A DNA stretch of 64,000 bases, from the NCBI GenBank assembly GCA_001244265.2, contig CDLV01000004.1, positions 2,542,001 through 2,606,000 on the forward strand. The letters run 5' to 3'. The notes under the pieces are model-generated. The model was not told the DNA's origin and ran no database searches. It saw only the letters and a program-made list of their open reading frames with translations. This DNA comes from Microbotryum violaceum (Eukaryota). Position numbers and translations under genes: made by a program. This document shows, piece by piece, positions 1-64,000 of the stretch. Positions within the stretch are counted from its first letter, which is position 1. Each line of letters starts with the position of its first letter.

Positions 1-618
1 CAGAGACACAAGGCCAGCCTTGCACTCCTGAATTGATGCCCAGAGCTCTTCGAATGCCATTTCGGTGATCGCGCGATCGGGTGATCGGTTCCAAAGAATG
101 CGACGTGTATCGGCGGCGGCGAACCCTGGGAGTCTTTGATCGACTAGGTAAAGAAAGACACGATTAGGAAAAAAGATATTTCTCGGCAAGAGAGCTTCCA
201 GATCGAAAGGGAGAAGAGGAGACGTAGCTCGACAAGTCGGCGTTCCGAGCGAGAGACGATCAAAAAACGATAAACGATCGCAAATGTCTTACAGGAACAG
301 CCCAATAAGTAGCCTCTGAGTAGTTCTAGTTACGACTTGCTTTTAGCCTATCGTTCAAGAACGACGTATTGTATTTTATGCACATCAAAGGCGCATACCT
401 TACAGCAAATGCAGACACTATTAGGAGGTAACGCGCTCCAAACGCAAACAGCGCGACTGTTCACCGCGCCGCGCAGCTGGGCCGGCTATGCCTTGCGGCC
501 CTGCGCCTCCCGCTACCCTGGTCTGCGCTTCAAAGTTCGACCGGAGGGAGGAAAATGTCCAAAAGTGAGGTGAGCCTCGACCCCTTTTGAGCCAAAAATG
601 TCCTAATTTGCGGGCCGT

Positions 619-643
619 CTCTGGCTGGGCTTTCGGGGGTCCT
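619..643. mobile_element. Right-end TIR of a second member of the P-like transposon family (element body presumably upstream or outside the window)
   Basis: ctctggctgggctttcgggggtcct is identical to the last 25 bp of the right TIR at 20547-20571. Preceded by aaaatgtcc motifs (reverse complement of the gacatttt subterminal motif). Confidence 0.7.
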
Positions 644-1091
644 AGCGCACCCCCAGCACCGGTACCCCCCCCCCAAAATGTCACCAAGTTTCGGCATCAC
701 TGCCATCATCTTCCGCATTGAAGTCCCACTCCTCAAGGCCAAATGCACCGTTGGCTGTGGCGTCGATAGAGTAACGACTCAAATCGTCGCTCTAATGATC
801 ACTCATGTCAAAGTCAATTCCTTCGTTCGTGTTGTCGTCCGTGTCATCAATCGTGTCACCAGGGCTGCGGGCAAACGAAGTCAAATCCGGCAGGCCATCC
901 GCTGTCGTTTGCTGAACAAGTTCAGCGTCGTCGGTACACCAAAGCGGAAGCGCCACGCACACCTCCATCTGTTGTTCGCCCGTGTTTTGGGTGCACTGCC
1001 ACAGGTAGTAACCAAGGCTCGGGATCGATGGCTCCGATGGAGGAGGGCTCCGAGTCGGTCGACGTGTCAGACGCGGCCTCGTTGGGTTGCC

Positions 1092-1224
1092 GTGATTACT
1101 GTGGTATTCGGTGAATACTGTGGTACTCGGTGAATACTGTGGTACTCGGTGAATACTGTGGTACTCGGTGAATACTGTGGTACTCGGTGGATACTGTGGT
1201 ACTCGGTGAATACTGTGGTACTCG
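1092..1224. repeat. 19-bp minisatellite, 7 copies (gtgaatactgtggtactcg)
   Basis: Head-to-tail copies start at 1092, 1111, 1130, 1149, 1168, 1187 and 1206, with no spacers. Confidence 0.95.
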
Positions 1225-2511
1225 GGATCCGGTCGCATCCGCTATTTCAATTAGTCAAGGCTAAGAAAAGTCGTAGCGGCAGTAAGTCCTGGACTTGGGC
1301 GTCTCGACGACGAGTCATTCCCGGCGGCCACGAGAGGAGGGAGGCTAAAGCCGGCTTACGGGAGGGAGCGGAAGAGGATGTGATTTCGAACGGGCCTTCA
1401 CTTTTGCGCCGCCAAGACTCGGAAAATGACGAGCATTGGTGGGACCAGTGAGGCAGGATTTGGAAGGAAGACGGAGCCCGATGTGCGGATGAAGCGGTGA
1501 AGGGGAATGAACAGAAAGCAGCGGTTTGAACTGCCGGGACGTTTGAGGGGAGTTTTCTTCTTGTTTTCAGGAAGACTTCCAGGATCCAATACAAAATTTT
1601 CCTCCTTTCTCACTTTTTGCGTGTTTCAAGTCTCGTCTGGCATCGTCTCCAGTCTCCGACCTCAGCGTTTCGTTCTCGAACTCGGTCTCGCTTTCAATTC
1701 TAGTACCCCCACTGCAGTCTCTCGTGTCTTTCACCTTGGTGTCTTAAAAGCTCTTAGTCATCCCTTAGCCTTTTATTATCATATCATCTTTGATAGATAA
1801 TATCTTTGATCGATAACAACTTTGATCGCTATACCATAATGCCAGCAGCGTAGCCGGAGGATTTTACAAACGCCTCGCCTTCGGGGACAAGACTGGCTTC
1901 TTTTTCGTTCTGGCATGGGCCATGACCTCATGGCATCTTGTTCTTTTTCTTTTTCTTCTTCGCCCCATCCTCTGGCCCCGTGGTCGCCCCGCTCTCGATG
2001 ATCGCGTCAGCCGCCTTCTTCTTCCTCCGCCTCGTGAATTTCTCACGCTTGGTCTTGGTGTCTTTTTCCTTGTCTTTCTCTACTAGGGACGCTGGATTTG
2101 CTTGTGGTAGTGGCGATGTGTGTCGCAGGGAGCCCATGCTTGAAGCGATGCCGATGAGTGCAAGGCGGTGGGGGAGGGTTGAAGCTTGAAGGTGGGGGTG
2201 CCAGTGCCATGTGTTGAGGCAAAGGGCCGATTAGCGTAGGCGAGTTAGCAAGTGCACTACTTAGCCGCTATTCTGCCTCCGGGCGGGGGCCGTGAGAGGG
2301 GGGAGATGGTATACCATGCCTGTACCAACGTTTTCCTGGGCCAAATTTTTAAAAAGCTGCCTTAACGCGTTGCGCGCGACCCAGTTTTTTTGGCAGGCTT
2401 AATGTGACCCGCATAGGTGGGCATGACGTGTTGTGCTGCCTCGCGCTTACGCAAACTCGCGCTTTCGTCGCTTTCCTTCTTCGGCGTCGCAACAACATAC
2501 CAGCAACAGTG

Positions 2512-4874
2512 ATGCCTTCCCCTCTAGATATCACGATCAAGCACGCGGGCAAGAGCTACCCGATCACTCTGGACCTCGACCAACCGGGTAGTCACTTCAA
2601 GCAACAGATCTTTGAGCGTACGGGCGTCGAACCGAGCAAGGTCAAGGTCGTCGTCAAGGGGGGAATGCTCAAGGTGCGCTTTCGACTGGATTGGAAGAGA
2701 GTCCTGATCGATCTAGTCGCCGGAATGAAAGGATAACACCGTCTGCGGGCTGCTCTTTGGCGATGACGCGTCGTCGCCCTCGCTTTCTTCAACCGAAGCC
2801 CTCCTCTGTCGATTGCGATGGCCTAATCAGGCGCTGATTCTTCCTTGTTCTTCAACTTGCTTACTACAGGATGATGCCGATTTGAAGAAGTTCGGGCTTA
2901 AAGCGGTCAGTGGCCTGACTTACTGAGGCTTAGCTCAGACTCGCCCGGCGCCATCGCTGAATTTAAGCTTCCTCCATCTTAATGTAACACAGGGCCAGAC
3001 CATCATGGTACGTCTATACCGGACCAACACCCGTTGAAAAGAAATACTCGCCAATCACTTCATTCTTCGCAGGTCATTGGCGCCGCGAGTCCCCTGCCAC
3101 CCCACCGACCGAGAAGATCGTCTTCATGGAGGACATGACCGACATTGAACTGGCCCAAGCAGTGCGTTTATGCCCTCCGCTTCTAAATTTATTAATTGGT
3201 AGGAATGTTTCTAACGCGTAATCAGTATCGTTTTCAGGTCGCCACTCCTGTTGGATTGCAAAACTTGGGTGAGTGCTCTATTTGTCGCCCGCCAGAAAAC
3301 CGATCGCTCGCAACTCATCTCGCACGACTCCACAGGCAATACCTGCTACCTGAACTCAACCGTCCAGGTCCTCCGAGCTATCCCAGAGCTTCAAACCGCT
3401 CTTGACGCGTAAACACATTTCAAATCTGGCCATTCCCGTGTCCTCCTCTCCACCTGACTCTTGCTCCTTCTAAATATCGTGCAGGCACCCCGGCTTATCG
3501 TCCTCGGCAGCATCCGAATCCTCCCTCACCGCCTCCCTCCGAGACCTATACAAGAACATGTCCTCGACCCAAGAGGACTTTCCTCCCGTCGTTTTCCTTC
3601 AAATGCTACGTCAATTCGCACCCCAGTTCGCCGAGACCTCTCGAATGGGCGGAGGAGGTTTCGCGCAGCAGGACGCTCAGGAGGCGTGGGCCTCGATCGT
3701 GCAAGCTGTCAAGACGAGCTTGGGATCGAGTGGATCGGGATTTGTAGATCAGTACATGATGGGCGAAATGACAAAGACGTGAGTTATGGCGGGAAAGTTT
3801 CTAGTGGGATCGTTGACCGATCATGACTGCTCTTCATTTGGTCTGAGCAGGCTCAAGTCGCCCGAGGCGCTTGGGGAAGAGCCGACGGTGTCGAAGGAAC
3901 GCTTCCTCGAGATCAAGTGTCCCATCTCGGCTTCAACAGCATACATGATGACGGGTATCAACGATGTAAGTTCGAGTTGAAGCTTTTGTTGCGACGTGGT
4001 CAAGCATTCCCACAACACTCACTCGTCCTTCCCCCACGATGACCAGTCGTTGAACCAAGACATCGAAAAGATCTCGCCCACACTCTCCCGCCAAGCCGTC
4101 TACCACGAAACGTCCCGCATCTCTCGCCTTCCCTCCTACCTGACCATCAATTTTGTCCGCTTCTACTGGCGCCGCGAGATCGGTAAAAAGACCAAGATCA
4201 TGAAGCGCGTTTCGTTCCCTCACGATCTGGACGTGATCGATCTCCTGACGGACGACTTGAAGAGTAAAGTCAAGGGGTTGAATGACAAGTTGAAGGAGGT
4301 GGACAAAGATCGTCGCGAGCGGGCCAGGGTTCTTCGAAGGGCCAAGAAGGTCGAGGAGGCGATCAAGGCTCCGATGCCTTCCAGGACGATTGCCGCTGTT
4401 GCTGCACCTGCGAACCCATCCGATGATCCTCCCGAAGCCATGGCCGTCGACGACGCTACCCCTTCCACAACCAAGACCGGCGAACTAGTCGATGAAAACT
4501 CGAAACGACTTGAAGAAGCCCAACTGTTGAACTCGCTCATCGACCCTTCTCTCAAAGTTGATAAGGGAGCCAATGTGTCGGGTTTGTACGAATTGGTCGG
4601 GATCGTTTCGCATAAGGGAGCAAGTGCGGATGGTGGGCATTACGTAGGCTGGACTCGAGCGGATGCGATGGATCGTTCGAAGAACCCTGACCACAAGGGG
4701 AAAGGGAAGGAGGTTGATGTGGCGTATGTCGAGGACCCGGATAAGGTCGAGTGGTACAAGTTTGACGATGAGAAGGTGACGACGGTCAAAAGGGAGAAGA
4801 TCACGCTGTTGGAGGGGGGTGGGGAGGACCATTGTGCATATATCCTCATTTATAGATCAAAGTCGTTGGAGTAG
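2512..4874 (+). CDS. UBP6: Proteasome-associated ubiquitin C-terminal hydrolase (Ubp6/USP14), multi-exon
   Basis: N-terminal UBL (MPSPLDITIKHAGK...KVVVKGGMLK), Cys box GLQNLG|NTCYLNSTVQVL, QQDAQE, His box GASADGGHYVGW, WYKFDDEKV, C-terminal GGGEDHCAYILIY. GT-AG introns. One apparent -1 frameshift in a C-run near 3100. Confidence 0.93.
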
Positions 4875-6499
4875 AGGAAAGGATCATAGCCCGGAGCATG
4901 AAATGAAGATAGGCGGCTGAGGTCCATCGCACGGCTAGACAGCTTGAATGGTGTCGACCGCACGGCTAGTGAACACAGCGAGAGTCTGCACGCTGCATGC
5001 TGATCTACATGCTAGGTTGACGTAATGCTACCCTGGCAAGTCACCGAAGGTTTCCCCTCCCTGTACCCAAATGAGCTCGGCGATCCCAAAGCCAGCGCGC
5101 CGTTGCACGATCAGCAACCGGCGGCCTGCTCGCTCGCGCGCTGACGTCGTCGATCTCTCTCTAGGGCGAGGACGCGTTCTTCCGTTTGACGAGGACGCGA
5201 CTTAAAATCTCCCCTTTGTTTAAGCTCGACGCCCCTCCCAAAGGGAGGGGCTTGTGAGTTATCGGCGCGCCGCTTGGCCCGTGCCCTCCGAAATTTTGGC
5301 CCTGAGAAGTGCCCCCTTGCTGTAGCATGGCATATATTGGTGCTACCTGAAAACTGGAGGGCTAAGTTTTTACATCATCATTATTGATGAGGCTTCACCG
5401 AAGCTTGAAGTCTAGGAACGCTTGATCATCTCGCTTGATCATCTCGCTACAGCAGCTTGAATCAACTGATTCCGAACGAGACGCAGGTCGGCGCACGGAC
5501 CAGTCGTAGTCCGGTCCGCATTGAAGGCTGCATAGATCCAGGTCACTTAAGCCCGGCCGCGCCTCACGCATCCTCTCTCTCCTCCACTCACTATCGCACC
5601 TCCCCTCATGATGAGCCATGTCGGTACAAACACCCAGGCCGGTTAGGAGACCGCCCTGTCGACATCCATCAATTGAGTTCAGGGCGTCTCCCTTGCGATC
5701 AGCTTCCAGGGCCAGTCCTACGACCCCAGCACCGAATCATTCAACCAATCCGACAACCGACCTTCCTGCTCGCCGGCCCGTTTTCGGTCACTGGAGGCCA
5801 CGTTTGACTCACGAGGACCGACGAGATTCCAGCGAATGACGCAAGAAGGTCAAAGTTATTCTGGGCGAAAGTCCTGACGACTCGGAGGACGTACCCTCGG
5901 CCCGTGCAGATCGAAGCCATTGCTGTACTTTTCAAACTCGACCAATTTGGGAAGAGGGATCGATATGACGACGAGTCGGATTGGGGAATTGGGAGGAGAT
6001 GCTGGAGATTACTCGCGGTAAAGATGCTTGATGTGCAGAGTAGGCTCGAAGGTTGTAAGCGCCGGCAATATCTCCGCTCTAAATGGGGGCGTAACCAAAA
6101 GTTCCATGAAGGAGCTCGGTTCGTCGATACAATTGCTGATCGTTGACGTGATTTGTGACGTCAGCGTTGTCAACGGTCACATGGAAGTACTTGTTTGAGC
6201 CAATCTCCTTCAATTCGCCTTCGTCAAGCTCGCAGCTGCCTGGAGAGCCCAGCGAGATGTCAGTCGTCAAGCCGCAATCGTACAGAAATGCTGTCAATCG
6301 GTCGTTCGCTCTACATGCGACAGTCATGAGACCGCTGCGATGCTGCATGGCGTTGTTCCTTCGGTTGCAAGCGAATGCGATCTGACCCATGACAGTCCAG
6401 GGCTTCGCATTAGATCAGATAGATGCTTATCTATATCTACACCTCCTATAACTATCGTTCATCTATAGCCGCAGAAGATCTTGTCGCCACTGTCTTCAG

Positions 6500-7267
6500 C
6501 ACGGAGGCGGAAGCAAAGTGTTCTACACCGAGCTTCGGTCTGCTGGCCCCGAAGACCGATTGCAAGCGAGGTGCGCCGACGTTGCTCGGGCCTTCCTTTT
6601 CTCCCGGATCTCGGGAAAGTGGGATCATTCCGATGTCGTCGTGTTTCGATCGAATGGTAAATTGAAGATCCGAGCAACGTGCAAGACTCGTCCAACCTCT
6701 CATTGCGAAACCGTTGACTTCGAGACCGCACACCAACACGGCGTAGCGAACTGGAACAGGGGCATCAAACAATGCCTGGTATCCAGGGGGGAAGGGGCGA
6801 ACACGATTAGTTCGCTTGAAATAATGTTTGCAGACTGTTACAGCAGGTCACTAAAGATTGTTCTGTCTTGTACTTTCAGAACGTGCAACCATTGCTTTCT
6901 GCTGCAATCTTCGACAATGCGTTGTTCATGTTATCCATCGTTCTTCACGTGCAATCTCGAAGGAAGCGTTCACCCACGTAGACCCCCAACTTCAAACCTG
7001 CCGAGCCTGCCCCTCTCACGTCGCCAATGTGAATGCTATCCTCGGTAGTCACGACACCGTCAAGAGGCTACTCCTTCATCTACATAGAGAACTGTTGGTT
7101 CAATTCGGCGAATTTCTTGTCAAGCGAAATCGCGGGATTCATCTGGTTATCGATGGTTGGACCGCTCCCAACTGCATCAGTGTTCTCGGAGTCGTCGTAG
7201 TGTATGAACAAGATGGCGTCGTTCATCGTCACATCCTCAAGTTCATCGAGTCGAAAGGTCGTGTTGT
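6500..7267 (+). pseudogene. hAT-superfamily transposase remnant
   Basis: IHLVIDGWTAPNCISVLGVVV is the hAT first-catalytic-Asp D-x-W-T motif. The frame is broken and truncated at about 7267. Confidence 0.65.
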
Positions 7268-8149
7268 CTAGGTGGTAGGCCATCGGTAACGAGGCGCGGT
7301 GCGCGCCCAGAGGGATCGATTGGTTTTAAGGCAATCAGGCATGAAACCCCGTAACAAACGGAATGGGTTGAAAGAAAGTACCCACAAGACGAGAGACCCA
7401 GAGATCAGAAGAGAGATAACAAAAGAAAGAAAAGATACCAACAAGGATTGATTTTATTTTTATTTTTAGGGTGGGTGGGAGGAGCTCAAAAATAGGACAC
7501 TTTGCTTGGAAAGCGTGGATCCTATTAGTACTCAGAAATACTGCAAAGACTGGGAGGCTTGGCATACCTTTGCTTGGAAAGCGTGACACACTTGAAAGAA
7601 GGAAACCGACCCTGAACGCTGGCACGTTGGGTGGCAAGTGTAGTCTGTAGCGCAAGGTAGCCAAGTAAGCCAACATGCCCAACAAGGACAGTTGTGAGCA
7701 GGAGTACCAAAAGGTAGAGCCTGATGTGGGGGAGTGATGTACCTTAGCTCCGGGAGCGTGACTCGGTACTCAGCAGAAGAAGGTGCGGCTACACTGGCAG
7801 GCGTAGGGCAGAACGGCTGCATACAGGGTATGAACAGTCAGTCAACAATCCAACAAGGAAGGTTGAGAAGAAGAGGTGTACGCAGTGGGCAGCTGTCTGT
7901 CGTAGTCTGGCAGGGCAGAAGACTGGGAGGCAGTTGCGTGTTCGTATCGCTGGGGAGGTCCTGTGAGATGCTCGAAACCTGTCAGCCAGAGGGCGTGAGA
8001 GCAGGAAGAGATCTAGGACGGCAACCAACCTTGGCAGAAGGTGGCAAAGGTACGCAGCGAATACTGGTACGGCAACAGCAGGCAGTGCGGAACTGACCCA
8101 GTGCGGCGGGAGCGTGCTTGAGGAAATTCCTGCGCGGGTGCGGCTTACG

Positions 8150-8180
8150 AGGACCCCCGAAAGCCCAGCCGGAGGCGCAT
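8150..8180 (+). repeat. Left TIR aggacccccgaaagcccagccggaggcgcat
   Basis: Reverse complement of 20541-20571 with one mismatch. Confidence 0.92.
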
Positions 8181-8339
8181 TTTTTTTTTTGACATTTTGA
8201 GGACCCAAAATCCTGAAAATCGTCGAGGCGCATTGCAAAAAATTGACATTTTGGGACGAAACACACGTTTCGCCCCCGAGGCGCATGCCCAGATTTTGAC
8301 ATTTTCCCGTGAGTCGGCCCAATCTTGGCCTACCCTGAG

Positions 8340-8580
8340 CACCCTACGGGAAATCCGCGCAACCGCAGTTGACCGCGGTTGGTGGAACAGACGTCGCCCA
8401 TCCAGCCATTCGAAAGTAACCGCGGTTCAACTTCAGGCCTAGAAAGTGGAATGCAGAGGTGCGCTTTTACCGCAGTTGCCAACCGCAGTAGCAAATGGCA
8501 ACCGCGGTCGCAACCGCACTAACCGCAGTTGTAGTAGACCAAGTGATTGCGGTTACGAACTTTAGTGACCGCGGTTGTAA
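8340..8580. repeat. Cluster of AACCGC(A/G)G(TT) motifs after CACCCTACGGGAAA; possible CACTA/EnSpm-like subterminal region
   Basis: About ten accgcag/accgcgg motifs in both orientations within 240 bp. The family call is inference. Confidence 0.45.
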
Positions 8581-10326
8581 TAATGTAGTAGCCTATACTA
8601 TCCCTTTCTTCGCTCTCCTTTGCATGTACAGTAAAGATATAGTAAAGTGGCACTGCCAATTTCATTGCATGAAATCAAGCATACGACTCGAACCTTGAGC
8701 CTGAGCGCCTGAGGCCTGATGAGGCACTCGGCCTCAACTCGTGAAATCGCTAAATCGGACCGGCTCGAAGACTCGGGCCCAGCAAGGCCGACTCACCTTC
8801 CACCCTCGAATCTTGCCACTAAACCTGTCAATGACACACAAGGCTGATGATGAGTGTCGGGCTATATTCAGTGGATCACCTCAGACTCAGTCTGGTGGCT
8901 AACTCACTCGACTGATCAAACTCGAAGCGTCGATCGGACGCACGCCTGCTGTTGCGCGACGGATCAGAATCAGCCCGCTCATAGTGTAGGAGCGAACTGG
9001 AGACTTACCCTATAGTTCAACATCGGGTCCTGAAATATGCCTGTACACATCTTAAACATTTTCTCGTCGAGCCTGGATAACCGACTGACGTCGACTGACG
9101 ACTGACTGCTCACCTCGAAGCTCCCGTCCATAGCATCGACTCGAAGGCGAAGCAGTGTGGCCTGTGGCACTGTTCTCGATGTTAATGCAAGCATATTGGC
9201 ATCAGCGAGCGGACGATAGAGCAAAGCTTGCTCACACTTCTCTCGAAGTCAAAGAATGGCCACCTGTGGGCTTCCTGAACAGAAACAAGTGCAGTCGACT
9301 CGGACCGCCGAGCAAGGCTAGGTCATAGTGCAGAACGATTGATTGATGTGGTTAGTACACGGGTCGGACACGTGACACCAAAAGCACGGGCCATGTTGAG
9401 TGACCGGGTAGCATCGAGATTGTAAGTCATCTAAACTTAGTCACTGACTTGATCGGCACCAAGTCAGTGAGTCGAATGCTGCAGTCGAATGCTGCAGTCG
9501 AACGCTGCAAGTTGGCGATGCCAAAGGCGCTTCAGTTAAGTTGGCGGTGACCATGATGTCGGCATGTGTGGAGCAGGAGGGAGAGAGGCGGCGCGCGCTT
9601 CGTGCGCGCTTCAAGCAGTGAATGTCGATTTGGAATTGGAAATCTAATCGGCAAAAATATGGTCAGTTTTCCTGACTTTTGCAAGCAGGTTGGACGTATG
9701 AGGAGCAGCGCAGTGAACGAACGAAGATGCCAAGTAATAGGATTGGAAACTTTCATGATGCATTACATTAACCTATGAGGAGCAGCGCAGTGAGCAAACA
9801 AAGATGCCGAATAGGAAAGGATTGGGAACGTTAAGGAAAGAGAGAGAGAGAGAGAGCTGCGCCAGTCGCAGCTCGGATATTCTAAGTCCAAGTTCAAAGA
9901 GGTCCGAGCGCGCCCAAGTTCCCATCCGCCAATCTCCGCATGCTGGAGTTGAGAGCGCTCCTGCAATGTAGTGTACACGATGACAGGACGAATAGGGACA
10001 TCAGGCCAGCGGAATATATTTCGACTCATACTCTCTTTCTTCAGATGTGTGGTGACAACATGTATAGGCTAATAAATCATGTCCAACCGGACGAAAAGAG
10101 TGCAACTTTCCATAGCAAAGCCACGTCGACTTGGGCTGCTGACAGGCAAACATGCTGAACGAGGTTCATGAGAAACGAGCACGGCGTGGGATAGAAAGCT
10201 ACATCTGAATACATGTTGACACACAACATTTTGGTCAGAAGGTTGACGCTCATTCGGCCTTCCAAGAAAGGATCAGTCTGCTTTGCCGACGAAGGCCTTG
10301 CAGGCATCGATTTGAGCCGCCAGCTC

Positions 10327-12124
10327 CTACGCAAGGACCAATTGACCACAAGCATGCTGGTTAGTTTCCTTGTTGGGAAGAGATGAAGCTGTAACAGCGG
10401 AATAGGGGTGACTGACGGGGAATAGTTCTTTCGCCGCCGCCTTGCGATTCTTCGCGGTGGGCGTTTGAGGGGGGTCAAAGGAGGCCGCAATGCCCTTCAA
10501 CGTGGCGAAGTCCAAACGCGAAAGCTCTTGCACGGCTAGATCGAGTACAGGCTCGATGTACGGTCAGTTCTCTTGAGGTGCCAATGTGATCCCGGCAACG
10601 ATTTTCTTACTGTAATGTGTGACCGAACTGGCCGCCTCCTTGCCTCCCTTTCGCGCCGGGCGGCGAGTGACCCTCGACACGCTCATTGGCATTCTCGCAA
10701 TAATCGGTTCACGACGGGTTTGATGCTCGGACCGCGACACATTTTGCTTATTAGCGTCCCGCGGGAGCGAACGAGAACAGCGTGTCTTGAAGTGGAGCTT
10801 ACATTGGACGCGATCACAACGTGCTGAGATCGATTCGAGTCCCGCCTCCGAGTGGGGAGAAGGTGACCCTATTTCAGAACCAGTGTGGTTCGGAGATTCG
10901 CAATCGACCACTTGAGACGTGGTGGCGTCCGACCCCATGATGCTTGGCGCCTTGTCGTGGTTGCGAGTCATGGTGCCATCACCTATGGCCTCGAGGCTTT
11001 TGGCGCTCGCAGAATCACTCGCAGTGACGTTGTCGCTCAAGCCTTTGCGACGTTTGGTGGCGCGGGTGGAGGAAGTTCTCGCCACATTCGCAATTTTGGT
11101 CGCAAGAAGCTGCTTGACAACGAGCGAAGTAGGCGGCCACATCTGCAGAGCCGGGTACCTCGATTCGATGATATCAACAGCTAATCGGACCCTGTTCTCG
11201 TTCTGCGAGCCGAACGCAATGCCGGCCTCGAAGATACTGGAGGTTGCGAGTTCGGCGATGGTAGTAGTTACGGCGGGCCATGTAAGCGTGACGGCTCCGT
11301 TGCTGCGCTGCTCAATTTTGGCCATGGCCACGTGTCCCGCCTCGATCTTGACTTCACGCAGCGCCGTCGCATTGATGTTGACCTCGGGGTCGTCCTTGCC
11401 GTCGTCCAGCTTCATCAAGTGCAGGTGGTCCTTGATGGCTTCCTGTCGTACATACCCTTGCAGCTCGTTTTGGAGCTTGAGGCAGGTGGGGTCGGTGGAG
11501 AGGTGCTCGGCGTGGTTATCGTTGTTTGAAAGCTGCGTCGTGTCGAGCACACGCTTGCGACGACTAGCTCCCGAAATCAATGACTTGATATCTGCAATTC
11601 AAAAGGTCGTTTTGAAGAGGCTCAAAAAACGATTCAGTGAGTGTTGCAAGAGGTTTGCGAGGGGTTTGCGAGATGAGAGTCCACCGTGCTAGCTCCGGCA
11701 GACACACCGGGTTCAATCTTGGGGACGAGCTGGTACACTTACCATGCTCTACCTTGACGCGCTCGCGGTTTTCTAGATACTCATTCCTTCCTCTGATGCT
11801 TTCGTTTGCGGTCTCGAGCGCAGCAACTCGTGCTTGAAGAACGTCACGCTGCGCGCAGGCAAGATCGCGCTCGGACTCGAGTTGCTGTAGTACCAAGGCT
11901 CGCTCGGCTTTCTCAGCACGACCACGCCAGTCGATGGTCTCGGAGTTGCTGGACGACATTGGTGGAAGTGATTTGAGAGTGCTGTTCACGCGTGACCTGA
12001 CGCAGAGGTGCAAACGAGGCGGCGTGGCGAGTTGCGTGGCGGAGCGAGAGGAGAGGGGCGAGTTCGGAAGCGAACGTCGAACGCCCCTAGCTGGTGTGGC
12101 GGATATGTAGTCGAGCCGCGACAA
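10327..12124 (-). CDS. Hypothetical TE-borne gene (coiled-coil N-terminus; ORFs 11564-12124, 10564-11580 and 10327-10533 are probably exons)
   Basis: Consecutive long minus-strand ORFs (186 and 338 aa) inside the TIR element. No family recognised. Confidence 0.45.
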
Positions 12125-12285
12125 CGCTGCCGAACTCGCCGCGCACCCCCACGCCGGAACATCACTGGGGGTGACGAGCGCCTTCAGCGGTGGCTACTGG
12201 GTACTTTTCCGCCCCCTCTTTCTCTCCCTACGGTTGTGAGGCCATATCCCCACTTCCAAGGCGTCAGTCACACACTGGTTTTGTC

Positions 12286-13095
12286 ATGTCTCACAGCAGA
12301 GTCGAACCAGACCTAGTTGCGCAGTGGAAACAGCAGATCGAGCAATCACAAATCAACTGCATCCAGAAGAAGCTCGCAGACACACGTCCGTTGAGCGGTC
12401 TTGTCGAACTGCCCGAGCATGACAAAGCACACTACAATGAATGGAGGTACTGCGTCTGCTCAGCGTGCCGGTCTAAGTCTGGAGCCTGGCTTACAAGAAG
12501 AACCTGGGCAACGCATCTCAAAAAGGACGTTAAACAGCGACGGCCAGGCGGAGGCGCGAAAGAACTAGCCAAGTGCTGGAAGCGAAAGGGGGCTACACCA
12601 GGTCCGTCAACGAATTCACTCATCTTGGCCAATCTCTATTCTGACCTTCGGGGACGTCTTTTGCCGGCAGCAGTCGGTCACGCGATCCCAATGGCGGTCG
12701 ATGACGATTACGCCGATGATATGAATCGAGAACTCGGCGGAGAGGCGGACGAAAATGGCGACGAAGACGATCTCCGAGGAAACCACAATGAAGCCGCAGA
12801 TGAAGAGGGAGAAAAGATGGTCGTAGACGAAGAGGAGATGCGCGGTCCGAAGGAGCTCGACGATCTGGGACTCGAATTGGGCTCGGAAGCGCAGGAGGAA
12901 CATGATAGTGACAGAGATACCAGCGATACGGACTCCCATGCGGGTGGAGCGCAAAGCGATGAGAACTTTCTGAGAGGCGCAAGAGAGGAAGAGGATGTCC
13001 AAGGGGAGGCAGAAGAGCCCGAGCCCACTGAAGATGAGATTGCCGCGCTTGAGGCTCATCTCGCCGAGCTTGGTGCCGAAGGTGACTCAAAGTTT
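12286..13095 (+). pseudogene. Truncated protein with CxCxxC..H zinc motif and acidic tract; resembles N-terminus of fungal CACTA-type transposases
   Basis: YCVCSACRSKSGAWLTRRTWATHLKK followed by a D/E-rich region, cut by the Copia LTR at about 13096. Confidence 0.45.
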
Positions 13096-15955
13096 TGCTG
13101 TGCTTCAAGTGGTCGTATTTATCGCAGAAACGATGAGAGCGCGGAAGTAAAGCCTTCCGATAGGTGAGGGTGCACGACACCGAGAAGTCAGGACCACAAT
13201 GTAGAGCGAGTGATAATAAGTATTCCATAACTAACCTTCCGATAGGTGAGGGTGCACGACACCGAGAAGTCAGGACCACAATGTAGAGCGAGTGATAATA
13301 AGTATTCCATAACTAACCTTCCGATAGGTGAGGGTGCACGACACCGAGAAGTCAGGACCACAATGTAGAACGAGTGATAATAAGTATTCCATAACTAACC
13401 TTCCGATAGGTGAGGGTGCACGACACCGAGAAGTCAGGACCACAATGTAGAGCGAGTGATGAGAAAGCTACCAAGAGTAAACAGCCGCGCGGAAGAAAAG
13501 CCCCGCGCGCTCCCTAACTTAAACAGATCAAACTCCAATACCAAAGTGACTAATGACTAAACGCACGCGCATCCGCGCAGATACCACAGGCACAGACACA
13601 TATCAAACGACACTCCCACATGCCAAGGTAGCCAGCGAGACCATCCCGAGTCCTTCGCGATGCGTAGAGAACTTGAGCTTGGATAGGGGTTTTGTCAAGA
13701 TGTCGGCCGTGTTCAGATCGGTCGGACAGTAGCGGAGGTCGATATCGCCAACCTCGATTCGTTCGCGTAAATAGAAATGATGTACATTCCAATGGCGAGT
13801 ACGACCTCGAGCTCCAGGATTCTTCGCCAAATCGATGCAAGGTTGGTTGTCCTCGTGCAGAACAGTAGATCGACCTTGATTGATGCGAAGTTCGGACGCC
13901 AGGTTGCGAAGACCGATAGCCTCCTTGGCTGCGGTTGAAGCAGCCAGAGTCTCAGACTCTGCTGTAGAAGAAGCAACCATCGTCTGTTGTTTCGACTTCC
14001 AGGAAATAGCAGCGCCAGCCATGATAACGACATACGCTCCCACAGATCTGCCCTTGTTGTGATCGCAACCAAACGACGCGTCACTGTACACCTCGAACTT
14101 GGTAGAACCGCCTACGCGGTAGAGTAGCCCATAGTCGACGGTGTCAGAAAGATAGCGAAAGATTCGCTTGACGCAGATCCAGTCTCCTTCGGTTGGAGCA
14201 GCCACGCACTTCGCCACCGCACGAACGGAAGTCGCGATATCGGGACGAACACGTTGCGCAGCGTATTGTAAAGCTCCCACAGCCGATTGATATACAAGGA
14301 TGTCGGAGAACGGTGCGGTAGAAGACGAGATGACGCGATCCTCCATGGGAGTCGCGACCGGCTTCTTCGACTTGTTTTCGAAAGTATAGTGTTCGAGTAA
14401 GCCTCGAATGTACTTCGATTGGTGGACGAAGATGAAATCCTTGGTTCGAACAAACTCGAGACCGAGGAACGTCTTGACCGGGCCAAGTCGCTTGAGCTTG
14501 TAGACTTCATCGAAAGCCGAAATCTTGGAGTCCAGAAAAGCCTGGTCGTTCGATGCAGCAAGCCCATCATCAACATATAATGTGATGATCGCAAACGACT
14601 TGCCATGATACTTGAAATACAGACAAGCATCGACATTTGAGCGCGTATAGCCGCGATCCGTCATCAGCTTGTGGAGAGCCGCGTTCCATTGCCGAGGAGC
14701 TTGCTTGGTGCCATACATGGATTTCAGGAGCTTGAGAGCGTGACCGGGCCGAGAACCACCAGTCCATCCCTCAGGAACCTTCATGTAGATATCCTCTTCC
14801 ATGATCCCGTTGAGAAACGCAGAATCATAGTCGAACTGTTCGAGGACGAGTCCGAGAGCGGCAGAAATCGCGATGAGAAACAAGATCGTCGTGATCGACG
14901 AGACAGGAGCAAACGTCTCGTTGTAGTCAATTCCAAGTCGTTGAACAAAGCCTTGGATGACGAGACGAGCCTTGTAGCTGATGATGTTGCCTTCAGCGTC
15001 TTCCTTCCGAGTGAACACCCAACGATAGCCCAGGGCGCGAGCCCCGGTGGGTAGCCTCGTAAGCTTGAAGACCTTGTGCAACTTGAATGAGCCCAACTCC
15101 TTCTCAGAAGCGGCCATCCAGTGTTTGGCCTCAGAAGAGGCCATCGCTTCCGCAAACGTCTTGGGAAGCGGGGTGTGACGAGACGAAACCATAGCAATGA
15201 GCTCTGGTGGATGACGGTAGACCGAGCGAGTAGACACGACACGAAGGGCGTCTGCACGACGCTGAGCACGCAGGCGAGTCGGTAAAATATTGCCGGCATC
15301 GACGTTCTCGAGCGCACCGGGGTTGCCGCCGACACGGTAAGGTCGATACTCGTAACCATCCTCAGGAGGTAATGGTTGATCGTGTTCCGCAGGGCCGTCG
15401 TAATCGTCACTGTCGATAGCCTCAACTGCTTCCTCGCGTCGATGATCGATCGGGTCCTCTTCAACTTCGGCGTCTTCGGCCAACGGGCCGACAGCCGGTA
15501 AAGGAGGAGGAGCAACGTCGTCATCGTCCATATCTTGGAAACGAAGAAGAGGAGCGGGAGCTGGCCGAAAAGCCGGACCAAGCTCGGGTACGAGCGCAGG
15601 CCGTAAAGCCGGAACTTCTGCCTCGGGAAAGAGCGCAGGCCGTAAAGCCGGAACTTCTGCCTCAGGTACGAGCGCAGGCCGTAAAGCCGGAATCTGCTCC
15701 AAGCCAGGAAACGGCAGTTGATGTACTAACTCGTGTTCCTGTATAGGTTCAACTTCGTAGATGCGAGGCTCGACAGCCGAGTCCGCGATCGAAGGAGCCT
15801 TGTCGGAGAAGGTGACATCGGAAGAGACAACGATCTTGAAAGACCGACCGTGTTCGACGCGAACCTTGTAGTTGTACTCCCCGAATAGCCGAGGAAAGTA
15901 CCCTTGACAGTATGGTCATCGAGCTTGTTGTGGATTTGGACTTGGAGTACCAATG
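13096..15955 (-). mobile_element. 5'-truncated Ty1/Copia (integrase C-terminal remnant, RT, RNase H, 3' LTR about 13096-13612)
   Basis: ORF 13603-15702 has [34 protein letters not shown] and ADILTKPL. A purine tract precedes the TGTCG LTR start at 13612 (minus). The distal LTR end is approximate. Confidence 0.88.
13153..13460. repeat. 82-bp tandem repeat (~3.7 copies) within the Copia LTR
   Basis: The unit ccttccgataggtgagggtgc... starts at 13153, 13235, 13317 and 13399. Confidence 0.93.
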
Positions 15956-16665
15956 AATGAATGAAGATTCGCTGTAGCTACACGGCGTTGATAGATGACC
16001 TATTGTGAGATAGAGTATCGCCAAGGTCAATCAACTTGTAGCAGGCGAATGGGCGAGATAGATATTGAGTGTGTGTTTAAATGTATTACAACTAACCTAT
16101 TGTGAGATAGAGTATCGCCAAGGTCAATCAACTTGTAGCAGGCGAATGGGCGAGATAGATATCAAGTGTGTGTTAAAGAAGAAGGAGAGAGTGAACGAGA
16201 CCAGAGCCTTAGATAGTATCCGCGTGCAAGCCACCTCTGAGTCCAATCAATACGCCACACCGCCATCTGCCTCCATCCGGCGCCGCGCCACGCGCGCGCC
16301 AACTTCCCAATGCCACAAGTCCCTCTGGACCGCTGACCCTTTACTAACTTCCCACAACACTCCCACTGGTCAAGGCTCCAAGGGATACCATCCCCAATCC
16401 ATCACGATGAAGTTCGAACAAGTTGCGAGCGAGCGGCTTGGTGAGAAGATCCGCAGTCATGGCTCCTGTCTTGCAATACTTGATTCGAATGTCGCCAGTC
16501 GTAACTCGCTCGCGAATGTAGAAGTGATGCACACTGTAGTGCTTCGTCCTACCATGATGAGCCGGGTTCTGTGCGATCGCGATCACCGCCTGATTGTCCT
16601 CCCAGAGAAGTGTAGATCCAGGCTGTTGAATCTTGAGATCCGCAGCCAGGCGTCGAAGCCACATG
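15956..16665 (-). mobile_element. Second Copia fragment (RNase H C-terminus plus LTR with internal ~97-bp duplication)
   Basis: ORF 16344-16664 has [26 protein letters not shown]. An LTR-like region follows, with acctattgtgagatagagtatcgcc duplicated. Confidence 0.8.
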
Positions 16666-16672
16666 GGGATTG

Positions 16673-19600
16673 GTGAAAGCGGCTACGGTCAAGCACGATC
16701 GGATGGTCAAGGGCAAATCAATGCGAGGCTTTGTGCGGTCCGAAGCGCTGCGTGACTTCGAGCAAGCCATGGCGCTGGCGTCTCCGATGGCTCTGAGAGT
16801 ACTGCAGGCTACAATCGGCGCATCCACAAGCTGAAAACTGCAGTGAGTACCGTCATTCTTTCGTTCTTCCAATTCAACCTCATACTGAAGGATCGAGGTG
16901 CTTGCAGAATGGACCGAGCGACATCAGGCAGGATGCGCCTCGGCCTCGACAAGTCCAACATGGATCGTGTCTGCGCCAAACTCGAAGCAGACGACTTAAC
17001 GTTCAATTTACACGTAGACGACACGAAGTGTCGATCCAGGATGCGAACCACTCCATACTACTCAGAAGACCTCATTTTAGAGCGCGGACTACGTACGAAG
17101 GGCATATTCCGCCACGAGCTGATCGGATCAATTGGTCCGCCACGCATCTACGAAACTCCGGGTGAACTCCCTGATATGTTCAGCGGACCTGACCCCCCGG
17201 TTGCTGGAACCAAAGTGAGTGACAGTGATTCTTTTAAGTTTGTACTTCATTTCCACGAGGCTTTAACATGCGTCGCCTCTTCATTCAGATCCGAGCTTAC
17301 ATGATAGCACCGAACGATGTTGGCTCCCCAGCACAGGTGTTTGCCGGTTTTGTGATCGGCGAAACTACGAACGCGGAGGACGCGACCGAACAGTTACATT
17401 CAGTGATACAAGAGATAATAAAACGTTGCGTCGCACACCTTCTGGTATCCATCTCCGCAGATGGTGCGGCAAGCGAGGGTGTGCTGCAACGTAATGTTGC
17501 CGTCCTTCTGCGCGATCAGGGTGGCGCTGTTGCTCAAACCGGATCAAGGAACGCGTCATCATACACCCTCCCCTCCCCAGATCCGGACGGAGTGTTTCCT
17601 GAGATCATTATATCGACCGTCAACGTCGCGGGAACGCCGATAGTCTTCTGTCGGGACGAAAAACACCTGGCCAAATGTCTGAGGAACGCTATCGACTCTG
17701 GAGCAAGATTGCTGTTCGGCGGTCTCGGATGCATTGCCTACCAGGATATGCTCACCATCCTGGGCGGACTGGAGTCGCGTCGTACTCTGTCTCGTCGTGA
17801 TGTGGTCGGGCGTGATCGTCAAGACGACAATGCAACACATCGGGCATTCTCCAAGGCGACGCTCGAACTCGTAACCGAACTCGCTGAAGACAAAAAACTC
17901 GACCCCGATGCGGTCGTATATCTCTTCCTATGTGGCGAGTTACACGATGCCATCCAGAACCGGTCGCTTCAGCCCCTTGAACGTATCAGGATGTTGCTCG
18001 TTGTCAGATATACGTTCAAGGCGTGGTATGACTTTGTCCGAAGTCGCCCCGGATCTAGCTCTCACTCGTTCCTCGCCAAAGAAACGCTTGATGGGGTCAG
18101 GAAGATGGTTGACTCAACGATTGCTCTCGTCCGCAACTACCGAGATTTTTGGCCGAAGGAATCGTTTATTCCCTGGCGGCATGGCACAGAATTGGTGGAG
18201 CACTTCTTCGGGGTATACGCCAGATTGTAAAGGAGTTCGATGCTCTAGAGTTCTTGCAGGTGCGTTCTTCATGAATCAATCTAATCTATACAGTAGTGAA
18301 CCCGGCTAGAACCCGACAGGCAACTGGCAAAGTCACTGCACTCTTGGAGCTCATGAGGAAGTTTAAGACCGAGGCGGCGGGATCACGTCAAGGCTACCAT
18401 CATACCTACAACGACCTCGACGATCTTGACCTTGTTGCGATGCGAACGTACCCCAGTGATGGCGACATCTCTCTCACCAGTTTTGCAGCGGCAAATACTG
18501 CGCGTGAACTGCTTTCAGGTTTACGCATGCGGGAGCCTGTGCAACGCATCGCGTCCAACAGACGCAACCAAGGTCCGCAACCTGACATACTCGTCGAGGA
18601 CGTACTTGCCCGTGGCACAACAATTCAAGGTAAGGGGTTGCGAACGATTTGGTCTATAAGTGATGCGTATCTGACACGGGATACCATGCCCACTTGAAGT
18701 AGATCTTGAAGACCATCATCCTACCAAGGAAGATCAAGGTCTGCTCCGCACCGAATTGCTGGATTCTGCTCTTGATGGCATGCGGCGTAGCACGTGCCAA
18801 GGTGTTGTGAAACTGGACCCAAACGAGCGGGAAGCTGTCGACCGTGCGATTCGATCGCTTGCAGCTCTGGACTTTGACGTTGAGGCAGCCTTGTGAGTGG
18901 ACACTTCTCTGTGCCACGTGCGCTGAAGCGTTCTTCTACCTTTTAATCCGGACTCATATGGTTCTCCTTTCTCATTGGCCAGACTCGACGTGCAAATCGC
19001 TTACGACGAAGCTGTCAGACAATCTGAGGAACGCTACGTACTCGAGACCATTGAGAAGGCAAACAGCTCATTACGTCCAATCGTGCGTCTACCAAGCTTG
19101 ACTAGCGTAATTTCGATCTGAACTCATGCATCTTCGGTACTATAGAGCCTACACACTTGAAACTTCCGCCTCTTGTTGATGCTTGCGATACCAGTTTCTC
19201 GCTGAACTGGGCCAGCTTGATTGCCCATCGAGCTGCTCATGAGTGTAGCCACCTCAGAGCTGTTCTACTCAAAGGGAGGCCAATGGAATTGAGCGACACA
19301 AGTCGCGGAGAGGCAGGCTTAGAGATTAGCAATACAGAGCAAGGACCCAGTGCAGTACATTCACGCGTCTTGAAAGGGTTGGTGCAGTCCATGGGACCAT
19401 CTCGCTTCGAAGACATTGCGGGCACCGCAAGGAGCTTTCGCTGGACTGGAGGTGGCCAGGTGGCCCGAGCACTCACAACAAACGAGATTCAGAAGAACGC
19501 CTATATTGAGGACGGCCACATTCAAGTGAGTTGTTGCTGAATTTAGGAACGAAGGCAGCTGGATCTAATGTTTTGCCGGTCCTATACTTTTAGGAAAAGC

Positions 19601-20304
19601 TCCCTGAGAGAGACAAGCAGTACGGAGCGCTAGCACAACGCTATCCTCATTTTGGATCGCTTGACGGAGCTGTAACCGCTGCCACACCATTTGATATTGG
19701 ATCTCTGATCTGCTTTGGCCTCAAGTGTGGCATGCATTCACTCAGCTGCGATCAAACTGTTTATGGAGAAGAAGCGCTGTCTATCGGAATTCGTACGCGC
19801 GTTGTTTTGAGTGGCAGTTGAGGAAGTTCTCGTTTGACACAAGTATTGTGTCCTACAGTGCGACACATCTACAGCAAAGTGACAACAAACCACTGCAACC
19901 AAGACACGTTTGCCTCGTTGGTTCTACTCTCAAATGTCGTCGTACAGGAGCTTCGCCTCATCAAGAAAACATGCTATTCCACACACCTCATTGATGGCAC
20001 TATGCCGTTCCGCATGATTGATGGTCAACAGGCCATCGAGTCATTAGGCCCATCAACGACTACATATCGTTCAACCACGGACCTTACCTCATGTTACCCG
20101 GACGAGCGCCTAATCAGCACGAGCGCACATGCCGAGCAAAGGTTTGCCGCCCTTCGGAGCGTGCCCGGCCTGCGAGATGCCGCCGGCAGAACCTCTACAA
20201 GTCGCACAAATGCCACCGCGGAAACAAGGAGCTCAACTTCAGCAAAAAGGAAGTCTGACAACGAAGCAGCGAGCCAGCCAGCAAAGCAAGGAAGGCTTGT
20301 TTGA
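16673..20304 (+). pseudogene. P-element/THAP9-like DDE transposase, intron-containing, 5'-truncated
   Basis: LHVDDTK (D1), SISADGA (D2), RDEKHLAKCLRN (P-type DxxH..K..RN), RDRQDD and HGTELVEHFFG (E). Long C-terminal exons run to 20304. In-frame TGA near 16832. Confidence 0.75.
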
Positions 20305-20540
20305 AGCGTGGAGCCACGCGCAACACCAGCCGAAGCGACGCACGCCGCAAGCCACTTTCGATAGGCCGCCGCGCGCCCGCAAATGCTCGGAACGCGTTTT
20401 CGAGGACTTTTGAGCGATTTTTGGAGCATGTAGAACACAATTTAAAAATATTTCCGAGGCGCATGCGAAATTTTGACATTTTGGGGCCAAAATAGGGTAA
20501 AAAACTTTGACAAAAAGGCAAAAAAAGGGCGTTTTTCCGC

Positions 20541-20571
20541 ATGCGCCTCTGGCTGGGCTTTCGGGGGTCCT
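20541..20571 (-). repeat. Right TIR of the P-like element
   Basis: atgcgcctctggctgggctttcgggggtcct immediately followed by the TSD ggcttacg. Confidence 0.92.
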
Positions 20572-20580
20572 GGCTTACGG

Positions 20581-25411
<4,831 letters not shown>

Positions 25412-25811
25412 CTTTGAGATCCCGGAAAACTACTCGAAAGCTCAGCCCAGGCCAATCTGCATCTCGGAAATTTGTAGTACTTTTCGGGCCCGTTCGTGCA
25501 TTGTAACCTGCTAGGACACAAGGTGACTTTTTTCAGTAGGGTATTTTCATCGTTCAATAGAGCTTACACCGGCATTCATACACCCCTTAAATGGGGACAT
25601 TCGGATTACAAATCGGCCCAAACAAGTTCAGGTGTGTCGTAGTAGTTGAATTGAGCTCAAGATCCGAGTTCGAGTCAGGACAGCGCGTGCACGCGGGCAA
25701 GTCCTCCCTACCTGATACTCACCGACACCCTTGGTATCTTCCTAGCACCATCTCATTCTCGACGCTTTCTTTCCTCTCTCGCCTTCCCGCCTTTTCTCAC
25801 ATCCATCAATT

Positions 25812-26988
25812 ATGGTTCGCAACGCCGGCAAGTTCGGCAAGGCTAAGCGCGGAGGAGGAAGACAGTACGTGGCTCGTCCCCCCTTCATCCTTCTCAGTCG
25901 GGAGTAAATGGACAACTTGCTCGATCTTCGCTCCCCCCCCCCCCCAAAACACACACCCACCCAGAGTGCAGAAGTACCTGGCAAAGATTGATCTCGAGCC
26001 CACTTTGTCTTCCTCCTCCCGTCTACCTACCTCAGCTTCTCGCGCGATCTCTCTCGCTTGGACACCGATGGGAACTCTCAACAACTGGAAGGCTCGAACG
26101 ACTCGGATGAATCCAGCAGCGAGGGAGAGTCCTCGTCCGATGAAGAAGAAATGCCCGCAACCCGCGTAGGTGAACTCCCACCCACTGCTGAATCAGACGA
26201 AGACGAGCCCGAGGACGAAGGGCTCGTACGCAACCTCAACTCGACCCGGCTCACAACCCCGAGTTCGTTCTCGGGATCGGCACCATCGAACGCCTCGACC
26301 GACTTGCCTCGCCGAGGGCATGTCAAGACAGCCGATCAAGTCGCACAAGCGAGAAAGGACAAGAAGGCTGCCAAGAGTGGAGGGCAGGCCGCGACGAGAG
26401 CGCTGGGCAGCGATAGCGACAACGACGGCGACGATGCGCTCGACATGATGAACGCCAACAAGAAACTCAACAAAGGGATCAAGCTCGGCGACTTGGGTGC
26501 TCCCAAGGAGATGTCGAGGCGCGAAAGGTTTGTCAACGTCGCATGTTCCTAGCTCGGCAACTAGGAGTCACCCTTACAAGCTTTTCAATTGTGCCCACCT
26601 CCAAGGGAACAAGCCGACAAGAAGGCAGCGGCCGAACGCTATGCCAAACTGCACGCCGCTGGAAAAGTGAGTCCCCAGTCATTCAAAAAGCTTGGTGCTC
26701 CAACCATTCTATCTTGTTCCTTCTTGCTCAAAATCGTCGACGCTGTTTCGATTGATCATTCAGACCGATGCCGCTCGCGCCGATCTCGCTCGACTGGCCG
26801 AGATCCGAAAACAACGGGAACAGGCGGCAGCTCGTCGCAAGGCCGAAACCGATGGTGAGGTGGCGTGCGTGCATGGCAAACGCGGACCGAATCTTGCTTG
26901 AACTGATCAGCCATACGTTCCCTCAGCCTCAGAAGCCTCGCGCCAGGCCGCGATGGAGAAGAATGGTCGCAAGACGGCCAAGAAGTAA
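25812..26988 (+). CDS. PDAP1: 28-kDa heat- and acid-stable phosphoprotein (PP28/PDAP1 family), 5 exons
   Basis: MVRNAGKFGKAKRGGGR.FSRDL, acidic tract, EMSRRER|EQ..AERYAKLHAAGK|TDAARADLARLAEIRKQRE. GT-AG introns. Stop TAA at 26986-26988. Confidence 0.85.
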
Positions 26989-27409
26989 TCATTTTCGACC
27001 CGTCTTCGGTTTTGTGTCCTTCTTCACGTTGTATGATTCCTACCTCGAGTGTGCAAATCGCAATCCGTTGTAGTTGTGGAGACTTGTCGAACCCACAGAG
27101 AGTCATGTGGTCTCAGTCCGAAATATTTCCGGGTGGTTCGCAAAAGCGCCTTGAAGCTTGGAGCGCGAGAAAAATGAAGTTCACACAGGCAGGTGCGACC
27201 ACCACTACGCAGCAAAGGCCCGGATCACAGCAAGTCCAATAAATCCTAGGCACTACGAATACCACGCAAGCTTTGAACCAGGGGTGTTGCTACTGGATTG
27301 AACGCACAGCCCGAGCATCGCACTCGCATCATGATCGGCGGGGTCGCAGATTGCCCCAAAAAGGCTTCTCGCTCTCGCCGTCATCTCGAGTGCTGCTCGT
27401 CGAGTGAGG

Positions 27410-30400
27410 ATGCCCCTATCGCTGGCGACCCGGTCCTTGCCCGACCTCAGCCAACCACTGCAAGACGACGAGAACGATGTCGGATACTCGGAGGAGGAGG
27501 ATGACGCCGAGCAAATGTACTCTGACCCGATAGCGCCTCCTTCACCCCCGCTGCCACCACCACCACTTGACCACAACGACCGCCACGACGACCCCCGCGA
27601 TCCCCGTGACGGCGGCGCTAGCCACCGTAGCAGCAAGTACATCCACTCGAGTCCTAAGCGACGACCACGAACCCATTCTCAATCCAGCAGAACATACTCG
27701 AGCCCGAGGTCGTTCGGCTCTGCCCGAAACCATCGCCACGATCTCAGCCTCGAGCAGCCCGCCAGTGACGGTGACTATGCAGCGACTGTCGGCGAATCGT
27801 CATCGATCCTGATCACAACCTCGAGACCACGGGAGCACGACTCAATACCAAGCTCGACGACGTCCTTCTACCACGACGCCTTGCGCGATCAGCAGCAGCA
27901 GCAAGACCATCGTCGACCTTCGCTCAAATCCTACCCAACCAGTACGAGCGTCCACGACCACTCTTCAAGATCCGGCACACCCGGAATCGACCACCATGAT
28001 GCTAGTTCGATCCATTCGGCACCCGAGCTGGAATACCACAACGCGAGCTACACGAAGGATGACTCGCGCATTGATCCTTCGCAAGGAGATGGAGACGGTG
28101 GCGAGGTGAGTTCGCCCCGCGCCGATGCGCCGCTCAGTCCCAATACCTCCTCAGCAGATCGCAGCTACGGGAGGAGTCAGCGGAAAGGAAGCGGGTCTGA
28201 AGTGTTCCATAGACTTCTGCCCTATACACTGTGGGACTACCTACAAGAAGAAGTCCGTACCTCTCACAGTGAAGACGGTGGAGTCAGGCAAAAACCCGGC
28301 CGTGGGATCGATTCTGATCTCGGCTAACTCGTTCCACCTCTTGCGCCAGGTCATGTCGGTGGAAGTTGACGGCGAGCAAGGTGTCAAGAGTGAGCGTGTG
28401 ACCAACTTTTTGACCGTTCCAGGCGAACTTGAAAGGGTACGCTCGTGCGTCTCGCCAGTCCGGCAAGTTTCCTAGCTCACCGTAGCTTGCGCCACTCTCC
28501 CACTTAGATCATCATCTTTGGCGTCATCATCTGTTTTGACTCGTTCCTGTACATCTTTACCATTTTACCCTTGCGAACGCTAGTTGCGGTCTACACGTTC
28601 GTCATCAATACGGTCTTCAACCTTCGCCTACCTGTGTTTCGCCGCTCGCAACCTCGAAGAATGCGCCTCTCTCACAAATGCGATCTTGCCAAGGCCGCAA
28701 TATTTGTGCTGGCGATGATCGCTTTACACAGAATCACGGATGCCAGCAAGATGTATCACTCCGTCAGGGGCCAGGATACGATAAAATTATACGTCTTGTT
28801 CAATGTGCTCGAGGTACATCACCCCAAAACCGACTGCGATCAGATCAATCCGACGCATCTGACTTCCCTTGTTCCCTTCACGCGCCAGATCGCGGACCGG
28901 TTATGTTGCTCGTTCGGGCAGGATCTACAGGACTCGCTGTTCTCCCGGCAGACGCTGGGCAGGCGGACAAATGGCTCGCATCCTCGTATCAGGCCTCTCG
29001 CTCTGTTCGGTCTGACTGTCGTCTACGTCGGTGAGCAACCTCGAGTGAGATCTGCCAACGTCTCGCGCGCTGAAGGATGGCCTCGACCTCGCAGTCGCAC
29101 ATACGTTGGTGCTATTCTACCAACTCGTCACCCTCAATGTTGCCATCAACTCGTACTCCAACGCTCTGTTGACCCTTCTCCTGTCGAACCAGTTTGTCGA
29201 GATCAAAGGCAGTGTCTTCAAAAAGTTCGAAAAGGAGAACCTGTTCCAGTTAACTTGCGCAGGTGGGTCGAGTCTGAACATATATTAAGATATCCACTGA
29301 AAAGTGTGCTGACGCGCATTGTCTTGGGTCAGACGTTGTTGAGCGGTTCCAGCTTGGCATCATGCTTTTCATCATTGCGCTCCGCAATCTCGTCGAGCTC
29401 TCCTCCACCGCGGCGATTCCTCTCTTCCCGTTCTTGGCTTCCTTCCCTACCTCGCTTTCCAAGCTGCCGACACCTAGTTCACTGGCGCTTCTTCAAACGA
29501 TCTTCTCCCCCGCCATTGTCGTGCTCATGAGTGAATGCTTCGTCGACTGGCTCAAGCATGCGTTTATTACCAAATTCAACCACATCCGACCACAAGTATA
29601 TGGAAGGTTCATCGATGTCTTGTGCAAAGATCTCGTTGTCGGAGCCAAAGGAACAAGACGAGAGCAGGTATGTCGAGGCGCATCGTTCGCGCGTTGCTCA
29701 CACATGTGCGCTGTTGACGACCCCTCCCCTTGCCCACTACGCGTACCCACAGCCCTTCGTCGACCAATCTCCTGTTGTCGCACGTCGTCTGGGTTTTGCG
29801 GCGCTTCCGTTGGGCTGTCTCGTTGTGCGCGTTATCGCGCAAGCGTTCGAGATGCTCGTCGACGACTCCGCAATCGACGAATGCGCGATGCCCTCGACAA
29901 ATTCGATGAACCCGACTGGTGGAAGCGTGTTGAAAGGTGGAGGTGTGGAAGAAGGGTGGGGTGATTTGAGGGGATGGGCCGTGATCGCATTGGTCGTGCT
30001 GATCGGATGGATTTGGTCAGCTTGTCGTGACGGCGTCTGATCGTTCGGGTGTTACTGAGCCAACAAGTAACGATTCCCTTCTCCTTCCCTGCAGCCTGGT
30101 TGCTCTCAAGCTGCTCATCGGGTATGTTGCCTTTTCCGCTCTTCATCTTTCTGCGCAAAAGTGCTTACGAAAGATCGACACCTCTTCAGCATCAACCTTC
30201 GCTCCTTCGCCTCGGAACGCTGGGTCTCGATGCAGCAGCGCGAACTCGAAGACCAGCTCAATGATCGTGGACGAGCCAAGATCGGTGTAACACCAGCAGA
30301 AGCCGTAAGTCTGACCTCTTACGTGATCGTGCAACCTCGGAGACATGCAATGACTTGGCAGTAATATGTCGTCGTGACGCAGTCAATGGACCATCAAGTC

Positions 30401-30505
30401 GAGCGTTTACTCAAGGATGACATCTTTGACGCGAACGAGAGGGGTCGCAAGATCAGCCTGGCCAGTTTGTCAAGGTATGATATGATTCGGAGCCGATTGT
30501 GGTAG
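27410..30505 (+). CDS. EMP65: ER membrane protein of the DUF747 family (Emp65/TAPT1), multi-exon
   Basis: ERVTNFL.VP, DSFLYIFTILPLR, DASKMYHSVRGQDTIKLYVLFNVLE, NALLTLLLSNQFVEIKGSVFKKFEKENLFQ, VDWLKHAFITKFN. Ends RYDMIRSRLW*. Confidence 0.92.
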
Positions 30506-31715
30506 TGTTCAAGCGAGACCACGTAGATGATTATGAAGGAAACGCCGTTCGCGAAATCGAGCAAGACGTCCAAGTTGCGCCGGATGCCGAAGCCGAAGCG
30601 CAGAAGAGCAAATTGGAGACACGGTGGTGAAAAGGATGGTGGAATGGACATAGCACCGCACGTCACCAGCCGCAAGTTTTCCTGCCATCGGACGAGTGGC
30701 AGAGTTTTGCTTTCGTGGAACAGACTTATCTCGACCCTGCTTCAGCTTCACCAATATGGGGCTACTCTGATCGAGCTCCGCGACTTTGACTGTCCATCAA
30801 TAATACAGAATTCGCTGAAGCAATTGACAAATTCACCTGCGGATGAGGTTTGAGTGGGACGGGCCGGGTGCCCTGTGTCGTTGGCCGGATTGCTGAGTAC
30901 GCATGCTGTGCTACTCACGAGTGAAACGAGAATCAGCCTCTTTTGGTCGACAGTAATCGCGATGTGTTTGACGTCGTAAAGCTCAGGATCGTGACAACCA
31001 TCAGACAACTTCGACGCTGCGCAGCCCCTCGTATTGCACATGCTGAGCCACAGACGGTATGCGTGGAACACGTCGACTCAGTTCGAATTAGATTACTAGT
31101 CGGAACATGGAGCTCAGGTGTGATCGGCGCTGCGTGTGCCGCGCCTCGTCCCACATCCACAGGGAATAGGCGAATAGTACCACCGGCTCGTGCTGAGTGT
31201 GGGGCACCAGCCCCGGGTCAGCCAGATTGTAGATCTAAAGGGGGCTCTCCTATCTGGTTTTGATAGTCACGCGCGGTGCAGGGTATGTCGGCGGTTTCGT
31301 CCAATAAAGTCTCAGTTTAGCATCATTGACGCACCACGGGCCGGCGACAAGCCCCTCAACTTTCAGCTGGGAAACATCATGGTATTCAAACATCGCTTCG
31401 AGTCTCAGCCAATCTTTGAAGCAAAGATGCGGATTGGTAATTAGCCTAACTGGTTTAAAAAAGTGTGGATCTGCGACTCATGTACCTAAAATCGCTGTTT
31501 TTGAGTGTGTTGCGGCCCTGAGGGAAGGCTATAGTGAATGTACCAGTATACTATTGAGTCTGCCTCACCGGCCTGTAGTATCGCGTTCCGACCAAAAGTC
31601 ATGTCCGACCTTTCTGCGTTTTCTGGACCATAAAAATCGAGTTACAGCGCAAGGACAGTTTTTGTCGATTTTTGACGTGGTGCGGAACTGTTGAGAGATA
31701 TATTGTAGTATTTAA

Positions 31716-34280
31716 CTAGGTTCGGCGGCGCGCGGAGCGCGCCACCTCACATTGAAAATCAGCAGTTCTGTTACATTATTGCAGATGGTTACGGGTCTAC
31801 GCTGCTTTCATCTATGTTTTCGGGAGTTCTTGCAGGACTGGACAGAAGTTCCGAGCTTTGATCATCGGCAGCTCCACTGTAAGGTTCGGCAGCCACTCGG
31901 TAGGTCCAAGCTCAAACCTCGGACCGACGGACCGACTTGCCTGACCTCCCGTTCATTTTCCATGCCTTTGACTGACAACCATTGTGCATCCCTTTGTCAT
32001 CCTTCCCCATGTATCTATCTCTCCCTATTGTCCTAGTTGTCCACAAAGAACCCCATTGTCTACCTAGCTCCCTTTCACACCTCCAGATTCCTTATGTAGC
32101 GATTGGTAGCTCTCTTCTCTCTTTTCCTCTCTTCTCATCCTTTTTCGGGGACCCCCACTCTCTCCTCTTGACAATCGACTGGTTTTGGGACTGTCCATTC
32201 GTCAAGCACTCTGAGAGCACTACCGAGGAACCCGCCTTTGCTTACGCTTACCGCTGAGTAATCTGGGCTCCTTACATCCACCTTGCCGTCGTTGCAACAT
32301 GCCCTGAATACTGGAGTGTCCCGTTCTCCCAAGCGTTCAAAGTCCCAGTGGAAGGGGCTACACTTCCGACACAGAAGATCCATTGCACCTAAGTCGTGTC
32401 GAGGGTAGGCTCCCGGCAGTGGACGCAGAGCAATCAGTGACTGTGCGGCGACACCCACCGGGACAGAGTGGACTTCGGGCGTTGGCTGGGGTGGAGGTGA
32501 TCGATTGATAGAATCATTTTGCTGCCTTTCCCCAAGTCTCCGCAATTGTTGTGCCCTAGTTCTTCTGGAAGTAGAACGATCGTCGATGTTGATGCGGTGG
32601 AGGCAGGGTTCGGCGAAGAACTGTGTGGGACCTGACCGGAACGCTCGAGCTCAAGCTTTTCCCGTTGACGATGTCGTTGCTGACCCTCAGACCTCCGAGA
32701 CGTCGTGGAACTATCGGTATTGTTGCTGTTGTCCATCTGTAGCAATGGCAGTAAAGACTCACATTTAGTGTGCCGATGACCCGGATTCTCAACCGTACGA
32801 GGTCAATCCTTTGACACGCTGGCGGTGAGAATGCCTGCTACCGGTGCAGATTGACTTGACGAACGAGTTTTCGCGACGTCGTGTTGGTCTATTTCGCGCT
32901 GCTGCTTCTCGCGAAGGCGTCCGAATCCGCGCTGTAGAAGGTTTGAGCGTCACCCGGCAGCAGGTCGAGCACCATGTCGTCGATCTGATCCACCTGCGAA
33001 TCTTTGGGCGCCAGAATTACTCGATGTCGGAAGTATTCGGCTTTTTCGCCTATTGACATTGTCCAGTTCGAGCGCGGGGACGGATAAACGTGTCTGATTA
33101 ACCCGGATCTGTTCCTCGTGGTCGCCGGCAGGAGAAGCTCACATGGGAGCGCGATGAAGTCTTCTGTTTTGCTTGCCAAACCGTCTCCAACTCCCAAGAG
33201 CCAATCTGCAAAGCCCTGTGCCTTTGCCCGTTCCGTTTAGGTCATGCGGTCTGCAGCGGCAGGAAGACGCATGTTTGTCTGCGCTTGCACCGTGCCGGTG
33301 TTAGTATGGGGTCTAAAAGTCAGGCAAGGACTGCTACTTTCAGAGAGATGCAGCACCTCAACTTCCCCCCAAAAGTCAACATTCATTATGCAAGCGTCGA
33401 CGATTTGTGCCGGTGATGGGAAGGCATTGCTTCGGATCCCCTGTGATGTTACGGTCGAACCGGTCAGTTAGTCATGCTGCCCTGCGTTTTGCTTTTGAAA
33501 GATTGCACAAACCTGTCAACACGACGTTTACTCCACCGAACCGCCGAGCCGTTGAGGATCTGCCACGGATGGTGAGCTGCAATTCACGGGACCTGTTTTT
33601 TTTTTGCGTGATCCCACACCAAGAGCACAGTTCAAGAAGTTACTTACTCGAATTCGTAGCTATGTTGCATGCGGCAGGCATTTCTTGATCCCGTATTCGT
33701 TGCAGACCTTCCACGACGACCGCTTCAGATGTCGCCAGCTCGAGGTGGCGATGGGATGAGGTGCGATGGGTAAGGTATGAAGAGCAGGAGGGAGAAAGAT
33801 GGAGAAGCCTGCGCCTCAGTTTAAACCGGACTCATAGAATGTTGCGGAACGACGTGGAACGTCGTGGAGTGAAGCCCGAAGCAGAGGGTCATCTGCCCGG
33901 CTGCTTTGATGGGAAATGGAACCTCGGTGAACGTAGGCAAAACGGTCTGTCGCTGGCGTGAAGGTTGTTGTACAGGAGACGGGATGTGAAAGCTTGCAGA
34001 TGACTATTCGGCAGTGGCAGCCACTGGATGGTTGAAGGGACTACGCTACGATGTGGCAGGCACGCAAAACAGGTCGTCTGGGAAGCCGAGAGTTATGTGC
34101 CAAGCCGCATCTACTCCAGGCCGCATGGATGGGAAATGGGACCTTGGCGAAGGTAGTCGAAGCGGTCTCGCCGATGCTGAAACAGCGCTAGCTAACTGGG
34201 ACACGCTGGACCGAGAGCTGCCGATGACGTCACGCCACATGGTCTGTCTTTTGTTCTTTGACGTTCTTTGTCTGACATGA
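31716..34280 (-). mobile_element. Scrambled Helitron remnant (3' end, Zn-finger fragment, PIF1 helicase fragment)
   Basis: Minus-strand GC hairpin (ggcgcgc-gga-gcgcgcc) followed by CTAG|T at 31716. HDLGAMDLLC..CCNDGKV at 32135-32545. [28 protein letters not shown] at 32889-33197. 33610-34250 resembles 54650-55200. Confidence 0.75.
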
Positions 34281-34301
34281 CTGATTCATTTAGTAGTACT
34301 G

Positions 34302-34340
34302 CTAGGTTCGGCGGCGCGCTCCGCGCGCCACCTCACACCG
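34302..34340 (-). mobile_element. Helitron 3' terminus (hairpin plus CTAG)
   Basis: ctaggttcggcggcgcgctccgcgcgccacctcac is near-identical to the terminus at 31716. Confidence 0.7.
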
Positions 34341-37300
34341 TAAATGTTGACCTGCAATGTGATGTGCTTGGTTGCAACAGCTGCGGTACTGTTGAGTCAC
34401 GGAAGCGTAGTGGTTGAAGTCGGGAGAGAAGCGCGCGATGACAATCAAATGTACAGAGCCTTCATTTCATCATTGAACTACTTTTTCGTTCTCCGGGAGC
34501 CCGATGATGGCTCAGACCGTCGTCGAGACCCGTGTCGAGTGTGTAGACCTTTTCACGGGTGTCGCAAGCTTGACTTGCAAGCTGCCAATCGAACCGAGCC
34601 GTACATGTTGGAATATCCTTTCGACCAGCTGGAAACAGTTGGAAGGAGCGACGCGCGGTCGAGGAGGTCTGTGCGGCGTACGCGCGAGTGCAAGAGGGCC
34701 TGAATAGAATTTGATAGGCCTGATCCCGCGCGTGACAAACTGGGTCTTTTCCTCATGTTTGGCTCTGCATCGGATCAGTCCATTGTTCAACTTGGTAGCG
34801 TCTGTCCCTGCCGCAAGGCAAACAAACCCTCGCACAACTAGACTGTATAGAGATCAATCAACCATCACGCCTCGTCACGCCTCGTCACGCCTCTCGCCGC
34901 ACCCCTGCCGCAAATCAATGTCGCCTCCACCAAGGCCATACTCGGACCCTTTTTTGGCAACATTAATGCCGGCAATTGGTCGCTTGCCAAAGAGCAACTG
35001 GAGATGGCACTCGAGAGCGATGAGCACCTCGTCCCACTTCAAACGGTCACTCCCCTGCCCACGATGCTCACGTTCCACGCCTTCACCAAAGACTCCGTCC
35101 TCAACGCAGTAGGCTGGTACAACCACCAGCAATCTTATCCTCAAGCCAAGGCCAAGCAGGCGGCGACCATCAAGAGTGAAAGGCTCATCTGATGATGTGT
35201 GTGGGTCAGGCAACGTACGACATGGTGAAGGACCTCCCCGCGCATCAACAGTGGGCCAAGCTCGAGTCGGTCTTCGCCGCGACCTCGAGCACCGTTGACC
35301 GCAGCGCACACCTCGTCGAGCTGGTCACTATGCCCCAGTTTGTCATTGGCGACGACTTCGAAGCTTGGCTTGCCACCTTCCGAGCGACCGTCAATCCGGT
35401 CAACAACGCAGTCAAGCACGCCCAACCCTCGACGGCGCCGTGTGGGTGCGACCCCAACCCTTTGCACCCGATGATTGTCTGGGACTGGCTGTGCAACCTG
35501 ATGCCCAAAGCCTATGCTCCCACTATCAATGCACTCAGCAACAATGTCGACATCGGAAAGTTGGAGCAGGTGTTACGCCGTTTGGCACTTGGTGATCGCA
35601 CCCGGCGCAAGCAGGCCCAAGCTCTTGTGGCCCTTCTTAATCCCGCACCTGCGTCTTTAGCACCGCTCGCTAACCGCCTGTTCCAGCGGCCCAGGCCCGC
35701 GCGACCCACCCGCGAAGTGTACCGGCCACACGGGACCGCACCTCAACGCGCGCAAACTTCACAACATCGCCAAGTGGCCACCCGGAGTTTCGAAGAGAGG
35801 CCGGCTTGGTCTCTTCCCGACCCAATGTTTCTTGTGTTACAAGGATGGTCACCTTGCGACCGCTTGCACGGTTCCCAACCACCTCAGCATCAAGTTGAAG
35901 GTTGACGCTTTGAAGGAATATGGCATCCCCGTCACGTTGGAGCAAGCTCGCGCGCTTGTGCACAACACTCTCAACCAGGAGGAGCACACCAAGGCTTTGG
36001 CGGCGCACGCGCAGTTGGCCCAATTCGATGACAATGACAACGAGACGATGGAGGCTTCCGCGGCCCGCTGGCACGTCAGGATTTCGGGCAAGGACACCAA
36101 GCAGTGTTTCAACATTGACACGGCAACTCCGTTCCTGCTCGACTCGGGTGCCACAAGGCACATGACGACGAGGCTCAACCTCCTTCATGACTATTGCCCA
36201 TCCCCGACTGATTGCCGCGTCCATGTCACCGGTGCAATTGGTTCCGGAGGTTTCGCAAGCGGCACCAGCTCCCTGCGTTTCTCGACCGGTGGCAAAGACA
36301 TGGTTCTCCGCAATGTCCTTCATGTCCCTGGCCTCGAAGCGGAGCTTGTTTCTCTTCATTGCCTCATCAAGGATGGTTATGGTGTACGCATTGCATCGGC
36401 ACCCAAGGCGCGCGGCCTCATAGTCTCTCATGGCAACGTCAAAGCCCACTTCCAACTTCGCAACAAGCAATTTGTCCTCGAGGCAAGTCCCCTCGCACCC
36501 ACTCTCCTCCGTGATTCTGCGCTTAACGTTGCCCTACCTCCCTCCGCAGATCTGTCACTCTGGCACGGTTGCTTGGGACATGGAGGGGTGAACGCAGTGT
36601 TGGCAAGTGGGAGAGTGGGGTCAATTGGGTTGAATACTGCTGCTGTAATGCCGGACTCGATCCAACTCGTCAAAACCTGTGTTCCCTGTCATTTGGGAAA
36701 ATATGTTGCGCAACGATCCCACACTGCTGCAACGCACTGCGCAACCGCTCCCTTTGGTTGAGTCTTCATGGACCTTTGGGGCCCGGTCCAGTTGTTTCCC
36801 TCTCAGGTCATCGCTACCTTTGCGGTGGTACGGATGAGTATTCTTGTTATTGCTGGCTCTGTGGTATCACAGCAAAGAGCGACGCGACACGTGTGATTCA
36901 GGACCTCGTTGTGTTCTCATGCGTTCAGTACCCTGGCTCGTCGTTTTGAACGCTCGTGACCAACCACGGTGGGGAATTTGTCAACAAGCAGTTGGACGGC
37001 TGGCTTGCATCACGGGGTGTTGTACATGAGCTATTGACGCCATACAAACACGCTTGCAAGAACGTTCCTGGCGCTCAATCTTTGACAAGGTCCGCACCTC
37101 TGTGGCCCAATCTGGCCTGCCACTCTTCCTCTGGGAAGAAGCTACCCACACCGCCGTGTACGCCCTCAACCTGACGGCAACCCCTGTGCTCGACAACTCA
37201 ACTTTGGACTTGGTCCTACATGCCTCCGGCGACCTCGTTGGCGAACATTGTCACCCACGCGGATCCCGCCTCCGTGTTTGGGGCTGCCAGGTGCTCGTCC

Positions 37301-39845
37301 CACTACTACCAGAACAGCAAGGGCACAAGCTCGCGCCCCAGTCTTGTCACTGCTTCTTTGTTGGCTACTTGCAGACGTCTCAAGCCTGGCGTTTTTATGA
37401 CCCCGCTTGCTGCAAGGTGTTCAAGTTGTCTCAAGCCACCTTCTTCGAACGGGAATTCAGCCGGCCGCACAACGCAACAGAGATGCGGACGCTACGACGA
37501 TGGACCGGTCCTATGCACAACAACAGTTCGTCCATTGCCGCAGCTCCCGAAGACACCATCAACAATGACAATACAATTTTTGAGGACTTGCTGCCCCTTC
37601 TCAGTCCGCCCCATGTGTCCATCACCGAGCAGCCTGTGCCTCCTGTCCACGGCACAGCACCACCACCGCAGGGGCTCGCCTTCAACAACCCGGGACCAGC
37701 CTGGTCAGCTCCGCTCGGCAATCAATCGTCTCGTAATCGCGGACCTCCAGAGCGCCTTGGCGACTTCACAATGGCTGCGACAGCCATCACCAAGTTTGCC
37801 GCCAATGAGGCGCACACCGTTGAAATCATCGACTTTGAATGGGCCTTCACCACCCACCCAAGCCCTGATGCCCCAACTTATTGGGAAGCAATGTCAAGTA
37901 AGGACCGGGAAATGTGGTTTCAGAAGAAGACGGAACTGTTTGCTGCCGAGTGCTTTTTCCTTGGCCACCACATCACTCGGGAAGGCATCAAGGTGGAGCA
38001 AATCCAACAGTGGCCACGACCAAGGATGGTGAAGCAATTGCGGGGATTCCTGGGTCTGGTGCAGTATCTGCGGAAGTTCATTCACAAGCTTGCGGACTTG
38101 ACGGCGGTTTCAATCCCGCTGACACGGAAAGGGGTGCATGTCAACGAAGGCTGGACGGGAGAGCACGATAAGGCGTTTGAGGCAATCAAGTCCTTGGTGG
38201 GGAACCTTCCTTCTCTACATCCCATTGATCATTCTGACAAGGGCGACCCGTTGTGGCTGATGACGGACGTGAGCAATCGGGGAATTGGGGCGGCACTCAG
38301 TCAAGGAAAGGAATGGCAGACGGCGATGCCGGCAGGCTATTGGTCACAACAGTACAACCCAGCGGAAGTCAACTATGCAGCACACGAGATGGAATTGCTT
38401 GCAATTGTGGACGCCCTTCATCACTGGCAGGTAGACCTTTTGGGTGTTCAATTCAAGATCCTCACAGACCACCACTCCTGGGCGGGCTTCATGAAGCAGC
38501 CAAGCCTTTCACGACAACAAGCTTGATGGACCAAATGACTGGCCAATTACGACTTTGAGATTATATATGTACGAGTTCCAGAGAACACCGTGGCTGATGC
38601 ATTAAGTCGCTACTCTTTCCCGGAGGAACCCACAGCCGGCCGCTATGCGAGCGACGATGTCAATGTGCTGGCGGAGGCGACTCTCGATCCGGCCTTCCTT
38701 TGCAAACTCAGGGACGGTTACCGCAAGGACCCGCAATGTCAACAAGCTATCAAGAACTTCGACTCAACACCAGGCTACTCAGTTGACAATGGAATCACAC
38801 GGTTCAAAGGACGGATCCTCCTGCCAACGACGGGGAACTTTCGGGAGGACGCGCTACATGACGCACATGACGCCGCAGGCCATTTTGGACTACACAAGAC
38901 GTACAAACACCTGCACCACAACTTTATCTGGTTGGGAATGAAGGATGCGTGCAAATATTAAGTTGAGTCCTGTGCTGCTTGTCAAACAATGAGGATGCAT
39001 GGCACCGGTTTCGCCGGTCGGATCCACAATTTGAATGTGCCTGACTGGCCAATGCGGGAAGTTGGCCTAGACTTTGTTGGGCCACTTGTACCTAGCAACG
39101 GTAATGACGCACTGCTTACGGTAACAGATCGCCTTTCAGGCTACGTTCGCCTCATCCCTTGCCGCACAACAGACAATGCGACTACAATGGCGCACCGGTT
39201 CTTCGAGGGGTGGCATCGACACTTTGGCATGCCACAAGTGCTGGTCTCGGACCGCGACAAGCTCTTCACAAGCGAGTTCTGGCGAGCGTACATGGGCCAG
39301 CTGGGAACGAAACTGGCAACATCAACAGCTTTTCACCCGCAAACGGACAGCCAAAGCGAGTGAACAAATCAGACCATGATCCAAGTCCTGCAAACAATGG
39401 TCAACCAACGGCAAAACAACTGGTCGAAGCACTTGGCTACGGTGGAGTTTGTGATCAACTCCAGTATGAACAGGTCGACGGGGAAGACACCATTTGAAGT
39501 GGTACTCGGTTTCACGCCGGAGCTGACACCAAACACCCCAGTGGAAGGCTCAACCACATCACAGGCAGTCAAATCCATCATGGAACAACGTGAAGCAGCG
39601 GTTGCGGAAGCCCGAGACAATTTGGCAATTGCAAAGATCCGGCAGGCCAACCAGAGCAACAAGGCAAGGAAACCGGAGCCCGGGTTTGCAGTTGGCGACA
39701 TGGTCTTAGGCAACTCGCGGGATTGACGACTACGGTACAAGGCCAATGGGGAAGCACGGTCAGCCAAACTCTTTCCCCGGGTTGACGGCCCTTACAAAGT
39801 CCTAGCAGCACGACCAGAAACCTCAAATTACAAGCTGAAGCTCCA

Positions 39846-39950
39846 AATAATGTAATGGAAGATAAATGTAGCTACTACAGAAACCATTGAACCAATACTT
39901 GAGATTAAATTTCAAGCGGCGAATGCGTCCGGGTAGTCAGGAATTCTTCG
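39846..39950 (-). pseudogene. cox1: Mitochondrial cox1 exon fragment
   Basis: RRIPDYPDAFAAW(TGA)NLISSIGSMVSVVA. Confidence 0.9.
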
Positions 39951-41024
39951 AATTGATTATGTACAAAAAGAATGAGTTGTATTTAATTTGTTATAAAGAA
40001 AGGCCTTTATATATGATTTTCAAAAATGAAACAGAAAATACAAGTTTTAAGAGCTAAAACAATACTTTGAATATTAATAAAAGTATCATTCATCTCTTCT
40101 CTTTTTTTACGTAAAAAAGTAAAAGATAAAATCACAGATCATGAGTCAGTTATTTTATAGCTAATTACTTCGCAGCCTAATAAGCTTAAATAAGATAAAG
40201 CTCAAGTTTTACAGTAAAGATCTCTTTTTTTAACTACTCCTTTATTTTCTAGAAGCGCCCCTTTTTATTAATTAAAAAAAAGCGGGGCTGCGAGTTTTTA
40301 CGTAAAAAAGGGCTGTTTTTATTTTATTTAATTTGCTTCCCGTACGTTTGGTGAACGGTAGCGGTGAAAAGACCTTTAGTTAATAGAACTAATGAAGGTG
40401 TACCTTGCTTTGTGTACTCAATACTTAAGTCAGCTAATCGCCCCTTTGCAAAGGGGCGCGAGATCATTTAGATAAGTTGAATACTTATTAATCTTTATTA
40501 CCGAATTTAATCAGTCTCATCTTTCGAATCAGTCGTTACAGGGGGAATATTGTTTCTTAATAAGTGTAGATGTGGCATCATTAAGTGTTTTAACTGCATC
40601 TTCAAATTTCTCCGGAGATAATTTTGAAAGACCCATTAAAACAGCTTGTAGATTGTAAATTAAATAGCTATTTACACTACTTTTGTGAAGATTATACTAA
40701 ACTTAGTCACATTAACAAATAACAAACTAACACTTAAAACAGATCAGTATCAGAAGAAAGACCTAGTGGGCTTTTATTTAAGAAAAAATGCATAATCATT
40801 TCTTAGAGGAAATTGAATCTATTGTAACTCCAGTGGATGGCTATATCCACTTGGGTAAAAATAAAATGATCGAGATTCCTCAGAACTAATCACAAATCAT
40901 CAAAGTACAATGCAACGTACATTTGTTCGGTCTTTTTTCACCTGTTCATGACTAGATCACTCCCTTTCGGGTCTAATATTACATACTTAACCCATAATAT
41001 ATATAGTTGCTTTCGCTGAGGATA

Positions 41025-41375
41025 TAAACCTTGCATGTAATATTAAGTTGCTGACCCATTATGCAAAAGGTACAATATTACCAATTAAGGCTCTATCTGC
41101 TTATAAGATTGCTAATTCAGGCTCTGTTTCACCAGTCATCGACTTGCTTTTAACCTTTCCCTCACGGTACTCTTCACTATCGCTAAACATATCATACTTA
41201 GCCTTGGAGGATGGTACCCCCATATTCAGACAGACTTACTTCCGTCTTACTCACTAATATCATCTCACCTTTGTTTTTGGCCCTCTAGAAGAAGGAGAAA
41301 AATCACCAGTAAAATAATAGTTAGCTAGTTGTAATAAAAATGCTTGTTCACAGGACTATAACCTTCTATGGTATC
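41025..41375 (-). rRNA. rnl: Mitochondrial large-subunit rRNA fragment (within NUMT, non-functional)
   Basis: Antisense LSU signatures acctttccctcacggtac, tgacccattatgcaaaaggtac and ttagccttggaggatggt. Confidence 0.85.
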
Positions 41376-42415
41376 TGATATTATCAGTTGTCTTCATCTA
41401 TTTCCTTCCGATTGGGCCTTCGATCAATTTCAGATAAACCCGTCAGTCTCTCTTCTGGACTGAGCTTAATCGGCATGCGTCTATAAACCCATTTTATTTT
41501 TTTGTTCCCATCTAAAAAGCGATGGGAAACTGTAGGGGTCCTAACCCCATAGATAAAAATACTAAAAAAAACTGGAATAAGCGCACGACGGCGACGAAAT
41601 AAAGGAATAGGTAAAAAGCTCGCTCGATTAATCAAGCGCCACCATCGATTAGACCAGCTAATCATTGACAAAATGAAGTTGGAAAATGCGTTGCACGTGT
41701 AGTCTCTGAGGTTCCTACCTTGTACGATTAAGATTCCGGTCCGCCCCACACTAAATATCCGATCTCAGGACACCTGTTCTAACGACGCGTGAATACGGAG
41801 TGATTTAGTTAGTGTTTGTTTGAAGGTATAAAAAATTCCCCATTATTTATTAGAAAATGTAGTGAGATTGGTCAATAAATAAGTCGACTATTTTAAATCG
41901 AATATAACCTTTTTATAAATGATTTTACTATTAACTGTCTTAAGCAATTCAGAACCTACAAATGTTGTTTTACATAACGCGGTAACTGGAGAACTTATTA
42001 GAACTATGAGTTTGAAAGCTAAAAAAGTTCCTTTAAAGGAAGTGTTGTTATTCATCGACCAATCTCACTACATTTTCTAATAAATAATGATTAGTAAAAG
42101 TTATTATATTGACAATTTCAAAAGTGGTAAAGAGTTAATTGTAGATATGATTACAGATATCTCAAACATTGTTAAATGTTTAGATGCTAACGGTGGATCC
42201 TAAAAGATTGTATGAATGGAATGGTACAGGACTCTCAAGTGTTCACTCTAATGAATGCGCATATTGTGGTCCACTTAAGAATTCGATAACGTAGCCTCTT
42301 TAGCTTTTTACTCCTTTATTTTCGAAAATAAAGGCCAAAAGAAAAAAAAAGGGAGGAGCTAAGCTAGATATAATAAGGATGAACAAAAGTGAAGTTGAGT
42401 TGTATAAAATAGGAT

Positions 42416-42472
42416 TAGACTGGATAAGAATCGAACTTACGCAACTACAATGAAAATGTAGTATTCTACCAC
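42416..42472 (-). tRNA. trnE: Mitochondrial tRNA-Glu(UUC) fragment lacking the 5' acceptor strand
   Basis: Minus strand: anticodon arm ctaca-TT TTC AT-tgtag and T-arm gtaagttcgattcttat. Confidence 0.7.
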
Positions 42473-42521
42473 CCATTAGAATATATTACTGATGGAAGTA
42501 AATTTGTACTATGTTCTAACC

Positions 42522-42581
42522 GTAATTAGTTTAATTTTCAGTCTTCTAGGTTGAGCCGTAATCCCATTTGGAAGTGGTTTG
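42522..42581 (+). pseudogene. nad1: Mitochondrial nad1 fragment
   Basis: VISLIFSLLGW(TGA)AVIPFGSGL. Confidence 0.75.
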
Positions 42582-45254
42582 GGAGGATGCGGCACTCCCG
42601 GAGGGTTTACACCTCATTACTGATACAAGCTTCTCAGCTCGCACGTTAAGACGTGCAAACTAGAATTCTATTAAGCATAAGTTTATAGAATGTAATTTAA
42701 CAGAATAGTGATTAGTTATTTTACTAGTGGAAACCAATTTCGGTGCCAGAATACATTGTCTAGATATTTAATTGTTACTTCCTCATTCTTTTTAATTTCA
42801 AATCAACTTTCGGCAACCGTTACCTTATCCTCACCCCTTTTTTATATATATATTTTTTATGCCTTTTTGTCTAGACTCTGCAAAAAAATAAAAATAAAAT
42901 AAAAATGGGCGACGAAAAGAAAAAGAGTCGGGCTAAGATAAAACAATCTAAAGTGATGGGAACAAGAGTCGGGCGAGTACAATAATTGTTTACAGGTGGG
43001 GGACAAGTCGCACAACATCTTCCATGCCTCCAAGCTCCGACACTGGGTAAAGAACAATGGGGTGGTGTTCCCAGGACGAGAGGCAACGGAACCAGCGGCC
43101 ATTATTGTCCAAGGAAACGAGGAGTGGGAGGTCGAACGGATTGTGGACGAAAAGGGAAAGAGGTCAAGGAAGAGGTTCTTGGTGAAATGGAAGGGGTGGG
43201 CAGACAGCAACAACACATGGGAGCCGTGCTCACACCTGGAGGACACCGCGGCATTGGAAGAGTGGGAGAGGGGGAAGGCGGGGGAGGACAAGGCAAGGAG
43301 GGAGGAGAGTGTAAGGCCCGTGCGCCTGGGCCTTAGGAGGAGGGGACGCGCACCTGGGCACTCTTAGTCTCTCTCCAGCAACTGATACGAGTGTCCAGGT
43401 GAGCATAAGGTGGATCAGAAGGCATTGTCATACCAGCGACTGATACGAGTGTCCAGTGTCAATTCTATATACTTTGGTCCTGTGATCCTTGTCGTCGCCG
43501 CTCAGGTGTACACTCCAACGGGCGGTATTACAGGGACGTTTTCATCGCCGCTCTTCAATCTGCCACCCGGTACACCCATCATCAAGAGCAGATGGGTCCT
43601 CACAATCAAACGCGACAGCAACGGCCGCATTGATAAATACAAGGCTCGTCTCGTTGCTTGCGGCGATATGCAAAAGGCTGGCCGTGATTACAAGGAAACC
43701 TTCTTGCCCACCGGTCGCGCCGCTTCACATCAGCTCCTGCTCGCTTTGGCTGTCGAGAACGAGTGGGAAACCCGCCAATTCGACGTCTCTTCTGCATACC
43801 TCAATGGGGAGATGGGCAATGTTGTCGTTCACATGGAGCTCCCGGACACGTCGGTTGTCCGCTTGCACAAAACCCTCTATGGCCTGTGTCAAGCAGGTCA
43901 GGAGTGGTACAAGGTCTTCGCGGGCTGGATCGAGTCAATCGGTTTTGTCCGCACCAAAAGCAATCACGCTGTATTTGTCAAGTCCGAAGGGGCGCGCAAA
44001 CTGTTCCTGTCCATCCACGTCAACGACGGCCTGCTTACCGGTGATCGCGACCTCGATGGCTTCATCCAACAACTCAAATCTCGTTTCGAGGCGAAAAGCT
44101 CCGACGAGGCGACCTTCTTCCTCGGTCAACACATTCTCCGGGATGGCAAGACGGGTGCAGCGATCGTTCACCAGCCCCACTTCATCTCATCAATCCTGGA
44201 AGACCACGACATGGCGGGATGCAGTTTGAGGTCGACACCGATCTCGCTCTACAAGTCATACCCGCGTAAGGACGTCACTTTCGACGCTTCGACAAAGCCG
44301 TACCGCACGATCGTTGGCAAACTCCTCTTCCTCAGCGGCACCACGCGGCCTGACATTGCCTTTGCGGTATCAAAGGTTGCATCACATTGCAAAATCTTTT
44401 CGCAACAGGATTGGGAGGCTTTGTTGCACATCCTCCAATACCTCAAGGGAACCCGAGACATCGGACTTCTGTTCCGCAAGGCGGAGGGTGCTCCTCTCCT
44501 CAAGGGCTTTGTTGGCGCCGATCACAGAGCGGACCTGGAGACTCGTCGAAGTGTCACAGGTTTTGTGTTCCTTTGCGCGTGTGGCGCGGTCTCGTGGATG
44601 TCCAAGCGACAGGCGCTCGTCACCGTATCCAGCACCGAGGCCGAGTACGTTGCTATGTTGTTAGCTGCGCGCGAGGGCATCTGGCTTCGTCGCCTCCTTG
44701 CCGAGCTCGGCTTTGCCCAGAGCGAACCGACAAAGCTTCATGGCGACAACCAGTCGGCAATCCAGCTTGCCAAACACCCGGCCTTCCATGCTCGTACTAA
44801 GCACATCAGCATCCACTTTCACTTCATCCAAGACCACATTGCTGAGGGTACGATCAAGATGGTCTGGATTCCCATGAACACGATGGCGTCGGATGTCTTG
44901 ACCAAAGGGCTCGGGTCGCGGAAGCACTGGGATTTTGTACACGCGAAGGGTTTGGTAGATGCATTGCGTGAAGGGGCGAGTTGGAAGGAGCGACGAGCGG
45001 TCGAGGAGGTCTGTGCGGCGTACACGCGAGTGCAAGAGGGCCTGAATAGAATTTGATAGGCCTGATCCCGCGCATGACAAACTGGGTCTTTTCCTCACGT
45101 TTGGCTCTGCATTGGATCAGTCCATTGTTCAACTGAAACATTGACGGGGCTGCATCAGCGCCTCTCATTTCATCACTGAACTACTTTTTGTTCTCTGGGG
45201 GCCCGATGATGGGCTCAGACCATCGTCAAGACCCGCGTCGAGTGTGGAGCAACA

Positions 45255-46335
45255 CCAACCCAGTGATGTTGAGATTCTGAAGATACTCGATCGAGAACAG
45301 TGATTCGTCTTCGTTTTCGACCGAATCCGCGCTGTAGAACGTTTGAGCGTCACCCGGCAGCAGGTCGAGCCCCAGGTCGTTGATGTGATTCACCTGCGAA
45401 TTTTTGGGCGCCAGTTTTGCTCGCTCTGGGAAGTATTCGACTTTTTCGCCTATCGACATATTGTCCAGTCCGAGCGCGGGGACGGGATAAACGTGTCTGA
45501 TCAACCCGGATGTTCCTTGTGGTTGCCTGCAGGAGACGGTCACGTGGGAGCGCAATAGAGTCTTCTGATTTGTTTGCCGAGCCATCTCCAACTCCTAAGA
45601 ACCAATCTGCAGAGCCCTGCGCCTTTGCATGTTCCGTTTCGGTCATGCGGTCTGCAGGGGCCAGAAGAGGCATGTTTGCCTGCGCTCGCACCGTGCCGTT
45701 GTTAGTATAGGGTCTAAAGGTCAGGCAAAGACTACTACTTACAGACAGATCCCAGCAGAAGTCAGCATGTATGATGCAAGCATCGACGATTTGTGCAGGC
45801 GATGACTTGGGAAGAACGGGAAGGCATTGCTTCGGATCCCCTGTGATGTTATGCTCGAGCCGGTCAGTTAGTCATGTTGCCCTGCGCTTTGCTTTTGAAA
45901 AATACCTGTCAACACGACGGTCACTCCACCAAACCAAGCCATTGACGATTGCACATGTTGCAACATCCTGTCCACCAGCTGTAAACATCGACGGTGCTGC
46001 ATCGGTGCCTCGTCCCAAAGCTTGGCGAGCTGTTCTTGTTTCGGAACATTGTACGTAGAGTCGTCGAAGACGTCGATCGGGATTTTAAACCGTGAATGTG
46101 CCGTGCTGCCTTTTGGCAGTAGCAGTGCAGCAATACCCAATGATGCAACGGCAAGAGCGTATGTTCCCTCTGACCGAATCCGAGCAAGGACCGTTTCTTC
46201 CAAGAACGTTTTGCCTGTCCCTCCCGGAGCATCAACGAAATCGACTATTCGTGAGAATAACGGGAAGGCATTGCTTCAGGTCCCCTGTGATGTTACAGTC
46301 GAACCAGTCAGTTAGTCATGCTGCCCTGCGCTTTG
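45255..46335 (-). pseudogene. Helitron PIF1-like helicase remnant
   Basis: DAPGGTGKTF, AVASLGIAALLLPKGSTAHSRFKIPI, WDEAPM and [25 protein letters not shown]. Confidence 0.85.
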
Positions 46336-49300
46336 CTGATTGCAAACAGTTGACAATCTCGGACAAGGTCCAAGGCGAGGCCATTCTGTCTACTTTTCTG
46401 CGGTTTCTGTTTGCGATCAAAGCGAGGACGTCAGGGGTAATGTTTGTTTCTACCCACTCGAGTGCGTCGTCGCTGAGAAGGCTCGTGACGTGAGCGGTTC
46501 CCGCGCACGAGTCAGGATGAATGCCGCGAAACACGAGGTAGACCTGCACACCAGTGTACCATTTGCGCAGGGTGTCAGGGCGGCCGTCGCGACCCGAGTA
46601 CTTCTTGGGCTCCGGGACCTTAGGGGCTAACTTGCGGTAGTTGCGGTAGTCGCGGCCTCGGTCAGAGTCGGAGTCCGAGTCGTCGCTCACGTCGTCGCGC
46701 GAACGGTATTTTCGCGGTCACATGAGGGCTGGACAACTTGTGGCGTCGTTGCAGTGGGAAGGCGGGAACACGTCCCAAAAGGGGTCGTTCCTCCCGCACC
46801 TCCAGTCATGGATATGCCGTGTCGAGGCGACGCTTGGGCGACCATGTTTGGCGTCGCCGCTAGCATTCCCGCGGCGCGACGGGTCACGCTGTCAGTAAGT
46901 GCTGGCATAGGTGGCAGCGTAACTGGCAGCTGTACTGCAGGGGGCGGGACCTGTAGGTATCGGCCGTCTGGCTCGCTGGGTTTTTTCTCCGCCAGACGGC
47001 GACGCGCTTGGCTACGGCGAATGTTTGCACCTTCATCATTGGCATAGAGGTGTTTCGGAGGCGTGACCAAGTCATCATCTTCAGCGGGTTCTTCAATTGC
47101 AGCTGAATGGGCAGGATTACGGGTATCTACGGGATTGGCAGATCCGATGTTCGTTCCTGCGTTTGGGCCAACAGCGGTCTGTAGGTCCTGGGAGTGAGCA
47201 GTGATCTGGTCACTTTGGGCATGAGGTTCATCTGCTCCGAGTGAGGGATGAGCAATTTCGATAGAGCCGCTAATCGATTTGTGGCGCTGGCGATCGGCTC
47301 GAGATGGCGAGTCAAGACCGCTGTGTCGGTTCCCGATGGAATTGACCAAGTTTGAGCGGTGGTTGCTCGTGTCGCGCGCGGTGGTGCGCGAAAGACGCTG
47401 CGAAGTATGGGCCGCCGTTTGGGCAACAAATGGATTTGTGCGCCCGGGGCTACTTGCGCGTTACAATTTGTTTGCACGCGCGCCGAAAATCGTACAATTG
47501 CGCGCCAAAGGGCCTTCATACGCACGTCATTCACTCTTGGACGCACTTTTGGTCTCTAATGCGCTCTGGAACCTGCGGAGTTGCGCGCTTTCCAGGAAAA
47601 ACATCTGTTTCTGGCCCCTATTGGCAGTCCACGCGCGTTTCGCTCACTGTTAAACTCGCTCGCCCCGCCGTATCCGCGCACGGACGGGGCATTACACGCG
47701 CTACAGCGCGCTCATGCTCATGCGCGCGCAACCTACTCAATCTACGCGCTTTTTGGTATTTTTCCAAAAATAAAAAATAAATCCGAAAAATGATTTTGAT
47801 TTTTTCATTTTTCATAGCTAAATTCCGAACCCCGCACTCCCCGCTCTTTACGATATGCGCGCCTCGGAAGCTGCTTACGCGCACTCGCAAACAGTTCTCA
47901 TGCTCGCAGAATCGCAGATACGCGCGACCGGAAACGCTCTCACACGCTCGCGACGCTCTGATTCACTCGCGGCTTTTTCTACTTGCGCGACAACCAACCC
48001 CGAGGAGGATTGCCTTTTCACTCCGCGGTGTGTATCTCATTTTCATGGCAGAGGCGTTGAAGCGTTCGAAGCTTAGGGCTGGGCACTCCGGCTCCAAAGT
48101 TGAGTTCCAGAGATCCAGAGAGCTAAGGGCTCGTTCCAGATAAATATTTGTCGGGGTGGGCCGACAAATCCTGCGCCGGTGCTCCCGGCCAAGAGTCTTG
48201 TTATGCAGCAGCAGAATCGTATACCGAGCATCGGCACTGGAAGAATCACTGCATCTGCTCCAGCCTGCATTAGGAGGGCTCAAAGAGCTCCCAGCTTGCA
48301 ATGTACCTGCACCCTTGGCGGCCAACTCCCTCTCCCAAGTCGGAATGATGCCATCCAACTTTCTCATGATGACAATTGAAAGCTTTTGACTCTTGAGTGA
48401 AACAGAGTTGTTATGACAGCGGGGACTGACTGGACAAGGTTGACGTGGGGGCGGTGTGCGTGTGGAAGAAGGCGGCCGCACAAGTCCGCGCGAGTGTCGT
48501 GCGTGAGCTGGAGTGTGTTGCGCATGAACGAGGCTAGACAAGTCGCGGGCGCGCAAAAGCGTTTGGCGGGGCGCGCGGAGGCCCCGGGCGCGCAAATCCA
48601 TTTGTTGCCCAAACGGCGGCCCATAGCAAAGCGTCTCCTTCCGCGGCGAGGTGTTCCTTCGAGTGCGGCACAGACATACTGGATGTGTGAGCAGTGAGAA
48701 CAAAAAAATTCCGAGGTTGATCAGACCTGGGACAACAAGGGTTATGACGAGGGGTTCGAGGGGGGTTCGAGGGGTTTTTTGGGCCTAAGAAGACGCAATC
48801 CGAAAGCCAGCAAAGGGGTAGCTAATCCCTTGCAAGTACTTCCGGTACTTAAGTAGATATCCGAACGGGACACTGCGTACGATGCAGCTGTCTAGGCCAG
48901 ACAAGCACAAAGGCAACTCGACGGTGGACCGTGCAACAACAAGAGTTGAAGATGTCAAAAAAAATAAAAATGTGAGGGCCAGACACAATTCGAAATTGCG
49001 AAGCGGCGATCACAGGGCAAAGTCGAGCTTGACGGACACGCATGAACAACCACAACAACAACGACACCAGCAATGCCACCCCCGGTGCTATAGCACCTAA
49101 TCGCCCTCCCGACCCCACCGGCGTCACCGTCACCGCCCAAACCAAGTCGTACTCCGCGGCCGTCTCCGCCCGTTCCCATGCGAAGACCAACGCCACCCCC
49201 GCCACCGCCACGACTGTTGCCTCCCACCCGATGATTCACAACATCGCCAACTGTGTAATCATCAAAACCCCTCCCGCGACCACCTCCGAGAAAGTGCTCT

Positions 49301-52300
49301 CAGCACTCGATCACCACTACCCGGCCCTTGCAGGCGCCATGCCCTGCGTCATCAAGGGACAACACGGCATCCGATTCCCTAAGGACGCCGACATCGCCGA
49401 CCTGGTCGCGAATGGTCTGACCGTTGGAAAGACCTTGTGCCAAGTCGAGAAACTATTCTCAGCCACTACTGGTCTAATTCAATGCACCCTTTCTGGCTTC
49501 TTCTCCGATGTAGAGGGCCTCCGCCTCTTTGATGAGCAGATTGCCGAGTACGGCAAGGTCCTCCTTCGCCGCACTCATTACATTGGCAAGACTAGGCACA
49601 TCTCTGGGGTGTATGACTTTGTTCTTGCCCTCGGGGACCCAAACAAATTGCCTCCTGCATCCATCTCCATTGAACGCGACGGCGTGACCGAGCGTATCCC
49701 GCTCAGGATCACCGGTGGCATGCGCCACTGTGTTTTCTGCCGTTCCGCGGCCCATGTCCGTAAGGACTGCCCCGTCGCCCCGGCGTGCAAGTCGTGCGCA
49801 AGCACCTCGCACGCCAGCCAGCATTGCCCGGGCCGCCGCTTCGCGTCGAGACCCCAGGGCACTCCCGAGTCACGTGCCGCGCAAGCCTCCACCATGACCA
49901 AAGCCCCCCGGCCTCCAAGTCGATCCCTGCGCCACCCGCGCCCGACCGCTCGTTGAAGACCAAAAAACGTCGAGTGAACCCAGACCAGGACCTGGCTGCC
50001 CAGCCCCAAGATCCATCTAACAGGGCTCAGCCTGAACCCCTGTCGGAGACTCCTCGCCCCGGTTTCTCCTTCAATTTCCCTCCCAACTCCGCCCCCCTGC
50101 CCGCCTCCAACCAGTCAACTGCCCCTCCCCTCGTTGAAAAATCCTCCGAGTCCCCCAGCTCGGAGACGACCCCTTCGCCCCCAAGCCCTGCTCCGGCCAC
50201 ACCAACGCCAAAGACGATCATCACTCGTTCCCAGTCAATTGCTGCCCTCTCCACACCAGCCACTCGTGAAGACCCGCCCACTCCGCCTGCCCCCGAAGCC
50301 TCCGAGCCGAACCCCCGGCCCTCCTCGCCGTTGCCCTCAGCGATCAAAGCCCGACCCGATGCCACCGACGCCGACGAAGATGCCGAAGAAGAAGGCAAAG
50401 ACCAAGAAGCACCCCCGAGGACGTGGACGACGTTATGGAGCAAGACGATGAGCACAATTAAGATCCCAAACGTGTCTTTTGTTGCTGCCAACGTGCAGTC
50501 AATCAATGAAGATCGTAAGCGTGCCTCTCTTTTCTCCAATCTCCGCTCCCATAACGCCGATGTCTTTCTCCTGAGCGAAACGGGCCGACCTTCCCCGGAA
50601 AGGGTTGCCCAGTGGACTCAGGAGTGCCAAGACTTAAAGCTCTCCGCTCTTTTCACTCCTCTCAACAACACCGCTATACTCTGGAAGAGCGACTCCGTGG
50701 TCATCACTATTGATCCCGAGTCACCTCCCAACACTCTTCGTGCCTCTTTCGCTTTCCCCGACCGAGTCACCGACGCCACCTTTCGCGTGGGAGACTCAAA
50801 AATCCGGGTTGTATCAATATACGCGCCTTCCTCCGACAAGCCAGACAAAAAGCGTTTCCTCTCACATCTCAGCACAGCCCTCCGACAAGTCGTGCGCGAC
50901 GAGCCCTCGCCGCCTGCGCTCTTAGTCGGGGGGGACTGGAATTGTGTTGAGTCCCAACCCCTCGATTCGGAGAACCAAAACGGGACGAATTATGGGGGCC
51001 AGGAGATGCGCGACCTTGCCACGGCCAACAACCTCTTTGATGTCTATCGGCTTCACCATCCCAAAGGACGAGCCACGACGAATCGCTCAGCGCCCGGCAC
51101 GTGCCGTCGCCTTGACCGCATCTATGTCTCGCCTGATTGGGTCGACCTCTTCCACGACCACAAAATCTGGGCTCCTGTCCTCAAATCGACGCACTCGATG
51201 GTGGCGGCGCGGTTCCAAGTGCCGGGCGCAATCGACATCGGTCCGGGTAAATTCAAGTTGGGTTTGCACGTGATCGAGGGCGACGCGACCTGCGAATACC
51301 TCACTTCCACTGTCCAGGCCCTCTACAATGAAGCCCTCCTCCAGACGCCCGACGACCCATCAGCAGCTTGGACGTCCACCAAACAACACTTGCTGCCCGA
51401 GCTTCAGGCTCTGGCTCGCACACTTGCCCGCTTCCGACGTGGAGGATCGGAGGAGGCGAAGGCAGATCACTCGCGCTACGGCGCGGCGCTGCGGTCCCGC
51501 ATTGATCCTTCCCTCGCGGGCCCATCTTCCATCTTCATCCGCCTACGCAAAGTGCGCGCATCCGACCTCATCCCTTCCCTCTCGGTCGACAATGTCGTCC
51601 ACTCCGACCCCGACTCGATGCTTGGAGCCGCTAGCAAGTACTTCGAAGGGGTCTACGAGGATCGCGCTATCGATGACGCCGCCTTGGAGAAGATTATCGA
51701 CGGTCTCGCCTCGACTCGCCTATCCCCTGCCGATTCGGACAAGCTCGAAGGAGCGTACCCCCTAGAGGAGATAACAAAGGCACAAGAGGCGTGTAAGTCG
51801 AACTCCTCGCCTGGACCCGACGGTCTCCCGGTCGAGTTTTACCGCGCAACGTGGACAGCCACAGGCCCCATCCTCCGCGACGTCATCAACTCGATCCCCA
51901 CCGACGACGCCAGTTCTCGAACGTCGGCCCGCCACACTGCCCACATCCACCTCATCCACAAGCGCGGCGAGAGGGATCGGCTGGTGAACAAACGCCCCAT
52001 ATCACTCATCAACGCTGATGAACGCATCATCTCCCAAGCCCACAACCAGCGCCTTGCCCCTCTGCTCGAGACCCTGATCGGCTCGACCCAGCGCGGTTTC
52101 GTTCCGAACCGCTGGATTGGCACGAACATCGCCGAGGTGCAGTGTCTCATGGATCCTGGGCTCCCGGGTTCAGAGCCGGTGTCCGGTCTGCTCGCAGTGA
52201 TGGACTTCGAGAAGGCTTACGACCGTCTTTCCCACACCTACATCGATGCAGTCCTCAGCGCCGTTGGCCTTGGCCCGAAAGCCTGCCAATGGTACCGAGC

Positions 52301-54423
52301 GACCTATACAAACCAATCCGCCTCAATCTACCTCAACGGATGGCTCTCGGCCGCGTTCGATATCCTCTCGGGAGTTCGACAAGGCGACCCGCTGGCTCCG
52401 TCGCTCTTCGTTCTCGCAATTGAGGGCTTCGCCGTACAGTTGCGGTCACAAGTCAAGGGCATCGCGAGCCCGGGACTCCCAACCATACGAGAACTTCTCT
52501 TTGCCGACGATGCCTGCTGTGCTCTCCACGACACCTCGGACCTCGACCACCTCAATCGGGCGATCGAGCTGTACGAGCGGGCAAGTGCCAGCAAGCTCAG
52601 CAACGCCAAATCTTTCCTCTACCCCCTCGGGTCATTCAGGGACCGTCCGATCCCTTCACACCTCGGGTCCTGGCGTCTCAGCGACTCGCAGTTTCGTTAC
52701 CTGGGAGTGCAGGTTGGGGTGGACATCGCCGAGGATGCGGGCTGGGAGGAGGTCAAGTCCGCGACCGTCGCCCGGATACGATCCATCCCAATGTACGACC
52801 TTCCGTACGCAGCGAAATGTTCGATAATCAATATCTACTGCTACACGAAGATTCTCTACCATAATCGTTTCATCCCAGCTTCCAAGAGCGTCGTCAAGGA
52901 GATCGAGGACGCGGTCATGATCGCTATCCACGGTCGAGCCTCGGACGGATCTCAGAAACCCCCGAAGGTTTCTCGGCTGCGCCTCTGCACCCCTCTCGAC
53001 CACGGCGGCTTTGGCTTGATTGACTTACCTCGGCGCCTCGCGGTCGATCACGCCAAGTGGGTCTTTCATCTTCGGGACCCGGACGGCTGCTTCATTCGGC
53101 ACCTCTTCGACATCCGCACTCGCCTTCAGGCGGCGAACGAACGCACCCCCTTTACCTTGCCCAAATCAGGCCCCAACCCACATCGTCGCTCGTGGGTCTG
53201 GATCTGGTGGGCCTACTTTTGCCACCCTCCTCCACAGTGGGAACGCGCAGTGAGGAAGACGAAGGCCCTGCTCCCTCCACGATGGATCCGCTATTTCGAA
53301 GCCTGGGATTTGGTGACAACGCTGAACCCCCCGAACTTTCCAAGAGCCCGAATCTGGAGCGGTGGGCAACACACGTCCTCTACTTCCCAGCAGGCCACGG
53401 AATCCGACTCTCGGTGAACCCGACGCTTTTCCGAGGACCGATGGCGAGGTGATGACTCCGTCTTCGTTTGTGAACGCGTCCAAACGCCACCAAGCCTTCC
53501 TCTACCCTCCTATCCTCCCTCTCGGTCATCAGAGGGTTTTCTGTCTCCCGAGCAACGCTGGAATGCCTGGTGGAAGGCGCTACGCAAGATTCGCAGGGTT
53601 CATTCGGACGCCGAAGACACGGCCCACCTCCTCTCCCTAGGTTCACTTCATCCAGGTAGCCAAATCGCTTCTCCAAATAGCCGTTCTCTCCACAATCGAT
53701 CTACCGCATGTGTCATGTGCCTGTCGGAGGCTCCGGAGACCCTGGCACACCTTGCGGTCGGTTGCCCGTTTGCCCGCCGCCTCTGGTCTGCGCTCACTCC
53801 TATCCCACACCCCGACTTTGTTCAGTTCGTGTGCCCGGTCGTTTCTCGCTCGGAACGCCGACCCGTCGAGCTGCGTCTACTCTTCTTCCACGCGATCTGG
53901 AAGCTCTCTCGTCGCCGTCGATTTTCGTCGGATCCTCTGGAGCCGATCGCCGAAACGGCATTTGAGGAGCTCCGCGCGTCCATCCAGGAGTCCAAGGGAC
54001 GACTGGTTTCGCTGTAACCGCCTAAGGGGGTTTTAGTGGGTATGGTTGATTTTGTTCCAAGGTCAACGAGTCCCACACTACTGGCCTCGCCAGTGTGCTT
54101 AACTGCATTCCCTCCGTCTTTTCCGAGGATTTTTAGGCATTAATATAGATATGCTGTTAATGAAATCTATTAGATAAAAAAACGAGCGATGAAGAAAAGA
54201 CGGTGAAACACTTGAATTGTGTTGCAGGGGATAATGCAACTACGGTCAATAGATAATGTGTGTACAAGATGGATCAGTAACTAGGCGAGGGGTTGAGTTC
54301 AGTTAACAATGAGTATGAGACTAAGAAACAATTTGTAAGCTATCCGGGCGTAAGGCCATCGTGCGCACAGATTTGAACTTGGAAGGCTTGATGTTGAGGT
54401 CGGAACGAGACAGCGGCCTTACA
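46336..54423 (-). mobile_element. 5' part of a Gypsy element (LTR interrupted by the LINE, leader, gag fragment)
   Basis: Gag-like KVPEPKKYSGRDG..LRKW..SLLSDDALEW at 46336-46690. The minus-strand LTR starts TGTAAGGCC at 54423, like the LTR start at 43310. Confidence 0.65.
48752..54182 (+). mobile_element. Full-length L1/Tx1-like non-LTR retrotransposon
   Basis: ORF1 from 49042 with two CCHC knuckles. ORF2 from 50448 with APE (GGDWNCV, RLDRIYV), RT (PGPDGLP, DFEKAYD, RQGDPLAP, LFADD) and C-terminal CVMC..ETLAHLAVGC to 54017. A7 tail. Candidate TSD ACGAG. Confidence 0.93.
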
Positions 54424-55239
54424 GGCGGATTCTCAACCGTACAAAGTCAATCCTTCCGCTGTTTCACTGACGTCCAATGTCTGTTTTTTGTATCAGTCTT
54501 TCCATCATATCTAAGACTGCATAGTCATGTCAAGGGATAACTCACACACGCAGTGTCACCAGCTGACTGTGAAGAAACAACTCAAGAGTTGACGTTCAGA
54601 GGACGTGTTGAAGGGAATTTCTGCCTGGCAGTTTTCCATTAGCTTCTGAACAATCCCACACCAAGAGCACAGTTCATGAAGCTACTTACTCGAATTCGTA
54701 GCTATGCTGCATGCGGCAGCCATTTCTTGATCCCGTACTTGTTGCAGAGCTTCCACAACGACCACTTCGGATGTTGCGAGCTCAAGGTGGCAATGGGATG
54801 AGGTGCGATGGGCAAGGTGTGAAGAGCAGGAGGGAGAAAGATGGAGATGCCTGCGCCTCACTTTAAACCGGACTCATAGAATGTTGCGGAAGGCCGCGGA
54901 ACGTTGTGGAACGTTGTGGAGTGAAGCCCGAAGCAGAGGGTCATGTGCCAGGCTGCTTTGATGGGAAATGGAGCCTCGGTGAACATGGATGAAACGGTCT
55001 GTCGCCACATGGTTTGTCTCCCATTCTCTGATGTTCTTTGATGTTGACGTGGTAAACACGCAAAACAATCTGCATCGGGACACAGAGAGTCACGTGCTAT
55101 TCAATGGAACCTCGGCAAACATAGGCAAAACGGTCTGAAACAGCGCTAGCTAGCTGGGACGCCGGACCGAGAGCTGCCTATGACGTCACGCGACGTGGTT
55201 TGTCTTTGTCTCAGGACGTTTTTACCCTAACTAGTAACT

Positions 55240-57866
55240 AGTAAAAAAAAAGTGTGAGTTAAGGAATGTACCTAAAATCGCTGTTTTTAACTGGGTTGCG
55301 GCCCTCCGGGCCGCCTGTGGTGGATGTACCAGCATACTGTTGTGTCTGACGCACCTGCCTGTGGTGTCCATGTTCCGATCAGAAGTCATGTACAAGCGCT
55401 GTGGTGACTTTTGTATTTTCCGCGCCGTTCCAACGAAGCTACAGCGCTCCCAGTATTTTCCTTCTTTTTTTCGCTCACATAAAACAATGCTTCCACTCAT
55501 ATTGCATTTAATGAACCGCAAGCGCGTGGCTTTGCATGATATTGCTTCTACAGCAGAGCTCTGCCTGACGTGCGAGGCGAGGGCTGGCGTTTGTCACGTG
55601 ATGCGGTGCGCCGGCGGTGGAGTGTCATTCCGGCAGTCGACCAGCGGCATTAGGGGCTGAACAACAAATCAAACCACGTAAATAATCCTGCGCCACTCCC
55701 TCGAACCTTTCCTTTCTCCCTCCCACTCTCATCCAATTTTAGTGACACTCATTCAAGAACAAACCTTCGCTACTATGCCCCGGTCCCAAGGTCGCCAGGG
55801 ACTCAGGGAGGGCCATCGCAACCTCGCCAAGTCTTGGGCGCGAGGATAGCGCCGTACCATGGACCAGCTCGAGCGCCCGCTGCTGGGCGCCCGCGCGCTC
55901 GACCCTCCTGTTCGTCCCGCACCGATCAACAGAATCAGCCCCCCGGCGCGTCATGACAACAATTCAACCGATCTTGGCATTGCGACACGTATACGAGCCC
56001 GCCGTGCAGCTGTGCAGAACGGACAGCGTGGTGAGCGCGATGGCCAACTCGAAGCTGGGCTCGCCCCACCACCACCTCCTCCGCAAAGGCGAGTGCGCCG
56101 GGCTCGAAACGCGCTCAAACCCTTCAAGCCCACGTTTCGATCCGCGACGACCTCGGCCCCCAGACGGCCGTGTGCACCCACTGCAAGGCTCGGCACTGGG
56201 AGTGCGAAAGGTCGAAGTCGACCAGACACTTCAGCGCGTGCTGCTCGCAGGGCAAGGTGCGGCTGGCTACCTCCCCCTCCCCAGCCCAATCTCGAGTATC
56301 GGCAGCTTCTTGAAGGCTCGGATAGCGGTCAGTTGCTCCGTCCAACAACATCTCTCTGCAGTATGGCCCACATGCTGAACTGTGCGATGCACCTACACAG
56401 ACGCTAAAGCATTCCGCGAGAATGCCCGGTCGTACAACAACGCGTTGTCGTTCACTTCGCTCGCTGCCCTCTGGGACCAAATTCAAGTGGGCACGCTAGG
56501 ACCCCCCGTGTTTCGCGTGTTCGGCCGCCTCTACCATCGACTCGGCGCCCTGATCCCTGCCGTGAATCAACGCCCAGCCTTTGCCCAGACATGGCTGATC
56601 AACCCGGCCGAGGCCACCGACACTCGACTTGAACCCGACGGCGCAGACAGTCACATGCAACGATCTACTTTGACCAAGCTCGAGTCCATGTTGCGTACCA
56701 AGAATCACTTTGTGAGGGAGTTCGCATCGGCCAAACCTTGCGCAGGTTGGGATACGGCCAAAGAGTGGATCCTGCGCCTCTGCCTCCCGCCAGGCCGGGA
56801 CCGACGTACCCACAACCTTCCTACGTCAAGCACGGAAATGGCGATGCTTATCTGCGATTCCGACACCAACATGGGAGATCGTGGACCTCAAGACCGTATT
56901 CTCCAGGTGCACGGTGATCGATGTCCCGATGGTCGGCCCCAAGTGCCAAGTCATCAGCTCGCTCCATCCGTCTGCGTTGCCTCTCCGGTACCCACTACTC
57001 TTCCCCGCGGGGAAGATGGCTTCCACCCCAACATTCCTCTTTGCGGTTTCAACCAAGCCAGGCCGCCAATCGCCAGAAACTGAGAGCAGATCGACAATGG
57101 TGTCCAATTGCGCGAGGTACTTGCCGGTCTCGGTCTGGATGACGAAGACGAACAGGAGGACGAAGACCGCGACAATGAGGATGAAGACGGCGAGGAAGGG
57201 GACGAAGAGGATGGTGATGGCGAACGTACGCATCTTCGGCTCTTTCTCTGAGGCTCCACTCTGTCTAAGGCGCAAGCACAGACTGACATTGAACTTTTGA
57301 ACACCTAGGACGAAGGTCAAGTAAAGGGGTCGAGGTGGTGAGTCTCGCGTTCAAAATTCTTTGCGCACTACTTGCCGAACGCGACGAGTACTTCTCAATC
57401 CCGCATTGCAACCAACGTCCCTTCCTGGAGTTTGTGATTTACGGATGTACTCCCAAGTCAAGACCGACTGACTCAGGCTTGAACCCGAACCAAATTGCGA
57501 CATCACGCAGCGATACCAGGATGCGATGGCGTGCGTTGTTAAACATGGAAAGCCTCCGCTGCTCATCACGATGACGTACGACCCCGAAGCGCCGGAAATC
57601 AAGGCTGCACTGGGGCCGAATGACAATGCAACCGTCCGAATCTCATTGCACGAGTGTTTGAAGCCAAGTCCGGCAACAAGCGACATGCAGGCTGTTTCGG
57701 CGATGAATGTAAGATGAACGGATTTTGTTTCTTTGCTGTATTTCGTATTGTGTTTTCTTAACCTCTGCGCTGATATCATGTAGATTGTTCGATTATCCTG
57801 CTATTTTTTGAATTTCATCCCCCGTTAATTTAACGGGTTCCCACTGGTTATTATATAGTTTTAAGG
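55240..57866 (+). mobile_element. Degenerate Helitron derivative, copy 2
   Basis: Near-identical to 22495-25411 but without the solo LTR. 55240-55390 also resembles 31445-31605. Confidence 0.85.
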
Positions 57867-58645
57867 GTACATCCTTCCATTCTACTCATAATGGCACGGC
57901 TTAGGATCGACGACCTCACTCCTCTTCTTGCAGCTGCTCAAAACAAATCACGACCAATGTGAGTGTTCTGGTGACAAGGAAGGGTCCGATGCAGTGTGGG
58001 AGAGCCCATACCTTGAGCGATTGACTCCAACATCAGATTTGTACTGCGAGCCCGGCACTGCGTGCAAGGCTTCAGCGAAGCCGCGCAGCTTTGAAAAAGG
58101 ATGCTTCCCTCTTGCGCTTCGATTGGCGAGGGCTTGGGGCATTTGTGGATATAGCGGCAATTGACCGAACGGCCAATGTACGTGTTTGATACCTTGGCAA
58201 GCAAGCAACGACCTCGAGTGCCTCAGACACCGGCAGAGGGGGAGTAGGGTCGAACCTTACGACCCTCTGGAGTCTCATTGGCGGCGCATCTGGCATCGAA
58301 CCAATCGTTGCAATTGACGTGCCGAGTTGGGCCGCGGGCTTCGCGAAATCAACGGAGCAGTACATTGAGCGTCGGGATTGGACTCAGAGGTGTACATTGT
58401 GCCGATCGAGAGGTCAATCAGAACGAGGGTAGGCGGGGAATTTTTTTAGTGCCGGGCGATCCCAAGGGCTTCTCTTCGAGCTCCGGCGAACTCTCCTTGA
58501 GCGCGAGTGGGATAGATTCTCCATGCACAAGAGTGTCAGCCTCAATATCAAGCAAGCTTGAACTATCACTAAGATCAGATAGTTGAGATCAACAGTAGGA
58601 CGATTGACCGGGAACCGGCGGAGGAGCTCCACTCCCCTCTCGCAA

Positions 58646-59750
58646 TCAGCGGAGGGGCAGGGGGGGGGGGGGCAGAATTTGCTTCAACTCCGTGTCACAC
58701 CGCAAGCGAGCATGTTTAACCACGTCTAACATGTATGCGCGTTGGTTAGCATAGAAGTTGTCCTGTAGTGGCTTGAGTGGGCTCCAGCTCCAGTCTAACC
58801 CAGACTGAAACGCAACGGCCGCGACCAACGTTTCCATCGTTCGACAAACGAAGACGCCGCAAGCGTTGCCATCGGGCTGTCGCGTAAACTCTGTCCTAGG
58901 CATCAAGTCCCCCTTCTTCGGTACTCGCGGTTTCACGATCTCTCGCTCCCACTCTGCGTACGGGATTGCGGGCCGGTCACTGCCTCCGGTGACACAAGGG
59001 ATGGGTCCTTCTGCCCGAGCCGTGATGAAAGGAACGATGTTCTGCGATCATGAGCTCGGCGAATTATAGTCAGCCCATCAGGTAAGCGGGATCCACACAA
59101 GTCGCTTCTCCCTCTCACCTGGCAAAGCTTTGTTCCGGCGATGGAATGTTCGGGCCGTCTACGCTTTCTTTAGATCGCCGCAGCGAGTCATGAAAGCGGA
59201 AGGTGTGGTCGGACAGACGGGCCTCAACAAGCACCCAATGACCGGGCACAATGTCAGGTGATCCGCCGGATGCTGATGGAAAGAGATCGATGGAGCACCG
59301 TGAGATGCTTCGATTACGGTGAGGCAACGTTCGTATTTGCAGGCTGTTCATTCGTGCTCCTGTTCAGGTTGGTTTCGCCAATGAAGGATAGGAGGAGGAT
59401 CGGCGAGGAAGAGTTTTGTCAGTTTTGCTTCCTAATTAGCAACTTCAAATGGCCAGCAATGACTGCTTATGCTTGGAACCAGTATCGACCTACTTCGGTT
59501 GCCATGTACAAAGGAAGCTTGAAAATTGGTATGGTGTCCTTGAGCGTCCATTCATCTGCTTTCCTTCGGTCACCAAAAATCAGCGGCCATTGCCCGTAGT
59601 CGGCTTTCTCTTCCGCCGTTCTCTTCCGCCGACCAGAGGAGGTTCGACGACATGATCGCTTGACGTTTGGCTTGCATTGTGTCATACTCCAGCTGTAGAT
59701 GGTTAGGTGCACGATTTTCGAGGAGGTTGACGACTTGGCGCAGTCGATCC
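58646..59750 (-). pseudogene. Ulp1/C48 SUMO-protease-like domain remnant, probably TE-associated
   Basis: PGHWVLVEARL..FRFHDSL (His, Asp) and RQPDGNACGVFVC (Gln, Cys) in the correct order, in fragmented frames. Confidence 0.7.
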
Positions 59751-60529
59751 ATGGCTTCTTCGCCCCATCGGAGGAGCTGGCTTCGGAGTCGTCGACGGCG
59801 GGGTCTGAGTCGGCGTTCGAGTCGACTCAGTCGGAGCAGCCCTCAGGAGTCATTGGCATTTGATTGGATTGCGTCACTGAGGGAGATCGTCAATGATATC
59901 GGGTTCCCGCTGGCCCAAGTCTTTCTTCTGGGTAGACGTAGTCGAGGACATCTGGGAGGTGCCACGTGCAGGTGGGCGGGTCATGTCGATTGGTCGGGTC
60001 CCAATGCGGGGTCGGCCACCCTTGTTCTGGAGCGTTGCACTCATCTGCTGACTGGACATGACGTATGCGACACGGGTTTTGGAACCATGGCGAGTGTCTG
60101 TCGATGGCAACGAATGGCAAGAACTGGCGTGGCGCGGTGAACATGAGTCGAAAGTAGAAGTAGGCATTTGGCGCGACGCGACGCGTCAAGCAGGCTACGT
60201 GCACCCAGACAAAATTGAGCAAGTTCGCTGGCGGCGATGCGCGGCTGTGCAGTGGATGCAGGGCCCACTTCGCTCCCGCAGTGACACGCATGATCGGATC
60301 ACTTGACCCGTTGTGGTACCCAGTAAAAGAAAGAGTGAATATTCGATGCCTGGGGGTCTTCGTCGAGCCCGGGGGGGGGGGGGAGTACGGACACAATTTT
60401 CAACTACATGAGATCCGGGTGAGAGTGCGTCTTACCAAGGGTGGACGTACTTGGTGGTCATGTAAAAGGCCTCGTCAAGTTTCAGGGTGATACATGGCAT
60501 ACTACACGAGATACAGCGGATTGCCCCGC

Positions 60530-60705
60530 TACGTGGTAAATGCACCATCCTTAATTGGTAAACGCACCTTTCTTCCGGAGCAAACGCACCAAACTTGCGC
60601 GAAGAATGCACCATTTGTAAGTGAACTTTGCATCTTACTACCTGGGTAGATGCGTCAAGCTTCGGGAGTAAACGCGCGCGCGTAATTGGTAAATGCACCA
60701 TTTAC
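60530..60705. repeat. Cluster of (ggt)aaa(t/c)gcacc motifs
   Basis: At least five copies within 175 bp. Possibly TE subterminal repeats. Confidence 0.5.
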
Positions 60706-61418
60706 TCGCGGCATTATGTATGGATGCAAGAGTCATCAAGTACCTCTCTCTAAGAGAAGTTTTAGTGCCCATTAGAACTTCACTCTAGCCTGCGAAGCAA
60801 GTCTACTAAGTGAGACTTGCCAATAGTCGCCTGACCTGAGTGAGGGGCCGGCCGAAGGGCGCAGAGCTGGAGCTCCCGCCCCGTAGACAGGAGGTGTGGT
60901 TGGTACCATTCTTTTTTACTTTTTTATTCTGTCTTGCTGTTGTGATAAAGCTGTTGGCTGGCGCCCTAAGGCTAAGCGCAGTTTATAGAGACTTGACTTA
61001 AACCCGACTTCGTACCGACCTGTAAGTCGGGCTAGTAGGGCCTAGTTGAGCTTAGCTCGCCCGTTTGGGCTTGATTGCACTCGAATTCCTTTGATCGCCC
61101 TAAAGTAGGGCTTGCGCTCCCACCACCACAACAGACGCTCACACAGCGCATATCACAGACCTACACCAAGATCCTAGCTCGGCGTCCGACAACTACTTTT
61201 ACCATCGCTTTCGACTGCATCATGGTGATCAAGCATTTGGTGCCGCAGGCCAGCCTCCGTCTCTCAGCGCTCAGCTACAGGTTCAGCTTCCGCGTGCCAG
61301 GGGCCTTTGTCTCGCGATCGAGGTGCGAAGACGGGAGCGTCCGTCCGCGCATTCATCCAGCCCGTTGCCCGTGGCGTTCGTCATCGCCGAGTCGACCCGC
61401 GGGACGAACGTCCATGCG

Positions 61419-64000
61419 ATGACATCGTTGTTTCGATCCACACCTTTGATCTCGACACCCTCGCCATCTTCGATCGCCGTCGCTCACTACGGATCGGCAT
61501 CAGGCGCTGGAGCAGGGGTCGGAGACAGTGGTGGTGGGGCGATCGCGGCTAATTCGACGTCGCGGTCTCACCTTCTGTCGCAGAAGCAGGCCCAATCCAC
61601 CCCGATTACTGTCGAAACAGCTACATCTCTGATGATAGCCGATGCACCGCCGATCGCGACCAACTCGGCGTTGAACAAGGTCGCTTCGGCGTCTTCGTCC
61701 TTGTACCAGAACTGTCGGGTGGTGCTCATGCGCCTACGCCGTGTGCCTGGCTTCGCCGAACGCTTCTTGGACAGACCAGCGACGGCGGAAGCCGAAGCGG
61801 TGCTCGGACTTTCAAGCGATCCCGTATCACGATCTCTTCACACATTGCGTCTTGGATCCTCCCTATGCTTCCTCTTCAATGCTCTCGGCCTCGACCACCA
61901 ACTGGACATCAATCCGAAAGCGACGATCCCAAATCTCAAAGCGTGCCAGCGGGGGACCGCTCATTTCATCATGGCGTGTAAGCAAGATCTCAAGTGGCCC
62001 GACGGCCAGCTTTTTGCAATTCACGAGCTGTACGGACAGGACACGAACGGGGTTGTCAAGGTGAGTTTCTGAGCAGACTGCTTTGCCAAGCTGTCGGAAG
62101 GCGCCTACTCATAGCGGCTTCCCCAATTCGCTGGTCATCCATACCGTAAACTTGCTGCTCGATATGCTTCAGATACAAGGGGCCCTTCTTGAGCCTGTTG
62201 CCGAGTCTGATCCGGTGAAGCCGACTAGTGGGCCTTCCGACGAGCGAACAATGATCGTGCGCGAGATCTTGGACTCGGAACGGAAATATGTTTAGGATCT
62301 GGAGGTGCTACAGGTGAGTCTTGTGGAGTGGGAAGCCATTTCCTCGGGCCGCTTATTTATCTAAGGTTGTACGATACCCCTGGGGGCTGTGCTCGTGCAG
62401 GATTACCAACGACAAGTTCAAGCGAATGAGGTTCTATCGCAAGATCAAGTGCACGCGCTCTTCCTCAACCTCAACACACTGGCAGATTTCCAACGCCGAG
62501 TACTGATCGGTGTAGAGGCAAATGCCTCGCGGCCGCCAGAGGAGCAACGCTTTGGGAACTTGTTCTTGCAGATGGTACATGACCTACGCCCCTAGCGTCT
62601 CTTGCGAGATGACTACGCCCTGATGCCTCGAGCCGTTCTTTCCCCTCCCCCCTAGGAGGAGCACTTTTATATCTACGAGCCGTATTGTGCCAACCTGACT
62701 TCTGCGCAAGAGTTGGCGATGGCAGAAAATGCAGCCCTTTCGGTGAGCTGGTTCGGGAAGTGTGAAGGGCCAGCACTGGGTGACTGAAGCAATTCGTCCC
62801 GATCCCTTGCAGCGGTTGGCGCATGTGCTCGATCCCATTTCGGAGTTGGCACCGCTCCTTATCAAACCCATTCAGCGAATATGCAAATATCCTCTGCTTA
62901 TTGGTGTGTGTCAGGATTTGGACGTTAAGCTGAGCTCGAGGGCCGTTTCTCACCTGACTGAGATCGGTATTCAATGGTTTGCGCAGTCGCTTCTCAAGAA
63001 CACGCCCGAAGAGTCGCCCTATCATGGAGAGCTCAAGGCGGGGCATGCTGCCATCATGCGAGTGACGGACCGAGTCAACGAGATGAAACGTCGCGAAGAA
63101 AATCATCAAGCTGTGGTGGATCTCAGAAAATGAGTCGAAGATTGGAAGGGGCACGACATCGACTCGTTCGGCGAGCTTCTGCTTCACGACGTCTTCAATG
63201 TTCAAAAGAATGATTCGGAGCGCGAGTACTTCGTGTACCTCTTTGAACGCATCATCCTGTACTGCAAAGAGGCTGCTCCTGTGGGTAGGAGAAGTGGGAG
63301 GGCTGGGTCCGTCAAGGGCAAGACGGGGAGTCACAAGGTCCCTGGTTTGGTGTTGAAGGGTCGCATTTTCGTGCACAATGTGACAGGTATAACGGCGACG
63401 CATCGCACATGTGAGTCTTCGAGAGCCCCAGGTCTCCTGTCCCCACCTTGCTCACTATTCCCGGGCGTCTGGCTTGTTCGACGCCCTAGCTCAAAACCTT
63501 CTCGAGATCCGATGGCGGGGCGATGTGGGTGAAGAGGCGTTTACCATCAAATGTCGAAGTGAGGACGTGCTCAAGCATTGGAGAAATCGGTCGCCAAGGC
63601 CGTGGACGAAGTGGTGACCCGCCGTCGTACAAACCATCTGTCGGCAAGTCGAAGATCGGAGATGTCAACGACCCCTTCCTTGTCCAGCTTCCAGGGCGAC
63701 GGCATGTCCTCGTCGTATGCTTGGCACGGCTCAATGCTCCCGAGCGCAGGACCCAGCAGCAGCAACTGGGACGACTCAGAGTTCATCTCCGAATCTGGCC
63801 GATCGACGCCGAACAGCACATTGTATGCCGGCCTTACGCGACATGCTTCCGGCAGCATTCGATCGATTCCGATCGATGCGCGTGGAAGAGTGCAACGACT
63901 GCGACCGAACGCCAGTGACGAGCGCATAGCGTCTCCTGCAAAGTTCACTCGGTCAAAGTTCACCAGCGGGACCCATACGCCAGCTCACGGCGCCGGATCT
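61419..64000 (+). pseudogene. CDC24: Cdc24/Scd1 Cdc42-GEF (CH-DH-PH), disrupted; runs off the window
   Basis: CH (LRLGSSLCFLFNAL..DTNGVVKV), DH (EILDSERKYV*DLEVLQ, LIKPIQRICKYPLL), PH (VYLFERIILYCKE..LKGRIFV). Stops at 62293 and 63131. Confidence 0.88.

What the first reader, a model, noticed from the sequence alone, without database searches (positions are those of the whole stretch)
8142..20579. 12.4-kb fungal P-element-like transposon with 31-bp TIRs and a perfect 8-bp TSD
Seen: 30/31-identical TIRs, a GGCTTACG duplication on both sides, and an internal spliced protein with D (VDDTK), D (SADGA), DEKHLAKCLRN and ELVEHFFG. Known: 8-bp TSDs, 31-bp TIRs and the DxxH..K..RN and E.FF motifs characterise the Drosophila P element/THAP9 group, which is poorly documented in fungi. 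Inference: this locus ties a 'hypothetical' basidiomycete protein family to real mobile ends (AGGACC...GGTCCT, not the P-type CA...TG) and may define an under-described P-like family. The unusually long C-terminal extension (18300-20304) is unexplained.
Basis: partly seen in the sequence, partly recalled or inferred. Interest (0 to 1): 0.85.

Follow-up and report, generated by a model that had tools for sequence, protein, structure and literature searches.

The report
Defective fungal P-type DNA transposon copy
This is a broken copy of a cut-and-paste DNA transposon from an anther-smut fungus, and its enzyme belongs to a widespread but barely described mushroom-and-smut branch of the fruit-fly P-element family that also carries a SUMO-protease-like domain.

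Summary

The P-element reading also holds. An AlphaFold model of a 61%-identical Microbotryum paralogue matches the Drosophila P transposase far better than any other solved fold (Foldseek E 1e-12; VIA Z 27.2 against 12.9 for the next). Three relatives pass Pfam's cut-off for the P-type HTH domain.

Eight complete elements of relatives, in metagenome contigs, measure 5.6-7.7 kb. They share the termini AGG[A/C]CCCC and perfect 8-bp duplications. Each holds one roughly 1600-1900-aa gene: Ulp1-like protease, Cys-rich region, P-type HTH, RNase H core with insertion domain, and a conserved C-terminal region.

The window copy is not intact. It lacks the N-terminal ~740 residues, has a 1-bp frameshift just after the catalytic E, and carries about 8.4 kb of unrelated repeat fragments, two of them Copia pieces. 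It is therefore non-autonomous.

P elements with 8-bp duplications are already catalogued in rust fungi. What may be new is the protease-fused, THAP-less, basidiomycete-wide lineage. I could not compare it with Repbase or Dfam. Interest is moderate.

The parts
8142..8149 (.). left target-site duplication GGCTTACG
8150..8180 (+). left terminal inverted repeat, 31 bp, starting AGGACCCCCGA
   Evidence: The terminus AGG[A/C]CCCC is shared by 32 of 32 ends tabulated.
8172..8306 (+). three direct subterminal repeats, GAGGCGCAT followed 8-10 bp later by TTGACATTTTG, about 53 bp apart; the first overlaps the TIR
   Evidence: M. silenes-dioicae gene models P0154, P0155 and P0162 begin in 8155-8274, so this stretch is shared with full-length copies.
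8275..16648 (.). about 8.4 kb of DNA not matched by any family protein, a mosaic of other repeats: a cluster of AACCGCRGTTG motifs at 8360-8577; unexplained ORFs at 10564-12193 (-); the 5' piece of another Microbotryum repeat gene at 12175-13167 (+); an 82-bp tandem array at 13153-13460
   Evidence: tblastn of 165 session proteins found nothing in this stretch. Other evidence. Contigs of relatives show breakpoints at 9912/12543, 13196/14879, 16343 and 16666.
13603..15915 (-). Copia-type reverse transcriptase/RNase H fragment; no LTR pair was found
   Evidence: PF07727 at E 4.4e-59. The direct-repeat search shows no LTRs.
16344..16682 (-). second, different Copia pol C-terminal fragment, abutting the transposase breakpoint
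   Evidence: 75% identical over 56 nt to the end of the first fragment (D4). ORF translation.
16649..20410 (+). transposase remnant in several exons: P-type HTH region (16649-16843), catalytic D (17014-17028), D (17454-17468), D(2)H...K..RN (17655-17687), E (18189-18212), then the conserved C-terminal region
   Evidence: tblastn. Motif coordinates. Family alignment. Fold of a 61%-identical paralogue.
18206..18214 (+). 1-bp deletion in a G-run that shifts the frame from 3 to 2 directly after ELVEHFFG; the conserved continuation IRQIVKEFDALEFLQ is in frame 2
   Evidence: Contigs of X1, X9 and X15 have one more G behind 18209 (table 4).
20456..20483 (+). one more copy of the subterminal motif (GAGGCGCATG N7 TTGACATTTTG) near the right end, in the same orientation as the left copies
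20541..20571 (-). right terminal inverted repeat
20572..20579 (.). right target-site duplication GGCTTACG

Best explanation
The interval 8150-20571 is one insertion of a cut-and-paste DNA transposon of the P superfamily, in a Microbotryum (anther-smut) genome.

The family's full-length elements in the metagenome relatives are about 5.6-7.7 kb. Each carries a single intron-containing gene for a roughly 1600-1900-aa protein. Its parts, in order, are an Ulp1/SENP-like cysteine protease, a Cys/His-rich region, a P-type helix-turn-helix, an RNase H-like DDE core split by a P-type insertion domain, and a conserved C-terminal region.

By homology with the Drosophila P transposase (inferred), the enzyme binds the AGGACCCC termini and the subterminal repeats. 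It then excises the element and joins it into target DNA cut with an 8-bp stagger, which gives the 8-bp duplication.

The window copy keeps both ends. It has lost the first ~740 codons, has at least one frameshift, and holds about 8.4 kb of fragments of other repeats. It cannot make transposase and could move only if a full-length copy supplied the enzyme.

Shown here: the ends, the TSD, the family's architecture, the fold relationship and the defects. Inferred: the catalysis, the DNA-binding roles, the role of the protease, and whether the foreign DNA entered before or after this insertion.
For: Ends and TSD.

Family size and hosts: 520 cluster representatives at E<=1e-3. Of 30 looked up, 27 carry an organism name, and all 27 are Basidiomycota.

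Architecture: the alignment of 55 sequences keeps D138/D139, D261, D326-x2-H329-x2-K332-x2-R335-N336 and E504/E507 in P0001 numbering. A profile of it hits yeast Ulp1 (1EUV) at 3.3e-17.

Fold: the AF2 model of P0001 has mean pLDDT 74.3, and its core is mostly above 80.
- Foldseek gives 6pe2_A at 1.1e-12 and 6p5a_A at 2.6e-12. The next hits are RAG1 at 1.3e-4, Hermes at 2.1e-3 and Transib at 6.5e-3.
- VIA-align gives 6p5a_A Z 27.2, rmsd 3.9 A, 397 residues aligned, model 36-538 on chain 135-565. The next hits are Transib 12.9, Tn5 11.4, RAG1 11.2 and Hermes 9.6.

Pfam:
- PF12017 (P-type HTH) was found in 9 of 151 proteins, two above the cut-off (P0054 at 25.9 bits, P0135 at 27.6 bits; cut-off 23). 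It was also found in 1 of 97 locus ORFs, at 25.6 bits.
- PF21787 was sub-threshold in 5 of 151.

ESM Atlas: P/THAP9 clusters score 0.90-0.97 for two members, with predicted-structure TM 0.78-0.81.

Mobility of the family: in the 80 metagenome loci, 7 of 15 testable AGG[AC]CCC...GGG[GT]CCT pairs have 8/8 TSDs. L015 adds an eighth. No pair with other termini had a TSD longer than 3 bp. Each of the eight complete elements checked holds one + strand gene spanning protease to C-terminus.

Defects of the window copy.
Against: No window ORF hits any Pfam transposase model, even at E<=10.

The catalytic Pfam models of the P family (PF21787) reach at most 16.9 bits against a 24.6-bit cut-off. A family profile does not find the P transposase chains in the PDB by sequence at E<=10.

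No THAP domain was seen in any scan.

The fold test was done on a paralogue that is 61% identical over the core. It was not done on the broken window protein.

8 of the 15 testable relative pairs lack a TSD: 7 full-size elements and a 15-bp second pair in L020 (0-4 of 8 matches).

No other copy from the same genome could be examined, because no genome is held. No empty site was shown.
Confidence: 0.85

Rival explanations
1. The family is not a member of the P superfamily. It is a separate, sister-level superfamily that shares only an ancient common fold with P/THAP9.
For: The catalytic core is below every Pfam P threshold. Identity to the fly transposase in the structural alignment is 14%. There is no THAP domain, the N-terminal modules differ (Ulp1 and a Cys-rich region), and the termini differ.
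Against: The HTH, both RNase H halves and the insertion domain align as one unit to 6p5a (397 of 442 residues, Z 27.2), more than twice the Z of any other transposase. The P-specific HTH model passes its cut-off in three members. The TSD is 8 bp, as in P.
Confidence: 0.1
2. It is a hAT-superfamily element. hAT elements also have 8-bp TSDs, short TIRs and a [C/D]xxH motif.
For: 8-bp TSD. D(2)H motif. Hermes appears among the fold matches.
Against: Hermes scores Z 9.6 and E 2e-3, against Z 27.2 and E 1e-12 for the P transposase. No hAT Pfam family was hit in 151 proteins or 97 ORFs. Among named clusters, the Atlas neighbours that carry a transposase family are all P/THAP9.
Confidence: 0.02
3. 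It is a KDZ/Zisupton element. That is the abundant basidiomycete superfamily, and it also makes 8-bp TSDs.
For: 8-bp TSDs for Zisupton are stated in PMC12730594 (passage read). KDZ abundance in Basidiomycota is given in PMC5751038 (passages read).
Against: No KDZ Pfam family was hit in any scan. The fold and Atlas evidence point to P.
Confidence: 0.02
4. On the history of this copy: the 8.4 kb of foreign fragments were already inside the element when it inserted here (filler or captured DNA in a non-autonomous derivative mobilised in trans). They did not arrive by nested insertions and deletions afterwards.
For: The foreign pieces are fragments without their own ends or LTRs, which is not what clean nested insertions leave. 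The TIRs (30/31) and the TSD (8/8) are still nearly perfect. The ends are at far higher summed depth than the interior in contigs of relatives, which fits many short derivatives.
Against: No second copy with the same interior was seen. Summed contig depth is a poor measure of copy number (notes). The window is rich in other retroelements, so decay after insertion is equally plausible.
Confidence: 0.4

Closest known systems
Drosophila P element transposase / vertebrate THAP9 (P superfamily)
   Same: HTH, a split RNase H core and an insertion domain that superpose on 6p5a (Z 27.2, 397 residues). D, D, D(2)H and E signature (the signature is described in PMC8230255, passages read). 8-bp TSD. The TIR is 31 bp in this copy.
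   Different: No THAP finger. There is an added N-terminal Ulp1-like protease and a Cys/His-rich region. The proteins are 1600-1900 aa. The termini are AGG[A/C]CCCC. The catalytic Pfam models are not reached. GTP dependence is unknown.
P elements of rust fungi in Repbase (P-1_PSt, P-1_MLP, P-2_MLP, P-N1_MLP, P-N2_MLP)
   Same: The host subphylum is Pucciniomycotina, the superfamily label is P, and the TSDs are 8 bp (PMC3164196, passage read).
   Different: Their sequences and domain content were not available to me. Whether they are the same lineage, or carry Ulp1, is open. None of the 27 named hosts of the family looked up here is a rust.
Ulp1-carrying transposons (Mutator elements with Ulp1, Ginger1)
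   Same: A Ulp1/C48 protease domain is encoded by the transposon or fused to the transposase (PMC2836005, passages read).
   Different: The transposase superfamily is different. In Ginger1 the protease is C-terminal, whereas here it is N-terminal.
hAT (Hermes) and KDZ/Zisupton
   Same: 8-bp TSDs and a DDE core with an insertion domain.
   Different: The fold match is much weaker (Hermes Z 9.6). No Pfam hits to either family were found.

Membership tests
P superfamily (P element/THAP9) | RNase H-like DDE core with conserved D, D, E | tested here: met
   D138/139, D261 and E504/E507 are invariant or nearly so in 55 sequences. In the window they lie at 17014-17028, 17454-17468 and 18189-18212. 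The fold matches 6p5a/6pe2.
P superfamily (P element/THAP9) | [C/D](2)H motif after the second D, opening an insertion domain of about 190 aa | tested here: met
   D326-x2-H329 is conserved, and it lies 178 residues before E504. In the fly the spacing is D339 to E531, with the insertion domain at 339-528 (PMC8230255). The structural alignment spans chain 135-565.
P superfamily (P element/THAP9) | P-type HTH domain (Pfam PF12017) N-terminal to the core | tested here: met
   Above the 23-bit cut-off in P0054 (25.9), P0135 (27.6) and L007:534-2174 (25.6). Sub-threshold in 7 more of 151. The window ORFs themselves give no hit.
P superfamily (P element/THAP9) | catalytic Pfam models PF21787/PF21788/PF21789 at gathering score | tested here: not met
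   PF21787 is sub-threshold only: 5 of 151, best 16.9 bits against 24.6. PF21788 and PF21789 never appear.
P superfamily (P element/THAP9) | N-terminal THAP zinc finger (typical of the superfamily, not universal; recalled) | tested here: not met
   No THAP hit in any Pfam scan of 151 proteins and 97 ORFs. The family has Ulp1 and a Cys/His-rich region instead.
P superfamily (P element/THAP9) | 8-bp (7-8) target-site duplication | tested here: met
   Window: 8/8. Relatives: 7 of 15 testable pairs are perfect, plus L015.
P superfamily (P element/THAP9) | GTP as cofactor bound by the insertion domain | not testable with these tools
   Only the fold of the insertion domain was compared.
Ulp1/SENP cysteine proteases (Peptidase C48) | C48 fold with catalytic His, Asp and Cys | tested here: met
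   This holds for the family, not for the window copy. The profile hits 1EUV at 3.3e-17, with HW, D and Q.D..SC aligned. PF02902 is above its cut-off in many full-length members. The window copy lacks this part.
hAT superfamily | hAT dimerisation domain, with Hermes as closest fold | tested here: not met
   No hAT Pfam hit was found. Hermes scores Z 9.6 against 27.2 for P.
KDZ/Zisupton | KDZ transposase domain | tested here: not met
   No KDZ Pfam hit in any scan.

The most novel reading that the evidence does not exclude
These elements are an old, basidiomycete-wide lineage of the P superfamily that has not been described as such.
- The THAP finger is replaced by an Ulp1-like protease plus a Cys/His-rich module of no recognised fold.
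- The terminal octamer AGG[A/C]CCCC has stayed invariant across proteins only about 25% identical.
- Some copies look recently mobile.

If so, P-type transposons would be common in fungi rather than the rare 'single occurrences' reported by Pfam-based surveys. The lineage would also offer a natural fungal system to ask what a SUMO/ubiquitin-like protease does for a transposase.
Probability: 0.45. Interest if true: 0.6.

Novelty: new variant of a known kind. Interest (0 to 1): 0.5.

Why it matters
A census of 1,730 fungal genomes based on Pfam domains counted only 11 P elements with a transposase and called them single occurrences (PMC5751038, table passage read).

The family here has 520 cluster representatives and is almost invisible to those models. 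If it is accepted as P-type, the picture of P-element distribution in fungi changes.

The conserved termini and the 8-bp TSD give a simple rule for annotating these 'hypothetical proteins' as transposons.

The fixed fusion with an Ulp1-like protease is a testable case of a transposase carrying a SUMO/ubiquitin-pathway enzyme.

For Microbotryum, published TE surveys lump such elements under 'TIR' (PMC10502011, passages read).

Tried and rejected
Source genome: none is held, so copies and TSDs could not be tabulated genome-wide. Relatives in metagenome contigs were used instead.

Sequence-only routes to the P family gave nothing decisive:
- phmmer of the 330-aa ORF against PDB found only chance hits.
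- The family profile against PDB found only Ulp1/SENP.
- The word-indexed homologue searches reached only Microbotryum and a few agarics.

Empty site: contigs of four related organisms were laid on 6900-21800.
- No joint from 8149 to 20580 was listed.
- One contig of X9 follows the left flank exactly to 8149 and then continues for 101 letters that do not fit the window. This is compatible with absence of the insertion there, but it does not show an empty site.
- A joint 8170->20544 in X1 has only 23 letters on one side and was set aside.
- Depth figures are sums over contigs and were not used as copy numbers.

Interior ORFs:
- 12175-13167 matches only two Microbotryum hypothetical proteins, which have no Pfam domain.
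- 10564-11598 could not be looked up in the Atlas and remains unexplained.

Middle region: the Cys/His-rich region of a relative (L020:7379-8941) was folded (mean pLDDT 70.2, pTM 0.36). Foldseek found nothing at E<=0.001. VIA-align over 48,161 chains gave a best Z of 4.7, apart from the expected Ulp1 tail. No fold can be named. The domains were not folded singly.

Dada was considered and dropped. It has no TIRs, targets small RNA genes and carries a DnaQ-like exonuclease in Laccaria (PMC3706591, passages read).

Earlier findings of this scan: three look-ups returned nothing.

Literature:
- Searches for Ulp1 together with P-type transposases in fungi listed no paper on such a fusion.
- This covers only the held library.
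- Repbase Reports and supplements were not available.
Full report
**Observation.** The inverted-repeat search finds one outstanding pair in 7500-21500: arms 8150-8180 and 20541-20571, 31 nt, one mismatch. The 31-mer has only these two matches in the 64-kb window with up to three mismatches, against none in 100 shuffles. GGCTTACG stands directly outside each arm.

**What the protein is related to.** The window ORFs hit no Pfam transposase family, even at E<=10.
- A full HMMER scan with the 330-aa ORF 17238-18230 found 520 cluster representatives at E<=1e-3. Many are 1500-2000 aa long, with the match near residue 1000-1300.
- Of 30 looked up, 27 carry an organism name, and all are Basidiomycota. 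The genera are Microbotryum, Phenoliferia, Naganishia and many Agaricomycetes. Nearly all are named 'hypothetical'.
- The closest relatives (96% over parts) are Microbotryum silenes-dioicae proteins, so the window comes from a Microbotryum genome.
- Full-length members carry an N-terminal Peptidase_C48 (Ulp1) domain. A profile of 55 members hits yeast Ulp1 (1EUV) at 3.3e-17, with the His, Asp and Gln..Cys positions conserved.

**Is it P-type?** By sequence alone the link is thin but consistent.
- PF12017, the P-transposase HTH, appears in 9 of 151 proteins scanned, two above the curated cut-off, and in one of 97 ORFs from relatives' loci, also above it. It always lies just upstream of the core.
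- PF21787 appears below threshold in 5 of 151.
- No hAT, MULE, KDZ or other transposase family was hit in any scan.
- The ESM Atlas puts two distant members (Microbotryum P0001 and Trametes P0024) next to P/THAP9 clusters, with scores 0.90-0.97. Its own model of P0001 aligns to P/THAP9 models at TM 0.78-0.81.

The decisive test was a fold comparison.
- An AlphaFold2 model of P0001 was built on the 55-sequence alignment. P0001 is 862 aa and 61% identical to the window ORF. The model has mean pLDDT 74.3, and its core is mostly above 80.
- Foldseek ranks the Drosophila P transposase first (6pe2_A 1.1e-12, 6p5a_A 2.6e-12), eight orders of magnitude ahead of RAG1, ISCth4, Hermes and Transib.
- VIA-align gives 6p5a_A Z 27.2, rmsd 3.9 A, with 397 of 442 residues aligned (model 36-538 on chain 135-565). 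That range covers the HTH, both RNase H halves and the insertion domain. The next best are Transib 12.9, Tn5 11.4, RAG1 11.2 and Hermes 9.6.
- The spacing of D, D, D(2)H and E is comparable to that given for the fly enzyme and THAP9 (PMC8230255, passages read).
- I therefore place the family in, or immediately beside, the P superfamily. It lacks a THAP finger.

**Are the ends those of the family?** No genome is held for the window, so I fetched relatives from metagenome contigs. That gave 80 loci.
- Searching them for inverted repeats around the gene shows the same terminus again and again.
- With the pattern AGG[AC]CCC...GGG[GT]CCT, a TIR of at least 14 bp and a size of 1.5-16 kb, there are 16 pairs in 15 loci. 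Fifteen pairs have both flanks, and 7 of those have perfect 8/8 duplications. The remaining 8 match at 0-4 of 8 positions.
- L015 has a 13-bp strict TIR and adds an eighth perfect TSD.
- No inverted-repeat pair with other termini had a duplication longer than 3 bp.
- All 32 ends tabulated, the window's included, begin AGG[A/C]CCCC, although the proteins are only about 25-33% identical to P0001.
- The eight complete elements are 5.6-7.7 kb. Each holds one + strand gene running from the protease to the C-terminal region. For example, residues 2-1651 of P0079 map to L020 6426-11658, inside the element 6017-12513.
- This ties the protein family to mobile ends and fixes the TSD length at 8 bp.

**Anatomy of the window copy.**
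- Family proteins align only from 16649 onward. The match corresponds to residues 739-1506 of P0002, and to the end of P0152 at 20410, which is 130 bp before the right TIR. The 'long C-terminal extension' is thus a conserved part of the protein.
- Three M. silenes-dioicae gene models start inside 8155-8274, so the left ~125 bp are also family DNA.
- Between about 8275 and 16648 nothing matches the family. That stretch holds:
  - a cluster of AACCGCRGTTG motifs;
  - two unexplained minus-strand ORFs;
  - the 5' piece of another Microbotryum repeat gene;
  - an 82-bp tandem array;
  - a Copia RT/RNase H fragment at E 4e-59;
  - a second Copia C-terminal fragment.
- No LTRs were found for either Copia fragment.
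- Contigs of related organisms break or jump at 9912/12543, 13196/14879, 16343 and 16666.
- Directly after ELVEHFFG the frame shifts. The conserved continuation IRQIVKEFDALEFLQ is in the next frame, and contigs of three related organisms carry one more G there. The stretch 18702-19100 has in-frame stops.
- The copy is therefore non-autonomous. Whether the foreign DNA was carried in or arrived later is open.

**Surroundings.**
- The window mixes host genes (UCH hydrolase, DUF747, CDC24) with Copia, Ty3-type and LINE-type fragments.
- A second, solitary right end of the same family lies at about 615-643.
- Three bases after the right TSD another element begins, with long and nearly perfect inverted ends (20583-25051).

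**A rough tree.** A FastTree of the core (56 sequences, midpoint root, support values not shown) groups the window with the other Microbotryum sequences. That group sits next to Phenoliferia and Naganishia and apart from the agaric radiation. This fits old, mostly vertical presence but is not a test.

**What is known.**
- P elements were reported from rust fungi in 2011, with 8-bp TSDs and Repbase entries (PMC3164196, passage read).
- A 2017 census lists Repbase's fungal P references as 'only Pucciniales & Allomyces'. With Pfam models it found 11 copies with a transposase (PMC5751038, passages read).
- Ulp1 domains are described in Mutator and Ginger1 transposons (PMC2836005, passages read).
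- My searches for Ulp1 together with P-type transposases in fungi listed nothing on such a fusion.
- Microbotryum TE papers speak only of 'TIR' elements in the passages I read. Their supplements were closed.
- UniRef already labels two members 'THAP9-like helix-turn-helix domain-containing protein'.
- I could not compare with Repbase or Dfam.

**Verdict.** This is a real but defective copy of a P-type transposon. The family-level features may be a new variant of a known kind: the Ulp1 fusion, the missing THAP finger, the invariant AGG[A/C]CCCC termini and the basidiomycete-wide spread. Interest is moderate.

Noticed in passing
window 615-643 (- strand terminus; followed by AGCGCACC): A second, solitary right end of the same transposon family. 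25 bases up to the terminus are identical to the right TIR at 20541-20571, while the subterminal DNA differs. Its body would lie left of the window start.
   Followed up: partly
window 20583-25051: Another TIR element starts 3 bp after the right TSD. Its long inverted ends (arms 20583-20774 and 24706-25051) are 98-100% complementary. No obvious TSD is visible. Parts of it recur at 55384-57811.
   Followed up: partly
window 17890-18213 against proteins P0002, P0152, P0160-P0162: The deposited M. silenes-dioicae gene models read this stretch in frame 1, while the family-conserved sequence (and relatives P0001 and P0010) is in frame 3. The models look mis-spliced or built on frameshifted copies.
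   Followed up: partly
window 8360-8577: A dense cluster of the near-palindromic motif AACCGCRGTTG: 11 matches here of 12 in the window, against 2.5 expected. It lies just inside the left end. It is unknown whether it belongs to the transposon or to the foreign DNA.
   Followed up: no
window 10564-12193 (- strand): Two adjoining ORFs of 344 and 209 aa, the second coiled-coil-like, with no Pfam hit. Contigs of three related organisms join 9912 directly to 12543 and so lack this 2.6-kb piece.
   Followed up: partly
loci L002, L009/L017, L048, L052, L064, L080: Full-size family elements with good AGGACCCC TIRs of 28-37 bp but no TSD (0-4 of 8 matches). Possible causes are recombination between copies, chimeric contigs or nested contexts.
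   Followed up: no
window 40001-42000: GC content drops to 0.34 in a window that otherwise runs at 0.50-0.60.
   Followed up: no
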